DNA of 63,947 bases, counting the filler. It is 6 parts of 6 records of this genome, joined end to end, with 100 filler letters (N's around TTAATTAATTAA, not from the genome) between each part and the next. Parts side by side here need not be neighbours in the genome. Positions count along the whole stretch, not along the records: positions 1 to 14,462 come from SRR20825006_2492; 5 more parts are not named here. One strand, 5' to 3'. The translations under genes were made by a program, and so were the position numbers. Under the pieces are notes generated by a model. It was given only the letters and a program-made list of their open reading frames with translations, did not search any database and was not told the DNA's origin. Positions 1 to 63,947 of this stretch are shown here, in pieces; positions within the stretch are counted from its first letter, which is position 1, and each line of letters starts with the position of its first letter.

Positions 1-101
1 CACTCGATCGCTCAATTGAAAATTAGCGAAAAGTTTTTCTTGAAATTTTTTGGTCCTTGCATAATCTAAGATAAGGATGATTGTGCAGCGATTTAGTTTT
101 G

Positions 102-268
102 GATTTCGGAGTTTATTCACAATTTAGTTGTGCAACAGGCACATCGCCTAAAATGCATGCTCCATTCAAGCTTCGCACAACTATCCTATATGAAAACAAC
201 TATCTTTAGTATAAAACTTAATAACGTGTAAATGGCGCACGTCATTCTAGCCTTGAACGTTACCAAAC
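102..268 (+). repeat. Long intergenic element copy 1 (49-bp core 102-150; ends in GTTACCAAAC at 259-268)
   Basis: Core GATTTCGGAGTTTATTCACAATTTAGTTGTGCAACAGGCACATCGCCTA recurs ungapped at 5295, 6861 and 8865. Confidence 0.75.
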
Positions 269-281
269 ATAAAAAACAAGA

Positions 282-1970
282 ATGCAAATCAGAAAAATAT
301 TAATAATCTTCATCTCAATACTAACGCTTAAAAGTATTGCGGCAACTTATTATATATCTTCCAATACTGGTAATGATTTTAACTCAGGAACAACACCCGG
401 TTTAGCATGGAAAACATTGAATAAAATAAACTCATTTTCTTTTTCAGTTGGCGACTCTATTCTTTTTAAGCGAAATGAGATTTGGAGAGGACAATTGATT
501 CCTCAAAGTGGTTTTCCAGGCGCAAACAATTATTATGGAGCGTATTCTACGGGTGAAAAACCCAATATTTTAGGTTCTTTAAATTTTAGCGATATATCAG
601 ATTGGACAAATATTGGAGGGAATATTTGGAAATGTGATTCCATTTTTTCGACTGACATAGGAAATATCCTATTTGACAATGCCACGAGCGTAGGATTCAA
701 AAAGTGGAATTTAATCGAATTACAAAACCAAAATGACTTTTGGTTTGATTTATCATCTAACGAATTAGTGATATATTCTACATCTAATCCTGGAAGCATT
801 TATACAGAAATAGAACTTGCATTGCGAAAAGACATTGTTAACCATCAGAATAGAAGCTTTATTACGTTCGAAAATTTGAGTATTAAATATGGAGCTGCTC
901 ACGGTTTTGGCGGAGGCAATACATCAAATATTATTATTAATTCCTGTAACATCTCTTATATTGGCGGCGGCGACCTCAATATGGATGGTGCAATTAGATA
1001 TGGTAATGGTGTCGAATTTTGGGGGAATGCTTCAAATAATACGGTTTCAAAATGTAAAATATGGGAAATATATGATACTGGAGTTACCAATCAAAATCAT
1101 ACTACTCCAGTTTCACAAAATAATATCAAGTATCAAAATAACTTAATCTGGAATTGTGGTTTGTCTTCATTTGAATTTTGGTGCAAACCATCAATATCAA
1201 CAGTCAATGAAATCTATTTTGAAAATAACACTTGTTTATTTGCTGGCAGTGGCTGGGGAATACAACGGCCTGATTATTATGGAGTACACGTATTGATTAG
1301 TGGTAATATTGCTCAAACTGACACTGTTTATATTAGGAATAATATCTTTTTTGAGGCGCAACGAACTATATATGCATTTCACGACAGTGCAAATGGCCAA
1401 TATGAATTGGATTATAATGTAATGTATCAACCTACTGCTAATGATACATTATTTGCTTTTTTTCCTTCTAACCAAATTTATACTTATTTAGATTCCTCTT
1501 CATACACAAGTACATTAAATAAAGATTTAAACTCCGTATTTGGTGATCCCTATTTTACAAATTTATCAGGGTTAAATCTCACTTTACTAATCACGTCTAT
1601 CGCAATTGATGCAGGAACTAATACAAATATTATAGATGATTTTGAATATAACCCAAGACCAGTTAATGGAATATATGACATTGGAGCACATGAGTTCTCG
1701 GGACCATCAGCGATAACTGAAAATGAATATTTGAAAACAATAGTTGTCTATCCAAACCCAACAAACATTTCTTTCCGTGTCAGTTTTATTAATAAGGTAG
1801 GGGGGCTACTGAGTATATATGATATCATGGGACAAAGAATAATGTCCATAGACAACTATTCAAATAATCAAGAAATCAAAATAGATAATATGTCAAATGG
1901 TACGTACACGTTTACACTAAGTGATGATTCAGGAATTATTGAAACTGGAAAAATTATAGTCCGAAAATAA
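282..1970 (+). CDS. Secreted right-handed beta-helix protein with T9SS type A C-terminal sorting domain
   Basis: Signal peptide; YYISSNTGND...AWKTL start; beta-helix-like repeats; IDAG...DIGAHEF choice-of-anchor-like motif; C-terminal VYPNP...IYDIMGQ...GTYTFTL...KIIVRK. Confidence 0.8.
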   Translation: MQIRKILIIFISILTLKSIAATYYISSNTGNDFNSGTTPGLAWKTLNKINSFSFSVGDSILFKRNEIWRGQLIPQSGFPGANNYYGAYSTGEKPNILGSLNFSDISDWTNIGGNIWKCDSIFSTDIGNILFDNATSVGFKKWNLIELQNQNDFWFDLSSNELVIYSTSNPGSIYTEIELALRKDIVNHQNRSFITFENLSIKYGAAHGFGGGNTSNIIINSCNISYIGGGDLNMDGAIRYGNGVEFWGNASNNTVSKCKIWEIYDTGVTNQNHTTPVSQNNIKYQNNLIWNCGLSSFEFWCKPSISTVNEIYFENNTCLFAGSGWGIQRPDYYGVHVLISGNIAQTDTVYIRNNIFFEAQRTIYAFHDSANGQYELDYNVMYQPTANDTLFAFFPSNQIYTYLDSSSYTSTLNKDLNSVFGDPYFTNLSGLNLTLLITSIAIDAGTNTNIIDDFEYNPRPVNGIYDIGAHEFSGPSAITENEYLKTIVVYPNPTNISFRVSFINKVGGLLSIYDIMGQRIMSIDNYSNNQEIKIDNMSNGTYTFTLSDDSGIIETGKIIVRK

Positions 1971-1975
1971 ACGTT

Positions 1976-2035
1976 TGGTAACATTGTGTATATTTCATGC
2001 TCTTCGGGACACGCAGCATACACTAAACGTTATGG
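1976..2035 (+). repeat. attC-like 60-bp imperfect palindrome
   Basis: TGGTAAC-attGTGTAT...ATACAC-taaac-GTTATGG: AAC/GTT ends, inner GTGTAT/ATACAC arms, starts 5 nt after a stop codon. Confidence 0.7.
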
Positions 2036-2067
2036 CGAATTGAAGAAAACAACCAAAAAATAGAACT

Positions 2068-2739
2068 ATGTTAATAACGTATCTAATATTACTCCTAACT
2101 GCAATTATCTTTAGATTTTTACATTTTCCGGGAACAGGTTTGATTTTTGTTGTTTCACCCTTATTTCCGTTCATTGACATAATAATTCAATTAATTCGTG
2201 AAAAAGGTGATAAAGAAACAAGGCTTTTATCATCAATTAGTGTTCTTCTGCTATCCCTTTTCTTTTTGTTTAAGTTCTTATATTGGCCAGGGTATAGTTT
2301 GTTATTTTGGATTGCTATCACTGCTGTAGCAATATTTATTTTTCGATTTTTACAGAAAAAAATCCAGTTTAATGTTCGATTCTTTATAACTAGTTTGTTA
2401 TTTCTTTTCGCAGTTTTTAACTTTTCAATTAAAGGTTCAGATTTTAGATTAACATATCTATTAGAAGATCCATTTAACCCTTCTGAAGTCATTCCCCATT
2501 TCTACATCCAATCATTAGCTTATGAATATTATTTGGAGGGAGATTATGATAAGGCAGAAAAATTAATCCAACGAAATATAAATCATATTACTGATTTAAC
2601 CCTTGAAAAAAATGTGCCACAATATTTACAAGAAGTGGATAAACAAAATTTAGAAATTTCAATAAAAGATTTGAACGATATTCATAATCGTAGTTGGACT
2701 AATTTCGTTCCACTTTATAGAGAAGATCGACAGAACTAA
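2068..2739 (+). CDS. Membrane protein (two GldL N-terminal-like FxxxxxPG hairpins, TPR-like C-terminus)
   Basis: Several hydrophobic helices; FRFLHFPG and FKFLYWPG motifs; LAYEYYLEGDYDKAEKLIQR is TPR-like. Confidence 0.55.
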   Translation: MLITYLILLLTAIIFRFLHFPGTGLIFVVSPLFPFIDIIIQLIREKGDKETRLLSSISVLLLSLFFLFKFLYWPGYSLLFWIAITAVAIFIFRFLQKKIQFNVRFFITSLLFLFAVFNFSIKGSDFRLTYLLEDPFNPSEVIPHFYIQSLAYEYYLEGDYDKAEKLIQRNINHITDLTLEKNVPQYLQEVDKQNLEISIKDLNDIHNRSWTNFVPLYREDRQN

Positions 2740-2806
2740 AAAAAAGTGGCGCACAATTACACTCAAGAGAAGTGGCACATTGCCTGCAGCATAACCGTTA
2801 ATAGTA

Positions 2807-3262
2807 ATGATGAATACAACAAAACATGTGATACGAATCCTAGTAATGAGTGTACTACTCGTAGCATGTGGTACATCTGACAAAATCGTTTCTTTTAAGA
2901 AGGAATCTTCACAAACGGGGATATATGAATTTGACCCAAAGGGAACAACTCATAAAGTGCTTGACAATGATTCTACTACTTATACACTAAAATCGAAACC
3001 ATCCATCACCATTGAAAAATTTGAATCGCTGGAAATTTCAGATGAATGCTATGCGGGAGAAATTTGTATTTGCTTTAAATTTAATGAAGAAGGAACTAAA
3101 GAATATACAGCGTTGACCAAAAGAAATTTAAACGAAAAAATTTTTTACGTAATAGATGGTGTGGTAATTTCAGACCCGAATGTTATGGGAGTTATTAATG
3201 CTGGTATAGGTCAATTTCCCATCAAAGAAAAATACTTTGACTCTTTGTTTGTTGTAAAATGA
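2807..3262 (+). CDS. Lipoprotein with SecD/SecF P1 head-like domain
   Basis: Lipobox LVAC; ICFKFNEEGTKEYTALTKRNLNEKIFYVIDGVVISDPNV resembles the SecD head subdomain. Confidence 0.6.
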   Translation: MMNTTKHVIRILVMSVLLVACGTSDKIVSFKKESSQTGIYEFDPKGTTHKVLDNDSTTYTLKSKPSITIEKFESLEISDECYAGEICICFKFNEEGTKEYTALTKRNLNEKIFYVIDGVVISDPNVMGVINAGIGQFPIKEKYFDSLFVVK

Positions 3263-3379
3263 AAATGTTACTTACACGCACTTCGATGAAAGCAACTCTA
3301 AGTTCTCAACAATTGCATTCGATAGAATGCGTCACTTCGCCTAGTACGAACCGTTAGCAAATATTAAGCCTATCACCAG

Positions 3380-3922
3380 ATGACACCGATACAGAAAAAA
3401 CTAAATAAGCACCATGCGGAAAAGCTCTATTCTCGAATAACTAGAAGCTTTGGTGATTCTAGTGAAATATCGACCGGATTCATTTTGAAAATTTCCGACA
3501 CTTTGATTTTACTTCAAGAGAGCGATGAATTTAGAATTTTAGGGTATCAAATTATTCCAATAAACACGATTTCTCACGTTCGATACAATAACAATGATAG
3601 AACGTATCATCGAATATTGAAAAAAGAAGGGTTACTAGAATTTGTTGGCTTAAAATATGACATTGACTTAACAAGTTGGAAATCTGCCTGTCAAGGAGTT
3701 AAAAAAACCAAGTTGACAGTAATATCAGAATGTGAACATCCTGACCACGAATACTTCTGTATTGGAGAGTTAATGCGTGTTAATCCAAAGTCAATATCAA
3801 TTAGATATTTTAATGCCGCTGGAAAACTAGATGAAAAGAACACCACTCATGCCTTTAATGACATCACAAAATTAAGTTTTGACGATCGTTACGCAAACGT
3901 ATTTTCGAAGTACACTAAATAA
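3380..3922 (+). CDS. Hypothetical protein (internally two-domain, small beta-barrel-like)
   Basis: 180-aa ORF preceded by GTTAGCAAAT box at 3353-3362. Confidence 0.55.
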   Translation: MTPIQKKLNKHHAEKLYSRITRSFGDSSEISTGFILKISDTLILLQESDEFRILGYQIIPINTISHVRYNNNDRTYHRILKKEGLLEFVGLKYDIDLTSWKSACQGVKKTKLTVISECEHPDHEYFCIGELMRVNPKSISIRYFNAAGKLDEKNTTHAFNDITKLSFDDRYANVFSKYTK

Positions 3923-3958
3923 GAATTGACTGAGAACCAAGTATAGCTAGAAGAGAGA

Positions 3959-4414
3959 ATGAAAATAGTTGATCAAATATACAATCAAATCAAAATGGCT
4001 GTGAAAAGTCTGGAATATCTTGAGTTAGGAAATATTGATCATATAAATTTGTTGTACCCGCTACAAAAACTTGAATATGAAGAATGGGCGGAGATGCATG
4101 GAATCCTTCAAGACTTGACACAAGATGAATTGGGATTAATTGCTAACTCCTTAGTGGAAATAAAAGACAATAAAATTTCCAATTATGATACAGGTGCAAT
4201 GTATGCCTTCATATTCACAATTTCTAATGATTTCGTTGCTGAGTGTCTGCTGGAAAACTTTGATTTTATTGACAATAACCTACCAAAAGATGTTGAGTTA
4301 ATTGACGAATTACTGATTCGACTTAAAAACCTCGATGGAGCAATGAAAAGTAATATGGATTATACGTCTAAATATTCTTTGATTTATAAACTCTATAATG
4401 AAGCAGTTTGTTAA
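3959..4414 (+). CDS. Hypothetical acidic helical protein
   Basis: 151-aa ORF; stop codon lies inside a degenerate inverse-core-like box (TTTGTTAAG 4407-4415). Confidence 0.5.
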   Translation: MKIVDQIYNQIKMAVKSLEYLELGNIDHINLLYPLQKLEYEEWAEMHGILQDLTQDELGLIANSLVEIKDNKISNYDTGAMYAFIFTISNDFVAECLLENFDFIDNNLPKDVELIDELLIRLKNLDGAMKSNMDYTSKYSLIYKLYNEAVC

Positions 4415-4546
4415 GACGTTCTATACTCCAGCACCGATTTTCTCATCGAGAATCTGTCTTTTCGTATGGAAAAAATCATAATTTTATAGGAACGATTTTC
4501 GCTAGCGCCGTGGCATATTTGTGGTTGTTATCGGTAACGACCCAAT

Positions 4547-5248
4547 ATGAAAACTACGTTCAATTACTTACTGTTACTCCTTATCGCTTTTTCTTGTAAT
4601 CAAAGTCAAGAGGAAGGTGATTTTTTATATGATCCTACCGTTCCGTATCCATTATTTGATCCTGGTGATTTTTGGCTGGATAGCTTTGATGAGAGAGGTC
4701 TTCAAAATGCAAGTGTTTACAACGATGACCTTTATTGTAATACAATTGGTGGTTTCGGAGAGGATAATTATTTATACTGTTTTAGCTTAAGTAATGGAAC
4801 AGTTAAATGGCGAATGCCTGTCAAAGCCTTTTCAACCCAACCTATTACAATAATTAATGACAACTTGATTTATTGCTCTTATTTAGGACAAATACAGGTA
4901 TTCGATAAATACGGTAACGAACTTTGGAGTGAACGTTCTTCTCTACCTTACGGTGGTCATTGGGCGGATAGCAGTGATTTAACAATAAAAATATCGACAC
5001 CGTACGGATCGAAAGTATCAATACACAATTTGAATGGTAAGAATAGCACGGTGGTAGAAAGTGAAAAAATAAAAAAGGATATTGCTAGATTTGGTGGCCG
5101 CGTGAATCATACAAATAAACAATATCAAGTGAACCATAAAAATTGGAATTACTCAATCGACATCTCTACTCCAGGCACCAGAAAGCACAGTGTGGTAATA
5201 AAAAAAATATCGATAACTTACGTAACCATTACACAACCTCTTCCCTGA
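4547..5248 (+). CDS. Lipoprotein with PQQ/BamB-like beta-propeller repeats
   Basis: Lipobox AFSC; LYCFSLSNGTVKW and IQVFDKYGNELW repeats. Confidence 0.65.
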   Translation: MKTTFNYLLLLLIAFSCNQSQEEGDFLYDPTVPYPLFDPGDFWLDSFDERGLQNASVYNDDLYCNTIGGFGEDNYLYCFSLSNGTVKWRMPVKAFSTQPITIINDNLIYCSYLGQIQVFDKYGNELWSERSSLPYGGHWADSSDLTIKISTPYGSKVSIHNLNGKNSTVVESEKIKKDIARFGGRVNHTNKQYQVNHKNWNYSIDISTPGTRKHSVVIKKISITYVTITQPLP

Positions 5249-5462
5249 GCAACAACTGATTTTGTTGTTTTTACCTTGTTTGATCTTTCGGTTAGATTCC
5301 AGAGTTTATTCACATTTTAGCTGTGCAACAAGCACAAAGGCTTAGAAAGCATACTGGTTTATGCCTCGTAAGATCAATTTTGGTTAGAAAACTATTCCTA
5401 ACTTTAAAATCAAATCTGGGTGAAAGATCCGCAGCACTTTCTGGCTTTAGTCGCTGTAGTGC
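5209..5462 (+). repeat. Long intergenic element copy 2 (core 5295-5343)
   Basis: Core matches copy 1 at 40/49 by manual count; the tail is also alignable to 151-259; begins ATCGATAAC and ends GCTGTAGTGC. Confidence 0.7.
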
Positions 5463-5485
5463 ATTTGAAAGAACAAACTAAAAAT

Positions 5486-6073
5486 ATGAAAGACTCTTTA
5501 GTTCATTTTATTTCACAGTTCGACAAATTTACCAACGAGGAAATTAATGCTATTGTGGAAAATACTCAATTAGAGAATTTCAAAAAAGGAACTACAATTT
5601 TAAGAGAAGGTGAAATCTGTACTAAATGCTTTTTTGTTATAGAGGGATGCCTTCGACAATATCAAATAGTCAATGGAGAAGAAAAGACGACAGCGTTTTT
5701 TTGTGAAGGAGAAGCTGCAGTTTTATATTCCAGTTACTTAGAAAAAAAGCCGTCAAAATATTATTTATCAACCATTGAAAACTCCATTTTAACCACAGGA
5801 ACTAGAACAGCAGAAAAGGAATTGCATAGGAAACATCCGAATCTTGAAAATTTGATAAACACTTTAATGCCTAACGATTATGCCAAGTCTCAAGAACATA
5901 TCGAATTACTGAGCCATCATAGTCCTGAAGAAAGATACCAGATAATTTTAAAGAACTATCCCAAGCTTCTCAATAGAATCCCTTTGCATTTAATTGCGAG
6001 TTATATTGGAGTTACTCCTGAATCACTTAGCAGAATCAGAAAGAGAATTTTGACAAAGGAAAAATCCGAATAA
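5486..6073 (+). CDS. Crp/Fnr family transcriptional regulator
   Basis: cNMP-binding region (FKKGTTILREGEIC...FVIEGCLR); HTH IASYIGVTPESLSRIRK; ATG at 5486 preferred to GTG 5420, which lies inside the repeat element. Confidence 0.9.
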   Translation: MKDSLVHFISQFDKFTNEEINAIVENTQLENFKKGTTILREGEICTKCFFVIEGCLRQYQIVNGEEKTTAFFCEGEAAVLYSSYLEKKPSKYYLSTIENSILTTGTRTAEKELHRKHPNLENLINTLMPNDYAKSQEHIELLSHHSPEERYQIILKNYPKLLNRIPLHLIASYIGVTPESLSRIRKRILTKEKSE

Positions 6074-6085
6074 ATTCAATTGCAA

Positions 6086-6493
6086 TTATGCCGGTTTAAT
6101 CCCTTTCTTGTAGAATCGCAAAAGGACAAACAGACATAGGAATCCAACTAAAAGTTCGACAAACAAAGCTATCTGAAGTGGTTCGCTTGGAAATCCATCA
6201 AATATAATACTCACTAAACGTGACAATCCATACGATAAATAGATTAAACAAGATAGCTGAATGGAATAGATTGTCAATTTAGAAAAAAAGGCTCCTAAAA
6301 AAATTATTATTCCACTAACTAACAATAGTCCGCTAGGAGCCCTAATTTCGCTTAGTAAATTAATATCATCTCCGAGATTGATACCTGCTGACGCCTCAAA
6401 AGCAACTGGAGAAAATAAGAGAGAATATCCAATTCCAGTCCCAATCATTCCAGAAATTATTAAAAGCGCCTTTGTAAATATGTTCTTTTCCAT
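6086..6493 (-). CDS. DUF4345-like membrane protein
   Basis: Four TM helices; SEIRAPSG and SRLVSIIFDGFP motifs. Confidence 0.7.
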   Translation of the reverse strand: MEKNIFTKALLIISGMIGTGIGYSLLFSPVAFEASAGINLGDDINLLSEIRAPSGLLLVSGIIIFLGAFFSKLTIYSIQLSCLIYLSYGLSRLVSIIFDGFPSEPLQIALFVELLVGFLCLFVLLRFYKKGIKPA

Positions 6494-6607
6494 TTTTGTT
6501 TAATTTATAGTTATGCAAATATCGAAGCGGAAAAGAAAAAAAACCTTGACTTAAGATAAGAAAGTAATCTTACAGAATTTCTAGACAAAAAAAGAAAGAA
6601 CAAAAAC

Positions 6608-6790
6608 ACACTACAATAAGGTGTATAAATTATAGCCAGTAAGCGCTAAAGGAAAGGACTGTGCTTATGTGCGAATACCGCTAAATTTTTAAATTCGACT
6701 TTTAAAATTGATAAGTTGAAAACAAACTATAAAAATTCGGCGGTGTATTAATCCGAGAAATTAGCGTCTTTTTACAGGCAACATTTCATT
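6608..6790 (+). repeat. Long intergenic element of a different sequence type (starts ACACTACAAT-aag-GTGTAT)
   Basis: Starts with an inverse-core-like box complementary (TGTAGTG core) to 5453-5462, followed by GTGTAT as in the 1976-2035 element; internal CCGCTAAATTTTT...AAAAATTCGGCGG imperfect palindrome. Confidence 0.5.
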
Positions 6791-6797
6791 TAAAGAA

Positions 6798-6970
6798 GCA
6801 CCTAACATTCGTCGTTGCACCTGTTTTCCTCTGAGTTACATCGTTTGGTCATTCCTTGTAGATCCCAGAGTTTGTTCACATTTTAGTTGAGAAACAGACA
6901 CATCGCCTATACCTCACGCCGAAAAATGCTATATTGGAGTCGACACAAAACTTAGTCCCAACCATTATAC
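6798..6970 (+). repeat. Long intergenic element copy 3 (core 6861-6909)
   Basis: Starts GCACCTAAC (RYYYAAC consensus); core matches copy 1 at 41/49. Confidence 0.7.
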
Positions 6971-6978
6971 AAAGCAGG

Positions 6979-8232
6979 ATGAAAATATTAATAATTACCA
7001 TTGTCTCAGCATTAGTGTTAGTAGGGTGCAGTAATGATGAAAAGGCCAAAGATCCGAATACAAGTATCGTGTCAGATAGTAGCAAATTTATTAGCCAACG
7101 ACATTTCCACGAAAAAAAATATGAAGGCTTTAATTTTAATTCTGAACAGGATTGGGATAACTTAAATAATATTTCTCAAGAAAAAATACTTCACCAAAAA
7201 GGGAACGTGCACCCTGATTTCCGCACATTTGGTTGGCACATATATTCCAATGGTTCTTCATGGAAAAATTACAACTTTTCCATGCTATGGGGTCTTTCTT
7301 ACTTTTCATATAGTATTCAACCAGAAACTGGAAGCTATAAAAGTATCCATCAATGGAAAACTACTGCTTTGATTGATAGTGCGAAAGCTTACAATTGTAA
7401 AGTATTCCTTTCAGTTTCTAATTTTGGAAGTGACAATAATGCTACTTTTTTGGAAAATCCAAAAGCCCAGAAAACGTTGATTGATAGTTTGTCCTATTTA
7501 TTGGCTCTGAGATCTGCAGATGGTATTAATATCGATTTCGAAGGAGTATCAAAAAAGAACAAAAAGGGTTTTACAAAATTTATCATTGAAATTTCAAAGA
7601 GACTAAAACAAGATAATGCAAACTACATGATATCCCTGTGCCTTTATGCGGAGGACTGGAACAATATTTTCGACATTGAAACCATTGATCCCTACGTAGA
7701 TTTTTACACATTGATGGGGTATGATTACTTTGGAGGATTCAGTAAAAGAACTGGACCAGTGACTCCTTTTAACAAGAGCGAAAAATTTGGAAATGGTTTA
7801 AAAACATCTATTCAATATTATCAAGATAAAGGTGTGCATTCGAATAAATTAATTGTTGGTCTTCCTTATTATGGTGCTGAATGGTACACCAAAGAATCTC
7901 AACCAGGTTCAATGGTTTCAAAATTTAGAGATCATCCACCTTATAATGCGATTAGAAAATTCTATATTGACTTATTAAATACTCCAGTAAAATTTGATTC
8001 CCTAAGTTCTTCAACGTACATAGTTGTGAAAGACAGTAGTAATAGCTATCGTCAACTTTTTTTCGAAGACAAAAAATCACTAGGGATTAAATATGATTGG
8101 ATCAAGGAAAATCAAATAAGTGGAGTTGGTATTTGGGCATTAGGTTATGATGATGGTTATTCTGATTTATGGGACTTGTTAAATGAAAAATTTTCAGAAG
8201 AACAAAATTCAACTGTGTATCACAAAAAATAA
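6979..8232 (+). CDS. Glycoside hydrolase family 18 (chitinase-like) lipoprotein
   Basis: Lipobox LVGC after ATG 6979; catalytic DGINIDFEG; LMGYDY; KLIVGLPYYG; GVGIWALGYDD. Confidence 0.9.
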   Translation: MKILIITIVSALVLVGCSNDEKAKDPNTSIVSDSSKFISQRHFHEKKYEGFNFNSEQDWDNLNNISQEKILHQKGNVHPDFRTFGWHIYSNGSSWKNYNFSMLWGLSYFSYSIQPETGSYKSIHQWKTTALIDSAKAYNCKVFLSVSNFGSDNNATFLENPKAQKTLIDSLSYLLALRSADGINIDFEGVSKKNKKGFTKFIIEISKRLKQDNANYMISLCLYAEDWNNIFDIETIDPYVDFYTLMGYDYFGGFSKRTGPVTPFNKSEKFGNGLKTSIQYYQDKGVHSNKLIVGLPYYGAEWYTKESQPGSMVSKFRDHPPYNAIRKFYIDLLNTPVKFDSLSSSTYIVVKDSSNSYRQLFFEDKKSLGIKYDWIKENQISGVGIWALGYDDGYSDLWDLLNEKFSEEQNSTVYHKK

Positions 8233-8379
8233 ACATTATATCTAAGCCTAGCGAACTCCGCGGCGAAGACGATAGATCTCAAACGGGAAATGATCACTGA
8301 GAAAATTGCAACTACTACGGAGAATTTTTATAATTTAATTTTAAATAAATTGACATCAAGATTAATCACTTTAAAACCG

Positions 8380-8790
8380 ATGAAACTAATTACAGCAACA
8401 TTTTTTATACTTATTATTTCCGCATGTTTTGGACAAAATCAATTGTTGGATAGTTGCGGTGTAGACAGTAATCTCTTCCTTAATAAATATGAATCTCACT
8501 ATTTAAATTCTGTTTTTATAGATGAAAATTTTGACTTCGAAAACAAGAAAATTGAATTTAGATTATCCAATTACGGACATTTCTCCTCTAATAAAATGGC
8601 ATATTTTAAGGATGTGAAAGATTGGTTGGGAAAAGGTTCTAGAATTCACGAAGACATAATAATTCTAACCGAAGAAGAAAAAACAAGATTTGGAGATTAT
8701 GACGCAATAATAATCAGTTGGTCGAAAGTACCTGTCACGGGAAAAGCAAGAAACAAATGCTTAAAGAATTTATCCAAAATCAAAAGCTGA
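8380..8790 (+). CDS. Secreted hypothetical protein
   Basis: Signal-peptide-like MKLITATFFILIISACFGQ from ATG 8380. Confidence 0.55.
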   Translation: MKLITATFFILIISACFGQNQLLDSCGVDSNLFLNKYESHYLNSVFIDENFDFENKKIEFRLSNYGHFSSNKMAYFKDVKDWLGKGSRIHEDIIILTEEEKTRFGDYDAIIISWSKVPVTGKARNKCLKNLSKIKS

Positions 8791-8864
8791 AAACCATCCA
8801 AAAACGGGTTCAAAAGTGCTGCTACGAATATACTTTTGGCGCTTAACTTGTTGGATCTTTCATA

Positions 8865-8984
8865 GATTTTGGAGTTTGTTCGCATTTTAGTCATGTAACA
8901 GTCGCTTTGCCTGTGCTTAATACCGAAAAGGGTACATTCGAGAGTCGGCACGAAAGTATCACCGCAAATCGTTAACAAACATTA
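8865..8984 (+). repeat. Long intergenic element copy 4 (core 8865-8913; ends GTTAACAAAC 8971-8980)
   Basis: Core matches copy 1 at 37/49; tail CCGAAAAG...GAGTCGGCAC shared with copy 3 and with about 10844-10872. Confidence 0.65.
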
Positions 8985-8994
8985 AAACTAAATT

Positions 8995-9468
8995 ATGAAA
9001 ACAGTCATTGGATTACTTTTAACGATCATCTTATTTTCATGTAATCAGGGAGCTGATAAAACGACTACTGAAGTTCAATTATCTGAAGAAAATGAAAGTA
9101 TTCAAACGAATACGGCCTATGAGCATGAAAAGTTTGTAGCAATAAATCCTGACGAAATAAATCAGCTATTAAAAGGAAAAAATGAGGATTTATCTGCTCA
9201 AGATGTGATTAAATTATATTATCCTAATGAGATAAACTCAGGTGAAGGAAATGAGAAAATAGAAATCACCGAAAAAAATAGTGAAAACGGAAATACATTA
9301 GTAACGCTAATTCATGATAATCTACTAGACGATTCTCAAAGAGGAGAAAAATATATTATGGAATTGAAAAGAGTGAAAAATAAATGGACCGTAGTTTCTA
9401 TAAAAAAGAATTGGAAGTGTTGGGATGGGAGAGGGCATACTGATTGGGGAATTGAACTATGTGAATAA
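8995..9468 (+). CDS. Hypothetical lipoprotein
   Basis: Lipobox LFSC; DDS..G..Y and C-terminal WKC..GRGH..W....C motif. Confidence 0.65.
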   Translation: MKTVIGLLLTIILFSCNQGADKTTTEVQLSEENESIQTNTAYEHEKFVAINPDEINQLLKGKNEDLSAQDVIKLYYPNEINSGEGNEKIEITEKNSENGNTLVTLIHDNLLDDSQRGEKYIMELKRVKNKWTVVSIKKNWKCWDGRGHTDWGIELCE

Positions 9469-9469
9469 C

Positions 9470-9600
9470 GTTTGCTAACGCGGATATTCGAAACGTTGGG
9501 GAAAGCTAAACCTTGTTTTTAACGACACTATCCCGTTAAGTGTGTAAACCGAAAGTTTAATATTCCAAATCATTACTTTTATATTTTAAACGTTTGTTAG
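9470..9600 (+). repeat. attC-like intergenic element
   Basis: GTTTGCTAAC right after the stop codon, complementary to 8971-8980 at 9/10; ends TAAACGTTTGTTAG just before the next ATG. Confidence 0.55.
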
Positions 9601-9612
9601 AATTGACTCAGA

Positions 9613-9993
9613 ATGGAATTGGACTCTTTATCAGAATATTATTACGACAAGAAGGTGAACGGTATGGACTTTTCGGAAATTCGTAGTGAACTGAAAGCTA
9701 AAGGACTCGATGACTCTGAGATAAGAATTATTATAGGCTCAATTGATAATAAACTTTTGATGAGCATCCGACAAAACAATGATAGATCACAAGTCAATAC
9801 GACGAAAATCATTGGAATTTTTCTCGTAGTAGGCGGAACAATTATCACGGTAGGAACATCTACTGGCTGGATCCAAATGGGCAATTATTTTATTTTCGCT
9901 TATGGACCAATCTTGGGCGGATTAACCATGATGGCGACCTCAAGAAGTGGACGGTCTAGTATTTTTAATCGCAACCAAAAATCCAGAAGATAA
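9613..9993 (+). CDS. Hypothetical membrane protein
   Basis: Soluble N-terminus followed by two TM helices (FAYGPILGG motif). Confidence 0.6.
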   Translation: MELDSLSEYYYDKKVNGMDFSEIRSELKAKGLDDSEIRIIIGSIDNKLLMSIRQNNDRSQVNTTKIIGIFLVVGGTIITVGTSTGWIQMGNYFIFAYGPILGGLTMMATSRSGRSSIFNRNQKSRR

Positions 9994-10094
9994 AACAAGA
10001 TTATTTTGAATAACAGATTAGTACGAACTTTTCCGTCTTAGATTAATTTCGCTTGTAAAAAAAAAAGACTCATAAATGCAAATTTTAAAATTTA

Positions 10095-10286
10095 ATGGAC
10101 GAACAAACTTTAATCAGAATCCAGAAAATTGCTGAACTCTCTGGAATGACCGCTAATGAAAGGCTATATGCAAGCGGTCTCATGGATGAGTTTGACAAAG
10201 CCATTAATGATGATAAAATTAGGGCTAAACAAATATTAAGAGGATTGAGAGTTGACGAATCTTCGATTGAAAAAATAGTAAAATAA
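10095..10286 (+). CDS. Small hypothetical protein
   Basis: 63-aa ORF with GMTANERLY..GLMDEFD motif; AT-rich leader; co-oriented with the array. Confidence 0.55.
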   Translation: MDEQTLIRIQKIAELSGMTANERLYASGLMDEFDKAINDDKIRAKQILRGLRVDESSIEKIVK

Positions 10287-10352
10287 ACTCCCTATAAAGC
10301 CAATGAAACAACTGTCGGGAAGTTAAATTTTAAAGAAAAGTGAAGCAGAAGA

Positions 10353-10814
10353 ATGAATAAAATGATTAAATGCCAAAATTGCGATAAGAATTTCATTCCA
10401 GATGAAAAGCAACAAGAATTTATTAATTCCTCGGTAAAAAAGGGAATGACTTTTGTAATGTTTGAATGTCAAAATTGTGGACTAGGGTTTGGCTTCAATC
10501 CTAGCGGTGGTTCGGTACCATCACCTGAACTAGCGCCTTTAAGAACACCAATTTCTGGTTCACACGGATTTATATCATATATTGACGATAATTCTGAAAA
10601 GTTCTATGGCTGCGGAGAGACTGGTGCGATCTGGAAGAAACTAGAAAATCTATTCAGAGACATTGAAAAAATAATTGTAAAGTATCCTCATCGAGCTCGG
10701 TTTTATCTTAAGAAAGATGGCAACTGGATTGCTAATCCAACTGAACCAGAAAACATTTATGAATTGATTGACAGTGAGTCTTATACGGAGTTAAGTTTCT
10801 ACGAACAAGACTAA
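10353..10814 (+). CDS. Hypothetical protein with N-terminal zinc ribbon
   Basis: CQNC...CQNC pair; stop codon inside GACTAAC (10809-10815). Confidence 0.6.
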   Translation: MNKMIKCQNCDKNFIPDEKQQEFINSSVKKGMTFVMFECQNCGLGFGFNPSGGSVPSPELAPLRTPISGSHGFISYIDDNSEKFYGCGETGAIWKKLENLFRDIEKIIVKYPHRARFYLKKDGNWIANPTEPENIYELIDSESYTELSFYEQD

Positions 10815-11069
10815 CATTACAGTAATCTGCGCTAAGTTTTACTCCGAAAAGTGGTATGTCCGAGAGTTAGCAAAGGGCTTCGATGCCACTCATTATCTGC
10901 GATCTGATGAGAACACTTAGAAAAAAATACACTTAATAAATGAGGGTCACATAATTACAGGTTAAAAAATCCAAAAACGATACAGACTTCTCACAAAAAA
11001 ACTCAAACAATTTAAAGGTTACTAAAAAGCATCTATTTTAAAAGCATGTTCCGAACAAACCCAACCGAT

Positions 11070-12329
11070 TCACTCCTTAGACAACTTTCCAATCACAATT
11101 TTCCGGTTATTATCAAAATTCAATCTGTAAAAATATGTACCGCTAGATACGTCAGTGAGCTCAACCTCAGGAAGATCTTCAGTAATCATTTCAACACTTA
11201 CGATCGTCCCAGTAATAGAATACAATGTAAACTCGCACGACTTGAAATCCCCGAATGGAATAGTTACTCGATCAAAAAATGGGTTTGGAAATAAAGCAAA
11301 TTTTAAAAATGCGTCATCATTTTCTGAAATACTATTCCAAGTGATTCCGCACCCATCAGAAGAAAGTAAACTAGTCCTAATGGTTGTCAAAGCAGCGATC
11401 ATTCTGTTTTTCTGCCCCAAGGTGAAATGATCCGCACACTTCGTATAATCCATGTAATTTGTAAGATCGTCAGGTTGATCTCCCAAACCACCGAGGGCAA
11501 CAGGTCTGAACGGATTATTTGTCGACTGATCATCGGCATCCGAAAGGCACGAATTACTCGTTTGACAATCATTATTCGGATAGCTGACGGGGGGTGTATC
11601 ACAGACATTATCATTATCAACCGTGCAATCGTTGTTTAAACAGCCACCCTGAAAAGTATGATACAATCCTAGATAGTGACCTACTTCGTGCTCAAACAAA
11701 CCTGGGTAGTAAAAAAAAGTATCCGCACTATTCATATAGGCGTGATACAGAAAAACGCCGTCCATATAATACCCATTACTGTTTGGGAAAAATCCCCAAC
11801 CTGTACGAGCACTGCCTGCGACAAACAGATTTTTCACCAAATAAACATTCAAATAATCCTTGGTTTTCCAATGATACAACCTACAAATACTATCCATAAG
11901 ATCAGTTGAAGTAGACAAACCATTACTATTTATATAAGAGTACATGTGTGAAAACTCAGAGTAATCACGCGTGATTCCAGTCGTAGGCAAACCATTCGTA
12001 TCCTTCTCAGCTAGGCAAAAATTAATATCTACATCCACACCATCTGGAGTTTGAAACGAACCACTATTCGCAAAACGCTCATTGAGTTCAGAAATCCAAT
12101 TAATCACCACAGAATCAGGTACATTTTCCGCACCTCCCTGATGAACTAAGTGAAAAACGACAGGTACATTATACGTTGATTTCGGCGAATCCGAGAGAGA
12201 ATGAAGCTTACTTTTGAACGCCGAATTTTCCCATTGGTCGTTCTTTTCTACACCACAAAATGAAGATTGCGCAGGAGAAACAAAGGCATAAAAAGCCATT
12301 AAAGTCAGTGAAATGAGTTCCTTTTTCAT
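11070..12329 (-). CDS. M43 (pappalysin/ulilysin-like) zinc metalloprotease with T9SS sorting domain
   Basis: Cys-switch CG; VPVVFHLVH; HEVGHYLGLYH zinc motif; NYMDY Met-turn; FT.GQ..RM; LFPNPF C-terminal domain. Confidence 0.9.
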   Translation of the reverse strand: MKKELISLTLMAFYAFVSPAQSSFCGVEKNDQWENSAFKSKLHSLSDSPKSTYNVPVVFHLVHQGGAENVPDSVVINWISELNERFANSGSFQTPDGVDVDINFCLAEKDTNGLPTTGITRDYSEFSHMYSYINSNGLSTSTDLMDSICRLYHWKTKDYLNVYLVKNLFVAGSARTGWGFFPNSNGYYMDGVFLYHAYMNSADTFFYYPGLFEHEVGHYLGLYHTFQGGCLNNDCTVDNDNVCDTPPVSYPNNDCQTSNSCLSDADDQSTNNPFRPVALGGLGDQPDDLTNYMDYTKCADHFTLGQKNRMIAALTTIRTSLLSSDGCGITWNSISENDDAFLKFALFPNPFFDRVTIPFGDFKSCEFTLYSITGTIVSVEMITEDLPEVELTDVSSGTYFYRLNFDNNRKIVIGKLSKE

Positions 12330-12456
12330 AGAATAAAGACGACTCCCTGTCCATCAAAGTTGTTCCATCGAACTTAGGCTCTCAAAGTCCAACAATGATC
12401 ATCTAAAAAACGCTATATTTAGAATTCAAAAAATTTAACCCTAGAAACAGAAGCAA

Positions 12457-13248
12457 ATGCCCTTTCGAATACTCCTTTTTTTCCTTTTCAGCTCAACACT
12501 TTCTTTTGCACAAACAACCTCCAACGACAGTCTCTTCATGCAAGGTGGTGAACTCTTCAGGGTCAGATACACTGGAGTGGAGGGGTTCTATAAAACATAC
12601 GACGACTTTCTGAACGAACGAATCACAGACACCGTAGAATTCAAATTAGACAACTACGTCCCAGGTGCCGACAACCGATTGTCAATAGTCACAAAAAAAA
12701 GCAATGGAAAAGACAGCTATGAACTTGTAAATTTCGCCGAATCCAAAATTCAATACTGGGGAGCGCGCATCAAAGTGTATTCAGACGGCACGAAGTATGT
12801 CGATTTTCGCTTTCATGACTCGAAACTGCTGGAAATCCTACTCATGGGAGACATCATTGTGTACTCAACTGGAGGGTTACACATCACGCACACTGGATCA
12901 TTAGACGACAGATCACCCAACGTGCATAAAAAGCACATTAGAGAAATGCAGCTCTTGAAAGTCGGAACCAATTTCACAGGCAAACACCGCGTGTTTCTGG
13001 AGAATGTGGAATTAGGTATAGGATCAAACGTTGATAAAATCTATTATCACAAAGAAACCGTCTATTTTCAAAAAGGACTTGAAGGAGAACTCATCAAATA
13101 CGCTAAGCCAAAAGATGCCCTGGAGGTGCTTGGTGATTGCCCAAAAGTGCAAGAATCATTGAAAGCAGCCAAGCCCAAAGGAAAAATTGAACGCATCAAA
13201 GAATTGTACATGCACATCGACATCTACAACCATTGCTTGCAGGAGTGA
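12457..13248 (+). CDS. Secreted hypothetical protein
   Basis: Signal peptide ending SFA-Q; 263 aa. Confidence 0.6.
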   Translation: MPFRILLFFLFSSTLSFAQTTSNDSLFMQGGELFRVRYTGVEGFYKTYDDFLNERITDTVEFKLDNYVPGADNRLSIVTKKSNGKDSYELVNFAESKIQYWGARIKVYSDGTKYVDFRFHDSKLLEILLMGDIIVYSTGGLHITHTGSLDDRSPNVHKKHIREMQLLKVGTNFTGKHRVFLENVELGIGSNVDKIYYHKETVYFQKGLEGELIKYAKPKDALEVLGDCPKVQESLKAAKPKGKIERIKELYMHIDIYNHCLQE

Positions 13249-13400
13249 TAACTGGTTTTTTCGCCCTTACCTGTTCAAAAAAACTTCTCAATTGTATGAT
13301 TACAAAATTGTGCAATCCTTCTTTTGATATGCGCAAAACCGTGTATTTCACAACTTCCTACACCGATAGCAATAGTCGACTGAGGCTCTCGAGGTAAATT

Positions 13401-13898
13401 CTACCGATAATCTTCAATTGCGAATTTATGAGGAATCGCGTAGGTTTGCCCTTTTTCTTTAGAGACAAATACAAGGTCTTCACAATAAACTAAACCATCA
13501 CCAATTACTCTTCCTTTCAAGGTTATTCTAACCTTTTCTTTTTCATCTTGCAACGCGTCCAATTTGTACTTTTTGATCTTCGAATAATCTCTTTTGTCAA
13601 AGTAGATTCTAATAATAGAATCATTATCTAATTTTAGCTGCACGTAAGGATTATATAAAAGATCTTCTTTTTTAAGAACGTCATAAATTCTCAAAATACT
13701 TTTTGTCGTACCGTCCAACGAATCCCTGTTTTCCAATTTTGCCAGACCATCAACCCATTTTACAACCTCTTTCGGTTGTTTATACAAACTCCCATAACGC
13801 CAAAGACCAAAGTACAAATCACCTTGAAGTGTATCAATTTGTCCAAAAGAAGAGCTTGAGAATAAAATTGCAAAGGAAAACAGTAGTATTTTTTTCAT
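13401..13898 (-). CDS. Secreted hypothetical protein
   Basis: Signal peptide ending SFG-Q; 165 aa. Confidence 0.6.
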   Translation of the reverse strand: MKKILLFSFAILFSSSSFGQIDTLQGDLYFGLWRYGSLYKQPKEVVKWVDGLAKLENRDSLDGTTKSILRIYDVLKKEDLLYNPYVQLKLDNDSIIRIYFDKRDYSKIKKYKLDALQDEKEKVRITLKGRVIGDGLVYCEDLVFVSKEKGQTYAIPHKFAIEDYR

Positions 13899-14015
13899 TC
13901 TTGTAATTAAGGAAGAATTCTATTGAAAAAAGGAATACTTCTTAATCTCATGGTGAATTCAAATTTACCTGACGAAAATAATTCTTAAATTAGAATAACC
14001 AACCACATCTACTAC

Positions 14016-14462
14016 ATGACATTTAACCCAAAAATCCACAACCGCCGAAGCATTCGCTTAAAAGAGTATGATTACTCGAGCGTTGGACTTTACTTCATCA
14101 CCCTTTGTGTCGAAGGGAGAACACATCTATTTGGAAACATTGAAAGCGGAGAAATGAAGCTCAATTCATTCGGAAAAATAGTCGCTGATGAATGGGAAAA
14201 ATCCGCGCAAATTAGAGAAAACATAACCCTAGGAGAATATATCATCATGCCTGACCATTTTCATGGAGTCATTGAAATTAAGGAACAAATAATAAAGGAT
14301 TCATCCGCTTCTCCAGGCGAATTCAAATCACCATCCCACACCATCGGGGCCATAATTCGCGGCTTCAAAGGAGCGGCGACCAAAAATATCAAATCATTTT
14401 TATTCACCGATACGGGCGAATTGCTATTCGCCCCGACAGAAGAAGAATTGCTATTCGCTCCG
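14016..14462 (+). mobile_element. REP-associated tyrosine transposase (RAYT, IS200/Y1 HUH family), 3'-truncated by contig end
   Basis: RRSIRLKEYDYSSVGLYFITLC N-terminus; HUH motif IIMPDHFHGVI; IGAIIRGFKGA. Confidence 0.85.
14414..14462 (+). repeat. REP-like palindromic repeat, 27-bp period, inside RAYT CDS
   Basis: GGGCGAAT-TGCT-ATTCGCCC hairpin 14414-14433; GAATTGCTATTCGC at 14418 and 14445. Confidence 0.7.
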
Positions 14463-14562
14463 NNNNNNNNNNNNNNNNNNNNNNNNNNNNNNNNNNNNNN
14501 NNNNNNTTAATTAATTAANNNNNNNNNNNNNNNNNNNNNNNNNNNNNNNNNNNNNNNNNNNN
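14463..14562. other. Artificial contig linker
   Basis: N-run + TTAATTAATTAA (stops in all six frames) + N-run. Confidence 0.98.
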
Positions 14563-14563
14563 A

Positions 14564-15079
14564 CTCACAGTAACTGTTGGTGGTTCATCTGTCGGTTCAA
14601 TCGACTATGGCGCTGGCACAACTTCTGAAGACGTGATCACAGCCTTGAACGCAATTGATGGTGTTACCGCCTCCACCGACGGGACCACAATTTCGATCAC
14701 ATCCGAAAATGGTGACATTGTCATTGACGACACCGACACAACAGCTGACCTAGCCACCCAAACTGGTTCGGGCTATGTTGCCGGTTCATTCGACAGCGAC
14801 ACCTCAATCAACGACTCTTTGACAGCGTTGAATACTGCCTTGAACACATTGCGGTCTCAGGCGTCTACATTCGGTACAAACCTGACTGTGGTCGAAAACC
14901 GTCAAAACTTCACAACTCGTTTGGTCAACACTTTGGAAGAAGGTGCAGGCAAATTAACATTGGCTGACACCAACGAAGAAGGCGCGAACTTGCTGGCGTT
15001 GCAAACACGTCAACAGCTCTCCTCTACGTCACTTTCTTTCGCCTCTCAGGCAGATCAGAACGTGTTGCGTTTGTTCTAA
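14564..15079 (+). CDS. fliC: Flagellin, 5'-truncated (copy 1)
   Basis: Flagellin C-terminus LADTNEEGANLLALQTRQQL...VLRLF; frame open back to the contig edge. Confidence 0.92.
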   Translation, partial: LTVTVGGSSVGSIDYGAGTTSEDVITALNAIDGVTASTDGTTISITSENGDIVIDDTDTTADLATQTGSGYVAGSFDSDTSINDSLTALNTALNTLRSQASTFGTNLTVVENRQNFTTRLVNTLEEGAGKLTLADTNEEGANLLALQTRQQLSSTSLSFASQADQNVLRLF

Positions 15080-15112
15080 GGATAAAGAATTTAGTATTGC
15101 GTACTTTATCGC

Positions 15113-15149
15113 AATGGGCGGTGTGCGGATCATGCACCGCCCATTTTTT
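15113..15149 (+). terminator. Rho-independent terminator
   Basis: AATGGGCGGTG...CACCGCCCATT hairpin + T-run. Confidence 0.8.
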
Positions 15150-15179
15150 ATTATTATATATAGTCACTTACCCTTTTCA

Positions 15180-15194
15180 TTAACCGCTCATTAA
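15180..15194. promoter_or_regulatory. CtrA-box-like site upstream of flagellin 2
   Basis: TTAA-CCGCTCA-TTAA = TTAA-N7-TTAA. Confidence 0.7.
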
Positions 15195-15257
15195 CCGCCT
15201 GAAACATAATGTAACCGCGTCCAGAATGGACATTTCGGGGGATAATCAGAAGATTAT

Positions 15258-16421
15258 ATGAGTAACATCCAGCTTTCCTCGGCGGTTCGGCAAAATCTAT
15301 TGTCGCTACAATCTACCGCTGACATGATGTCAAAAACGCAAAATCGCCTCGCCACCGGCTTGAAGGTGAATTCGGCGTTGGACAATCCAAGCTCTTTTTT
15401 CACCGCATCGGCGCTTAACAATAGATCCAATGACCTTGGTGGCCTTTTGGATGATATGGGTCAATCCATCCAGACCCTAAAAGCGGCAGATGAAGGCATT
15501 AAGTCCATCACCAAGCTTGTGGAGGCGGCTAAAGGCAAAGCCAATCAGGCCTTACAATCGTCAAGCACAGCTGATCGCTCAAAATTTGCCACAGAATATA
15601 ATGAGCTATTGGGGCAAATTGAGCAACTTGCCAAGGACGCAGGCTATAGCGGCAAGAACCTTCTTGCAGGTACAGGCAATGACCTTGACGTTATCTTTAA
15701 CGAAGATGGCACCAGCAAACTTGGCGTTAGCGCAGTGGACTATACAGATACCGCAGCTTCATTAGGTTTAAGTTCTCTAGATACAGCAATCGCAGGCACG
15801 CCGGGATCATTTACCATCAGCGACCAAGATTTGTATGACGGCTTTAATGGTGATGCCGGGGATACATTTATTATTGAAGATGGAGACGGCACGACCCTTA
15901 TCGCAGCCGGAGATCCTGGTAACGGAACCCTCACCTACTCCAACCAAATCGCCGATGAAATTAACGCCGCGGGCATTCCCGGTTTGTCAGCAACATTTGT
16001 CCCCGGTCCGCTGACCGGATCTCTGACAGTTACATATACTGAAGGCAACGTTTCAATTGATGACGCCGATTCAACTAATGATCTCGCTACGACGACTTCA
16101 TCAAATTTTGTTGAGAGTGTTGTTGGTGGTTTTGAGACCGATGAGGCCATCAACGCCGAACTGGATAAACTCAATACTGCACTGAACACATTGCGTTCAC
16201 AGGCTTCTACGTTCGGCACAAATCTAACCGTTGTTGAAAATCGGCAGAATTTCACAAAATCATTGATCAATACATTGGAAGAGGGTGCGGGAAAACTCAC
16301 CCTTGCGGACACTAATGAAGAGGGCGCGAATTTGCTGGCGCTGCAAACACGGCAACAGCTTTCCTCAACATCCCTCTCCTTCGCCTCTCAGGCAGATCAA
16401 AACGTTCTTCGACTATTCTAA
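15258..16421 (+). CDS. fliC: Flagellin (copy 2)
   Basis: RLATGLKVNSALDNP N-terminus; conserved flagellin C-terminus. Confidence 0.95.
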   Translation: MSNIQLSSAVRQNLLSLQSTADMMSKTQNRLATGLKVNSALDNPSSFFTASALNNRSNDLGGLLDDMGQSIQTLKAADEGIKSITKLVEAAKGKANQALQSSSTADRSKFATEYNELLGQIEQLAKDAGYSGKNLLAGTGNDLDVIFNEDGTSKLGVSAVDYTDTAASLGLSSLDTAIAGTPGSFTISDQDLYDGFNGDAGDTFIIEDGDGTTLIAAGDPGNGTLTYSNQIADEINAAGIPGLSATFVPGPLTGSLTVTYTEGNVSIDDADSTNDLATTTSSNFVESVVGGFETDEAINAELDKLNTALNTLRSQASTFGTNLTVVENRQNFTKSLINTLEEGAGKLTLADTNEEGANLLALQTRQQLSSTSLSFASQADQNVLRLF

Positions 16422-16447
16422 TAGGTTGAAAAATATAACAAAATTAC

Positions 16448-16474
16448 AAGGCGAGCTTCGGCTCGCCTTTTTTT
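16448..16474 (+). terminator. Rho-independent terminator
   Basis: AAGGCGAGC-TTCG-GCTCGCCTT + T-run. Confidence 0.85.
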
Positions 16475-16529
16475 ATTGCCTGAACTATTTTTCGCATTTT
16501 GCAACAAAATCCGCATTTTGCACGGCCAG

Positions 16530-16544
16530 TTAAACTTCGATTAA
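16530..16544. promoter_or_regulatory. CtrA-box-like site upstream of flagellin 3
   Basis: TTAA-ACTTCGA-TTAA. Confidence 0.7.
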
Positions 16545-16609
16545 CCATGTTCCGGCATGATCATAAGTGCCCCAGAATCGGGCCTTAGAAACCATGAAGG
16601 AATAGAACT

Positions 16610-17722
16610 TTGACTATGATCCACTTGTCCGCTGCAGTGCGGCAAAACCTACTTTCACTGCAAGGCACAGCAGACTTGATGTCGAAAACGCAAAACCGTT
16701 TGGCAACAGGTCTTAAAGTTAACTCTGCGCTGGATAACCCAAACTCATTCTTTACCGCATCTGCATTGAACAACCGCGCATCTGATCTAAGCGGGCTGTT
16801 GGATGATATGGGCCAGGGCGTTCAAACTCTAAAGGCAGCTGATGATGGCATTCAAGCCATCACCAAATTGGTGGAAGCAGCTAAAGGTAAAGCCAACCAA
16901 GCGCTGCAATCCAACAAGATTGAAGATCGCCGCCGCTTCGCCCAAGAATATAACGACCTTCTGACCCAGATCGAAGACTTGGCGAAAGATGCTGGTTATA
17001 AGGGCAAAAACTTGCTTGCGGGTGCCGGCAACGATTTGTCTGTTATCTTCAACGAAGACGGCACTTCCTCCATCACCATTGATGCTGTTGATTACACAGA
17101 TACTTCAGGCGCACTTGGCCTTGCGGACCTCACCGTAGGTACCAGCGGCACGTTGAGCATTGCCGAATCAGATCTTGAAGGTGGCGACGAAGCAGGTGAT
17201 ACATTGACTGTAACAGTTGGTGGTTCAAATGTTGCAACAATCGATTATGGTGCTGGCACAACTGCTGAAGATGTCATCACTGCTCTTAATGCGATTGACG
17301 GCGTGGAAGCATCCACGGACGGCACAACAATCTCAATTACATCCGCAGCCGGCGACATCGTAATTGACGATACCGATACAACAGCTGACCTAGCTACACA
17401 AACTGGCTCTGGTTACGTTGAAGGCACCTTCGACACCGACACGTCAATCAGCGCATCATTAGACACGCTGAGCACTGCATTATCAACATTGCGCTCACAA
17501 GCATCCACATTCGGTACCAACCTCACCGTGGTTGAAAACCGTCAGAACTTCACAAAGCGTTTGATCAACACTTTGGAAGAAGGTGCAGGCAAGCTCACCC
17601 TTGCTGACACCAATGAGGAAGGCGCGAACTTGCTGGCGTTGCAGACACGTCAACAATTGGCATCAACCTCCCTCTCCTTCGCCTCACAGGCGGACCAAGC
17701 GGTGCTGCGTCTGTTCGGTTAA
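16610..17722 (+). CDS. fliC: Flagellin (copy 3); TTG start (alternative ATG 16616)
   Basis: Flagellin N- and C-terminal motifs; AAGGA about 8 nt before the TTG. Confidence 0.95.
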   Translation: MTMIHLSAAVRQNLLSLQGTADLMSKTQNRLATGLKVNSALDNPNSFFTASALNNRASDLSGLLDDMGQGVQTLKAADDGIQAITKLVEAAKGKANQALQSNKIEDRRRFAQEYNDLLTQIEDLAKDAGYKGKNLLAGAGNDLSVIFNEDGTSSITIDAVDYTDTSGALGLADLTVGTSGTLSIAESDLEGGDEAGDTLTVTVGGSNVATIDYGAGTTAEDVITALNAIDGVEASTDGTTISITSAAGDIVIDDTDTTADLATQTGSGYVEGTFDTDTSISASLDTLSTALSTLRSQASTFGTNLTVVENRQNFTKRLINTLEEGAGKLTLADTNEEGANLLALQTRQQLASTSLSFASQADQAVLRLFG

Positions 17723-17762
17723 GACGCAACATAAATCAGCTCATCGAGCTATTTCTTCAAAG

Positions 17763-17791
17763 AAGGCGTCGAATTTTTCGGCGCCTTTTTT
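17763..17791 (+). terminator. Rho-independent terminator
   Basis: AAGGCGTCGAA...TTCGGCGCCTT + T-run. Confidence 0.8.
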
Positions 17792-17808
17792 ATTTATCCA
17801 TCATGAAT

Positions 17809-17903
17809 AGGCAATTTTTGCCGCGCAAACTGTGGAAAATCGCACCAACCGACCCAATTTGAACCATTCTGTTAATATGCGTTAACCTTTCGGTAAGGTT
17901 AAC
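17809..17903. promoter_or_regulatory. Regulatory region of flagellin 4: ftr-like GGCAATTTTTGCC and CtrA-like TTAA cluster
   Basis: AGGCAATTTTTGCCG 17809-17823; TTAA-N7-GTAA 17882-17896 within palindrome GTTAACCTT-N5-AAGGTTAAC 17881-17903. Confidence 0.5.
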
Positions 17904-17966
17904 AATTCATTGTCATCAAGAATCGTGGCAAGACTCTATTAACAACTCCAGGAAGGATGGTTCGCG

Positions 17967-19076
17967 ATGAAAGATATCACCCTATCACAGTCCGTACGGC
18001 AGAACCTTTTGTCGCTACAGCGCACAGCGGATCTAATGGGCCGCACCCAGAATCGCTTGGCTACTGGCCTTAAGGTCAATTCAGCGCTCGATAATCCGAA
18101 CTCATTCTTTACATCTCAGGGTCTAAACAGCCGCGCTACAGATTTGGGTAGCCTGCTCGATTCCATGGGCCAAGGCGTACAAACCTTGAAGGCTGCTGAT
18201 ACGGGTATCACCAACATCGTGAATTTGGTTGAAGCTGCAAAGGCAAAAGCCAACCAAGCCAACCAAACCAATAAAATTGAAGACCGTCGCGTTTTCGCCA
18301 ATGAATATAATAGCTTGCTGCAACAAATCGAAGATTTGGCACGCGATGCTGGCTATAATGGCAAAAACCTTCTTGCAGGCCCTGGCAATGATTTGGCCGT
18401 TGTCTTTAATGAAGACAGCACCTCAAAGCTGATCATCGAAGCTATCGACCTGACAGACACTACAACCTTTTTGGGCCTAAGCGATCTCACCACCGGCACC
18501 TCCTCCACCGGCACGGTCACAGAGGCAAACCTTATCGCTGGCCGGGAAGCAGGTGACACTTTGACCCTGACCATTGGTTCAGAAACCTACACCATTGAAT
18601 ATGAAGCCACCACCACGGCGGCAGACATCATCAATGCCTTGGACGCTATACCCGATGTAACAGCCTCTTCCGATGGCACAACAGTCACCATCACCACAGC
18701 AGGCGGTAACTTCACGCTGGACGATACGAACACAACAAGTGACATGGCCACTGTCACGGGCACTGGCTATGTGCAAGGCTCTTTTGACACTGAATCTTTG
18801 GTCAATGCCGTGTTGAACGACATCACGGAATCTCTAAATTTGCTGCGTGATCAGGCGTCAACCTTCGGCACAAATTTGACCGTAGTGGAAAACCGCACCA
18901 ATTTTACCAAACAAATGATTTCCACTTTGGCCACAGGTGCGGATATGCTGACTTTGGCCGATACCAATGAAGAAGGCGCGAACCTATTGGCGTTGCAGAC
19001 CCGTCAGCAATTGTCCTCCACCGCCCTTTCAATGGCATCGCAGGCAGATCAGAACGTTTTAAGACTCTTCCAGTAA
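17967..19076 (+). CDS. fliC: Flagellin (copy 4, most divergent termini)
   Basis: Flagellin N- and C-terminal motifs. Confidence 0.95.
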   Translation: MKDITLSQSVRQNLLSLQRTADLMGRTQNRLATGLKVNSALDNPNSFFTSQGLNSRATDLGSLLDSMGQGVQTLKAADTGITNIVNLVEAAKAKANQANQTNKIEDRRVFANEYNSLLQQIEDLARDAGYNGKNLLAGPGNDLAVVFNEDSTSKLIIEAIDLTDTTTFLGLSDLTTGTSSTGTVTEANLIAGREAGDTLTLTIGSETYTIEYEATTTAADIINALDAIPDVTASSDGTTVTITTAGGNFTLDDTNTTSDMATVTGTGYVQGSFDTESLVNAVLNDITESLNLLRDQASTFGTNLTVVENRTNFTKQMISTLATGADMLTLADTNEEGANLLALQTRQQLSSTALSMASQADQNVLRLFQ

Positions 19077-19118
19077 GATCAAACTTAAAGCGTTCCGCGT
19101 AACCTTTAAGAGGACGAG

Positions 19119-19547
19119 ATGGCCCTAAAAGTTGAATTGAAGCCGAAAGAGCGGCTTATTGTCGGCGATTGTGTGATCACCAATTCTGATCAGCGCACAC
19201 GGCTATATGTCTCAGGCAGATCCCCGATTCTGCGCGAAAAGGACATTATGAGGGTGGAGGAAGCCTCCTCCCCGGCAAAACGCGTCTATTTTGCTGTGCA
19301 ATTAATGTATCTTGATGATGACGTTGATAAAGTTCAGGAAGAATATTTCATTCTTGTCAATGACTTAGTAAAAGCAGCTCCATCAATGACTGCAATTGTT
19401 GATGAGATTAATAATGAGATATTAACTGGTTCGCTTTATAAAGCCTTGAAGAAAGCCAAAAAACTGATCGAATACGAACGGGAGCTGATCGGCGATGCAA
19501 CAACAGGCGGCTTTGGCGTACCAACAGACAGCCAAGAAAACAGCTAG
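19119..19547 (+). CDS. flbT: Flagellar biosynthesis regulator FlbT
   Basis: MALKVELKPKERLIVG...PILREKDIM...SPAKRVYFAVQLMY...YKALK. Confidence 0.92.
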   Translation: MALKVELKPKERLIVGDCVITNSDQRTRLYVSGRSPILREKDIMRVEEASSPAKRVYFAVQLMYLDDDVDKVQEEYFILVNDLVKAAPSMTAIVDEINNEILTGSLYKALKKAKKLIEYERELIGDATTGGFGVPTDSQENS

Positions 19548-19902
19548 TCCACGCGAACTGGAAGCCTCATTGCTTTCCAAGTCGGCTGCACAATTGCAGC
19601 GTATTCGTGATGATTGGGACAATAAAAAGCCAGAGTTAGACGGTGCGCTGACCTATAACCGCAAATTGTGGACTGTGTTCATGACTTCGGTGACCAGCGA
19701 TGAGAACCCTTTGCCAACATTGATCAAGCAAAATGTGGCTAATTTGGGCATCTTCGTGATGAACCACACCATGTCGACATTGGCTAATCCTGAAGCGCGC
19801 AAACTTGATGTGCTGATCAACATCAACAAAGAATTGGCTGCTGGCCTGCGCACCCAACAAAATCAGGATGAAGCCCCTAAAGGCACCCATCCCGCTTTGT
19901 AA
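19495..19902 (+). CDS. flaF: Flagellar biosynthesis regulator FlaF
   Basis: AY...SPRELEA...AL.YNRKLW...ENPLP...LININKELAAGL. Confidence 0.92.
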   Translation: MQQQAALAYQQTAKKTASPRELEASLLSKSAAQLQRIRDDWDNKKPELDGALTYNRKLWTVFMTSVTSDENPLPTLIKQNVANLGIFVMNHTMSTLANPEARKLDVLININKELAAGLRTQQNQDEAPKGTHPAL

Positions 19903-19912
19903 TTCACTTCAC

Positions 19913-20284
19913 TTATTCTTTTGTGCGCCGCCACATCATCAAATAGGCGGCGCCAAAGCCAATTTCCGTTAAATTGGCAAACCAAATCCCAATTCCAGCA
20001 TAACCACGGGCAAATTCATAAATGCCCATGCCGGCCATCAACAACATCATGCTGCCAAAGCTGATGGAAATGATGCCCTGCACCACCTTGTCCTGAATAT
20101 TCCGCGTCAAAAATGACACGAGGCCTAACCCCAAAAACAACACGCCTGCACGTTTCGCCAAGAAATCCCCAATTGCGTGAGGCTCCAAGGCAAACAGCCA
20201 ATAAATCAATGGGGGATAAAAGATCATCAAGGCGCTTAAAGTGAAAAACAACAGCGCCGCTGCAATGGAAATCTTTTTAAACAT
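19913..20284 (-). CDS. Hypothetical 4-TM membrane protein
   Basis: Hydrophobic 123-aa ORF between flaF and flgL. Confidence 0.6.
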   Translation of the reverse strand: MFKKISIAAALLFFTLSALMIFYPPLIYWLFALEPHAIGDFLAKRAGVLFLGLGLVSFLTRNIQDKVVQGIISISFGSMMLLMAGMGIYEFARGYAGIGIWFANLTEIGFGAAYLMMWRRTKE

Positions 20285-20394
20285 AGGTCAAACTCAACTT
20301 TGCTCAATTTTTTAAAGCAAAGCCGAGTTTGGCCACCCTTGCAAATCTAATTTAACTTTGCGGTCACAATGCCGCAGCGGTCAAAATTATGCCG

Positions 20395-21894
20395 CTAGCT
20401 CATATAGTTGACCATGCTCAACCGGTTGAGAATGGAAGCTGTTTGATAGCTGGCTTCCATCCGCGTTTTCAGTTGCATAATTTGCATGGCAACTTCTTCC
20501 ATGGAAACAGTTTCAATTTCTGCCAGCATATTTTCCAATGCAGCCTTTTGCTGCCCATGCCGCTCTGAAATGCGATGCGCTGTGGTCTTGGCCAAACCAA
20601 GTTCCATTTGCACCACTTCGATAGAGCCCTGCTCTGAATTGTGGGTTTCCGCCAAACGCTCACGCACCGCGCCGTTCATGGCTTCATATCGCTCGGTTGC
20701 CTTCGGATCAGATGGTGAAAAGCCTTCAGCAGCAAACACAGCGAGAGACTGCATCAATTTGGCAAAACCATTCTCATTGGCCTGCACCCCATAATTGACG
20801 CGAGTATTCTCATCCACGCGCGCCTGAGAAGTTAAGCGCGGATTTGTTGCGCTTTCACCTTGATACCAGATAACGGTGTCCGCATCGGTGGCGGGCACCA
20901 GTGCTGTGGCGCTGTCATATGGCGGGCCATCAACGCGCATCGGCGCATCACCATTGGCGTTGAAAAAGCTGTCCGCTGCCGCAAAAGAAGATGCCGCAGT
21001 CAGTTTGGTTTCAGCAAAATGTCCTAACCGCTCATTCAAAGCCGCCTGCATATTTGCGGCCGTATCTGCAATGCTACCGCCAATCTGAAACTCATCCGGG
21101 CTTTGCGGTGTGCCTGCAACAGCTTTCAATTCAAGCGTAAAACTGGTGCCATCGGGCAAGTCCAAGCCAATCATAATGCGTTCATTGTCAGCCGGTTGGC
21201 TGGTAAACTCAATGGTCGCACTTGGCGGCGCGCCCGTCGGTCCGGTCAGTGTTGTTGAACCACCGTCAGAAGAAAGACTATCTAGCTTAAAGCCAAAGGG
21301 ATGCGTGCCATCCTCAGCGATGGTAACAGTTGTGCCAACAACACCATTGGTCAACCGACCTAGGCCTGAAGCGCCCAAATCAGCTTCGCGACGCTGTGCC
21401 ATGATCGTGCGGAAACCATCTTTGCCATCCGCGCCATTCATCAAAGCGTCAAAGCTTGCAACCGGATCATTCTCAGTTGCATTGCCCGCCAATAGATGCC
21501 GCCCATTCAAGTCAGAATTTAATAGGTCGATCACCTCTTTCATCCGGTTTTCTGCCAAATATTGCGCGGCAGTCATGTTCACACCATTGATCTCAAATGA
21601 TCCTTGCTGTGCGGATGAACGGGTTTCGTCCTCAATCTGATCAATGCGCGAAATCACATCGTCCAAAAAGTTGAGCCGAATATCTACATTGTCCAAATTG
21701 TGCTGATAAGTTTGCAACGCACTTGTGCGGGCCCGAAGGGTCATGTCCACAACCCGGTCAGCGCCCAGCTCAGACAAAGTTTGCGCCCGTTCGCCAGTGG
21801 CCAATTGCTGGTTCAGCACATCCAGCTGATTGCGCATATCAGAGATCGCGCGATAGCTGAATTTTGCGGGAAATAGCGAGTTATTTACGATCAT
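20395..21894 (-). CDS. flgL: Flagellar hook-associated protein 3 (FlgL-like)
   Basis: QQLATGER N-terminus; LLNSDLNGRHLLAG; C-terminal MEASYQTASIL..LSMVNYM; follows flgK. Confidence 0.85.
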   Translation of the reverse strand: MIVNNSLFPAKFSYRAISDMRNQLDVLNQQLATGERAQTLSELGADRVVDMTLRARTSALQTYQHNLDNVDIRLNFLDDVISRIDQIEDETRSSAQQGSFEINGVNMTAAQYLAENRMKEVIDLLNSDLNGRHLLAGNATENDPVASFDALMNGADGKDGFRTIMAQRREADLGASGLGRLTNGVVGTTVTIAEDGTHPFGFKLDSLSSDGGSTTLTGPTGAPPSATIEFTSQPADNERIMIGLDLPDGTSFTLELKAVAGTPQSPDEFQIGGSIADTAANMQAALNERLGHFAETKLTAASSFAAADSFFNANGDAPMRVDGPPYDSATALVPATDADTVIWYQGESATNPRLTSQARVDENTRVNYGVQANENGFAKLMQSLAVFAAEGFSPSDPKATERYEAMNGAVRERLAETHNSEQGSIEVVQMELGLAKTTAHRISERHGQQKAALENMLAEIETVSMEEVAMQIMQLKTRMEASYQTASILNRLSMVNYMS

Positions 21895-21906
21895 ATCTCA
21901 ATCCCC

Positions 21907-23760
21907 TTAAAACGCCTGCATCAGACGGTCGAGCAGTTCTTGCGCAATGGTCATCACCCGCGCATTGGCCGCATAAGCATTTTGCAGTTCCAAAAGCTTG
22001 CCCATTTCTTTGTCAATATCCACGCCATAGGCATCCTCGGCCCGCATTTCCAAAGTCTGGATAAGCTTGCCCTGATGATTGTGCGCCTGCTTTGTGGTGG
22101 CAATGTCATTGCCCTGATAATTGAGCGCTTGCCGCACAATCTCTTCCACATTGCCATTCAAGCGGAATGCACCCTGCCCCTGTGCCGCACTTTCCGCGCG
22201 GAAGGTCATGGAGTTAAGCCGATCAACCAGATAGTTGGGCCTGTCCGCGTCGCCAATTGGCGTCAGCGGAGATGTGGAATGTTGCACCAACAGGCTATTA
22301 TCAGCCACCACATCTTGGTTGACCATCATGCGCAGCGCAAAGCCGCGTTTTTGAGGTGAGCCATCTAAAGAGTTGGTGAAAGCACCTGTGTTGTCCATAA
22401 ATAGCGACATGCCCAAGCCGCCATCTTGCGTGCCTGTGGCCGTGGTTTGCACCACCATGGAATGGATATCTGAATTGTTTGGCGCGCCATCATCCATAAT
22501 GCGCAACACGTCGCCGGACGGGTTGGACACAGTTACATCAGGCCCTAGCGCCGCATTCAAAGCGGTTGCCACCGCACCAATACCACCCGAGAAATCAAGA
22601 CCGATGGTGCGCACGCCGCTCTCGTCCGTGCTGTCCATCGGCAGTTTGCTCGGGTCGTCCACACGCACCACGCGCACAGTTTCTGGCGTGCCACCAACTT
22701 CATATTTCACCGTGAAGCTATTGCCCGGTAGCATTGCGCCAAGATCAGCCTCAAAACCATCTGCGCCACCAGCCGCAACCGCCGTGCCATCTGTGTCGAT
22801 TGTCGACATGGCTTGCGCCAAACCAGCAGCAATCTCATCCAACTGGTCTTGTGCCGTCACCAGGCGGTTATCGCGCAAATCCAACAAAGACGAAATGCGA
22901 CCAGAGGTCAGCAAATCATGAGCAACAACATCAATTTCCAAATTGGCGGGGGTCACCAGTTTCAACGAACCGACACCGTTCAAAGCAGGGTCTGGGTCAT
23001 ATAGTGAGGTCGGTGATAGGCTACCGGCATTCTCGAACTTAAAGGTGGAGTGCTTTTCGCCATCCAACAATCCGACGCCAGTTTTGGTCATCACATTGAT
23101 GGTGCCATTGTCATTATATTGCACATTAATGTCGATCAGCTCGCTCATCTGCGCCAACAGGCGGTCGCGATCATCCATAATGCTCAAGCGTGTGTCGTCA
23201 ATTTTGGTCGTGTCCATCAACTCTTGGTTGATCTTAGACAGCAATTCCAAATTCTGGTTGAGGTCCGACACATGTGTGAAAATCTGGCTTTCCGCCTCCT
23301 GCCGCATGCCCTGCACAGATCGAGAAAGGAAGTTCAGAGATTCCGCCATGGTTTGCGCCCGGTCCACCACATCGGCGCGGGTCACAAAATCTTCCGGGCT
23401 GGTCGCTAATTCCTGCAGCGCGCCCTTAAAATTCGCAAGTTGGGTATCAAGGGAATTGATGTCGCCGGGTTTGCCCAAAAGCAGCTCAAGCCGCCCCAAA
23501 AAATCGGCACGCACATCCAGCGCGCCCATGCGGCTCGTCTCGCGCTGGGTTTGCGTTTCAAGCGCTTGCACATAGGCCCGTTGAATTTGCGCCACCCGCA
23601 CGTTGGAGCTGGTGCCGCGGAAATTATCAATCAGCGCAACGCTTTGTCGGTGATAGCCAGGCGTTCCCGAATTGGCAACGTTTCGCGACACAATGTCCAG
23701 ACTACGCTGGTTTACATTCAATCCCGATAAAGCATTACTCAATGTTACAGAAAGGCCCAT
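21907..23760 (-). CDS. flgK: Flagellar hook-associated protein FlgK
   Basis: NALSGL...SRNVANSGTPGYHRQ; GVDIDKEM..LLELQNAYAANARV. Confidence 0.93.
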   Translation of the reverse strand: MGLSVTLSNALSGLNVNQRSLDIVSRNVANSGTPGYHRQSVALIDNFRGTSSNVRVAQIQRAYVQALETQTQRETSRMGALDVRADFLGRLELLLGKPGDINSLDTQLANFKGALQELATSPEDFVTRADVVDRAQTMAESLNFLSRSVQGMRQEAESQIFTHVSDLNQNLELLSKINQELMDTTKIDDTRLSIMDDRDRLLAQMSELIDINVQYNDNGTINVMTKTGVGLLDGEKHSTFKFENAGSLSPTSLYDPDPALNGVGSLKLVTPANLEIDVVAHDLLTSGRISSLLDLRDNRLVTAQDQLDEIAAGLAQAMSTIDTDGTAVAAGGADGFEADLGAMLPGNSFTVKYEVGGTPETVRVVRVDDPSKLPMDSTDESGVRTIGLDFSGGIGAVATALNAALGPDVTVSNPSGDVLRIMDDGAPNNSDIHSMVVQTTATGTQDGGLGMSLFMDNTGAFTNSLDGSPQKRGFALRMMVNQDVVADNSLLVQHSTSPLTPIGDADRPNYLVDRLNSMTFRAESAAQGQGAFRLNGNVEEIVRQALNYQGNDIATTKQAHNHQGKLIQTLEMRAEDAYGVDIDKEMGKLLELQNAYAANARVMTIAQELLDRLMQAF

Positions 23761-23817
23761 AGGTCACCCTTTAGCGCATCAATTTAAAAGGGCGGCGGCT
23801 AAACCGCCCCAGCTCAA

Positions 23818-25191
23818 TTATCTCACCATGTTCAATGCTTCTTGCAGCATCTCATCCGAGCTGGTCACAATCCGTGTACCCGCCGAATAGGCCTGCTGCG
23901 TCACAATCAATTTGGTGAATTCTTCAGAAATGTCGGTGTTCGACTGTTCCAGCGCAGCGCCGGTCACATTGCCATCAATATCCAAGATCGGCGTACCGGA
24001 TTCTGAGGTCGCTGAATAAAGTCCGCCATCATAGCGCTTCAACTCGTTCGGCGCATTAAAGTTGGCCGTCACCACTTGGGCCAATTCCACCTTTTTACCG
24101 TTGGAATAGTTGGCGACAATCCGGCCTTCCCGGTTCACTTCAACCGACACAAATTCACCAGCCGGATAACCATTTTGCGACAGTTTGGTCACTTCGGTTG
24201 TGCCGTTTGGATCAGCAAATTGTGTCACGCCATTGCTGCCATGCTGCAAAGTCACGTCACCGATATTGATGCCGTCAATTGTAAGACCTGTCAGGTTCAC
24301 AGACGAAATTGTAGGCGACAACGAACCGTTGGTGCCGAACACATAATCCGTGCCCACATTCTGCCATTGCGGGTTGGTGCCAGTAGCATCCGCATCAGAC
24401 TGATAGAACAAGTTCCATGTGTCTTGGCCACCATTGGCAAATGAATCTGTTTTTGCCCAACGCAATTGCACGTTCGCTGGCGCACCATTTTCCGCATAAA
24501 CGGTGATCGCACCACCCGCAATCGAGTCAGCGAGGAACTTGTCGCTCTCGTTGGCCGTCACAAAACCGCCACCACCAGTTGTTGGGTTGTCGGTATAATC
24601 GGCAGGATCCAAAAGCTCAGAGTTCGCGTTTACAGGGTCGTAACCCGCATTCTTAGGCAATTGCGGCAAGTTCAACTGATAATTAAAAACCCCAGTACGC
24701 TGCGCAGGCAAAAAGGCATTGTCGAGCTGGATCACTTCAGGCACAGAACCAGCAACGTTCCCGGTCACGCTATCGATCGGAAGGCCTTTAAGATAGGCAT
24801 TTGAACCATTGACCAGATAACCCTCTTTATCCACGTCAAAGTCGCCACGGCGCGTGTAAAAATCTGTGCCGCCAAACACCGCATTGCCATCATTGGTGCC
24901 GATTTTTTGCTCAACCACAAAAAAACCGTCGCCATTGATCGCCATATAGGTGTTCCGGCCCGCAGTGGTCACATCACCCTGCAAATCGTTCGTAGCCCGC
25001 GACAGCGCCATCACCGCACCGGCAACCTGACGAGGAACCGGTGCATCCGGAATCAAATCAACAAAGTCAGTTTCAATCCGCTTATAAGCGGTAGTTTGCG
25101 AGTTGGCGATATTGCCCGAGATATGCTCCAACGCAAAAGACTGAGCTTGTAGCCCGGTTACTGCAGTGGATAGCGCCCCATAGATACCCAT
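23818..25191 (-). CDS. flgE: Flagellar hook protein FlgE
   Basis: AVTGL...ISGNIANSQTTAYK; YTRRGDF; LEQSNTDISEEFTKLIVTQQAY; AAGGAG RBS supports ATG at 25191. Confidence 0.93.
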   Translation of the reverse strand: MGIYGALSTAVTGLQAQSFALEHISGNIANSQTTAYKRIETDFVDLIPDAPVPRQVAGAVMALSRATNDLQGDVTTAGRNTYMAINGDGFFVVEQKIGTNDGNAVFGGTDFYTRRGDFDVDKEGYLVNGSNAYLKGLPIDSVTGNVAGSVPEVIQLDNAFLPAQRTGVFNYQLNLPQLPKNAGYDPVNANSELLDPADYTDNPTTGGGGFVTANESDKFLADSIAGGAITVYAENGAPANVQLRWAKTDSFANGGQDTWNLFYQSDADATGTNPQWQNVGTDYVFGTNGSLSPTISSVNLTGLTIDGINIGDVTLQHGSNGVTQFADPNGTTEVTKLSQNGYPAGEFVSVEVNREGRIVANYSNGKKVELAQVVTANFNAPNELKRYDGGLYSATSESGTPILDIDGNVTGAALEQSNTDISEEFTKLIVTQQAYSAGTRIVTSSDEMLQEALNMVR

Positions 25192-25239
25192 TTGTTTCTC
25201 CTTACTGTCGATGCGGACATCGAAATCCACCTGAAGTAA

Positions 25240-25255
25240 TGCAAAAGGGATGCCA
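25240..25255 (-). promoter_or_regulatory. Sigma54 (-24/-12) promoter of flgE-flgK-flgL
   Basis: Minus strand TGGCATCCCTTTTGCA: GG-N10-GC. Confidence 0.85.
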
Positions 25256-25260
25256 ATTTT

Positions 25261-25273
25261 TAAACCATTGATT
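25261..25273 (-). promoter_or_regulatory. IHF-binding site
   Basis: Minus strand AATCAATGGTTTA matches WATCAANNNNTTR, directly upstream of the sigma54 promoter. Confidence 0.65.
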
Positions 25274-25339
25274 TTATTGATATTTACAATTCACTAACCA
25301 TAAATATGGCGACCAAACCGGAATCTTTTACCAGCTTAG

Positions 25340-25354
25340 GGGCAATTTTTGCCC
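25340..25354. promoter_or_regulatory. ftr-like (FlbD enhancer) palindrome
   Basis: GGGCAA-TTT-TTGCCC about 85-100 bp upstream of the sigma54 promoter. Confidence 0.6.
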
Positions 25355-25427
25355 AGCCGCATCAAAATTGCCGAACCGCCATGCGCATCAGTGACTTGAG
25401 CACAATTACGAAACCCGCTAAGACCTG

Positions 25428-26321
25428 ATGAACAACAGTGGAAACCAAAAGATGATTTTCAATTCGCCAGATGAGTTTTTGAACGCGCCGCGCAAATGCA
25501 TCACTGCATTTGGCATGTCTGGCGTGGGCAAAACCCATTTCGCCAACAAGCTGCGCGATCAGAACTGGTTCCACTATTCCGTCGATTACCGAATTGGCAC
25601 CCGCTATATGGGCGAGCACATTGTTGATAATTTCAAACAATGCGCCATGAAGGATCCGTTTTTGGCCAATCTGCTGCGCACCGACAGCATTTTTATTGGC
25701 TCAAACATCACCTTCAACAACTTGTCGCCCCTCTCCACCTATCTTGGAAAGCCGGGCAACCCAGAATTGGGCGGCATCCCGTTTGACGAATATAAGCGCC
25801 GCCAAGCCCAGCATCGCCAGGCAGAAATCTCTGCCATGCTGGATACCCCATACTTCATAGACCGCGCCAAGCGCCTCTATGGCTATGATCATTTCATTGC
25901 GGATAGCTCAGGCTCATTCTGCGAAGTAATCGACCTTGATGACCCGCAGGACCCCGTTTTAGAAGCGGTAACAGGTTCGTCCGCGTTGCTCTATATTCGC
26001 GGCACAGAAGAAGACGAAGAAAAGCTCATTGCGCGTTTCAAAAAAGCGCCAAAGCCGATGTATTACGCGCCGAAATTGCTCGACCAGAAATGGCAGCAGT
26101 ACAAGCAAGAGAATAAAATCGCCCATGATCAGGATGTCGATCCAGACGCTTTTATGATCTGGGTGTTCTCCACCGCTCTGCGCCACCGCTTGCCCCTTTA
26201 TCAGCAAATCGCTGACCAGCATGGCTACGTTATTGAAGCCGCTGATTTGGCCACTATGCGAGATATGGAAGATTTTGATGCGATGATGGCGGCCGCCATC
26301 ACAAATCGCAACAAAGCTTGA
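25428..26321 (+). CDS. P-loop NTPase/kinase-like protein upstream of metA
   Basis: Walker A GMSGVGKT; HYSVDYRIGTRY motif; start may be 25452. Confidence 0.8.
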   Translation: MNNSGNQKMIFNSPDEFLNAPRKCITAFGMSGVGKTHFANKLRDQNWFHYSVDYRIGTRYMGEHIVDNFKQCAMKDPFLANLLRTDSIFIGSNITFNNLSPLSTYLGKPGNPELGGIPFDEYKRRQAQHRQAEISAMLDTPYFIDRAKRLYGYDHFIADSSGSFCEVIDLDDPQDPVLEAVTGSSALLYIRGTEEDEEKLIARFKKAPKPMYYAPKLLDQKWQQYKQENKIAHDQDVDPDAFMIWVFSTALRHRLPLYQQIADQHGYVIEAADLATMRDMEDFDAMMAAAITNRNKA

Positions 26322-26381
26322 TCAATCTCTCATTACCGCCTAAACCAAAAACCCTCTTAAATCTCTAATCGGAGTACTCCA

Positions 26382-27296
26382 ATGCCCATCAAGATTCCTA
26401 ATCATTTGCCCGCGCGTCAAATTTTGGAAGAAGAGGGCATTATGGTGATGGACGAGTCCCGCGCTACCACGCAGGACATTCGCCCACTGCAAATCGGCTT
26501 GCTCAATCTGATGCCCAATAAAGAGCGCACAGAAACCCAGTTTGCCCGCCTTATCGGCGCAACGCCCTTGCAGGTTGATTTGACCCTTGTGCGCATTTCA
26601 AACCACCAATCAAAAAATGTGGCGCAAGATCACCTTGAGGCCTTTTACAAAACGTGGGACGAAGTGAAAGACCGCAAGTTTGACGGCTTTATCGTCACTG
26701 GCGCGCCGATCGCCCATCTCGAATTCAAAGATGTTGGCTATTGGGACGAAATGGTCGACATCATGAACTGGACGCGCACCAATGTGCACACCACCATGTT
26801 TGTATGCTGGGGCGCTCAAGCAGCGCTGCACCATTTCCACAATGTCCAGCGCTTCCGTCGTCCGAAAAAAGCCTTCGGCGTCTACCGCCATCAAGCGGCA
26901 ACCCACGCCTCGCCTTATCTCTTGGGCTTCTCAGACGATTTCGCCATCCCCGTTTCCCGCATCAACGATATTGACCATGCGTCTGTGCCGGACAATTTGG
27001 AAGTACTGATCAATTCAAAAGAAGTTGGCCTCTGCCTCCTCAACGATCCAGATCACCGTCAGCTCTTCATGCTGAACCATTTGGAATATGACCATAAATC
27101 ACTGGTGGAAGAATATTTGCGAGACAAAGAAGCTGGTCTCGATACGCCACCACCCGTCAACACGTTCCCGAATGATGATATCACCCAAGAGCCCCTAAAC
27201 CGCTGGCGCTCCCACGCCTATTTGCTGTTCGGCAATTGGATCAATCAAATGTATCAAACCACCGAATACGACCTAAACAAAATCGGCACCAAATAA
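26382..27296 (+). CDS. metA: Homoserine O-acyltransferase MetA
   Basis: MPIKIP...QDIRPLQIGLLNLMP; IVTGAP; catalytic CWGAQ; HLEY; WRSHA.LLFGNW. Confidence 0.95.
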   Translation: MPIKIPNHLPARQILEEEGIMVMDESRATTQDIRPLQIGLLNLMPNKERTETQFARLIGATPLQVDLTLVRISNHQSKNVAQDHLEAFYKTWDEVKDRKFDGFIVTGAPIAHLEFKDVGYWDEMVDIMNWTRTNVHTTMFVCWGAQAALHHFHNVQRFRRPKKAFGVYRHQAATHASPYLLGFSDDFAIPVSRINDIDHASVPDNLEVLINSKEVGLCLLNDPDHRQLFMLNHLEYDHKSLVEEYLRDKEAGLDTPPPVNTFPNDDITQEPLNRWRSHAYLLFGNWINQMYQTTEYDLNKIGTK

Positions 27297-27319
27297 GCTG
27301 AATCATTTCTCGAGACATT

Positions 27320-27361
27320 AGAGCCAAGCATTTGTTTTAACAGCATTTGCTTGGCTCTTTT
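27320..27361 (+). terminator. Rho-independent terminator after metA
   Basis: AGAGCCAAGCA...TGCTTGGCTCT + T-run. Confidence 0.7.
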
Positions 27362-27367
27362 ATTATT

Positions 27368-27445
27368 GCCGCCACCGCTCGCTTTCGCTCCCGCCCCCGG
27401 CACCTCCGCCACTTTTCTCGCCGCCACCGCTCGCTTTCGCTCCCG
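27368..27445 (+). repeat. Perfect 26-bp direct repeat x2 at contig end
   Basis: GCCGCCACCGCTCGCTTTCGCTCCCG at 27368-27393 and 27420-27445. Confidence 0.85.
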
Positions 27446-27447
27446 TC

Positions 27448-27547
27448 NNNNNNNNNNNNNNNNNNNNNNNNNNNNNNNNNNNNNNNNNNNNTTAATTAAT
27501 TAANNNNNNNNNNNNNNNNNNNNNNNNNNNNNNNNNNNNNNNNNNNN
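27448..27547. other. Artificial contig linker
   Basis: N-run + TTAATTAATTAA + N-run. Confidence 0.98.
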
Positions 27548-27690
27548 GGAAATACATTAGTGAATTTGTGGCTGAAATTTATAGAAACTATAAAGAATGT
27601 ACTACTATTCTATGTCCAATAAACATAAGTAATGTTCTTGAAATAAAATTATTTTATACTTTTATTCAATATTTAAAAAATCAACATATC

Positions 27691-28971
27691 ATGACCCAAA
27701 AACAGATCCTTCAATTCATATTCTTTTTAGTAGTATTTACAAGCTTTAGTAACGTACTCACAGCACAAAGTTTAAAACAGGTAAAACCTGAAGAAGTAGG
27801 TTTTTCTACTGAAAGACTTACATACCTTACAAAAACATTTCAGCAGTATTCAAAAGACAAAGAATTAGCAGGATCGGTAATTTTAGTAGCAAGGCATGGT
27901 AAAGTAGCTTATTTTGAAGCAGATGGATATCAAGATGTAACACAAAATATTCCGATGCAGAAAAATTCTATGTTCAGAATAGCCTCTCAAACAAAAGCTA
28001 TAGTAAGTGTAGGAATTATGATGTTGCAAGAAGAAGGGAAATTATTAATATCGGATCCTGTAGGAAAATATATTCCAGAATTTAAAGAAACAACGGTAGC
28101 GGTAGCAAAAGAAGATGGAAGTTATGATGTAGTAGCTGCTAAACGCCCAATTACAATTCACGATTTACTTACGCATACCTCTGGAGTTGGTTATGGTGGA
28201 GGTGTAGCAGCCAAGGAATGGGAGAAAGCAGGAATTCAGGGTTGGTATTTTGCTGATAGAAAAGAACCTATCCAAGAAACCGTAAAGAAAATGGCAAGTT
28301 TACCTTTTGAAGCACAACCAGGAGAAAAATTTGTATATGGTTACAATACAGATATTTTAGGAGCTATAATCGAAATTGTTTCTGGAAGTAATTTGGATAA
28401 TTTTTTACATACCAAAATTCTTAACCCGCTACAGATGAACGACACCTATTTCTATGTTCCAGCGGATAAAAGTAAGCGCGTAGCAACTGTATATTCGGCT
28501 ACGGAAGATGGAATTGAAAAAGCTCCTGTAGAAGGTACTATGGTTTCTCAAGGTAATTATGTTAGCGGACCAAAAACGAGTTTTTCTGGTGGCGCTGGAC
28601 TTGTAAGTACTGCAAACGATTATGCCCGATTTCTACAGATGATGCTAAATAAAGGAACGCTAGATGGTCAACGTATATTATCTAGAAAATCGGTGGAATT
28701 AATGACCACCAATAATTTAACAGAAGCTGAATTTACCACTACAGGAGCCGTAGGATTTGGTTTAGGGTTTACTGTTTTAGAAGATTTAGGAAAAAGAGGA
28801 ACCTTAGGCTCGGTAGGAGAGTACGGTTGGGGAGGCGCATACCATTCTACGTATTGGGTGGATCCTGCTGAAGACCTATTAGTAGTTTATTTTACACAAT
28901 TAATTCCTGCTAACGGTTTGGATGACCACGATAAACTTAGAGCTTTAATTTATCAAGCTATAGAAGATTAA
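27691..28971 (+). CDS. Serine hydrolase, beta-lactamase class C/EstB-like family
   Basis: Signal peptide from ATG 27691; FRIASQTK (SxxK); LLTHTSG; PGEKFVYGYN; YGWGG. Confidence 0.9.
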   Translation: MTQKQILQFIFFLVVFTSFSNVLTAQSLKQVKPEEVGFSTERLTYLTKTFQQYSKDKELAGSVILVARHGKVAYFEADGYQDVTQNIPMQKNSMFRIASQTKAIVSVGIMMLQEEGKLLISDPVGKYIPEFKETTVAVAKEDGSYDVVAAKRPITIHDLLTHTSGVGYGGGVAAKEWEKAGIQGWYFADRKEPIQETVKKMASLPFEAQPGEKFVYGYNTDILGAIIEIVSGSNLDNFLHTKILNPLQMNDTYFYVPADKSKRVATVYSATEDGIEKAPVEGTMVSQGNYVSGPKTSFSGGAGLVSTANDYARFLQMMLNKGTLDGQRILSRKSVELMTTNNLTEAEFTTTGAVGFGLGFTVLEDLGKRGTLGSVGEYGWGGAYHSTYWVDPAEDLLVVYFTQLIPANGLDDHDKLRALIYQAIED

Positions 28972-29020
28972 TTTCTCCTCACAGAAAAGTTAAATTCTAC
29001 TTGATGATTCTCTTTTTTAA

Positions 29021-29175
29021 TACGTTTTAGGTGAAAAATAGAGCTGTTTACGTAAAAAATAGAAGTTTTTACGTTACCCAACGTAAACGCATACGTATAG
29101 AGGTTAAATTTATACGTCTGTAACGTATACGTTTAGGTAGCGAACGTATATTTTTACGTATCGATACGTAAACGG
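29021..29175. repeat. Degenerate 21-bp-period tandem array rich in ACGT
   Basis: TA(C/G)GT at 29028, 29049, 29070, 29092, 29113, 29134, 29155. Confidence 0.75.
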
Positions 29176-29271
29176 ATATAGTATTAAGAGTATTATAAGT
29201 ATTAAGAAATTATATCCGTGTATTTGTAGCTGAAATAGTATTAAGTATCAAGAAGAAACTCTTCTATATGT

Positions 29272-29320
29272 CACTAATTCACAAATTAGCAGAAAGGAAT
29301 TATAGATTTGTGAATTAGTG
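29272..29320. repeat. Perfect 15-bp inverted repeat (REP-like hairpin)
   Basis: CACTAATTCACAAAT (29272-29286) / ATTTGTGAATTAGTG (29306-29320). Confidence 0.8.
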
Positions 29321-29348
29321 GCTTAAATTAATAGAAATAAAAATCTTG

Positions 29349-29825
29349 TTATTCTTCAATATTCTGATTGTTACTTTTTTTGGTACGTGGGAAAAACTGT
29401 TTTAATTCGGTTAGCTTTTCAGAGTATCCACTGTCTTGGGCATTCTTTTTATACTGTGTATAGTTATAATCTATTAAAGAATCTTGGAAATTATCATAAT
29501 CGTGAAGCTTTTTGGTACTCTCCAACTGATATACCACACTAGAAAGCGATTGTATTTGACTTTCTAAAAATGCACGCATATCATAATCTGCTCTAAACTC
29601 AACCCAATCCACATCTGGCGACCGCAAGCTAGGACTCTCATCAGAATAAGATTTAACCTTATTAACAAAAAGCTTATTTACCTCATTAATAGATCCGTAT
29701 TTTAAACGTTCTTCCTCATTTAAAGCTGCTACTTTCCCTTCTATTAACGCCATCAAACTGTTAACTCCATTACGGATTTCTACTCTGTCTTCCTCAGAAA
29801 ACTTACTTTGAATTACATTTTTCAT
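29349..29825 (-). CDS. Hypothetical helical protein
   Basis: 158-aa ORF; L..EER..YGSINE.NKLFVNKV motif; ends LKQFFPRT. Confidence 0.75.
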   Translation of the reverse strand: MKNVIQSKFSEEDRVEIRNGVNSLMALIEGKVAALNEEERLKYGSINEVNKLFVNKVKSYSDESPSLRSPDVDWVEFRADYDMRAFLESQIQSLSSVVYQLESTKKLHDYDNFQDSLIDYNYTQYKKNAQDSGYSEKLTELKQFFPRTKKSNNQNIEE

Positions 29826-30066
29826 ATCTAAATATTATTAAATTAATACTAACTGTAATGTAGTAAATAATACTAATTAACTAGATTTTTTACGAAATTG
29901 TTTTTGAATTGATAAAAGAGGAGGAAGGGGGTGCAGTTTTACCCATACACTTTAAATTAAACCCGAAATATGCATTAGGATTCGTAGTGAAGGTTTACTT
30001 AGGAATTCAAAAAAACATCCTTTGATAATTCAGTATATTTAGATGATTATATAAATAAATTTAGCT

Positions 30067-30450
30067 ATGAAAGAAATATATGGAAAAAAAAGTAGTCCAA
30101 AATATTCAGAAATGATTATGGAAATATATGAGCAGTTTGATGATAGTTTACCTGAAAAATGGACAACAGTACAGGTGTTTGAAATATGTATAGAAGCATG
30201 GAATTTAGCCTTAAAGAAAAGTGCTATTGGAGATAAAATGTATAAAGATATACTTAGCAAGCATAAACAAGATAAAGTTATAAACAGAATGGTTAACTAT
30301 AAAAATAAACATTTTAAAGAATTCTCAAATTACATTATTGATTTCAGTACAACTAATAACATACTACAAGTTAAAAGCCAACCTCCTGAAGAATATTTCA
30401 AAAGTATTATTATAAAAAGTTTAGTAACTATTAAAAAAGCAAAGAAATAA
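30067..30450 (+). CDS. Hypothetical protein
   Basis: 127-aa AT-rich ORF with AWNLA motif. Confidence 0.55.
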   Translation: MKEIYGKKSSPKYSEMIMEIYEQFDDSLPEKWTTVQVFEICIEAWNLALKKSAIGDKMYKDILSKHKQDKVINRMVNYKNKHFKEFSNYIIDFSTTNNILQVKSQPPEEYFKSIIIKSLVTIKKAKK

Positions 30451-30601
30451 ACAATAGAACTTTATAATAAAGATTTTGGATTGCACTATAATGCTGATTT
30501 TTCTTTTAAAAGTTTTCTTGCAAAGCTTCTTATACTACAGTTAATGGAACACTTTTTATGAGACGACGTAGGAGGGAAGCATAATGTGTGTGGAATGGTA
30601 A

Positions 30602-31300
30602 TTAACTGTTATATAGCTTATTTACATTGCTTTTGTATGTTTGTCCAATAGGAATTTTATGCTCGTTTATTAAAATACGATTACCTTCTATAAATTTAAT
30701 TTTATCTGTAGCTACAAGAAACGACTTATGAACTCTTAAAAAATTATCTTTCTTTAAAATAGATTCGTAGTACGATATTTTTTCGTGACTAATAATCATT
30801 TCGTTCTTTAAAAAAAGTTTGGTGTAGTTACCATAAGCTTCAATATATAGCAAATCATTCAAATCTATTTGATGGTGTTTTTTATCACCTTTTACAAAGA
30901 ATCTCATAGAAGTTTTAGAAGCAACTTCTTTTGTAATAGTTTTTAAAGCCTGGGATTCAGGAACTTTATTTACAGCTTTTACTAATCGATCTAAACTAAA
31001 AGGCTTTAAAATATAATCTACAACGTTTAATTCAAAACCTTCAATTGCATGTTCTTTATAAGCCGTTGTAACTATGGTTTTTGGAGGATTTGATAATGTT
31101 TTTAAAAAATCTAAACCTTTTAATTTAGGCATATTAATATCCAAAAACATAAAATCGACAGTATTTTCATTTAGATACTGCATGGCATCCATAGCGCTGT
31201 AACAATTTTTTTCTAATTGTAAATGCGGTAACATACTACAAAACTCTTCAATTATTTCATGAGCCAACGGTTCGTCATCAATAATTATATACTTAAGCAT
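30602..31300 (-). CDS. LytTR family response regulator
   Basis: IIDDEPLA, FLDINMP, TTAY, DYILKP receiver motifs; IEAYGNY and FLRVHKSF LytTR motifs. Confidence 0.93.
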   Translation of the reverse strand: MLKYIIIDDEPLAHEIIEEFCSMLPHLQLEKNCYSAMDAMQYLNENTVDFMFLDINMPKLKGLDFLKTLSNPPKTIVTTAYKEHAIEGFELNVVDYILKPFSLDRLVKAVNKVPESQALKTITKEVASKTSMRFFVKGDKKHHQIDLNDLLYIEAYGNYTKLFLKNEMIISHEKISYYESILKKDNFLRVHKSFLVATDKIKFIEGNRILINEHKIPIGQTYKSNVNKLYNS

Positions 31301-32420
31301 GTTTAGCAATCTTTAAGGTTGTTATATATAGATTGTTTGACACATCAACTTTTAACTCATGTTTGTTTTTATATAATAAAGATAATCTTCTTTTTAAATT
31401 TTGTAAGCCTATTCCCTTTGATAAACTAATTTCATTGGGATCAAAATTATTTTCAATTGAAAAAATAATAAAATCTGTTTCTTCATTTAAGTTAATATGT
31501 ACAAAAGCGTTTTCAGCTAAAGTTTCAATTCCATGTTTAAAGGCATTTTCTAAAAGAATAATGTACAACAAAGGTGCAATAGTTAAACTGGTATCCACAT
31601 CATGATTAAACGTAATCTCTACAGATTTTTTATAACGTATTTTATGTAATTCAATGTAATTGTTTAAATATTCTATTTCGTCTTTAATCTTTACCATGTC
31701 CTTTTCACCTTCATAAATAGTATAACGCATCATATCAGATAATTTTAAAATGACTTCTGGTGCTTTTTCAGATTGTTTTACGGTTAAGGCATACAAGTTA
31801 TTTAGGGTATTGAAGAAAAAATGAGGATTTATCTGCGTTCTTAAAAGTGAAAGTTCAGTTTTAGATTTTTCAGCTTTTAAATTTCTAAACCATTTCCACT
31901 GTTCATACACCCAAACGAAAAATAAAACCGGAATGGGTAAAAAGAACACGTAAAATGGAAACTCTTTTTTAATTTCTAAATAGGCTTCTAAACCACCAGA
32001 AAATAACCTTAAATAAAGAAAATATATAAATAGTGGTATATAAATAAGCGCAATGAGTTTCCAATATTTATTTATAAATGTAGGAATCAGTAAATACACA
32101 ACACCAATCCAAAACCCCATTAATAGTATAAAAGTCACTGGATTATCTGGCATATCCATCAAAGTATCTACACCTAATGCTACGATAAAAACAACAATCA
32201 GCACTATAACCTTAAGTATGGTAGCACCTTTACGCTTTAAATAGTTATAATTATGAATAGGCAATGCTATGACCCACCACCAAAACAGTGTAATTAATAT
32301 TACTTCAAGTGGCTCATCTTCAGGAATATTTATAACACCAAAATAATCCAACATATAAAATATAGGTATAATAATTAGTGCTATTAAAAAGGCTCTGTTT
32401 TTTTTGATGTACTCAACCAT
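31293..32420 (-). CDS. LytS/YehU-like sensor histidine kinase
   Basis: Six TM helices; LRTQINPHFFFNTLN; ENAFKHG; GIGLQNLKRRL. Confidence 0.93.
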   Translation of the reverse strand: MVEYIKKNRAFLIALIIIPIFYMLDYFGVINIPEDEPLEVILITLFWWWVIALPIHNYNYLKRKGATILKVIVLIVVFIVALGVDTLMDMPDNPVTFILLMGFWIGVVYLLIPTFINKYWKLIALIYIPLFIYFLYLRLFSGGLEAYLEIKKEFPFYVFFLPIPVLFFVWVYEQWKWFRNLKAEKSKTELSLLRTQINPHFFFNTLNNLYALTVKQSEKAPEVILKLSDMMRYTIYEGEKDMVKIKDEIEYLNNYIELHKIRYKKSVEITFNHDVDTSLTIAPLLYIILLENAFKHGIETLAENAFVHINLNEETDFIIFSIENNFDPNEISLSKGIGLQNLKRRLSLLYKNKHELKVDVSNNLYITTLKIAKHA

Positions 32421-32424
32421 ACAG

Positions 32425-32432
32425 CAAAAGTA
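32425..32432 (-). promoter_or_regulatory. Bacteroidota -7 promoter box
   Basis: Minus strand TACTTTTG (TAnnTTTG) ends 5 nt before the kinase ATG. Confidence 0.6.
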
Positions 32433-32650
32433 AGTATGTAATCATGTATTTAACAAGAAAGTTGGTAGACACTACTAAAATTAACACCAACACTATAATT
32501 TTTAGCATGAAATAGGATTCATACAGCTTTTCATGTTTTTTGACTTCATATAATCAGCTTACATCATATAAATTATAAAGGAGGCTTTCTTCAATTTATG
32601 TTTGTCTCAAATTAAAACTAAAATAACACATCAATTACAAATCGGCAGAT

Positions 32651-33538
32651 ATGAATACATTACAAATCAATAATTTAAGCAAGACCTATCCTAATGGCGT
32701 TAAGGCATTAAACGACATTAATTTGGAAATCACCGATGGCATGTTTGGATTATTAGGCGCAAATGGAGCTGGCAAGTCTTCCTTAATGCGAACCATTGCA
32801 TCACTACAAGAACCAACTTCAGGAAGTATTTCTTTTAACGATTCTGATATCATAAAAAAGCCTGAACATGTTAGACAGCATTTGGGTTATTTACCTCAAG
32901 AGTTTGGTGTATATCCTAAAATTTCAGCAGAGAAATTGCTCAATCATTTGGCGATTTTAAAAGGTATAGTAGACAAAAAACAGCGTAAGAACCAGGTAAC
33001 AGCCTTGTTACAGCAAGTGAATCTCTATCAACACAGAAAAAAATCGGTATATACTTTTTCTGGAGGCATGCGTCAACGCTTTGGGATTGCACAAGCCTTA
33101 TTAGGAAATCCGCAAGTAATTATTGTGGATGAGCCAACAGCTGGTTTAGATCCTGAAGAAAGCAATCGATTTTTGAATTTATTGAGCGAAATAGGGGAGA
33201 ACGTTATTGTTATTTTATCGACACATATTGTTGAAGATGTTAGAAACTTGTGTCCTAAAATGGCCATATTATCTAATGGTGAAATTATTTCTGAAGGAAA
33301 CCCAAAAGATTTAGTGACGAGTATTGAAGGCAAAATATGGACAAAGATAGTACCTAAAAAAGACATTGAAGTATACAAAAACACCTTTGATGTTATCTCA
33401 ACAAAATTAGTTGCAGGTGACACCCAAATTAGAGTATTGTCTGATAAAAAACCAGAAGAAGGTTTTCAATTAATTACTCCCAATTTAGAAGATTTTTATT
33501 TCACTACACTTTTTAATAATCCAACAAAAAAACAATAA
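32651..33538 (+). CDS. ABC transporter ATP-binding protein
   Basis: GANGAGKS Walker A; FSGGMRQR signature; IIVDEPTAGLD; STH. Confidence 0.95.
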   Translation: MNTLQINNLSKTYPNGVKALNDINLEITDGMFGLLGANGAGKSSLMRTIASLQEPTSGSISFNDSDIIKKPEHVRQHLGYLPQEFGVYPKISAEKLLNHLAILKGIVDKKQRKNQVTALLQQVNLYQHRKKSVYTFSGGMRQRFGIAQALLGNPQVIIVDEPTAGLDPEESNRFLNLLSEIGENVIVILSTHIVEDVRNLCPKMAILSNGEIISEGNPKDLVTSIEGKIWTKIVPKKDIEVYKNTFDVISTKLVAGDTQIRVLSDKKPEEGFQLITPNLEDFYFTTLFNNPTKKQ

Positions 33539-33541
33539 GTT

Positions 33542-36500
33542 ATGTTTACGCAATTATTAAAATTTGAAGTTTTTTATCAAGTAAAACAGCGCGCATTCCC
33601 CATATTTGCCATCTTATTTTTATTCTTGGGAATTTTTGTTGGTAGGCAAGGGTTTGCACCAACTGGAGTTGATTATAATTCAGTTTATCAAGTATATTTT
33701 CATACAAGTTTATTTACATTAGGGAGTGTATTTATTATCATGTTCTTTGCCATTAGTGCCATGCTTCGCGATAAGCAGCACAATATGGAATTGCTTATTT
33801 ACAGTTCTTCTATACAAAAGGCATATTACTTTTGGAGCCGGTTTTTAGGTACATTTATATTTAGCATTTTAGCTTTTACGCCATTTATTTTAGGCTATAT
33901 CTTAGGAAACTATTTTTCTGATTTGGATGTAGAACGTTTAGGTGATTTTCAATTACTGACCTATGTTCAACCATGGCTATACATTGTTGTACCAAATCTA
34001 TTTATATGTTCAGCGATCATATTTTCTGTAAGTGCCATAACAAAAAATAGTATAGCAACTTATGTAAGTGCCGTATTTGTTTACATGTTATATTTTGTTT
34101 GTTCTCTATTTTTAAATTCGCCTTTATTAGCACAATCTATTCCCGCGTCACCAGAAGCTATGGCTTTTGCAGCAATTGCAGACCCTTTTGGTGTGGCTGC
34201 TTTTTTTGAGCAAACACAATATTGGACACCTTTTCAAAAAAACTCACAATTACTATCGTTTTCCGGATTGTTTTTATGGAATAGATTGATTTGGATAGTA
34301 GTTGGTTTGGGAATATTACTTGGAACCTACAGCTTATTTTCCTTTCGAAAAATCACTAAAAAAGTAAAAAAAGCTAAAAGATCTATAAACAAAAATACTC
34401 AATTAGTAGCTTATAAACCTTTACAGACAACACATAATTTTAAAGCACAGTATTTAGCATTTTTCTCATTATTAAAAATAGAGTTAACTAGTGTTTTTAA
34501 AAGTTTACCATTTATAGCCGTATTAATTATGTGGTTAGCTATTGTGTTTTCAGAATTGTATAGTACCGTTATTAGTGGTGGAGAATATGGTGTAAGCCAA
34601 TACCCATTTACAAATCAACTTATAAGTTTAATAGTAAATCCGTTAACGCTTTTCAGTCTCATTTTAATCATTTTTTATAGTGCCGAAATTGTTTGGAAAG
34701 AACATAGCCTAAACTTTAATCTAATTGTAGATGCGGTACCAACAAAAAATAGCGTGTTCTTTCTCTCTAAGTTCTTTGCCATTTTATTGTTACCAGTTAT
34801 TCTAATTACCACTGGAATTATTACGTGTATGCTATTTCAGTTAAGTTTAAACTACACAAATTTTGAGTTTAATCTATACGCCTCTTTATTTTATCATTAC
34901 GGATTACAACTTGCTGTATTCAGCATGATTGCCTTGTTTGTTAACAGTTTGGCAAAAAGTAAATATTTAGGCATGGGAATCTTCGGCTTGATTGTATTGG
35001 TAAGCCTAAAATCCAGCACTATTGGATTAGAACATCCATTAACAAGCCTTGGATTTATGCCACGAGTTTTCTATACAAACATGAATGGTTTTTATGGTGG
35101 TTTAAGACTATTCAATCATTTAGCTATGTATTGGTTATCCTTTGGATTGTTGCTGGTATTCGTCTCTTTTAAAATATGGAATAGAGGCGTAGTGGCTAAC
35201 TTTTCAACGAAACTCAAGCAATTTATAAACGGTTATACAACTATTCAAAAGGTATCCTTTTCATTTTTAATTTTAGTGTTTATTGGTTTCGGAAGTCTGA
35301 TTTTTTACAATATGAATATTGTTTCAGATTATGAAACCACAGCTGATAATTTAGATTTTAAAGAGCACTATGAAAAAAAGTTCAAACGGTATGAAGACTT
35401 AGTGCGACCATTTCCAACGTCAAGAAAAACGGAAGTTGCAATTTTTCCAGAGGAAAGGCATTATACCGTAACAGCGGATTATATATTGAAAAATGGAAAT
35501 GTCAAACCCTTATCAAAGGTATTTGTAACAGAGCGCCTTCCGTTAGAGTCTATAACTATTGAAAACGCAAATTTAGTAACATACGACAGTATTTATGGCA
35601 TTTATATATTTCACTTTAAAAAACCGTTACAACCCAATGATTCTGTACGCTATAATTTTAAATTGAAGCATAAGTTGAAGGGTTACGAAGTAGATAAAAC
35701 GATTGTGAAAAACGGAACATATATTACGCATAGAGATTTTGAGCCTATGTTGGGTTACAGTTCTAGTCTAGAAATAACGAACAACATTGAACGTGAAAAA
35801 CGTAATTTACCGAAACGTGAAAAAGAAAATAGTACAGACCAACATATTGCACTTGAAGATTTTAATAGTGAAAAAATAAACTTTGAAACCATTGTTTCTA
35901 CAAGTATTAACCAGATGGCTTTGAGTTCTGGTAGCTTGGTAAAACAATGGTCAGAAAATAATAGAAACTATTTTCATTATAAAACCAAGAATAAAGTCAT
36001 ACCAATGATTGCCTATTTTTCAGCCTACTATAAAACCAAAAAAGTGGATTATAAAGGCATTTCTATAGAGCAATATTATGATGCAGCACATGCATTTAAT
36101 ATTGAAGACATTGAAAATAGTACCAAACAAACCATAGATTATTGTGAGGAAAACTTTGGAGACTATGCTTTTGACCATGTTAGAATAGCAGAAATTCCGT
36201 CACATTGGTCCTTTGGTGGATTTGCACACCCAGGAGTGATAAGTATGGTTGAAGACCGATTGTTTCTAGCAGATGTTAGAAATGATGAGACTTTCAATTT
36301 GGTTGCCAAAAGGACCATTCATGAAGTAGCACATCAATATTGGGGACATACCTTGTCTGCAAAACCAGTTGCAGGTGGATCTATTTTTGTAGAGGGCTTT
36401 GCAAAATATACCGAAGCCGTTGTCATGGAAAAAATGTATGGAAAAGCTGCTGTTTATGAGTTAAGCGAAAATGCAAGAAGGCGTTATTTTTCTGGTCGCT

Positions 36501-37099
36501 CGTTTGCAAGCGACCCGGAACCACCAGTTTATAAAGTTCTTGGTCAAGGCTATATTTCTTATGGAAAAGCTTTAAATGTTATGTTAGCATTGCGAGATCT
36601 TATTGGTGAGAATCAGCTTAACCAAGTTATAAAAGCCCTAACCGATAGACACCGAAGTAGTTCCAAATTAGAAGCAAATACCATTGAATTTTTAGAAATG
36701 ATTTATCAAGAAACGCCAAAAGAATCCCATCATTTACTTGAAGATTGGTTTAAAAAAGTAATCACCTACGACTTAAGCATTGAGGAGAGTTCGTATATAG
36801 CATTAGAAAATGGAACTTATGAGATTATAGCGACTATAAAATCAAAGCGTTTTGAGACTTTAAGCAATGGAGAAATAATTGAAGTAGGAATTAATGAACC
36901 TGTTAAAATAGGAATATTCACAACACATCCTTCTTTAGTTAAAGATGATAGCTCTGTATTATACTATCAGTCGAAACAAATTAATAAAGAGATCACTGAA
37001 GTTAAGTTTATAGTAAATGAAATTCCTAATTATATTGCTATTGATCCTTACGGAACCCGATCTGATGAAAATTTAGTTGATAATATATTTAGATTTTAA
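33542..37099 (+). CDS. ABC-2-type permease fused to M1-family aminopeptidase domain
   Basis: Two multi-TM permease halves followed by a soluble domain with HEVAH...EGFA gluzincin motif and Y.K. Confidence 0.88.
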   Translation: MFTQLLKFEVFYQVKQRAFPIFAILFLFLGIFVGRQGFAPTGVDYNSVYQVYFHTSLFTLGSVFIIMFFAISAMLRDKQHNMELLIYSSSIQKAYYFWSRFLGTFIFSILAFTPFILGYILGNYFSDLDVERLGDFQLLTYVQPWLYIVVPNLFICSAIIFSVSAITKNSIATYVSAVFVYMLYFVCSLFLNSPLLAQSIPASPEAMAFAAIADPFGVAAFFEQTQYWTPFQKNSQLLSFSGLFLWNRLIWIVVGLGILLGTYSLFSFRKITKKVKKAKRSINKNTQLVAYKPLQTTHNFKAQYLAFFSLLKIELTSVFKSLPFIAVLIMWLAIVFSELYSTVISGGEYGVSQYPFTNQLISLIVNPLTLFSLILIIFYSAEIVWKEHSLNFNLIVDAVPTKNSVFFLSKFFAILLLPVILITTGIITCMLFQLSLNYTNFEFNLYASLFYHYGLQLAVFSMIALFVNSLAKSKYLGMGIFGLIVLVSLKSSTIGLEHPLTSLGFMPRVFYTNMNGFYGGLRLFNHLAMYWLSFGLLLVFVSFKIWNRGVVANFSTKLKQFINGYTTIQKVSFSFLILVFIGFGSLIFYNMNIVSDYETTADNLDFKEHYEKKFKRYEDLVRPFPTSRKTEVAIFPEERHYTVTADYILKNGNVKPLSKVFVTERLPLESITIENANLVTYDSIYGIYIFHFKKPLQPNDSVRYNFKLKHKLKGYEVDKTIVKNGTYITHRDFEPMLGYSSSLEITNNIEREKRNLPKREKENSTDQHIALEDFNSEKINFETIVSTSINQMALSSGSLVKQWSENNRNYFHYKTKNKVIPMIAYFSAYYKTKKVDYKGISIEQYYDAAHAFNIEDIENSTKQTIDYCEENFGDYAFDHVRIAEIPSHWSFGGFAHPGVISMVEDRLFLADVRNDETFNLVAKRTIHEVAHQYWGHTLSAKPVAGGSIFVEGFAKYTEAVVMEKMYGKAAVYELSENARRRYFSGRSFASDPEPPVYKVLGQGYISYGKALNVMLALRDLIGENQLNQVIKALTDRHRSSSKLEANTIEFLEMIYQETPKESHHLLEDWFKKVITYDLSIEESSYIALENGTYEIIATIKSKRFETLSNGEIIEVGINEPVKIGIFTTHPSLVKDDSSVLYYQSKQINKEITEVKFIVNEIPNYIAIDPYGTRSDENLVDNIFRF

Positions 37100-37565
37100 T
37101 AAAAGAAAGGTTAGCTTTTATTTTGGCGTTGGCAAGCGTTGGATAATTATTCGCTAATTATTATTGTTTTTTAAATGTGCTCATGAATGCTATGCATTTG
37201 TGTTATAAGTAAATTGTTAGAGCAATTTGATTTTATAAAACAATCGAGCGCTTGGTAGTGGCTATTTTACATAACGGCTAATTATAGATACATAATGTTT
37301 TAAAAAACTCTGCGAAGCAAACCGCTTAATAGTTTAATGACCCAAGTTCCAATTTATTCTTATGAAAACAAATGCTTCTGGGATATTTTACATAATACTA
37401 CATTATAGCTATCAAATGGAAACAATGTCCTAAACAACATAGTGAACATTTGCACTATAATTTATATTATGTAAAATAAAATATTTACAACCACTACTCT
37501 AATTCCTTTCTTTTGGTTCTAAGTAACAAATTTAAACAGTCATGTCGACCAACGGGAGACATCTC

Positions 37566-37665
37566 NNNNNNNNNNNNNNNNNNNNNNNNNNNNNNNNNNN
37601 NNNNNNNNNTTAATTAATTAANNNNNNNNNNNNNNNNNNNNNNNNNNNNNNNNNNNNNNNNNNNN
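37566..37665. other. Artificial contig linker
   Basis: N-run + TTAATTAATTAA + N-run. Confidence 0.98.
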
Positions 37666-37666
37666 A

Positions 37667-38104
37667 GAAATGCTTTATGTAGGTGGTGGAGCAGGGATGG
37701 CACCAATGCGTTCGCACTTATACCATCTTTTCAAAACCCTTAAAACAGGTAGAAAAGTTACTTATTGGTATGGTGGGCGTTCAAAAAGAGAGCTTTTTTA
37801 CTTAGACCACTTTAAGCAATTAGAGAATGAATTTCCAAATTTCAAATTCTATTTGGCGCTTTCTGAACCAATGGAAGAAGATAACTGGACAGTGAAAAAA
37901 GACATACATGATGAAGCTGGAGACGGTTTTGTTGGCTTTATTCACCAAGTTGTAATAGATAATTACTTAAACCTTCACGATACGCCTGAAGATATAGAAT
38001 TATATTTCTGTGGGCCACCATTGATGAACCAAGCAGTGCAAAAAATGGGTGAAGACTTCGGAATCCCTGACGAAAACATTCGTTTCGATGATTTTGGAGG
38101 ATAA
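37667..38104 (+). CDS. nqrF: Na(+)-translocating NADH:quinone reductase subunit F, 5'-truncated
   Basis: [21 protein letters not shown]-terminal FDDFGG. Confidence 0.93.
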
Positions 38105-38125
38105 TAAATCATAATAAATATTGTT

Positions 38126-38160
38126 AAAAACCACTTTATAATTTAATAAAGTGGTTTTTT
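38126..38160 (+). terminator. Rho-independent terminator
   Basis: AAAAACCACTTTA...TAAAGTGGTTTTT. Confidence 0.75.
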
Positions 38161-38197
38161 ATTTAGATTAAAAAATAATTGTTATTTTGAGCCAATT

Positions 38198-38560
38198 ATG
38201 GGCGAAAAACTTTCCAAACAAGAACTTCACAACCTCGCAATGAACATTGTAGGGAAACAGTTAGAGCAAGACGGCTATGAGTTTTTAGGCGTTAATTCTA
38301 AATTAAAAAGAGATCCACAATTTGTGGCTTTAAAAGATAAAATTCTTCATTTTATTATTGTTAGGGCTGTGGGTTTTCCGCAAGATGCACATGCATATGA
38401 CCCTGTATTTATGCACACCATTAAAGAACATGCTACAAAGTTTGAAGCTAGAACTTATTACGCTGGTGTAGGTTTGGGGCATGGAAGCGATTATGGAAAG
38501 CCAGTTTTAAAAGACGAAGATTACACAATGGTTTATAAAGGTTTACAAGAAATAATATGA
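38198..38560 (+). CDS. Hypothetical protein between nqrF and apbE
   Basis: 120-aa ORF overlapping the apbE start. Confidence 0.75.
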   Translation: MGEKLSKQELHNLAMNIVGKQLEQDGYEFLGVNSKLKRDPQFVALKDKILHFIIVRAVGFPQDAHAYDPVFMHTIKEHATKFEARTYYAGVGLGHGSDYGKPVLKDEDYTMVYKGLQEII

Positions 38561-39564
38561 AAAAGTTACTCTTAATTCCTGTCCTTCTGCTTTTTATATT
38601 TTGTGAAAAAAAAGAGCCTTCACCAGTTTTTTTGCAAGGTGATGCCTTTGGAACAACGTATAATATCCAGTTTTATTCCGAAAAAAATATTGATTTTAAA
38701 ATTGAATTGGATTCTGTTATCAATGCTGTAAACCATTCTGTGAGTACTTATATTCCAGAGAGCGATATTTCAAAAGTGAATAGTGGTGATGCTACAATTA
38801 CTGTTGATGCTATATTTAGAGAAGTGTTTGATATTTCAAAAGAAGTAAATAAAAACACCAATGGTTATTTTGATCCAACGATAGGCGTTCTCCGTAATGC
38901 TTATGGTTTTGGAACAGTAAAGCCATTGACGAAAATAGATAGCACTACCATAGATTCTTTAATGGAGTACGTAGGCTTTCATAAAGTGAAATTAAATAGC
39001 GATGGAACAATTTTTAAAGAAAATCCACATATATACTTCGACTTTAATGCAGTAGCAAAAGGATATGGAATTGATTGCATCGGACGTTTTTTAGAATCAA
39101 AAGGTGTAACAGATTATTTAATTGAACTTGGTGGAGAAATTCTCGCAAAGGGTGAAAACATTGAAAAACAGCAAGCTTGGGTAGTTGGAATTGAGGGGGT
39201 AGATTCTGAAGTGGAAGACCGAAGTTTTGAAGCAACCGTAAAATTAAAGGATGTTGGGATGGCATCTTCGGGTAATTATCGCAAATTTAGAGTTGATTCT
39301 GCAACAGGAAAAAGATATGTACACACCTTAAACCCTTTAACGGGTTCAGCTGAAAAAAGCGATGTAACGAGCGCCACAGTAATTGCGCCAACATGTGCTT
39401 TAGCTGATGCATATGCAACTTCGTTTATGGCTTTGGGTTTAGAAAAATCAAAAGCACTTTTGAAAAACTTACCGAAGGTAGATGCATATTTAACCTATAC
39501 TGACTCACTAAACAAGCATCAGGTTTATACTACTGAAGGGTTTAGAAAAAGATTAGGAAACTAA
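38557..39564 (+). CDS. apbE: FAD:protein FMN transferase ApbE
   Basis: FGTTYNI; FDPTIG; DFNAVAKGYGID; ELGGEI; ASSGNYR; ADAYAT. Confidence 0.93.
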   Translation: MKKLLLIPVLLLFIFCEKKEPSPVFLQGDAFGTTYNIQFYSEKNIDFKIELDSVINAVNHSVSTYIPESDISKVNSGDATITVDAIFREVFDISKEVNKNTNGYFDPTIGVLRNAYGFGTVKPLTKIDSTTIDSLMEYVGFHKVKLNSDGTIFKENPHIYFDFNAVAKGYGIDCIGRFLESKGVTDYLIELGGEILAKGENIEKQQAWVVGIEGVDSEVEDRSFEATVKLKDVGMASSGNYRKFRVDSATGKRYVHTLNPLTGSAEKSDVTSATVIAPTCALADAYATSFMALGLEKSKALLKNLPKVDAYLTYTDSLNKHQVYTTEGFRKRLGN

Positions 39565-40317
39565 TTTTCTACAAACAGGAATTAATTCACCTTGTGGTAA
39601 CCTGTATTTTTCAATTTCGGTTGTAGTTAAAGTTTTTGTATAATCTACGGCTTCAACTTTAAAGCCGATACTTTCAAGTTTGGTGAAATAATCCATTCCA
39701 TAAACCCGAACATGATCGTATTGTCCAAATATTTTGGCGCGTTCTTTTGGGTCTGTTATAGTATTGTCTTCAAAAGTTTTTTGCAAATCTGCTTTATAAG
39801 GAACTTGTAGTATTGCTATTCCACCAGGAGCTAAAACACGATATATTTCTTGCATTGCTTTGGTATCGTCTGGAATATGTTCTAGAACGTGGTTGCAGAT
39901 TATAAAATCGAATTCGTTATTCTGAAAAGGTAAAGCACAAATATCTGCTTTCACATCAGCAATTGGAGAGTTTAAATCTGTTGTTGTGTACTCCAAATTT
40001 CTCATACTTCTGAAATTTTTATAAAAGGCTTGTTCGGGAGCAAAGTGAAGCACTTTTATATTTTCAGTAAAAAAAGAAGTCTCATTTTTAAGGTAAAGCC
40101 AAAATAATCTATGGCGTTCCAAAGAAAGTGTGCCAGGTGAAAGCACGTTTTCACGTACAACTTCATACCCATACGGAAGAAATTTTCTATATGATTTACC
40201 ATTTATAGGGTCAGTATACTTGCTTCCCTTTAGAAAAAAAGCAATTAACGGGCGACCAATAATACTCAGCCGTATAAGCAATGGCCTTGGAATGGTATTT
40301 AATATTTTTTTAAACAA
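39553..40317 (-). CDS. Class I SAM-dependent methyltransferase
   Basis: SLERHR; VLHFAPE; ICNHVLEHI; RVLAPGG; FGQYDHVR. Confidence 0.85.
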   Translation of the reverse strand: MFKKILNTIPRPLLIRLSIIGRPLIAFFLKGSKYTDPINGKSYRKFLPYGYEVVRENVLSPGTLSLERHRLFWLYLKNETSFFTENIKVLHFAPEQAFYKNFRSMRNLEYTTTDLNSPIADVKADICALPFQNNEFDFIICNHVLEHIPDDTKAMQEIYRVLAPGGIAILQVPYKADLQKTFEDNTITDPKERAKIFGQYDHVRVYGMDYFTKLESIGFKVEAVDYTKTLTTTEIEKYRLPQGELIPVCRKLVS

Positions 40318-40329
40318 AGGTGGGTTTTG

Positions 40330-41148
40330 TTATATAACGAATTCTTTTTCCCTAAATTCTTTCTCTTCATCACTAACAATCCCCAAGGCTTCATATATAT
40401 ACGCAAAAGTAGAAAGTAACTCAGGTTTTCCGTTTACTAAGGCAATATTGTGCTCAAAATGTGCGCTTGGTTGTCCGTCTTGGGTAACAATGGTCCAGCC
40501 ATCTTTAAGCTGTTTAATTTTATGAGTTCCCATATTTATCATAGGTTCCAAAGCAATTGTCATCCCTTCAATGAATTTTTTTCCACGGCCACGTCGTCCG
40601 TAATTTGGCATTTCAGGATCTTCGTGCATTTTTCTTCCTAAACCATGACCTACAAGTTCACGAACTACACCATAACCTTGGGCTTCACAATAATTTTGAA
40701 TTGCGAAACCAACATCGCCAACTCGATTGCCAGCTTTAAACTCACGGATACCAATGTATAGCGATTCTTTTGTGATTTTTAAAAGCTTTTTAGTTTCTGA
40801 AGAAACTTCACCAACTTCAAAAGTATAGGCGTGATCTCCATAAAATCCATTTTTTATAGCGCCACAATCAATGGCAACAATATCTCCATCTTTTAGTGGT
40901 ACATCGGTTGGTAGGCCGTGAACTACAGCTTCGTTAACACTTGTTAATAAAGTTGACGGACAATCATACAATCCCAAAAATCCGGGAATTGCATCCTGGC
41001 TTCGAATATAATCTTCAGCCATTTTATTCAGTTGGTTGGTAGTTACGCCAGGTTTTACTTCTTTGGCAAGCATTCCTAAAGTTCGAGATACCACCAAAGC
41101 ACTTTCGCGCATCAATTCTATTTCTTCTCTTGTTTTTTGAATTATCAT
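40330..41148 (-). CDS. map: Methionine aminopeptidase type I
   Basis: SVNEAVVHGLP; DCG...GD; GHGLG..MHEDP; EPM; SAHFEH. Confidence 0.95.
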   Translation of the reverse strand: MIIQKTREEIELMRESALVVSRTLGMLAKEVKPGVTTNQLNKMAEDYIRSQDAIPGFLGLYDCPSTLLTSVNEAVVHGLPTDVPLKDGDIVAIDCGAIKNGFYGDHAYTFEVGEVSSETKKLLKITKESLYIGIREFKAGNRVGDVGFAIQNYCEAQGYGVVRELVGHGLGRKMHEDPEMPNYGRRGRGKKFIEGMTIALEPMINMGTHKIKQLKDGWTIVTQDGQPSAHFEHNIALVNGKPELLSTFAYIYEALGIVSDEEKEFREKEFVI

Positions 41149-41152
41149 AAAG

Positions 41153-41557
41153 TTATTTCAGAAAGGAAAAGAATCCTTTTTTCTTAGTTTTAAGTTTTTC
41201 TGACGACTCACCAACAAGTTGCAGGTATATTTCACCCCAACTTTTAAGGCCACCAATATTACGATCGTCTATAAAAATATCAGCATTTATTTTTCTGCTG
41301 TGCGTGGTGTCAAACTCTTCTTCGGGAAAACTTCTGTTTACGGCATAAAAAACGATGCCGTTTTGCTCGCAAAATTTTACAGCTTCTTCGAGTGCTTTTC
41401 CCTTGCGATAGGTCCATAAAATTAAGCGATGCCCATCGTTTTGTAGTCTTTTAAGAGTTTCAAAAGCAAAAATAATAGGTCGCCCAATGCGTGGATATTC
41501 ATCTTCAACGATGGTACCGTCAAAATCTACCGCTATTGTGATTGTTTCTTTTATCAT
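41153..41557 (-). CDS. BT0820-like HAD-type phosphatase
   Basis: IAVDFDGTIV; ILWT.R; KINADIFIDDRN. Confidence 0.85.
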   Translation of the reverse strand: MIKETITIAVDFDGTIVEDEYPRIGRPIIFAFETLKRLQNDGHRLILWTYRKGKALEEAVKFCEQNGIVFYAVNRSFPEEEFDTTHSRKINADIFIDDRNIGGLKSWGEIYLQLVGESSEKLKTKKKGFFSFLK

Positions 41558-41607
41558 GATTTTTATCAACTGGCAAAATTACAAAGAATTATACCGATGC
41601 TAAAGTT

Positions 41608-42198
41608 TTATTCAGCGTATGCGTGTTTATATTCTTTTCCGCTTAAAATGGCAAGCATATCCTTTTCAAGACTTTCAATTGGGTATTCTACAATTCTGCC
41701 TAATTCATTGTCGTTTTTATAAAAAATAAAAGTTGGCACATTTGTAATGTTTTTACCCTCTTCAAAACCTTGTGGGGTTGTTTTTTCATCGGAAACGGTT
41801 ATTAAAGTAAGTTTCGATTCATCAAAACCTGCCGCGTCAATAATTTTGTAAAAATGTGGTGTTTCACGTTGGCTGTCTTCACACCAAGTACCCATAAAGA
41901 TGGTAATGCTAACATCTTTTAAAAGGGGTTTTAGTTTTTCAATGGTTTCGGATTCCTCGGGGTAGCTTTCATAACCGGTATTAAACCAATCTTTAAAAGC
42001 GTCCATTTGAAAACCTTTGCGATTTGCTTTCCCCAATAACATTATTGAATCTTCATAGGCTACGGTATCATTTATTTTTTCGATACCGTTTTCAGAAACC
42101 ATTTTATTAGACTGAGTTTTATCTATTTTATTTTTTTCTTTTGAAGTATTACAAGCAACTAAAACTGCAGCTGTAAGTATGATAATTAGTTTTTTCAT
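41608..42198 (-). CDS. Thioredoxin-fold lipoprotein
   Basis: Lipobox LVAC; GTWCEDS; VPTFIF; ELGRIVE. Confidence 0.85.
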   Translation of the reverse strand: MKKLIIILTAAVLVACNTSKEKNKIDKTQSNKMVSENGIEKINDTVAYEDSIMLLGKANRKGFQMDAFKDWFNTGYESYPEESETIEKLKPLLKDVSITIFMGTWCEDSQRETPHFYKIIDAAGFDESKLTLITVSDEKTTPQGFEEGKNITNVPTFIFYKNDNELGRIVEYPIESLEKDMLAILSGKEYKHAYAE

Positions 42199-42201
42199 AA
42201 T

Positions 42202-43719
42202 TTAAATTAAAGAGGTTTGTCTCATTATTTCAGGTCTTTTAACACCCATAATATCTAGGATTGTAGGAGCTATATCACCTAATATACCATTCTTAACGGT
42301 TTTTATTTCAGGGTCCACAACAATAATTGGGACGGGATTTGTAGTGTGTGCCGTATTTGGTGAGCCATCTGCATTGCGCATAGTTTCACTATTGCCATGG
42401 TCGGCGATTATAATTGTTGTGTAATGGCTTTTTAGCGCTTTTTCAACGATTGCTTTTGTGCATATATCAACTGTTTCGCAAGCTATGATGGCTGCTTCAA
42501 AAACACCTGTATGGCCAACCATATCTGGATTTGCAAAGTTTAAACAAATAAAATCTGCAGTTTCATTTTCTATTTCTGGTAGTATCATATCCCGAAGATC
42601 GTATGCGCTCATTTCAGGTTTTAAATCGTAAGTAGCTACTGCTGGAGAAGGGCAAAGAATGCGTTTTTCTCCTTCAAAAGGAACTTCTCTACCACCAGAA
42701 AAGAAAAAAGTAACGTGTGGATATTTCTCCGTTTCTGCAATACGAATTTGTTTTTTTCCGTTTTTCTCTAACACTTCACCCAACGTATCGTGTAGGTTTT
42801 CTTTGTTGTAAACCACATGAATATTTCCGAAGGAATCGTCATAATTGGTAAGCGTTACAAAATACAGCGGAAGCGTTTTCATGCCGAATTGTTCGTAGCT
42901 TTTCTGTGTTAAAGCTTCGGTAAGTTGTCTGCCACGATCGGTTCTAAAGTTGAAGAAAATTACAACATCGTCTTCTTCAATAGTTGCCATAGGTTTTTCT
43001 TCAGAATTTGTCATTACAATGGGTTCAATAAATTCATCAGAAATTCCATTTGCATAACTTTCTTCAATACTTTTTATCGCATTTTTTGAAGGGTTTCCTT
43101 TTCCGAAGCGTAATAAATCATAGGTTTTTTTTACACGTTCCCAACGTTTATCACGATCCATGGCAAAATAACGACCAATGATTGTTGCAAGTTTTCCGCC
43201 AGTTTCTGCTAAATGGTTTTGTAGTTCTGCAATAAAATTTTTCCCAGAATGCGGATCTACATCGCGGCCATCTGTAAATGCATGCACATATACATTTTTT
43301 AAGTTTTCATGCTGTGCAGCAGAAAGTAATCCTTTTAAGTGATTTATGTGAGAATGTACGCCACCATTAGATACGAGGCCTAAAAAATGTACGTTTTTAT
43401 TGTTTTTTTTAGCATATTGAAAAGCTTCTTGCAACTCTTTTTCATTGCTTAAAGTGCCACTTTCTACAGCCAAATTTATTTTTGCGAGATCCTGATAAAC
43501 AATTCTTCCAGCACCCAAATTCATATGTCCCACTTCGCTATTGCCCATTTGACCGTCCGGCAAACCAACGTTCATACCGTGGGTAAGCAATTGAGCATGC
43601 GGATAGTTGTTGTAGAGTGAATCTATAAATGGCGTATTGGCCTGTGAAATGGCTGAAAGAGAAGCGTCGCTAGAAATTCCCCAGCCATCGAGAATCATTA
43701 AAAGGACTTTTTTATTCAT
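42202..43719 (-). CDS. gpmI: 2,3-bisphosphoglycerate-independent phosphoglycerate mutase
   Basis: ILDGWG; GQMGNSEVGH; GRYFAMDRD; AETEKYPHVTFFF; DMVGHTG; ADHGN. Confidence 0.97.
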   Translation of the reverse strand: MNKKVLLMILDGWGISSDASLSAISQANTPFIDSLYNNYPHAQLLTHGMNVGLPDGQMGNSEVGHMNLGAGRIVYQDLAKINLAVESGTLSNEKELQEAFQYAKKNNKNVHFLGLVSNGGVHSHINHLKGLLSAAQHENLKNVYVHAFTDGRDVDPHSGKNFIAELQNHLAETGGKLATIIGRYFAMDRDKRWERVKKTYDLLRFGKGNPSKNAIKSIEESYANGISDEFIEPIVMTNSEEKPMATIEEDDVVIFFNFRTDRGRQLTEALTQKSYEQFGMKTLPLYFVTLTNYDDSFGNIHVVYNKENLHDTLGEVLEKNGKKQIRIAETEKYPHVTFFFSGGREVPFEGEKRILCPSPAVATYDLKPEMSAYDLRDMILPEIENETADFICLNFANPDMVGHTGVFEAAIIACETVDICTKAIVEKALKSHYTTIIIADHGNSETMRNADGSPNTAHTTNPVPIIVVDPEIKTVKNGILGDIAPTILDIMGVKRPEIMRQTSLI

Positions 43720-43723
43720 TGTG

Positions 43724-43731
43724 CAAAGATA
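43724..43731 (-). promoter_or_regulatory. Bacteroidota -7 promoter box
   Basis: Minus strand TATCTTTG ends 5 nt before the gpmI ATG. Confidence 0.6.
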
Positions 43732-43749
43732 CGAAGTGTAGTTGGGAAA

Positions 43750-44502
43750 TTAAGTTTGTGGGAGCAACTTCGGGTTAATATCTAAAATATTTTCTGACAC
43801 ATATTTTGAAACGAATGTTTCAGAAAAATGCGCATTACCCATTATTTTTTCTTCAGAAAGCATTTTTTTTACATCAATTTGTGCTTTATAAGCTTGTAAC
43901 ATTGGTATAGATACTGGCGCATAACTGAAATGCCAAGGTTCATATTTAAAACCTTTGCGGTTGCCATTATCTGTGTAAACTTCATAAAAACCATATGTTT
44001 CGGCGTGTGTGTTTAACCATGTTTTTAATTTGCAATAGGGACCAGTACCGTGAAAATTTTCTGGCATTAGCACATTTGCGGGTCGTGGTGCATTGGCATC
44101 AATTATATCGATGTCGGTTCCCCAATGATGGCGTGAAGTACCAGGAATAGTAGAGTATTCTATTATTTTTTGAATTGCTTTTTCAGGAGTAAGTCCATCG
44201 GAAGTAAATTTTTTATACTTTCCTTCAAAAATTTCTTTTTGCCGTTGAAAACTTCGGTAGGAGGAAACGACTTCAATGTTTAGATTTTCTTTTGCCGCCG
44301 CAGCTTTCATTTTCTGGAATGCTTCCTTCGTTTCTTTATGCATTTTGGAAGTATAACTTTCACCAATAATATCAGGATTTCCTTTTCCTATTAATTGATT
44401 ACGAGTAAATTCTTCTGAAAAAACCTTAAAAGATAATTGCGGAAAAATTGCCATGCTCATTCCTACAAGGCCTGTAATTTTTATGAATTCATTTCGTCTC
44501 AT
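43750..44502 (-). CDS. M15 (VanY-like) D,D-carboxypeptidase with Tat-like signal
   Basis: MRRNEFIK; SSYRS..RQ; PGTSRHHWGTDID; YEPWH. Confidence 0.9.
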   Translation of the reverse strand: MRRNEFIKITGLVGMSMAIFPQLSFKVFSEEFTRNQLIGKGNPDIIGESYTSKMHKETKEAFQKMKAAAAKENLNIEVVSSYRSFQRQKEIFEGKYKKFTSDGLTPEKAIQKIIEYSTIPGTSRHHWGTDIDIIDANAPRPANVLMPENFHGTGPYCKLKTWLNTHAETYGFYEVYTDNGNRKGFKYEPWHFSYAPVSIPMLQAYKAQIDVKKMLSEEKIMGNAHFSETFVSKYVSENILDINPKLLPQT

Positions 44503-44664
44503 TATTGCAATAACGTTATTTAGTTTACTAAATTCGTTAAAAATAATCTAGTTGACGGGAACTGTTTTCAATTTAATTCAATTTTATCAATTGAAAACTA
44601 TCTTCATGATAATAAATCTCAAACTATTTTATACATTTACCAACCTCTAAAACCCTGTAATAGT

Positions 44665-46218
44665 ATGAATTTCAAGAACTTACTTGCAATTGAATTGTTT
44701 TTTGTTTTTGTAACAACATCCATGTTTGGACAAAATGTTATGATTACAAATAATAACAACCCGAACGAACCCGCTATCATGATGAATCCTTTGAATACTG
44801 ATATTCTAGTGGCTGGCGCAAATTTGAATAACCTTTACCATAGCAATGATGGTGGTCTTACCTGGAGTGAACAAACGATGACTTCACCATTCGGTGTGTG
44901 GGGAGACCCAACCTTTGATGTGGATACCGAAGGAAATTTTTATTATTTCCATTTATCAAACCCGCCAAGCGGTAATTGGATTGACCGTATTGTTTGTCAG
45001 AAATCTACCGATAATGGAAGTAATTGGAGTAGTGGAACATTTACGGGGCTTAATGGAACAAAAGCACAAGATAAGCAATGGAGCATTGTAGATAGGACTA
45101 ATGATTATATATATCTTACTTGGACGCAGTTTGATAGTTATGGAAGTTCTAATCCGGCAGATGTTTCACAAATTATGTTTTCAAAATCTACGGATGGTGC
45201 TCAAACTTGGTCAACCCCAAAAAAAATAAATATTGTGGATGGCGATTGTATTGATGAAGATGATACTGTAGAAGGTGCTGTGCCGGCAGTAGGACCAAAC
45301 GGAGAAGTTTATGTAGCTTGGGCTGGCCCTAATGGAATAGTTTTTAATAAATCTTTAGATCAAGGTGAAACTTGGTTAAATCAAGAAATAGCTGTAGATC
45401 CCATGCCCACTGGTTGGGATTATAGTATTCCTGGAATAATCCGTGCAAATGGATTGCCAATTACAAAATGCGACCTTAGTGGTGGGCCAAATCACGGAAC
45501 AATCTACATAAATTGGAGCGACCAACGAAATGGGGCAGATGATACCGATATATGGATGAGTAAATCTACAGACGGTGGAGATACTTGGAGTGGCCCAATA
45601 CGTGTTAATGATGATGGTGCAGGAAAACAACAGTTTTTTACTTGGATGGATGTAGACCAAACTAATGGTAATTTATTTTTTGTGTTTTACGACAGAAGAA
45701 ATTATACAGATACCAATACAGATGTTTATATGGCATATTCACTGGATGGTGGAAATACTATAACCAATAAACGAATTAGTGAATCACCATTTGTACCTAA
45801 TACAGGTGTTTTCTTTGGGGATTATACCAATATTATTGCGCATAACAATGTAGTTAGACCAATTTGGACACGCCTACAAGGGGGACAATTAAGTATTTGG
45901 ACTGATGTTACTCCATTTACACTTTCTGTTGAGGATGAAACCATACCACAGGTAAATAATGCAGTACAATACCCAAATCCTGCAAGTAATATTAGTTACG
46001 TTTCCTTTAAATTACATGAAGAAGCTACAGTTAGCATAGATCTTTTTGATGCCCAAGGGAGGAATGTGCATACCGTTATGAACAATGAAACTAAGGGGTA
46101 TGGTAAATATATTATTCCTATAAATTTAAGTGAAATAAATCTTGCTGATGGCAGTTATTTCTGCAAGTTAACTGTAAACGGAGCTTCCAAAACTCTTAAA
46201 ATGATTGTAATTGAGTAA
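44665..46218 (+). CDS. BNR/Asp-box (sialidase-like) beta-propeller protein with T9SS sorting domain
   Basis: Repeated S.D.G.TW Asp-boxes; FFGDY; QYPNPA C-terminal domain. Confidence 0.85.
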   Translation: MNFKNLLAIELFFVFVTTSMFGQNVMITNNNNPNEPAIMMNPLNTDILVAGANLNNLYHSNDGGLTWSEQTMTSPFGVWGDPTFDVDTEGNFYYFHLSNPPSGNWIDRIVCQKSTDNGSNWSSGTFTGLNGTKAQDKQWSIVDRTNDYIYLTWTQFDSYGSSNPADVSQIMFSKSTDGAQTWSTPKKINIVDGDCIDEDDTVEGAVPAVGPNGEVYVAWAGPNGIVFNKSLDQGETWLNQEIAVDPMPTGWDYSIPGIIRANGLPITKCDLSGGPNHGTIYINWSDQRNGADDTDIWMSKSTDGGDTWSGPIRVNDDGAGKQQFFTWMDVDQTNGNLFFVFYDRRNYTDTNTDVYMAYSLDGGNTITNKRISESPFVPNTGVFFGDYTNIIAHNNVVRPIWTRLQGGQLSIWTDVTPFTLSVEDETIPQVNNAVQYPNPASNISYVSFKLHEEATVSIDLFDAQGRNVHTVMNNETKGYGKYIIPINLSEINLADGSYFCKLTVNGASKTLKMIVIE

Positions 46219-46652
46219 TGACTGAAAATGAAATTTCAATAAAAATTATTCCTTCATCAGAAATCTTTAGAATTATTCCCCTGTTACAAAAACTGGGGAA
46301 TAATTCAATTTCTGAAACACTTTTAAAAGAACGTTTACAAGAAATGGTTCAACAGCATTATGAATGTCTTGGCGTTTTTGATGCTGAAAATTTAGTAGGT
46401 ATCTGCGGTTTATGGTTTCAAACACGCCATTATGCAGGTAAAAGTGTTGAAATGGATCACGTTATCATTGATGATGCATACCGAAGTCACGGTCTTGGCA
46501 AAATGCTTACAGAATATGTTAGTGAGTACGCCAAGAAAAAATCATGTAAATGGGTAGAGCTGAATACGTATGTGCACAATTTTCCTTCACATAAATTTTA
46601 TTACAATCAAGGTTTTGTAGCAAAAGGATATCATTTTGTAAAGGAGCTTTGA
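46218..46652 (+). CDS. GNAT family N-acetyltransferase
   Basis: VIIDDAYRSHGLGK; N..SHKFY...GF. Confidence 0.88.
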   Translation: MTENEISIKIIPSSEIFRIIPLLQKLGNNSISETLLKERLQEMVQQHYECLGVFDAENLVGICGLWFQTRHYAGKSVEMDHVIIDDAYRSHGLGKMLTEYVSEYAKKKSCKWVELNTYVHNFPSHKFYYNQGFVAKGYHFVKEL

Positions 46653-46683
46653 GCTCTTCCTCATTTACAAAACCATCTTTTTG

Positions 46684-47403
46684 TTAATGCGTAGAATTAA
46701 AATAATTTGAGAATTCAGTTCCATTTTCTACTTCGTATGCTTTTTTTCCTTGCTCAAATACTCGGGCCTGTAATTTACCTTTAAGAGTAATTTTGTCATT
46801 TTGTACTCGTAACCAGCTCCCTTCACGCAATCCAACAACGGGAACAGTACTTTGTGTGTGAAACTCATTAATGCGGGTCTCTCTAGTTTCACCCATGTGT
46901 TTACTACTTGTATCAGGGTCTAAATAATGAGGGTTAAGGTTAAATGGTATAGCACCTAATGTTTTAAAAGAAGGCGGATATACAATAGGCATATCGTTTG
47001 TAGTTTGCATAGAAACGCCACAAATATTACTGCCAGCACTAGTACCCATATAAGGCATGCCCTTATAAATAGCTTCGCGAAGGGCTTGCATAATTTCTAA
47101 TTGATAGAGTGCATTCACTAAAACAAATGTATTTCCTCCACCTGTAAAAACACCTTTAGCGTTTTTTAAAGCTTCAACAGGCTTGTTGAAAGTATGTAAT
47201 CCGATAATTTTTTTGCCAATTTTCTGAAATGTAGTTGCAGCTTTTTCTGTGTACTGGTCATGACTGATTCCGCCCGGACGAGCGTACGGGATGAAGATAA
47301 CTTCGTCCGTGTTTTTAAAAAGCTCTGTTATTTCTTCACTTAGATAATCTAGATATTCTCCACCATAAACGGTACTGGTACTTGCTATAATTAGGTTCTT
47401 CAT
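46684..47403 (-). CDS. pepE: Dipeptidase E (S51)
   Basis: FIPYA; GGGNTF; GTSAGSN; TTNDMPI; NPHY; GETRETRI.EF. Confidence 0.93.
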   Translation of the reverse strand: MKNLIIASTSTVYGGEYLDYLSEEITELFKNTDEVIFIPYARPGGISHDQYTEKAATTFQKIGKKIIGLHTFNKPVEALKNAKGVFTGGGNTFVLVNALYQLEIMQALREAIYKGMPYMGTSAGSNICGVSMQTTNDMPIVYPPSFKTLGAIPFNLNPHYLDPDTSSKHMGETRETRINEFHTQSTVPVVGLREGSWLRVQNDKITLKGKLQARVFEQGKKAYEVENGTEFSNYFNSTH

Positions 47404-47538
47404 GTTTTTTATTTCAAAAATAAAATTAATGATTAAAAATGTAACAGTAATTTATTTTATATGAAATACACAAATCATTTTAATTAAGAACATATAAATA
47501 GGGAATGGTTATAAAAAAGGGTTGTTTTGAATATTCAA

Positions 47539-47638
47539 NNNNNNNNNNNNNNNNNNNNNNNNNNNNNNNNNNNNNNNNNNNNTTAATTAATTAANNNNNN
47601 NNNNNNNNNNNNNNNNNNNNNNNNNNNNNNNNNNNNNN
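47539..47638. other. Artificial contig linker
   Basis: N-run + TTAATTAATTAA + N-run. Confidence 0.98.
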
Positions 47639-47650
47639 AATAAAAATTTA

Positions 47651-47658
47651 TATCTTTG
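47651..47658 (+). promoter_or_regulatory. Bacteroidota -7 promoter box of yceD-rpmF operon
   Basis: TATCTTTG (TAnnTTTG). Confidence 0.65.
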
Positions 47659-47696
47659 CACCCGCCTTATACTTGAGGTATAGGCAATTAAAACTG

Positions 47697-48242
47697 ATGT
47701 TTAAAATGAAGAAGTTCAAGGAGTTTGACATCCAATTTGTAGGATTAAAACAAGGAAAACACCAGTTCGACTTTGAAATAAAGCAAAAGTTCTTTGATGC
47801 TTTTGAGTTTGAAGAGTTTAACGATGCCAATGTGCATGTTGATCTTACTTTGGATAAAAAAAGCACTATGTTGGAGTTAACCTTTGAATGTGAAGGATTT
47901 GTAAATGTTTATTGCGATTTATCCAATGAGCCTTACGATCAAGAAATCAAAAGTAAACTTCATCTATTAGTTAAGTTTGGTGATGAGTATAACGATGAGA
48001 ACGAAGAAGTTCTAATTATACCACATAGCGAATATCAAATAAATGTAGCACAATATATTTATGAGATGATCGTACTTTCGGTTCCTAACAAAAGGATTCA
48101 TCCGGGAGTAAAAGATGGAACTTTATCGACAGAAATTTTAGAGAAACTGGAAGCGTTTCAACCAAAAGAAGAAAAAGAAAATAAAGACGGAGAAACAGAT
48201 CCTCGATGGGATCAATTGAAAAAACTATTAACGGATAAATAA
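47697..48242 (+). CDS. yceD: YceD/DUF177 family protein
   Basis: F.GLK.GKH.F; CD...[11 protein letters not shown]; immediately upstream of rpmF. Confidence 0.88.
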
Positions 48243-48250
48243 GATTTAAA

Positions 48251-48448
48251 ATGGCACATCCTAAAAGAAGACAGTCTAGCACAAGAAGAGATAAAAGAAG
48301 AACGCATTACAAAGCTACGACTCCTCAAATCGCTACAGACCCAACAACGGGTGAAGCGCATGTGTATCACAGAGCTCACTGGCATGAAGGTAAACTTTAT
48401 TACAGAGGACAAGTTCTTATCGATAACACAACTGAAGAAGTAGCGTAA
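48251..48448 (+). CDS. rpmF: 50S ribosomal protein L32
   Basis: [21 protein letters not shown]. Confidence 0.96.
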
Positions 48449-48472
48449 TGCTAAAAAATTTAGTTAAAAGTT

Positions 48473-48502
48473 AAAACTCTCACATGAAGTGAGAGTTTTT
48501 TT
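48473..48502 (+). terminator. Rho-independent terminator
   Basis: AAAACTCTCAC...GTGAGAGTTTT + T-run. Confidence 0.75.
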
Positions 48503-48622
48503 ATTCAAAATTTTTCTATAAGTCAAAAACACCCTATTTTGCACCGCTATTCGAAGGAAAATTAGTAAATTCGATTAATTTCCGTCGAATTTTGCCGTTT
48601 TTGACAAAAAACTAAGCGAATT

Positions 48623-49624
48623 ATGAATAGACTTAAGGCAGCTATTACAGCTGTAGGAGCATATGTGCCCGAATATGTATTAACCAACCAAATATTGGAA
48701 ACTATGGTTGATACAAATGATGAATGGATAACTTCTAGAACTGGAATTAAGCAGAGGCATATATTAAAAGAAGAAGGAAAGGGTACTTCGTACCTTGCAA
48801 TTAAAGCAGCAGAAGACCTCCTTCAAAAAAGTGGTGCCAATCCAGAAGAGATTGACATGGTTATTGTCGGAACGGCAACCCCAGACCAACCCGTAGCAGC
48901 AACCGCTGCTTATGTAGCTTCTCAAATAGGAGCTGTAAATGCATTTTCCTACGATTTACAAGCAGCATGTTCCAGCTTTTTATTCGGAATGTCTACCGCT
49001 GCTAGTTATATAGAATCTGGACGTTACAAGAAAGTATTACTTATAGGAGCCGATAAAATGTCTTCTATATTAGATTATACCGATAGAACTACCTGTATAA
49101 TCTTTGGAGATGGAGCTGGAGCCGCTCTTTTTGAACCTAATGAAGAAGGATTAGGATTACAAGATGAGTATTTAAGAAGTGATGGAATTGGAAGAGACTT
49201 TCTGAAAATTGAAGCAGGAGGTTCTATTTTACCAGCTTCCGAAGAAACTGTGAAAAATAAACAACATTTTGTATATCAAGATGGTAAAACTGTATTTAAA
49301 TTTGCTGTTTCAAATATGGCAGATGTTACAGAAAAAATAATGACACGTAATAATCTTACTAAAGAGGACGTTCAATGGTTAGTACCGCATCAAGCTAATA
49401 AACGTATTATAGATGCTACTGCTAATCGTGCAGAATTAGATCCATCTAAAGTAATGGTTAATATTCAGAAATACGGTAATACAACTTCGGCAACACTGCC
49501 TTTGTTACTTAACGATTATGAAAAGCAACTCAAAAAAGGCGACAATTTAATATTTGCTGCTTTTGGAGGTGGATTTACCTGGGGTTCCATTTATTTAAAA
49601 TGGGCATATAACGCAAAACAATAG
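48623..49624 (+). CDS. fabH: Beta-ketoacyl-ACP synthase III
   Basis: DTNDEWITSRTGI; AACSSF; FGDGAGA; PHQANKRI; GNTTSA; FGGGFTWG. Confidence 0.96.
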   Translation: MNRLKAAITAVGAYVPEYVLTNQILETMVDTNDEWITSRTGIKQRHILKEEGKGTSYLAIKAAEDLLQKSGANPEEIDMVIVGTATPDQPVAATAAYVASQIGAVNAFSYDLQAACSSFLFGMSTAASYIESGRYKKVLLIGADKMSSILDYTDRTTCIIFGDGAGAALFEPNEEGLGLQDEYLRSDGIGRDFLKIEAGGSILPASEETVKNKQHFVYQDGKTVFKFAVSNMADVTEKIMTRNNLTKEDVQWLVPHQANKRIIDATANRAELDPSKVMVNIQKYGNTTSATLPLLLNDYEKQLKKGDNLIFAAFGGGFTWGSIYLKWAYNAKQ

Positions 49625-49649
49625 AACTCAAAACTAACAAAACTAAATC

Positions 49650-50144
49650 ATGGATTTAAAAGAGATTCAAAATTTGATCAAATTCGTGGCAAAATCTGGT
49701 GCAAGCGAAGTAAAGCTTGAAATGGAGGATGTAAAGATTACTATTAAAACAGGGTCTGAAGACAAAAATGGTGAAACTACTACTTTTGTTCAACAAATCC
49801 CTATGAATCAACCAATGCCTCAACAAGGCATTGCTCCTCAACCAGTTGCTGCTCCTGCAGAAACCGAAGCTTCTTCACCAGCTGCTAAAGAAGACGACAG
49901 TAAATACATTACAATTAAATCGCCAATTATTGGTACATTCTACAGAAGACCTTCTCCAGACAAGCCTAATTTTGCTGAAGTTGGAGATACTATCGCTAAA
50001 GGTGATGTACTTTGTATTATTGAAGCGATGAAACTTTTCAATGAAATTGAATCAGAAGTTTCTGGTAAAATTGTAAAAGTATTGGCTGATGAATCTTCTC
50101 CTGTTGAATTCGATCAGCCATTATTTTTGGTAGACCCATCATAA
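49650..50144 (+). CDS. accB: Acetyl-CoA carboxylase biotin carboxyl carrier protein
   Basis: SPIIGTFYR; IEAMKLFNEI. Confidence 0.96.
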   Translation: MDLKEIQNLIKFVAKSGASEVKLEMEDVKITIKTGSEDKNGETTTFVQQIPMNQPMPQQGIAPQPVAAPAETEASSPAAKEDDSKYITIKSPIIGTFYRRPSPDKPNFAEVGDTIAKGDVLCIIEAMKLFNEIESEVSGKIVKVLADESSPVEFDQPLFLVDPS

Positions 50145-50215
50145 GAAATTTGAAAGGATGAATTTAGAAATCATCATTTAAAAGGATTTAAAATTTAGAA
50201 TTTAAAATTTCAGAG

Positions 50216-51568
50216 ATGTTTAAAAAAATATTGATCGCAAATAGAGGAGAAATAGCACTTCGTGTTATTAGAACCTGCAAAGAGATGGGTATCAAAACAG
50301 TGGCTGTATACTCAAAAGCAGACGAAGAAAGTTTGCATGTACGTTTTGCCGACGAAGCTGTTTGCATTGGTCCAGCACCAAGCAAGGATTCTTATCTTAA
50401 AATATCAAGCATTATAGCTGCTGCAGAAATTACAAATGCAGATGCTATCCACCCAGGGTATGGGTTTCTTTCTGAAAATGCTAATTTTTCAAGAATTTGT
50501 AAGGAACATGGTATCAAATTTATTGGTGCAGGTCCAGAAATGATTGAAAAAATGGGAGATAAAGCGAGTGCTAAATCTACCATGAAAGCTGCAAAAGTAC
50601 CTACCGTTCCTGGTTCTGATGGTCTTTTAGAATCTTTAGACCAAACCAAAAAGCTAGCTAAAGAAATGGGATATCCTGTTATGCTAAAAGCTACTGCCGG
50701 AGGTGGAGGAAAAGGAATGCGTGCCGTTTGGAAAGAAGAAGATTTACAAAAAGCATACGAAAGTGCTAAACAAGAAGCTGCAGCTTCTTTTGGTAACGAT
50801 GGTATGTATATGGAAAAACTTATCGAAGAACCTCGACATATAGAAATCCAGGTAGTAGGAGATCAATTCGGAAAAGCATGCCATCTTTCAGAAAGAGATT
50901 GCTCGGTACAAAGACGTCATCAAAAACTTACCGAAGAAACTCCTTCTCCATTTATGACCGATGAACTTCGAGATAAAATGGGAAAAGCCGCTGTAAAAGC
51001 AGCCGAGTTTATTAAATATGAAGGAGCTGGTACTGTTGAGTTTCTAGTTGATAAGCACCGTAATTTCTATTTTATGGAAATGAATACGCGGATTCAAGTA
51101 GAACACCCAATTACAGAACAGGTAATTGATTACGACTTAATCCGTGAACAAATTTTAGTTGCCGCTGGAGTGCCAATTTCTGGTAAAAACTACACTCCAA
51201 AACTACACTCTATTGAATGTAGAATTAACGCGGAAGACCCGTATAACGACTTTAGACCTTCTCCAGGAAAAATTACAACTTTACATGCCCCTGGAGGACA
51301 CGGAGTACGTTTAGACACCCATGTGTATAGCGGCTATATTATCCCTCCAAACTATGACTCTATGATTGCTAAGTTGATTACAACTGCGCAAACAAGAGAA
51401 GAAGCTATCAATAAAATGAAGCGTGCTTTGGACGAGTTTGTAATTGAAGGTGTAAAAACTACGATTCCATTTCATAGACAGTTAATGGACGAACCAGATT
51501 ATATTTCTGGTAACTACACAACTAAGTTTATGGAGACTTTTAAAATGAACCCTCCAGTAGAAGAATAA
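50216..51568 (+). CDS. accC: Acetyl-CoA carboxylase biotin carboxylase
   Basis: [38 protein letters not shown]. Confidence 0.97.
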
Positions 51569-51591
51569 ATCTTCTAGTGTTTTTAAAATAT

Positions 51592-51630
51592 AAACCCGTA
51601 TCATTTTATACATTTGATACGGGTTTTTTA
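51592..51630 (+). terminator. Rho-independent terminator
   Basis: AAACCCGTATCA...TGATACGGGTTT + T-run. Confidence 0.75.
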
Positions 51631-51647
51631 ATTTATTGACGTCGTTT

Positions 51648-52334
51648 ATGAAGGTTTTTCGTTTTCTTTTTAAGGTTTTGCTGTGGTTTATTGGGATTTC
51701 TGTTATCTGGGTGTTAATCTATAAATGGGTTCCCGTTCCTGTTACTCCTTTAATGGCAATACGGACTATTCAGCAAAATAATAAGCAAGAAACAATCATT
51801 TGGAAACACAACTGGGTTTCTATTGATAAAATTTCAAAAAACCTTCAATTGGCAGTTATTTGTAGTGAAGACCAAAAGTTTGAAAAACACAATGGTTTTG
51901 ATGTGAAAGCAATTGAAAAAGTAATTAAAAACTCATCAGAAGGGAAAAAACTTAGAGGCGCAAGCACTATAAGTCAGCAAACAGCAAAGAATGTTTTTTT
52001 ATGGCCTGGAAGAAGCTGGATTAGAAAAGGCTTTGAGGTCTACTTTACTTTTTTAATTGAACAATTATGGAGCAAAGAACGCATTATAGAAATCTATTTA
52101 AACAGCATTGAAATGGGAAATGGAATCTACGGAGCGGAAGCAGCTTCTAAATTTTGGTTTCATAAAAAAGCATCCCAATTATCTAAACAAGAAGCCGCAG
52201 CAATAGCAGCAATATTACCAAATCCATTGGTTTTAAAAGCTTCTCCAGCATCAAGCTATATTCAGAATAGGAAAAATTGGATTCTAAGGCAGATGAATTT
52301 TTACGGTCCCTTCAATTTAAAAAACCCGAAATAA
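51648..52334 (+). CDS. mtgA: Monofunctional peptidoglycan transglycosylase
   Basis: SEDQKF..HNGFD; GASTISQQTAKNVFL; RKGFE; KERIIEIYLN. Confidence 0.93.
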   Translation: MKVFRFLFKVLLWFIGISVIWVLIYKWVPVPVTPLMAIRTIQQNNKQETIIWKHNWVSIDKISKNLQLAVICSEDQKFEKHNGFDVKAIEKVIKNSSEGKKLRGASTISQQTAKNVFLWPGRSWIRKGFEVYFTFLIEQLWSKERIIEIYLNSIEMGNGIYGAEAASKFWFHKKASQLSKQEAAAIAAILPNPLVLKASPASSYIQNRKNWILRQMNFYGPFNLKNPK

Positions 52335-53333
52335 TTAATCCATACTTCTCTCTTTTAAAAACTCTTGTCGTACAATTTTTGCAGTTTTATGTTCGCCCGT
52401 ATGACTCCATCCAGGAGGCATTACTATATAAGCCAGTTTGTTTTTAATGCCAGGAGCATGATATACATCTTTGCAAAGGGCAAAAATTTCACCAAAATAA
52501 ACATCTATAAAATTTCCAGAATTCATTTTCCGGGTAATCCCGTATTCTATTTTTAAGTTCTTTTCTTCATTTTGAAAGGTTCCAAAAACTTTGTCCCATA
52601 TATTCAAGAGGTTACAAAAATTGGTGTCCATATATAAGGGGTTCTTAGCATGATGTACTCTATGATGGGAAGGCGTTAAAATAATTTTATTCAGAAAACC
52701 TAGCCTCCCATCTTTAATTAAATTCTCTCCAACATGAATAAATGCTCCATAAGTGCCATCTATAAACATAATAATAAATAGCATTTCTGGTTTGATTCCC
52801 GCCAAAATACATACGGTAGTCCGGATTGCATCTGCATAAGGAGCTTCTAAGAAAAAATGTGCATGAGTAACGGAAAGATTCATGTCTTCGGGAGCATGAT
52901 GTGTAGAATGCAAACACCAAAATAAACGAACTTTATGTCCCCAATAATGATAAAGAAAATGAGCAAACTCCCACACAACATATCCATATAGAAACCAATA
53001 CCATTTTAGAGATGTTTGTATAGGTGCGTATGGCTCTAATACGCCAATAAGAAAAGTTGTAACTGCAATAGCAATAAACCTACCGATAAAACGATTTAGG
53101 ACATAAGTCAAAAATGTAATTTTATAAACTTTAGTTTGTGGTTTTTTATAGATTAAACCCAATATAAATTCCAAAAGAATTAATAATGGAATAATAGGAA
53201 ATATTAAAGCTGTAATCCCTTCATATGTTCTAAGAGCTTCATAATTACCGCTTTGCAAAATATCCCAAGCCTGAGATATCCCTAAAAAATTTATTATTTC
53301 TTCAATAAAAGTGTTAAATACATCCATTTTCAA
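52335..53333 (-). CDS. Sterol desaturase / fatty acid hydroxylase family protein
   Basis: His boxes HYWGH, HSTHH, HRVHH; WDKVFGTF. Confidence 0.88.
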   Translation of the reverse strand: MKMDVFNTFIEEIINFLGISQAWDILQSGNYEALRTYEGITALIFPIIPLLILLEFILGLIYKKPQTKVYKITFLTYVLNRFIGRFIAIAVTTFLIGVLEPYAPIQTSLKWYWFLYGYVVWEFAHFLYHYWGHKVRLFWCLHSTHHAPEDMNLSVTHAHFFLEAPYADAIRTTVCILAGIKPEMLFIIMFIDGTYGAFIHVGENLIKDGRLGFLNKIILTPSHHRVHHAKNPLYMDTNFCNLLNIWDKVFGTFQNEEKNLKIEYGITRKMNSGNFIDVYFGEIFALCKDVYHAPGIKNKLAYIVMPPGWSHTGEHKTAKIVRQEFLKERSMD

Positions 53334-53559
53334 CTAGATTAAGAGTCAAAATTTATAATTATTGAAAAATAGTAAAAAATAATCTATATTTCAATAATTA
53401 ATTACATAAAGCTTGGCTTTGTTAAATAATTGCTTTCAATAACTTATATTTACTTTTAAGTGAAAGGGATTATCTTAGCTTTTCAGTTTGAGAAAAAATA
53501 ATACTTTTCAAATATGTACTTCTAAACAACGGCGAAATAAAATTTAATCAAAATAGATT

Positions 53560-54666
53560 ATGACGAAAACTAAATTGCTTTTCATTTTTATAATTACCTT
53601 ATTATTTAATGCTTGTAAAGGCGATAAAACTAAAAAAGAAACTGTTCAAAATACTGCTCCAATTCCTGTTTTGAATCTTGAGGAGGCTAACCGACTTGCA
53701 TCCTTACCACTTGAATGTATGCAAATAGAATTTCCTAACAAACTCAACCAAACCCTTCAAGATAGCTCTCAATTAGCAGCACCAAAAAAACTACACCCAG
53801 CTTTTTATGGATGTTTCGACTGGCATTCTTCTGTACATGGACATTGGTCTTTAGTTTCACTTTTAAAGCAGTTTCCTTCTTTAAATCATTCAGAAATCAT
53901 CAGAAAAAAATTAAAAGAGAACATCTCAAAAGAAAATATAGAAGCTGAACTTGCTTATTTTAAAATGAAAGGCAACACCTCCTTCGAAAGAACGTACGGT
54001 TGGGCTTGGATCCTAAAATTAGCTGAGGAATTACATACTTGGGACGATCCGCTAGGTAAAGAACTAGAAAAAAATTTAGCGCCATTAACCAATTATATTG
54101 CAACTTCATATATTGAATTTCTTCCTAAATTGAATTATCCTATTCGTGTTGGGGAACATACAAATACTGCCTTCGGACTTTCCTTAGCTTGGGATTACGC
54201 TTCTACACTTCAAAACAATGAATTACAGACAAGCATAACAGAAACCGTAAACAGATTTTATAAAAGCGATACAAATTGCCCTTTGAGTTGGGAACCAAGC
54301 GGATTTGATTTCCTTTCTCCTTGTTTAGAAGAAGCAAACCTTGTAAGAAAAGTATATGCTAAAGAGGATTTTAAAGTTTGGTTAAATAATTTCTTACCTC
54401 AATTAACACATTCAGATTTTGAATTAGCTCAAGGAAAAGTGGGCGACAGAGAGGATGGTAAATTAGTTCATTTAGATGGTTTAAATTTTAGTCGCGCATG
54501 GTGTTTATATGGCATTGCACAAACACTTCCAGAATATAATCATTTAAAAAATATTGCCAATCAACATATTAATTATTCACTACCAAATATTGTAGACAAC
54601 AATTACAGTGGCACACATTGGCTAGGAACTTTTGCCCTGTATTCTTTAAACCATGTACCCAAATAA
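53560..54666 (+). CDS. DUF2891 family lipoprotein
   Basis: Lipobox FNAC; LHPAFYGCFDWHSSVHGHW; FERTYGWAW; HLDGLNFSRAW. Confidence 0.85.
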   Translation: MTKTKLLFIFIITLLFNACKGDKTKKETVQNTAPIPVLNLEEANRLASLPLECMQIEFPNKLNQTLQDSSQLAAPKKLHPAFYGCFDWHSSVHGHWSLVSLLKQFPSLNHSEIIRKKLKENISKENIEAELAYFKMKGNTSFERTYGWAWILKLAEELHTWDDPLGKELEKNLAPLTNYIATSYIEFLPKLNYPIRVGEHTNTAFGLSLAWDYASTLQNNELQTSITETVNRFYKSDTNCPLSWEPSGFDFLSPCLEEANLVRKVYAKEDFKVWLNNFLPQLTHSDFELAQGKVGDREDGKLVHLDGLNFSRAWCLYGIAQTLPEYNHLKNIANQHINYSLPNIVDNNYSGTHWLGTFALYSLNHVPK

Positions 54667-55869
54667 ATGTTTAAAAAAGTAGGTCCAGGAGTTTTAGTTG
54701 CAGCGGCTTTTATTGGGCCAGGAACAGTTACTACCTGTATGTTAACAGGAAATTCTTTTGGATTTTCACTGTTATGGGCAATGTTATTTTCTATAATAGC
54801 TACTATTTTTTTACAAGAAATGGCAGCACGTATTGGGATTATAACCCAAAAAGGCTTAGGAGATGTAGTTGCAACCGAAATATACAAACCTTGGTTGCGA
54901 TGGCTTGTTATAACCCTAATTTTAGGAGCAATTGTTATTGGGAACACCGCTTATGAAGGCGGAAATATTGGCGGAGCAACCCTTGGCCTCCAAGCACTAT
55001 TTGGAACCGAACACTCTTATTTATACCCACTAATTATTGGTAGTTTGGCATTTATATTTTTATACATCGGGAAATATAAAACAATAGAAAAAATTCTTGT
55101 TGCTCTAGTAATTCTAATGAGTATCTCTTTTATACTTACTGCCATTGTAACCAAACCAAATATTATAGAGATTCTTAAAGGTCTTTTTATACCTACAGCA
55201 CCAAAAAATAGCCTTCTAAGCATAATAGCCTTAGTTGGAACTACAATTGTACCCTATAATTTATTTCTGCACGCTTCTTTAGTAAGCAAAAAATGGAATA
55301 AAACTACAGATTTAAAATATGCACAAAGAGACACTATTCTATCCATTTCCTTAGGCGGACTAGTATCCATAGCTATAATGATTACAGCAGCAAAAACTCA
55401 AAGCTTAGAAATAAAAAATGTGCTCGACCTCGCAATTGGACTAGAACCGATTTACGGAAATAGCGCCAAATATTTTATGGGAATAGGACTCTTTGCAGCC
55501 GGATTAACCTCTGCCATTACCGCCCCACTAGCTGCCGCATTTGTTGCCAATAGTTGCTTTGGATGGGGTTCTAATATGCAAAACAAACGCTTCAAAGCAG
55601 TTTGGATGTTTATAATTATTCTTGGCGTTATTTTAATGTCCTTTGGAATAAAGCCTATTGAAGTTATAAAACTGGCGCAAATAGCAAATGGTATTTTACT
55701 CCCTATTATAACCATTTTTTTACTTTGGGCAGTAAACAGAACTTCCATTTTAAAAACATATAAGAATACTTTAATTCAGAATATTATAGGAATCATTATT
55801 GTGGTATTAACATTAGGACTTGGAATAATGAGCGTTTTAAAAGTGTTTGGAATACAAGTTTTTGCATAA
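54667..55869 (+). CDS. Nramp-like (YcsG-type) transporter
   Basis: GPGVLVAAAFIGPGTVTT; QEMAARIG; GTTIVPYNLFLH; about 11 TM helices. Confidence 0.85.
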   Translation: MFKKVGPGVLVAAAFIGPGTVTTCMLTGNSFGFSLLWAMLFSIIATIFLQEMAARIGIITQKGLGDVVATEIYKPWLRWLVITLILGAIVIGNTAYEGGNIGGATLGLQALFGTEHSYLYPLIIGSLAFIFLYIGKYKTIEKILVALVILMSISFILTAIVTKPNIIEILKGLFIPTAPKNSLLSIIALVGTTIVPYNLFLHASLVSKKWNKTTDLKYAQRDTILSISLGGLVSIAIMITAAKTQSLEIKNVLDLAIGLEPIYGNSAKYFMGIGLFAAGLTSAITAPLAAAFVANSCFGWGSNMQNKRFKAVWMFIIILGVILMSFGIKPIEVIKLAQIANGILLPIITIFLLWAVNRTSILKTYKNTLIQNIIGIIIVVLTLGLGIMSVLKVFGIQVFA

Positions 55870-55876
55870 ATTTGAA

Positions 55877-56344
55877 ATGATGAAAACTACAAAAGAACTT
55901 TTAATAAGTAAATGCCAAGAGCTTTTAAACCAACGGCTATATCAAGTACAAAAAGCAATTGCCACAATTGAAGAATCTTTTGCTTCTGAAACAAAAAGTA
56001 GTGCAGGAGATAAACATGAAACTGGCCGTGCAATGCTTCAATTAGAAAGAGAAAAAGCCGGAAATCGACTTCGGGAAATTGAAAATATGCTGCATGCTTT
56101 TTCTAGAATTAACTATGATAAGTCTTCTGAAGAAAAAAATCAAAAAGTCAAAGTAGGTAATCTTATAAAAACCAACCTTGCTTCTTATTTTATAGCTGTT
56201 TCCTTAGGACAACTTACCGTTCAAAATGAGGACATTTATTGCATCTCAGCGCAATCTCCTATTGGACAACTATTATTAGGAAAAACAATTAACGATGACG
56301 TTTCTTTTCAATCATCAAAAATAAAAATTCTAGAAATTCATTAA
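55877..56344 (+). CDS. GreA/GreB-like protein
   Basis: Coiled coil with KSSAGDKHETGRAM; C-terminal IS.QSPIGQLLLGK. Confidence 0.75.
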   Translation: MMKTTKELLISKCQELLNQRLYQVQKAIATIEESFASETKSSAGDKHETGRAMLQLEREKAGNRLREIENMLHAFSRINYDKSSEEKNQKVKVGNLIKTNLASYFIAVSLGQLTVQNEDIYCISAQSPIGQLLLGKTINDDVSFQSSKIKILEIH

Positions 56345-56410
56345 TTCGTTATTTATCTTCTTATTGCCCGTAAGGGATCCCTTTTAACTTAGATTTCCAC
56401 TTTAAAGAAC

Positions 56411-56435
56411 TACCTCGAGGTAAGCCTACGAGGTA
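56411..56435. repeat. REP-like palindrome near contig end
   Basis: TACCTCG-AGGTAAGCCTA-CGAGGTA. Confidence 0.5.
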
Positions 56436-56477
56436 TTTTAAGGAAACTAATTTAATCCATTTCGACGTAGAACCCTT

Positions 56478-56577
56478 NNNNNNNNNNNNNNNNNNNNNNN
56501 NNNNNNNNNNNNNNNNNNNNNTTAATTAATTAANNNNNNNNNNNNNNNNNNNNNNNNNNNNNNNNNNNNNNNNNNNN
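56478..56577. other. Artificial contig linker
   Basis: N-run + TTAATTAATTAA + N-run. Confidence 0.98.
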
Positions 56578-56578
56578 T

Positions 56579-56920
56579 ATTATTTACGAAGGAAGAAAGT
56601 TTAAATCATATCGTGGTATGGGTTCTGTAGAAGCTATGAAACAAGGTTCTAAGGATCGTTACTTTCAAGATGTTGAAGATGACATCAAGAAACTAGTACC
56701 AGAAGGAATTGTAGGACGTGTACCTTATAAAGGTGAACTTTATGAAAGCATACATCAATTTATTGGTGGTTTGCGCGCTGGTATGGGTTATTGTGGTGCT
56801 AAGGATGTAGATACCTTAAAAGAGACCGGACGTTTTGTGAAAATTACGTCTTCAGGAATTAATGAGAGTCATCCTCACGATGTTACTATTACTAAGGAAT
56901 CTCCTAATTATAGTAGATAA
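56579..56920 (+). CDS. guaB: IMP dehydrogenase, 5'-truncated
   Basis: [53 protein letters not shown]. Confidence 0.95.
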
Positions 56921-56940
56921 ATTAAAGCTTATATATAACA

Positions 56941-56975
56941 AAAAAATCCCGTTCAATTTGAACGGGATTTTTTTT
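56941..56975. terminator. Bidirectional Rho-independent terminator
   Basis: AAAAAATCCCGTTCA-ATT-TGAACGGGATTTTTT between convergent genes. Confidence 0.85.
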
Positions 56976-56993
56976 GTACTTGAATTAAATACT

Positions 56994-57530
56994 TTAATTC
57001 TGTCCTTGCGGTTGCTGTTGTTTAATAGTAACTCCCATACGTTTCATTACAGCTTCTGTAACATCAAATTTTGGATCGGCATAGCCTAATGCTCCAGAAC
57101 CTATGTTTAAAACCTGAGAATAGTTTTGTGCTTTAGCTTCAGCATCTAAAGCTTTACCTATACGTTGGTATAAAGGCGCTAAAAGTTGATCTCTTCTTAA
57201 ACTTAACAATTGAGAACCATTTTTTCTAAACTGCATTATATCATTCTCTACGTTAGCAATTTCTTGACTTTTAGTTTGCTTCATAGCATCAGTCATCGTT
57301 GCTTGAGCAGCATCAAAAGCTTTGTACTTAGTTTCATAGTCTGTCATCTTTGTTTGCAGTTGTGCAGATAATGATGCCTCGTAATTTGCAAGACTGTCAT
57401 TAACTTTTTTAAGCTCATCTGTCATGTTGGTTAAGATAAAATCTACATCTACTGTTCCAACTTTAGATTGTGCCATACTTACAGTAGTTGTAACTATAAA
57501 AAAGGCTGCTAATAAAATATTCTTCATCAT
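56994..57530 (-). CDS. skp: OmpH/Skp family outer membrane chaperone
   Basis: Signal peptide; KVGTVDVDFIL; long coiled coil; YADPKFDVTEAV. Confidence 0.85.
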   Translation of the reverse strand: MMKNILLAAFFIVTTTVSMAQSKVGTVDVDFILTNMTDELKKVNDSLANYEASLSAQLQTKMTDYETKYKAFDAAQATMTDAMKQTKSQEIANVENDIMQFRKNGSQLLSLRRDQLLAPLYQRIGKALDAEAKAQNYSQVLNIGSGALGYADPKFDVTEAVMKRMGVTIKQQQPQGQN

Positions 57531-57582
57531 ATATTTAAATTTTTACAAATGTAATAAAGCTATAAGAACTAACACATTAGTC

Positions 57583-57834
57583 TTAATTTTTTACAGCGTG
57601 TACTACACCTCTATGTGGTTTTAATGCATCTCTAACAGTTTTCATTTCTGTTTCTAAAACTATTACATATGCTATACTATGCATTTCTGAAAGGCTTTCA
57701 ACACCTATGCCAAAATGTTCTTTACACTCAATTTGAAAATATTCTTTGAGGTGAATCTCATGATGTTTAGCTATAGGCTCTGCATCTGGACCTCTAAAAT
57801 CCCAAATTAGTTTTAGTTGTCTATTTTTTTGCAT
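57583..57834 (-). CDS. Small hypothetical protein downstream of yidC
   Basis: KLIWDFRGP...AKHHEIHLKE...VRDALKPHRG; overlaps the yidC stop. Confidence 0.7.
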   Translation of the reverse strand: MQKNRQLKLIWDFRGPDAEPIAKHHEIHLKEYFQIECKEHFGIGVESLSEMHSIAYVIVLETEMKTVRDALKPHRGVVHAVKN

Positions 57835-59689
57835 TTTTCTGAGCTTCTGCCTGTTCCATCATTTCTTGCATTTTCTTAGAAAATCTGTTTTGTTTTTTAG
57901 GCTTCTTCTTGTTTGCTTCTATCTTAGCGTGAATCTTATCTTCATCTATAATTACATTCTTAATAACTAACATAATACCAATTGTAATAAGGTTAGAGAT
58001 AAAGTAATATAATGATAAACCACTCGCGTAGTTATTAAAGAAGAACAACATTAATAATGGCGACAAGTACATGATAAACTTCATGTTAGGCATTCCTGGC
58101 TGAGAGTTTTGCTGCATAGTTTGCCCAGTAGTCATCGTCATATAAAAGAAGATAGCTACAGATGCTAATATTGGGAACAAACTCACGTGGTCGCCATAAA
58201 ATGGAATACTAAAAGGTAACTCTGCAATAGTATCATAACTTGACAAATCATCTGCCCAAAGGAAACTTTTCTGCCTTAGTTGAAATGCACTTGGGAAAAA
58301 CTGAAACAATGCATAGAATACAGGCAATTGCATTAGTGCTGGCAAACAACCACTCATTGGGCTTGCGCCTGCCTTACTATACAGCTTCATTGTTTCTTGC
58401 TGCTTTTTCATTGGGTTGTCCTTATACTTTTCATTAAGCTCATTTATTTCTGGCTTAAGAACTTTCATCTTAGCTTGAGACAAGTAAGATTTATAAGTAA
58501 CTGGAGACAGCACTATTCTTACAACAATTGTCATAATTATAATTGCCACACCATAAGATACAACTCCAAAACTTGTAATAAATGCAAAGAATGGTATAAA
58601 TACATAACGGTTTATCCATCCAAAAATTCCCCAACCTAATGGAATAACCTCATCAAGGTTCCTATCATAATCATTTAAGATTTTATAATCTGAAGGACCG
58701 TAGTACCAATTCATATTATAATCTATTTCACCACCTTTAGTTTCTAATGGAAACTGTGCTGTAAATTCCTTTGTGTAAACCGTATCTATATCTTCATCTT
58801 CAACCAAATTTTTAGACGTAAACTTACCTGTTTTAAAAGGCGTATCTGTAAGTAAGATTGAAGTAAAGAAGTGTTGTTTAAATGCTACATAAGTAACATC
58901 TTCCTCTTCATCATCTGTAAAATCTTGCTGTCCTAAGTAATCATCTTTACCATCTTCATACTCATATATAGCCTCAGTATATCTGTTTTCATATGAAATA
59001 CTCTTAGCGTGCCTATAGCCTTTTAGTTTCCAGTTAAGCACAGCAGCTTCAGACGTATTTAATACATTTTCTAAACCTTTAGAGTTTATAGAAAAATCTA
59101 ACATATACTCACCTGGCTTAAGCTCATAACGGTATTCTAAATATTCAGAATTTGAAACCTTAAGCTTCATACTTAAAACTTGGTTGTCTCCACTTTTAGA
59201 TAAGGTAGGTTCAAATGCTAAGTTTTCAGTATTTAAAGTGCGGTTGTCAGACGTTTTAAAATTAATATTGAAAGATGCGTTGTTATCTTTTATAAGATGA
59301 ACAGGAATAGAGTCGTAGGTTTTAAAATTCTTCATTTTAGCCTCAACTATTTGACCTCCTTTGTTTGCTACCTTTAAAAACAAAACATCATTTTCAAATG
59401 TTGTTACTGTGCCATTATCATATTGGTTTGAATAACCGAATGATCCTAATTGTGCATTAGCCCTAGCTTGTTTTATAGAGTCTGTTTCTGTAGTGGCTAC
59501 CTGAGTAGAGTCAACAGTAGTTGGTGTAGCAACTTCATTAGTCTCGTTTGCTTTTTCAACTTGCTCTGTAGTTGCTTTTTCTTGAAGTTCTTCTTCGGTT
59601 GGTGCATTTCTATAAAGCATCCAAATAAGAATACCACCAATTAATATAAAACCGATTAATGAGTTAAGGTCAAATTTTTTATTTTCCAT
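57821..59689 (-). CDS. yidC: Membrane protein insertase YidC
   Basis: N-terminal TM; periplasmic domain; YGVAIIIMT; QQETMKLY; GCLP; SFLWADDLS; SGLSLYY. Confidence 0.96.
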   Translation of the reverse strand: MENKKFDLNSLIGFILIGGILIWMLYRNAPTEEELQEKATTEQVEKANETNEVATPTTVDSTQVATTETDSIKQARANAQLGSFGYSNQYDNGTVTTFENDVLFLKVANKGGQIVEAKMKNFKTYDSIPVHLIKDNNASFNINFKTSDNRTLNTENLAFEPTLSKSGDNQVLSMKLKVSNSEYLEYRYELKPGEYMLDFSINSKGLENVLNTSEAAVLNWKLKGYRHAKSISYENRYTEAIYEYEDGKDDYLGQQDFTDDEEEDVTYVAFKQHFFTSILLTDTPFKTGKFTSKNLVEDEDIDTVYTKEFTAQFPLETKGGEIDYNMNWYYGPSDYKILNDYDRNLDEVIPLGWGIFGWINRYVFIPFFAFITSFGVVSYGVAIIIMTIVVRIVLSPVTYKSYLSQAKMKVLKPEINELNEKYKDNPMKKQQETMKLYSKAGASPMSGCLPALMQLPVFYALFQFFPSAFQLRQKSFLWADDLSSYDTIAELPFSIPFYGDHVSLFPILASVAIFFYMTMTTGQTMQQNSQPGMPNMKFIMYLSPLLMLFFFNNYASGLSLYYFISNLITIGIMLVIKNVIIDEDKIHAKIEANKKKPKKQNRFSKKMQEMMEQAEAQKNAKK

Positions 59690-59770
59690 GTATTTATCTT
59701 CTGTGGAATTGGACGTTTCAAAAACACGCCCATTTATTAATGATGTGCCAACTTGGCACGAGTTCTTATG

Positions 59771-61498
<1,728 letters not shown>

Positions 61499-61526
61499 CT
61501 AATTATTAATAAAATACCATAATAAA

Positions 61527-61754
61527 TTAAAACCTATCTCTAATAGTTCTAATCATAGGTTCTAGACCATTTACTTTAATCTCGAAAATTTGCTCTAATT
61601 GATTGCCTAATTTTCCTTTTGGAAATCCTTTTTGCTTGTACCAAACAATATAATGTTCTGGTAAATCGATTAAAAATCTGCCTTTAAATTTTCCGTAGGG
61701 CATTTTAGCTTTAGCAAGCTCAATAAGTTTAGATTGATCTGGAAGTAAACTCAA
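61527..61754 (-). CDS. DUF3820 family protein
   Basis: MPYGKFKGR.LIDLPE.Y..W...KGFPKGKLG...EIKVNGLE. Confidence 0.85.
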   Translation of the reverse strand: MSLLPDQSKLIELAKAKMPYGKFKGRFLIDLPEHYIVWYKQKGFPKGKLGNQLEQIFEIKVNGLEPMIRTIRDRF

Positions 61755-61758
61755 TAGA

Positions 61759-63336
61759 TTATAATGTTTTTAGGTAAGCAATAACGGCTTTTCTAATATC
61801 TCCAGCCAAACTATCTGCATTTGGAGTAACTACATTAATCACTCCTGGCTCACCCGTTTTTAGCATAGGAACATCAAAACCTTTTAATAAATAATCTGAT
61901 GTTGCTATCCAATAGGACTCTTCTGCATTTATAGGCTTTCCTTTTACAAGCCAATTACCAGTTTCTGCATCCTGTGTGATGTTATAACGTTGCAAGTATG
62001 CTCCTGTTCCAGCACTTTGTTTTCCGTAATCTAACACATCGTTTAACAAGCTTCCTTTAATATTTACTTTTAATAAATTACCTCCAAATGGTAATACTCT
62101 AAAAATATCAAAACTACTTATATCGCCTTCTAATTCATCATCTATCCTAAAAGAACCGCCATTTACAAATACAGCATCTACTTCATTATTGTAAGCAAAA
62201 CTCATTGCTTTAGTCACTATCTTCCCTAAGTTGGTCTGTTTGCTTCTACCCGAAGCGTCTGTACCGTCTAAAACTTCTTTTGCGGTATAAATAACCTCGT
62301 AAGGATTGTCTATAACTTTTTTTATTTCAGCATCTTGAATAGCCGTCCATTTATCTACTATCGACTGCACATAAGGGTCTTTCGGAATAGCTTTGGTAAT
62401 TGGTATTAATGTAGATTTTACACTAACCTTTTTTGTGTTTGTATTGTAAGCAAACTCATGTAAGAATGCAGACTTTGCATTGGCATCTGCTTTTGTAATT
62501 CTGGTAGAGCCTACAGTAACGTCAATTGCATCATGTTCATGACCACCAATAATTAGTGGTAACTGTGGTAACTGTTTTGCTAACTCTTTATCTTCTGCTA
62601 AACTTAAATGCGTAAAACCTATAACAACGTCTGTTGTATCTTTAATACTATTATAAGCAAAGGTAGCATCGGTTAAGTAATTACCGTAATCTACCCAATC
62701 CTGTGGATTAGAATCTATGGTAACACTTACAAATCCTAAAGACATTGCAATACTATCTTTATTATAAATTCTTATAGATTTAGTTTGTGGTATACCATAT
62801 TTAATGCCGTAGTGTTCTTTGAAAAAAGGTAAGATAATATCGCCGCCGTTATATTGAACATTGGCAGACACCCAATTAAACATAGATTCATTTAATCTGG
62901 ATTGAAATTCTTTAGGTTTCAAATCAAACTCATGATTACCAAATGTTGCCAGGTCAAATTTCATAGCATTCATCACCTCAATCACCTGCTTACCCTTAAT
63001 ACGCTCTCCTTCATATTTTAAGGTTCCCAACAACGACGGATTTAAAAAATCTCCTGCCATTGTTAAGAATGTATTTGGGTTTTCTTTCTTTAATGAATCC
63101 CTAAGTGCAGCAACTCGTGCCATACCACCTATTGTACCATTCTCCAATGCTGCAATTTCATAAACATCATTTACGGCTAGAATATTGAAGCGTATTAAGT
63201 CTTCTTCAACCACATTTTTGATAGGTGCTTTTGGTAATGAAGAGGTTGTACCACAAGACCACATAATCATGCTTAAAATACAAATGCAGAAAACCTTTAT
63301 GGTATATGATTTTAAAAATCTGATTGAACGTGTCAT
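61759..63336 (-). CDS. Bifunctional metallophosphatase / 5'-nucleotidase lipoprotein
   Basis: Lipobox MWSC; NDVYE; AGDF; FGNHEFD; IGGHEH; NGGSFR; VLPFG. Confidence 0.9.
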   Translation of the reverse strand: MTRSIRFLKSYTIKVFCICILSMIMWSCGTTSSLPKAPIKNVVEEDLIRFNILAVNDVYEIAALENGTIGGMARVAALRDSLKKENPNTFLTMAGDFLNPSLLGTLKYEGERIKGKQVIEVMNAMKFDLATFGNHEFDLKPKEFQSRLNESMFNWVSANVQYNGGDIILPFFKEHYGIKYGIPQTKSIRIYNKDSIAMSLGFVSVTIDSNPQDWVDYGNYLTDATFAYNSIKDTTDVVIGFTHLSLAEDKELAKQLPQLPLIIGGHEHDAIDVTVGSTRITKADANAKSAFLHEFAYNTNTKKVSVKSTLIPITKAIPKDPYVQSIVDKWTAIQDAEIKKVIDNPYEVIYTAKEVLDGTDASGRSKQTNLGKIVTKAMSFAYNNEVDAVFVNGGSFRIDDELEGDISSFDIFRVLPFGGNLLKVNIKGSLLNDVLDYGKQSAGTGAYLQRYNITQDAETGNWLVKGKPINAEESYWIATSDYLLKGFDVPMLKTGEPGVINVVTPNADSLAGDIRKAVIAYLKTL

Positions 63337-63367
63337 AAATGCGATTGCTTAATAATAAAACCTATTT

Positions 63368-63946
63368 TTAATGATACTTGGTAAATATTTTAGTGGCTTC
63401 ATTATAGGAAGATTCAAAGCTCATCATCTTAACATTGGTCTCAGCTTTAACTTGCGTCATGTATGACAATACTTTTTCTGTAGGCATATTTCCTGTAAGG
63501 TCATCTTTAGCCATAGGGCAACCGCCAAAGCCTTGTATTGCACCATCAAAACGCACACAACCGGCTTGATATGCGGCGTGTATTTTTTCGTGCCATGTCG
63601 TTGGTGTGGTATGCAAATGTGCTCCAAACTCTATGTCTGGATATTTAGGAATAAGGTTTGAGAACAAATAATCTATAGTCTCAGGATCTGAGGTTCCTAC
63701 AGTATCTGATAATGACAATATCTTAGCACCCATTGCAGATAATTTTTCTGTCCACTCTCCTACAATTTCAACATTCCAAGGATCTCCATAAGGATTACCA
63801 AAGCCCATAGATATATAAGTGACCACTTTTTTATTTGAAGCATCTGCTATATTTAAAATCTCTTGAAGTGTTTCAACAGATTGTTGAATGGTTTTATGCG
63901 TATTACGCATCTGAAAATTTTCAGAAATAGAAAATGGATACCCTAA
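63368..63946 (-). CDS. Hydroxymethylglutaryl-CoA lyase, 5' part outside window
   Basis: YISMGFGNPYG; LSLSDTVG; GAHLH; GFGGCPMA...GNMPTE; frame open to the window edge. Confidence 0.9.
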   Translation of the reverse strand, partial: LGYPFSISENFQMRNTHKTIQQSVETLQEILNIADASNKKVVTYISMGFGNPYGDPWNVEIVGEWTEKLSAMGAKILSLSDTVGTSDPETIDYLFSNLIPKYPDIEFGAHLHTTPTTWHEKIHAAYQAGCVRFDGAIQGFGGCPMAKDDLTGNMPTEKVLSYMTQVKAETNVKMMSFESSYNEATKIFTKYH

Positions 63947-63947
63947 A

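Follow-up and report, generated by a model that had tools for sequence, protein, structure and literature searches.

Positions 102 to about 10900 of the window, in a marine flavobacterial genome, probably represent a partly eroded stretch of an integron-like cassette array. The window is the whole stretch of DNA analysed, a 64-kb chain of draft contigs (63,947 nucleotides with its filler), and the finding is confined to the first of these, contig A, where GC content per kilobase is 31–41%. Four other window contigs have partial matches in the nearest genome, G001, at 99–100% DNA identity; window positions 1–14000 gave no DNA match there, and by sequence contig A appears to be strain-specific. 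Contig B clearly comes from another organism of a mixed sample, and contig A could likewise belong to another member of such a mixture.

Candidate cassette genes and box pairs

On contig A, 14 ORFs fall within 282–10814, with 13 on the plus strand. The ORF calls and Pfam results agree with an earlier note on this DNA, which had described 14 unrelated accessory genes, 13 on the same strand: five products score above the Pfam cut-off, three have a sub-threshold weak match only, and six have none at E ≤ 0.01.

1..14462, no strand: contig A, one whole draft contig, with an N44-linker-N44 joint at 14463-14562
282..1970, plus: g1, 562 aa, T9SS-sorted secreted protein (Por_Secre_tail, E 7.4e-10)
2068..2739, plus: g2, 223 aa, membrane protein
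2807..3262, plus: g3, 151 aa, lipoprotein-like (SecDF_P1_head, E 2.2e-8)
3380..4414, plus: g4 (180 aa) and g5 (151 aa), separated by 36 nt, no family
4547..5248, plus: g6, 233 aa, lipoprotein-like (weak PQQ_2 match only)
5486..6073, plus: g7, Crp/Fnr-type regulator (cNMP_binding, E 3.2e-9)
6086..6493, minus: g8, DUF4345 membrane protein by family search, the sole minus-strand gene
6979..8232, plus: g9, GH18 glycosidase lipoprotein (Glyco_hydro_18, E 4.1e-37; longest ORF starts at 6934)
8380..8790, plus: g10, small exported protein (longest ORF starts at 8290)
8995..9468, plus: g11, 157-aa lipoprotein, carried as a cassette elsewhere
9613..10814, plus: g12 (126 aa), g13 (63 aa) and g14 (153 aa), co-oriented
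10846..10900, plus: degenerate motif-module copy that no gene follows (alignment A4)

We estimate the right edge of the array to lie at this last feature, beyond which genes have mixed orientation. Many of the 14 products are exported or membrane proteins. Homologues of g1 (61–77%) occur in three Flavobacteriaceae MAGs, in a different context in each. No relatives of g3 or g14 were found in the genome contigs database and no g6 homologue in 301 Flavobacteriaceae genomes, which, with the absence of contig A from G001, points to hypervariability.

The footprint expected of a cassette is a box upstream of the gene that is complementary to a box downstream of the same gene. The following boxes and motifs are relevant here.

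259..270, plus: R' box of the g1 cassette, GTTACCAAACAT, 11/12 complementary to 1971-1982
2774..2800, plus: composite motif G.CAC...AACCGTTA upstream of g3, from motif search
3331..3361, plus: composite motif and R'-like box GTTAGCAAA upstream of g4, from motif search
4527..4535, plus: R'-like box GTTATCGGT upstream of g6, 8/9 complementary to 5209-5217
5453..5462, plus: R'-like box GCTGTAGTGC of the g7-g8 cassette, 7/10 complementary to 6608-6617
8947..8984, plus: composite motif and R' box GTTAACAAACATTA of the g11 cassette, 12/14 complementary to 9466-9479

All five box pairs quoted earlier are present, the g11 pair as 8971-8984 against 9466-9479 and the g4 pair as 3353-3361 against 4407-4415 (7/9). 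The footprint they had been taken to show is convincing for g1, g7-g8 and g11. The g7-g8 pair has a common TGTAGTG core and is directly followed by a 5' arm of the family type described below. The g4 and g6 pairs are marginal, and 5209-5217 falls within g6 itself, at the 3' end of its ORF; the 3331..3361 region is nonetheless identical at 19/19 nt to a junction in an array of another genome (L124:4891-4909). The other junctions show nothing: there is no footprint after g2, g3 or g10, no R'' downstream of g2 (best complementarity 8/10), and no recognisable site, box or footprint at g12–g14. At least four junctions without a footprint count against the array reading and, since only three of about nine junction pairs are convincing, the proposal of 14 cassettes is unproven; g2–g6 and g12–g14 may have arrived as cassettes.

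When 10-mers were placed at nine junction boxes, mean complementarity was 7.67 within the same cassette and 6.13 (sd 0.94) in other pairings, with at least 8/10 reached by 4/9 pairs on the diagonal and 6/72 off it. The permutation p of 0.00014 is optimistic, complementarity having guided the choice of the C4 and C5 boxes; without anchoring, a test on 13 genes gave no better than p = 0.03. Across the whole window the flanks of 7/99 ORFs reach at least 10/12, so that this value by itself is not rare. The AAC box ACGTTTGNTAAC has five matches where 1.33 are expected, a count reached in 2/100 shuffles, and the AAC box at the stop codon reported earlier is clear for g1 and g11 but for no other gene. 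The GTT box before start codons is real for some genes; CGTTA occurs seven times in contig A, six of them within the 19% that is intergenic.

Hairpin sites and upstream repeats

Three sites in the window appear, by sequence, to be members of a family of hairpin sites about 140 nt long, for which we built model R1.

1971..2040, plus: S1, short intact hairpin, R''-L''...L'-R', from arm alignment and covariance model (CM)
6606..6816, plus: S2, long type; 5' arm and centre good, 3' arm degenerate
9468..9603, plus: S3, weak full-length site with AACGTTTG at both ends (CM 13.6 bits, E 0.38)

S1 is the only intact site in the window. It aligns with nine sites of other genomes at both arms, and its last 12 nt serve the following cassette as R' box. 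Its CM score of 57.7 bits comes from a model of which S1 is itself a training member, and arm HMMs built without window sequence match it at 1975-1992 (E 0.54) and 2017-2039 (E 0.25). Across the 64-kb window, the best matches of these HMMs are 6613-6642 and 1975-1992 for the 5' arm and 2017-2039 for the 3' arm. The first of these, in S2, is the best overall (E 0.0074). The CM matches S2 at 6606-6712 with 21.1 bits, for an E value of 0.009 against the contig and 0.041 against the entire window. Within S2, 6678-6737 shares 83% identity with a stretch of L142:14822-15027, a site of about 200 nt; the 3' end of S2, at about 6816, was read by eye. S3 folds no better than its shuffles (z −0.38), and no R1 match at E < 0.1 was found on the other window contigs.

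Arms are conserved across the ten sequences of the R1 alignment, for which RNAalifold predicts 18 pairs, 10 with compensatory changes. The earlier note had regarded longer intergenic elements as the sites; eight of these, as delimited there, fold no better than shuffles (z −1.14 to +1.07). Nor do the sites exceed the usual attC size, as had been thought, the R1 family being about 140 nt and some members about 200. The elements look oversized because they consist of site remnants plus a second repeat, D1.

100..166, plus: D1 copy 1, upstream of g1
5293..5359, plus: D1 copy 2, upstream of g7
6859..6925, plus: D1 copy 3, upstream of g9
8863..8929, plus: D1 copy 4, upstream of g11

D1 is a repeat unrelated to the sites, at the 5' end of gene groups, and D1-like pieces occur on at least five further contigs of runs X1–X3, which also include a contig identical to contig A and may be where this DNA comes from. 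Its sequence is conserved without a fold, and elements that bear it fold no better than shuffles; we think that it is regulatory. The composite motif G.CAC-N11-18-AAYC?GTTA occurs four times in the window, always on the plus strand, upstream of g2, g3, g4 and g11. The window-free 3'-arm HMM misses the copy at 2774..2800, and the motif upstream of these four genes goes unrecognised by the window-free arm HMM, so it may be something other than a site arm.

These features lend some credit to an ordinary strain-specific island, in which the upstream motif (G.CAC, 15–18 nt, CGTTA) would be an ECF-sigma-type promoter, D1 regulatory, and the boxes and S1 relics or chance, leaving S1 and the g1 and g11 pairs isolated. 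The motif lies 11–40 nt before the starts of g1–g4 and g11, with a spacing of its two parts that we take to resemble that of ECF promoters, and the abundance of exported and membrane products, the motif copies missed by the HMM and the lack of a D1 fold would all suit such an island. We nevertheless consider it unlikely, given that the g1, g11 and g7-g8 footprints match cassette geometry exactly, that the best window-free HMM matches fall on the predicted places, and that, as described below, g11 is a cassette in other genomes' arrays and G001 holds a complete system. Family searches also found no sigma or anti-sigma gene on contig A.

Arrays and recombinases in related genomes

No recombinase gene is present on contig A. 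The array in G001 begins with a gene for a 368-aa tyrosine recombinase (L155:1345-2451), followed by an attI-like site and at least 10 R1 sites; in all, 12 R1 matches at E ≤ 1e-8, co-oriented with the gene, are spread across roughly 11 kb downstream of it. Six sites fold end to end (z −3.84, −2.03, −3.12, −4.50, −2.38 and −1.26). The R' box of one site and the R'' box of the next are complementary at 9/12 or better at 9/9 junctions (mean 10.4), against a mean of 6.6 for R' and R'' of the same site. At both G001 loci an attI-like hairpin and a GTT box come directly 3' of the stop codon that ends the recombinase gene. G337 and G340 likewise have a recombinase followed by co-oriented sites.

Judged by its sequence, the G001 recombinase is Xer/IntI-like and co-oriented with the cassettes. 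It scores 187.1 bits against the XerA/integron model, 185.5 against the integron-integrase model TIGR02249, below that model's 265-bit cut-off, 152 against XerD and 149 against XerC. About 20 of its residues stand opposite IntI model positions 179–240, which presumably hold the IntI-specific segment. Among solved structures, the closest by sequence is the archaeal XerC-like (XerA-type) protein 4a8e (120 bits), with VchIntIA 2a3v at 105.

A classical integron remnant (CALIN), with ordinary attC sites and a true IntI elsewhere or acting in trans, would account for the attC layout, AAC/GTT cores, unpaired spacer, second stem and bulged bases. True IntI is above cut-off in 113/401 genomes of a phylum sample, common in other classes, and weak R1-type matches occur in 5/10 tested IntI-bearing genomes. 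However, canonical IntI at E ≤ 1e-40 was found in 0/301 Flavobacteriaceae genomes, none was above cut-off in G001 or in five genomes with boxed g11 homologues, only one IntI-positive genome of the phylum sample belongs to the same class, and the G001, G337 and G340 arrays begin beside a different, co-oriented recombinase. A CALIN is thus quite improbable, and the system here does not appear to be a classical integron, judging from the lack of IntI in relatives and the different recombinase at the array heads.

The g11 gene provides a separate view of the family. Eight g11-related loci were found, five with a GTTA/ATTA-type box upstream and six with an ...AAC box at the stop, by eye. R1 sites adjoin the g11 gene in L124, L125 and L128. 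In the L124 array a 61-bit site follows g11, the cassettes next to it show matching box pairs of their own (GTTATATGCA/TGCATATAAC and GTTGGCGGTAAT/ACTACCGCCAAC), sites fold end to end (bottom-strand z −4.34, −3.59 and −1.48), and TIR/ThsB-type genes are among the cargo. Sites of the system also have IS elements and a group II intron within or next to them.

In other genomes, boxes accompany g11 into different arrays. That the 12–14-nt inverted repeats at g1 and g11 serve a DNA invertase as targets, with the segments flipped relative to outside promoters, is very improbable, even though phase-variable inversions are common in Bacteroidota and one family of inverted repeats does flank two unrelated genes. 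Downstream, the repeat doubles as the 5' box of a hairpin site, and in relatives the family of that site follows cassette rather than inversion logic. No invertase gene is present on contig A. Contigs of four runs show one orientation only, although rare variants could escape contigs.

Proposed mechanism and closest known systems

The core of the earlier proposal, a cassette array built by a tyrosine recombinase, thus holds on the S1 arms, the window-free HMMs, the G001 system and g11 elsewhere; 14 cassettes, oversized sites and a classical integron do not. In the intact system, as G001 displays it, a Xer/IntI-like recombinase gene precedes a short attI-like hairpin in the same orientation, and the cassettes come next. 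Each cassette comprises one or more ORFs and an imperfect hairpin of about 140 nt (...AAC, spacer, GTRTAT ... ATAYAC, spacer, GTT...). From the footprint we infer that each cassette forms a circle and enters through a crossover at, or immediately beside, the G|TT of its 3' box, which would leave a TT-box upstream of the cassette gene and a complementary ...AAC box downstream; the system would be active. The window retains this footprint in three cassettes (g1, g7-g8 and g11), with S1 intact, S2 keeping its 5' arm and S3 weak; the remaining junctions would have decayed or never been sites.

Integrons, on which Cury et al. reportedly worked in 2016, and above all sedentary chromosomal integrons and CALINs, resemble this system in their co-oriented, mostly orphan ORFs. 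They further share the imperfect hairpins with an AAC...GTT frame, unpaired spacer and second stem, the complementarity of a cassette's 5' box to the box after its own gene, the attI-like site beside the recombinase gene, and the IS elements and group II intron in or beside sites. They differ in the recombinase, both in its sub-cut-off TIGR02249 score and in its short stretch opposite model positions 179–240, in the co-orientation of that gene with the cassettes, and in the more than 100 sites per genome that G337 has scattered over many clusters. For Bacteroidetes, a passage of the IntegronFinder 2.0 report names nothing beyond In0 elements and a single complete integron, that of Salinibacter (10.1101/2022.02.28.482270). 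Model scores liken the G001 recombinase, which favours integron models over XerD and XerC, to the 'integron-like' subgroup of simple tyrosine recombinases, as outlined in part of Smyshlyaev et al. (2021; PMC8138268); its best solved relative is XerA-type, ahead of VchIntIA.

The closest published system is rAID-1, the recombinase-associated acquired interbacterial defence clusters of gut Bacteroidales, which excerpts of the report place in 226/423 genomes, widespread in that order (Ross et al., 10.1101/471110). The layout given there is like that of G001, G337 and G340, in gut Bacteroidales rather than marine Flavobacteriaceae. Those passages make no mention of hairpin sites, AAC/GTT cores or cross-cassette complementarity. 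The rAID-1 cargo described in them consists of immunity genes, whereas family searches found none of these families among contig A products, and the window itself, unlike rAID-1, has no recombinase.

The suggestion of a poorly described cassette system is supported for this lineage. R1 sites occur in 129/151 sampled Flavobacteriaceae genomes, far more commonly than the G001-type recombinase (12/151 at E ≤ 1e-80), so that many arrays are perhaps orphans or are served by a different enzyme.

Cassette footprint and junction sites on contig A

The array occupies positions 102 to ~10900 of contig A (1-14462), the first of the six draft contigs joined in the window. An earlier note had described it as an integron-like array of 14 unrelated genes, 13 of them on one strand, and this gene content was borne out. 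Fourteen ORFs (g1-g14) lie between 282 and 10814, all but one on the + strand. Pfam assigns a family above the cut-off to five products (a T9SS tail, a SecDF_P1-head-like match, a cNMP-binding regulator, DUF4345 and GH18), while three give weak sub-threshold matches only and the other six give no match at E ≤ 0.01. No recombinase was identified on contig A in Pfam scans of 16 ORFs, and the ORFs g17 and g18, scanned too, gave no family. No immunity family was found among the 14 array products at Pfam E ≤ 0.01, which is weak evidence because many of these products are small exported proteins without known function. Relatives of g3 and g14 were not found in genome_contigs, nor was a homologue of g6 in 301 genomes of the family. 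This is compatible with orphan cassette genes, though it is no test of that idea.

The elements that recur in the array are as follows.

S1, 1971-2040: junction site, R1 score 57.7 bits as a training member of that model
S2, 6606 to ~6816: junction site, R1 match at 6606-6712 (21.1 bits, E 0.009 on contig A) that keeps the 5' arm only
S3, 9468-9603: junction site, weak R1 match (13.6 bits, E 0.38)
D1, 100, 5293, 6859 and 8863, all + strand: four copies of a 67-nt repeat
Composite motif, G.CAC-N11-18-AAYC?GTTA, all + strand, upstream of g2, g3, g4 and g11: four copies in 64 kb

In integrons, the two boxes that flank a gene, one upstream and one downstream, are complementary to each other, and this cassette footprint is present on contig A. 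The five box pairs quoted by the earlier note were all recovered, with 11/12, 12/14, 8/9, 7/9 and 7/10 complementary positions. The pairing across each gene proposed there is convincing for three cassettes, namely g1 (11/12), g11 (12/14) and g7-g8 (7/10, with an arm of the family type), while two others are marginal and at least four junctions lack it. Because the R'' box of S2 (the ...AAC box at the 5' end of a site, here ACACTACAAT) pairs with the box before g7, g7 and g8 form one cassette. For 10-mers anchored at nine junction boxes, same-cassette complementarity averaged 7.67 versus 6.13 (sd 0.94) for all other pairings (permutation p = 0.00014), and pairs of at least 8/10 numbered 4/9 on the diagonal and 6/72 off it, although the anchored test is flattered because two of the nine boxes were picked for complementarity. 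Without anchoring, a test that took in 13 genes gave p = 0.03, and 10/12 between flanks is reached by 7/99 ORFs of the whole window. Contig A has four copies of the box ACGTTTGNTAAC, which flank g1 and g11 in inverted pairs, with 5 matches in the window versus 1.33 expected. Six of the seven copies of CGTTA are intergenic, while 19% of contig A is intergenic.

The eight elements delimited in the earlier note were no more stable than shuffles (z from -1.14 to +1.07), and their oversized appearance, which had been read as a property of the sites, is produced by D1. Nine sites from four other genomes align with S1 at both arms. RNAalifold predicts for this alignment an AAC/GTT stem, an unpaired spacer, a GTRTAT/ATAYAC stem and a further stem, in total 18 pairs, 10 of which have compensatory changes. 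The covariance model R1, which describes a family of ~140-nt hairpin sites, was built from the nine outside sites and S1. Searched against contig A with filters off, R1 returned only noise beyond S1, S2 and S3, and no other contig of the window had a match at E < 0.1.

Arm HMMs built from 22 sites, with the window sequences left out, provided an independent view. The 5'-arm HMM matched 6613-6642 (E 0.0074) and 1975-1992 (E 0.54), and the 3'-arm HMM matched 2017-2039 (E 0.25); each is individually weak, and they are the best matches in the 64-kb window and lie at the predicted places. Furthermore, 6678-6737 shares 83% identity with a portion of a site of ~200 nt at a locus elsewhere (L142), which places S2 in a long type running to about 6816. 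S1 displays the attC-type architecture, an imperfect hairpin with ...AAC/GTT... ends and a second (L) stem. The earlier reading as an integron-like cassette array of a tyrosine-recombinase system was right in kind and overstated in extent: three of the cassettes are convincing, and of the three sites only one is intact, the other two being damaged.

Two further features of the junctions were considered. The composite motif could be the 3' arm of a site, but this was unsupported, as the independent arm HMM misses the copies upstream of g2, g3, g4 and g11; the motif may instead be a promoter, and we retain the 3'-arm reading only as a possibility beside that one. A 22-nt stretch at the start of g2 (2059-2080) is identical at 20/22 positions to the end of g11 including its stop (9450-9471), and may reflect chance or a recombination scar.

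The D1 repeat and the origin of the contigs

D1 always follows a site remnant and precedes the first gene of a group. Four matches were obtained in 0/100 shuffles, and D1-like pieces are found on five or more further contigs of the sequencing runs that contain contig A. No consensus structure was found for D1 (3 predicted pairs, none compensatory), and neither the D1-bearing elements nor their refined segments were more stable than shuffles. At 5249-5275, directly 3' of g6 and 5' of the second D1 copy, is a hairpin that resembles a terminator and has a T run (GCAACAA...TTGTTGTTTTT), which suggests that D1 opens a new transcription unit. D1 is probably a separate, regulatory element. By eye, D1 and the composite motif were also compared with sigma-54 and Bacteroidetes -33/-7 promoters, and these readings were discarded since the spacing does not fit. 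Matches to the D1 pattern GAGTTTRTTCRCAWTTTAG (24 stretches in genome_contigs and 55 in metagenome_contigs) had no similarity beyond the pattern and were set aside as chance, and the only matches of a 76-nt D1 query among 61 relatives were two at chance level.

The contigs of the window are joined by linkers of the form N44-TTAATTAATTAA-N44 (14463-14562, 27448-27547, 37566-37665, 47539-47638 and 56478-56577), so features are not readable across the joints. Contig B (14563-27447) has 45-55% GC over most of its length and encodes flagellins, FlbT, FlaF, FlgK, a FlgE-like protein and a homoserine O-succinyltransferase. It therefore derives from another organism, which looks alphaproteobacterial in type, and the assembly is mixed or contaminated. 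The four later contigs encode T9SS-sorted proteins, which identifies their organism as a member of the Bacteroidota, and parts of them match the nearest genome, G001, at 99-100%. Contig A is missing from G001, in which window 1-14000 found no DNA match, though parts of the four later contigs are nearly identical to it. GC on contig A is 31-41% per kb; its array part, at 31-35%, shows no contrast with the window's other Bacteroidota contigs (26-39%). No match to window 1-8000 was found in PLSDB by blastn, which gives no indication of a plasmid origin.

Sequencing runs X1-X3 contain contig A whole, as an identical contig of 14,462 nt, and may be where it comes from. Sequencing run X4 contains 59% of sampled contig A words, and because these occur as low-depth fragments with gaps in cover, they provide no evidence for different cassette content. 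The sole joint met in the run contigs (8829 to 114) is another repeat copy. No RNA family reached the gathering score in the window, and at E ≤ 1 contig A had only a weak SAM-III match (13439-13536). The last 30 nt of the third contig (37536-37565) are part of a high-copy tandem repeat of G001 with the conserved core CACAGTCATGTCGACCAACGGGAGACATCTCAT, which has more than 45 matches in several clusters (including locus L158, G001:C1:3370300-3371500), spaced 84-273 nt from start to start.

The complete system in G001, and related arrays

The array of the window is an eroded example of a system that is intact in G001. At locus L155 of this genome, a 368-aa tyrosine recombinase (1345-2451) precedes 12 co-oriented R1 matches at E ≤ 1e-8, which extend over ~11 kb. 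When ten of these sites are taken in order, the R' box (the GTT... box at the 3' end of a site) matches the R'' box of the next site at 9/12 or better at 9/9 junctions, with a mean of 10.4, compared with 6.6 for boxes of the same site and 6.9 for all other pairs. Folding of six of the G001 sites gave z values between -1.26 and -4.50. At both G001 loci, a short hairpin ending in a GTT box lies directly after the recombinase stop, and this box is complementary to the R'' box of the first site; the hairpin is an attI-like site. Co-oriented sites after a recombinase are also present in the genomes G337 and G340.

Two other elements lie 3' of the G001 array, a tRNA-like match (45.4 bits; L155 13694-13792) and a group II intron (14817-16636; D1-D4 80.4 bits, domain V 60.1 bits, with a 416-aa ORF between them). 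Integrons are known to contain group II introns that target attC sites.

To judge by its sequence, the recombinase at the head of the G001 array is not a canonical IntI. It scores 185.5 bits as a whole protein against the integron integrase model TIGR02249, and the best six-frame match in G001 is 120.6 bits, against a cut-off of 265. Against NF040815 ('site-specific tyrosine recombinase/integron integrase') it scores 187.1 bits (cut-off 220), with 152 bits for XerD and 149 bits for XerC. The alignment to the IntI model is interrupted from position 178 to 241; the protein has ~20 residues there, and we take this to be the stretch that holds the IntI-specific segment. The solved structures closest in sequence are 4a8e, an archaeal XerC-like (XerA-type) protein (120 bits), and VchIntIA, 2a3v (105 bits). 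Homologues number in the thousands and are labeled only 'tyrosine-type recombinase/integrase' or 'XerD'; one, P0117, labeled 'Bacteroidales bacterium', is 65% identical.

Sites of this type are widespread in the family. R1 sites at E ≤ 1e-6 are present in 129/151 sampled genomes of the family of G001, covering 128/150 genera, with only 21 candidates scored per genome; G337 has at least 108 sites in many clusters. The G001-type recombinase was found at E ≤ 1e-80 in 12/151 genomes, a threshold that undercounts, since the array-head recombinase of G337 is only 41% identical to that of G001. Canonical IntI was found in 0/301 family genomes at E ≤ 1e-40, and none scored above the cut-off in G001 or in five genomes with homologues of g11. 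TIGR02249 is above its cut-off in 113/401 genomes of a sample of the phylum, with 1 in the class of the window and 0/29 in the family, and canonical integrons thus seem common in other classes of the phylum.

Homologues of g11 occur at eight loci, labeled as Tenacibaculum (three loci, two in one MAG), Ascidiimonas, Balneola, Flavobacterium, a Spirochaetota MAG and a Bacteroidetes MAG. Inspection by eye showed a box of the GTTA/ATTA type ahead of the start at five loci and an ...AAC box at the stop at six. Among them, L124, which comes from a Tenacibaculum MAG, holds a textbook array. In it, every cassette has a 5' box that matches the one following the gene of that cassette, such as GTTATATGCA with TGCATATAAC and GTTGGCGGTAAT with ACTACCGCCAAC, and the sites fold over their full length (z -4.34, -3.59 and -1.48). 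No RNA family covers the sites in L155 or L124. The homology of a further locus, L051, begins at 259 and ends at 1975; at 81% identity it is indistinguishable from ordinary intergenic decay, and it was dropped as boundary evidence.

The Tenacibaculum array carries defence-type cargo (L124 440-4763; L141 1927-4323), including an AAA_13 ATPase, a ThsB-like TIR protein with a TPR-S partner and the R subunit of a type I restriction system. Defence cargo has been reported for sedentary integrons. Insertion sequences are present in the same array (L124 7555-8775 and 4972-5985; L141 6710-13379): one site is interrupted by an ISL3 transposase, the cassette of the g11 homologue also contains an IS1595-type gene, and the upstream end of the array has several DDE transposases. 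The 19-nt junction AACCGTTAGCAAATATTAA before g4 (3349-3367) is identical to L124 4891-4909, the junction that opens the g11-type cassette of the Tenacibaculum MAG, and a copy in L129 agrees at 18/19 positions.

Comparison with integrons and rAID-1, and meaning

No integron integrase was found for the array: the scanned ORFs of contig A include no recombinase, and the best protein of G001 is below the TIGR02249 cut-off. In the accessible text of Smyshlyaev et al. (PMC8138268), the IntI insertion is not fully conserved in an 'integron-like' subgroup. Going by the available text of Ross et al. (10.1101/471110), the closest published system is rAID-1 of the Bacteroidales. There, a 5' XerD-like recombinase, at least 44% identical to a B. 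fragilis reference, precedes at least two co-directional genes with repetitive intergenic sequences 'reminiscent of' integrons; GC is skewed relative to the genome (≤41%), the cargo consists of orphan immunity genes, and such clusters occur in 226/423 genomes. Contig A shares the co-directional genes (13/14 co-oriented) and the repeated intergenic modules, and may differ in its cargo, in which no immunity family was found at Pfam E ≤ 0.01. Full-text search, which does not extend to subscription journals and supplementary tables, found no papers on such arrays in Flavobacteriaceae.

To judge by the footprint, crossover would take place at or next to G|TT and cassettes would pass through circular intermediates. 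The system may be active at present, and the box-less genes (g2-g6 in part, and g12-g14) may have come in as cassettes. We are evenly divided over a wider proposal, an integron analogue across the Flavobacteriaceae in which ~140-nt hairpin sites, found in ~85% of sampled genera and at up to more than 100 per genome, would be recombined at G|TT by Xer-like tyrosine recombinases without the segment held to define integron integrases, and in which arrays such as that of contig A would turn over between strains 99% identical elsewhere.

Integrons are the textbook modular gene-capture system. In the accessible text of the IntegronFinder 2.0 preprint (10.1101/2022.02.28.482270), they are considered bound to IntI and nearly absent from Bacteroidetes, with nothing listed beyond In0 elements and a single complete integron, that of Salinibacter; two reviews, in the portions available, count Bacteroidota among integron-bearing phyla without detail. 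Here, the integron footprint and site architecture occur beside a different recombinase in a family without described cases, and the sites are near-ubiquitous (129/151). If the wider proposal is true, folded-site cassette capture would be independent of the IntI-specific domain, and rAID-1 of gut Bacteroidales would be one branch of a phylum-wide system. It becomes testable whether the extra domain of IntI is truly needed for recombining folded single-strand sites, and how marine flavobacteria assemble large repertoires of orphan, exported and defence genes that are specific to each strain.

Follow-up and report, generated by a model that had tools for sequence, protein, structure and literature searches.

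The DNA analysed here (the window, 63,947 bases) consists of contigs joined by N44-TTAATTAATTAA-N44 spacers, and the locus of interest lies on its first contig (positions 1–14462, ~14.5 kb), which has a G+C content of 32–38%. Within 282–10814 of this contig, 12 of the 13 ORFs of at least 100 aa that are not inside a longer ORF are encoded on the plus strand, with a GC of 32–36%. Two genes of the contig encode T9SS sorting domains, so the host is assigned to the Bacteroidota; the nearest genome (G001) gives no match to contig 1–14462, its match being to another of the window's contigs (~70% identity), and the nearest genomes belong to a family whose named members are Flavobacteriaceae. The contig is bounded by repeats at both ends, the read depth in three runs being ~3-fold higher over 1–483 at the left end and ~1.6–1.9-fold higher at the right end. 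At the left end, the start of an IS-type transposase gene (1..62, minus strand) runs off the contig end, which marks why the contig stops; it lies outside the cassette system described below, and its DNA resembles the end of contig C102 of genome G103, where the ORF weakly matches DUF772 (E 0.005). The four public runs with this contig showed neither joints nor variant arrangements; all of them are contigs and so blind to rare events.

Near the left end, a single gene is enclosed in what was determined to be one cassette (cassette 1, 260..2029, plus strand, 1770 nt), which starts with the TT of an upstream GTT and ends with the G of the following one. Its ORF (282–1970, plus strand) encodes 562 aa, starts after a 22-nt leader counted from the TT at 260 and stops 2 nt before the downstream site. 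At its N-terminus the protein has a signal-like segment, and at its C-terminus a T9SS sorting domain (PF18962, E 7.4e-10). In comparison with solved structures, it matched a Por sorting domain (8glj_D, E 1.8e-7), and its residues 20–98 matched both the N-terminal part of 7v6m_A and residues 244–321 of the lacto-N-biosidase chain 6kqs_A. Both the 562-aa T9SS cargo and the 22-nt leader given in the preliminary description were thereby confirmed.

The downstream site is a short-class hairpin recombination site at 1973..2038 on the plus strand. TGGTAAC at 1976–1982 and GTTATGG at 2029–2035 delimit a span of 60 nt, or 66 nt with the 10-nt boxes: the 5′ box, GTTTGGTAAC (1973–1982), ends with AAC (1980–1982), and the 3′ box (2029–2038) starts with GTT (2029–2031), its remainder belonging to the next cassette. 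Inside the boxes, the unpaired spacers ATT (1983–1985) and TAAAC (2024–2028) flank a stem whose 5′ arm (1986–1999) opens with GTGTAT (1986–1991) and whose 3′ arm (2010–2023) closes with ATACAC (2018–2023), with a loop at 2000–2009 around CTTCGG; the two A.C mismatches in the stem, 1992.2017 and 1997.2012, fall at the two conserved A.C positions of the site family. Every letter, arm, spacer, loop and length that had been noted earlier was found in place on re-reading the sequence, and so was the perfect complementarity of the left end to 259–268, GTTTGGTAAC being the exact reverse complement of GTTACCAAAC (259–268) at 10/10 positions. GTTACCAAAC is the 3′ box of an upstream hairpin site of the medium class (134..268, plus strand, ~135 nt), in which the crossover between G and TT (G/TT) opens cassette 1; the 5′ box of this upstream site is degenerate, with CAC for AAC. 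The box complement, the one ORF and the G/TT crossover agree with the earlier proposal that 260–2029 is one cassette.

Taken by itself, neither the palindrome nor the box match exceeded chance. The site in its array context folded no better than its shuffles (z −0.84/−0.24, and 0.0/−0.4 in a second test), the inner stem alone gave z −0.6 against shuffles, and 10-mer GTT.../...AAC complements with at most one mismatch numbered 72 on both strands versus 68 ± 13 in shuffled sequence. When the junction of the circular cassette was reconstituted by joining the cassette's own first 9 nt, the preliminary description's expectation of a stable hairpin held: z scores of −4.0 (top strand) and −4.6 (bottom strand) were obtained with 0/500 shuffles as stable, the energies of the circle form being −12.7 kcal/mol for the bottom versus −11.6 for the top strand. 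A covariance model (R2), built from 38 medium-class sites of seven other genomes with no window sequence, was run with filters off on all 63,947 bases and both strands, and its best match on either strand was 1973–2038 (36 bits, E 2.3e-7), in agreement with this being the window's least decayed site. The second-best match was 134–268 (23.5 bits, E 3.6e-4), and all other matches had E values above 0.2, leaving R2-significant sites in only two of the window's intergenic gaps; these two are the box-complementary pair with one gene between them, and the complementary boxes coincide exactly with the model-defined ends of the two neighbouring sites. Because of the circle-junction fold, the R2 score and the complementary boxes at model-defined site ends, the site is beyond chance, and its earlier description as a cassette-closing hairpin recombination site is upheld. 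A DNA search through 151 genomes of G001's family returned two matches to the 60-mer at 78–80% identity, both in genome G009, with the inner 40 nt conserved and the outer boxes differing save AAC and GTT; relative to these homologues, the middle helix of the window site has lost two of its four pairs.

The wider family of sites was characterized on 66 members collected from box chains in eight loci of seven genomes, which with 10-nt boxes fell into size classes of 57–85 nt (12 sites), 135–141 nt (42) and 198–207 nt (12). Unguided RNAalifold on the 38 aligned sites yielded a 13-pair terminal stem with compensatory changes in 11 of the 13 pairs; 92.7% of the cells were paired versus 70.5% in column shuffles (0/500 reaching the observed value), and only 23–42% when the partners were slid by 1–3 columns. 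AAC and GTT are invariant in 38/38 aligned sites, the spacer after AAC is 3 nt in 38/38, and the spacer before GTT is 5–6 nt. Among the 106 non-Watson–Crick cells of 15 stem columns in these 38 sites, 85 were A.C or C.A on the coding strand and two were G.T, and two stem positions were A.C in 36/38 and 29/38 sites, respectively. Such A.C mismatches of the top strand are G.T wobbles on the bottom strand, and minimum-energy folds of all 66 sites accordingly had 3.29 G:T pairs per site on the bottom versus 0.68 on the top strand, with the bottom strand more stable in 59/66 by a mean of 2.1 kcal/mol.

This strand asymmetry bears directly on whether the palindrome could be a transcription terminator or another RNA hairpin at a gene 3′ end, a reading suggested by its start 2 nt past the stop codon and by the possible stem-loop. 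A sense transcript would fold worst, its conserved mismatches being A.C, and the direction of the bias argues against a sense-strand RNA hairpin, which would show the opposite G:T bias. Besides, the sequence 3′ of the stem is ATGGCGAATTGAAG with no T-run, a terminator scan called four sites on the contig and none at 1971–2038, and the outer boxes covary with the neighbouring cassette rather than with each other. Rfam 15 gave no match at its gathering thresholds, either for the window or for five loci, nor at E ≤ 1 for a 5.2-kb dense array. The homologues of the 60-mer lie in cassette arrays, not as terminators behind core genes, and we consider a terminator or RNA hairpin extremely unlikely.

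Many traits recall the classical attC site, as which the 60-mer had originally been described in its textbook form: the AAC...GTT ends, the 60-nt length, the box complementary to the cassette start and the bottom-strand G:T enrichment. PMC5027507 reports the same kind of bias for classical attC (1.24 versus 0.39 G:T pairs), but also an unpaired central spacer of 5–6 nt in each arm and, near L″, extrahelical bases that select the bottom strand and do not share an arm with the bottom-strand AAC. Here, one spacer has 3 nt versus 5–6 nt, and the extra spacer bases, together with a single bulge in some subtypes, are on the L′/R′ arm that carries the bottom-strand AAC, i.e. the opposite arm from attC, as read from alignments and no solved complex; the textbook attribute therefore had to be dropped. 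Since the loop asymmetry is reversed compared with classical attC, it is only the wobbles and the energies that argue for the bottom strand.

The cassette logic was also read from arrays in relatives. Contig C25 of G009 carries seven co-oriented genes, each followed by a site, and every 5′ box is reverse-complementary to the preceding 3′ box (four at 10/10 and two at 9/10 positions), and the same rule held for five cassettes of G009:C7, giving 11 consecutive box pairs at 9–10/10 in this genome. In three named genomes outside the model, all nine adjacent pairs fitted, at 7/7 (six pairs) or 6/7 (three pairs) variable positions, versus only 1–5/7 when the 5′ box of the same nine pairs was compared with its own site's 3′ box. 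One of two pairs fitted at locus L112, and the two matched sites each of L069 and L090 did not fit, intervening sites possibly having been missed. A 5′ box thus matches the start of its own cassette, and therefore the crossover is placed at G/TT. Genome G107 has four copies of a 400-nt cassette, all followed by the same 83-nt site but preceded by different ones (137 versus 202 nt), the identity starting and ending at GTT; the mobile unit is therefore a gene plus its downstream site, with the crossover, like that of integrons, inside the 3′ GTT. Sites and genes are also co-oriented, with 16–19 ORFs on one strand versus 1–3 on the other in six of seven loci counted, and the cargo of related arrays includes toxin-antitoxin, Abi, immunity (Imm33-like, WapI-like) and detoxification genes.

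These arrangements also weigh on a selfish palindromic repeat of the REP or MITE kind, spreading between genes with no cassette mobility. An intergenic imperfect palindrome in multiple copies across a whole family would suit such an element, as would the single copies that sit far from any listed recombinase. MITE ends, however, pair mutually, whereas the ends of these sites pair with those of neighbouring sites; moreover, the sites are co-oriented with genes, arrays begin beside one recombinase family, and whole gene-plus-site units are duplicated, which makes a REP- or MITE-like origin very improbable.

The recombinase in question was recognized beside the arrays of relatives. In G009:C7, 150 nt separate the GTT box that opens the first cassette from a tyrosine recombinase gene transcribed divergently. 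Homologues of this recombinase (E ≤ 1e-40) are present in 105/151 family genomes; among the matches listed, at least 30 genomes have one on the same contig as sites and no more than 20 kb away. The gene is mostly upstream of and co-directional with the cassettes, being divergent in G009:C7, G104 and G113. All eight array-adjacent proteins that were scanned scored 179–207 bits with the integron-integrase model TIGR02249, under its cut-off of 265, and seven of the eight matched it in two stretches, skipping model positions ~180–238. With NF040815 (XerA/‘integron integrase’) they scored 185–233 bits, three of the eight exceeding the cut-off of 220. A structure model (mean pLDDT 79.9) was best matched among solved structures by VchIntIA (2a3v, E 3.4e-15) and next by archaeal XerA; residues ~211–244 of VchIntIA, the IntI-specific insertion, have no counterpart in the alignment with the array recombinase. 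The catalytic residues are conserved, and the array recombinases share an extra N-terminal domain of 85–110 residues, modelled as two beta-hairpins plus two helices (pLDDT ~62–81), for which Foldseek, matching the core only, assigned no fold.

By these features, the partner enzyme envisaged by the preliminary description, IntI, is not what accompanies the arrays of relatives, whose adjacent recombinase is without the IntI-defining insertion. That the 60-mer is a canonical integron attC site, with a classical IntI gene at another place in the genome, is highly unlikely on the same grounds: besides the spacer and the extra bases on the wrong arm, all eight array-adjacent recombinases are below the TIGR02249 cut-off, their 2a3v alignment shows no insertion, and none of five related whole genomes has a TIGR02249 match over the cut-off, their array-adjacent genes again matching in two pieces around positions ~180–238, a count made with no integron-bearing positive control (14 control genomes having no integron); for the relatives this reading is already refuted. 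Because the geometry is not that of attC and the recombinase is not IntI, the IntI1 recombination assay proposed earlier would be the wrong test.

The model scores could also bring to mind double-stranded sites of the Xer/dif type, such as those of plasmid dif modules and Xer-dependent integrative elements, acted on by a housekeeping Xer: the linked recombinase does score nearly as well on XerC/XerD/XerA models as on IntI. Against this, the conserved boxes are 50–200 nt apart and joined only in the hairpin, stem covariation and a strong strand bias have no role in a duplex site, and the linked recombinase with its extra N-terminal domain is distinct from the ~300-aa Xer-like genes found elsewhere in the same genomes; so it is very unlikely that housekeeping Xer recombination at duplex sites explains the arrays.

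The sites are widely distributed. The narrow short-class model R1 matched in 48/151 family genomes, while R2 (E ≤ 1e-5) matched in 134/151 genomes of G001's family, each of another genus save one pair, with at most 21 candidates per genome scored, and in 52/151 genomes from many families sampled over the phylum. Arrays reach tens of kb: in G090, where the recombinase is at 531410, the sites downstream of it extend over 537762–601339, and in G139 they extend from 144692 back to 82491. Scanning public genomes with a recombinase alignment gave 79 loci, of which, by record titles, 37 were Bacteroidota, 40 other taxa and two unlabelled; R2 at E ≤ 1e-3 matched in 13/37 Bacteroidota loci and 1/2 unlabelled ones versus 0/40 others, which supports the earlier suggestion that the system is native to Bacteroidota. 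The matching organisms include Winogradskyella ursingii, Psychroserpens sp., Dokdonia sp., Aquiflexum sp. and Alkalitalea saponilacus, along with MAGs labelled Cryomorphaceae and Bacteroidales, and in the Bacteroidales-labelled contigs L077 and L087 a recombinase of this family has such sites on its downstream side.

Taken together, the 60-mer is very probably an attC-analogue site at the 3′ end of a one-gene cassette, belonging to an integron-like gene-capture system of Bacteroidota. In the proposed mechanism, the bottom strand would fold as an imperfect hairpin in which the outer boxes (...AAC and GTT...) pair, fully only in the circular cassette, because everything past the G of GTT is the next cassette's. 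Between this outer duplex and the inner stem would lie an internal loop of 3 nt versus 5–6 nt; the inner stem would have 6 + 4 + 2 or more pairs, with two conserved G.T wobbles breaking it up. An IntI/XerA-like tyrosine recombinase, without the IntI-specific insertion and with the 85–110-residue N-terminal domain, would then cut and exchange strands at G/TT, so that cassettes could be excised as circles and inserted at the head of an array. Of this scheme, the role of the recombinase as the acting enzyme, single-stranded DNA as its substrate and the exact point of cleavage are inferred, whereas family membership of the site, stem covariation, strand asymmetry, the boundary rule of the cassettes, duplicated cassettes with differing neighbours and, in relatives, linkage of arrays to the recombinase were observed.

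Integrons are the textbook device by which genes are captured as cassettes. The arrays described here resemble integrons, sedentary chromosomal integrons and CALIN in having co-oriented, mostly one-gene cassettes, AAC...GTT imperfect hairpins with G/TT crossover, site sizes of 57–141 nt (here also beyond), a bottom strand that is stabler and G:T-enriched, duplicate cassettes, and arrays of up to tens of kb that adjoin a tyrosine recombinase with VchIntIA as its nearest solved structure. They differ in the recombinase, which is without the IntI-specific insertion, has an extra N-terminal domain and is usually encoded co-directionally with the cassettes; in the asymmetric spacer, the occasional bulges on the arm with the cleaved AAC and an inner stem whose sequence is conserved across genera; and in their hosts, the Bacteroidota. 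A 2024 preprint places this phylum among the clades earlier found without integrons (10.1101/2024.07.02.601686), and the IntegronFinder 2.0 paper gives one complete Bacteroidetes integron, that of Salinibacter ruber (PMC9024848). The extra domain of the integrase is held to let IntI read folded single-stranded sites (PMC4792948; PMC8138268). Compared with archaeal XerA and bacterial XerC/XerD, the array recombinase is alike in that its core matches NF040815 and XerA structures are its next-best fold matches; in contrast, Xer acts on one 28-nt duplex site at the terminus, whereas the hairpins here form arrays that bracket genes.

The closest published system is rAID-1 of gut Bacteroidales. It has been defined only in Bacteroidales, by its orphan immunity-gene cargo; under the criteria of Ross et al. 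(2019), a XerD-like recombinase with ≥44% identity to the B. fragilis reference stands 5′ of at least two low-GC genes that share one direction and have repetitive sequences between them; the rAID-1 papers give motifs without a site structure, crossover point or strand, and a 2025 preprint considers the mechanism still open. Like rAID-1, the window has co-directional low-GC genes with two significant and several decayed intergenic sites, and immunity-type genes, Imm33-like and WapI-like, are present in related arrays; it is unlike rAID-1 in its Flavobacteriaceae-like host and in carrying a T9SS-secreted protein and other non-immunity cargo, no immunity families having been found among the window ORFs. 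The shared architecture and the R2 matches beside the recombinase in Bacteroidales-labelled contigs suggest that the two may be linked. Outside gut Bacteroides, such a system has hardly been described: the literature searched gave no description of such Flavobacteriaceae arrays and no rAID-1 site structure, and figure S4 in the bioRxiv rAID-1 supplement may show related motifs.

More broadly, it appears reasonably probable, though less so than the assignment of the site itself, that the Bacteroidota harbour a second integron lineage, common in the phylum, in which an enzyme resembling IntI and XerA recombines bottom-strand hairpins at G/TT although the domain thought indispensable for single-stranded attC recombination was lost or never present; the gut rAID-1 arrays would form one branch and the marine Flavobacteriaceae arrays, with T9SS-secreted enzymes, defence and resistance-type genes, another. 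Cassette logic without the IntI domain bears on how hairpin recombination evolved from Xer, the unexplained ‘biogenesis’ of rAID-1 gains a concrete and testable site, strand and crossover, and the mobile-gene pool of marine and gut Bacteroidota may escape tools that require IntI to call an integron. What the window contributes is a clean short-class site, a perfect box match, and a cargo usable only by a T9SS host, which argues that the cassette pool is home-grown.

Beyond cassette 1, the traces of the system on the contig are weak. A loose AAC-stem-GTT pattern scan was unselective (135 candidates on 14.5 kb), and box-pair chaining in the window stayed at chance (chains of 3 versus 2–6 in shuffles), box-pair counting and chaining being informative only where many intact sites adjoin. 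R1 gave no match beside homologues of window genes; R2 did. The next unit (2030..2806, plus strand, ORF 2068–2739 of 223 aa) has an unrecognisable closing site, only ...CATAAC followed by CGTTAAT remaining at 2789–2801 and no R2 match at E ≤ 10. A weak candidate site in an intergenic gap (3301..3362, plus strand), ending in the box GTTAGCAAAT, scored a non-significant 11.2 bits (E 0.5). tblastn found no recombinase gene in the window (best E 0.17), and with most neighbouring sites decayed the window array is an orphan; on a 14.5-kb contig with no recombinase and decayed neighbours, the site at 1973–2038 may therefore be out of use by now.

Weak or decayed sites, together with window genes whose homologues are cassettes elsewhere, show that the window holds an array in decay. 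A decayed long-class site of ~200 nt (6605..6800, plus strand) is 68–82% identical to sequences in dozens of family genomes and aligns over its full length with long-class sites of G107, G150 and G120; its 5′ box ends with TAC, not AAC, its 3′ GTT box is missing or displaced, and R2 gave only E 1.6. A probable cassette with ORF 8995–9468 (8971..9479, plus strand) is delimited by the boxes GTTAACAAAC and GTTTGCTAAC, complementary at 9/10 positions, its flanking sites being decayed (R2 only E 2.6 at 9470–9504). The homologue of ORF 3959–4414 in genome G075 sits between two sites, and that of ORF 3380–3922 in G141 comes after a site. Apart from these units, a 67-nt repeat was noted in four copies.

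In a related genome (G107), the locus L055 (G107:C1:729000-748999) carries at least 21 consecutive cassettes within 17 kb (positions 2123-19095 of the locus), several of which occur two to four times, a within-array duplication resembling that of large chromosomal integrons. The recombinase gene of this array has a tRNA gene about 700 nt upstream of it, at 175-248 of the same locus, so the array platform in this genome may be situated at a tRNA locus. One or two in-frame stop codons were found in several array-adjacent recombinase genes, e.g. those of G072:C27, G107:C1, G144:C3 and G036:C1, and judged from these reading frames the enzyme thus appears often to be broken though the array is nonetheless kept.

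The arrays of two loci from another family of the phylum, L148 (G215:C7) and L149 (G219:C44), carry accessory cargo of the kind typical of chromosomal integrons. Among this cargo are AbiEii and Abi_C genes, a WapI-like immunity gene and a MerA-like reductase with HMA and ArsR genes, as well as a glyoxalase, a nitroreductase, esterases and a serine hydrolase that falls into the Pfam family Beta-lactamase.

On the first contig, the non-coding stretch 6590-6792 has counterparts of 68-82% identity in dozens of the family's genomes, where they are often located at contig ends. The stretch belongs to the same hairpin-site family, as a member of its long class of about 200 nt. Additionally, a 67-nt repeat is present in four copies, at 100-166, 5293-5359, 6859-6925 and 8863-8929, which are 61-72% identical and are preceded by about 30 further conserved bases; the last bases of every copy are a box-like ...AAC, then an A and two more. 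Positions 87-143 of the window are common to other contigs of the same runs, with divergence beyond them. The repeat may be either a two-site junction or the end of a site-targeting element.

The first contig begins inside an IS-type transposase gene, the 5′ end of which occupies 1-62 on the minus strand and whose frame is broken after 16 codons when compared with the copy in G103. Read depth was raised at both ends of this contig in three runs, about 3 times on the left and about 1.6-1.9 times on the right (14008-14462), indicating that the assembly was halted there by repeats.

The six contigs are concatenated through spacers of the form N44-TTAATTAATTAA-N44 (14463-14562, 27448-27547, 37566-37665, 47539-47638 and 56478-56577), and adjacent stretches are therefore without physical linkage. 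The second contig (14563-27447) has a G+C content of 43-53%, versus 27-38% in the rest of the window, and yielded no match when compared with the nearest genome, G001. It encodes flagellar genes, i.e. four flagellins, FlbT, FlaF, FlgK and hook proteins; since flagella are normally absent from Bacteroidota with T9SS gliding, this contig is probably that of a different organism present in the sample or bin.
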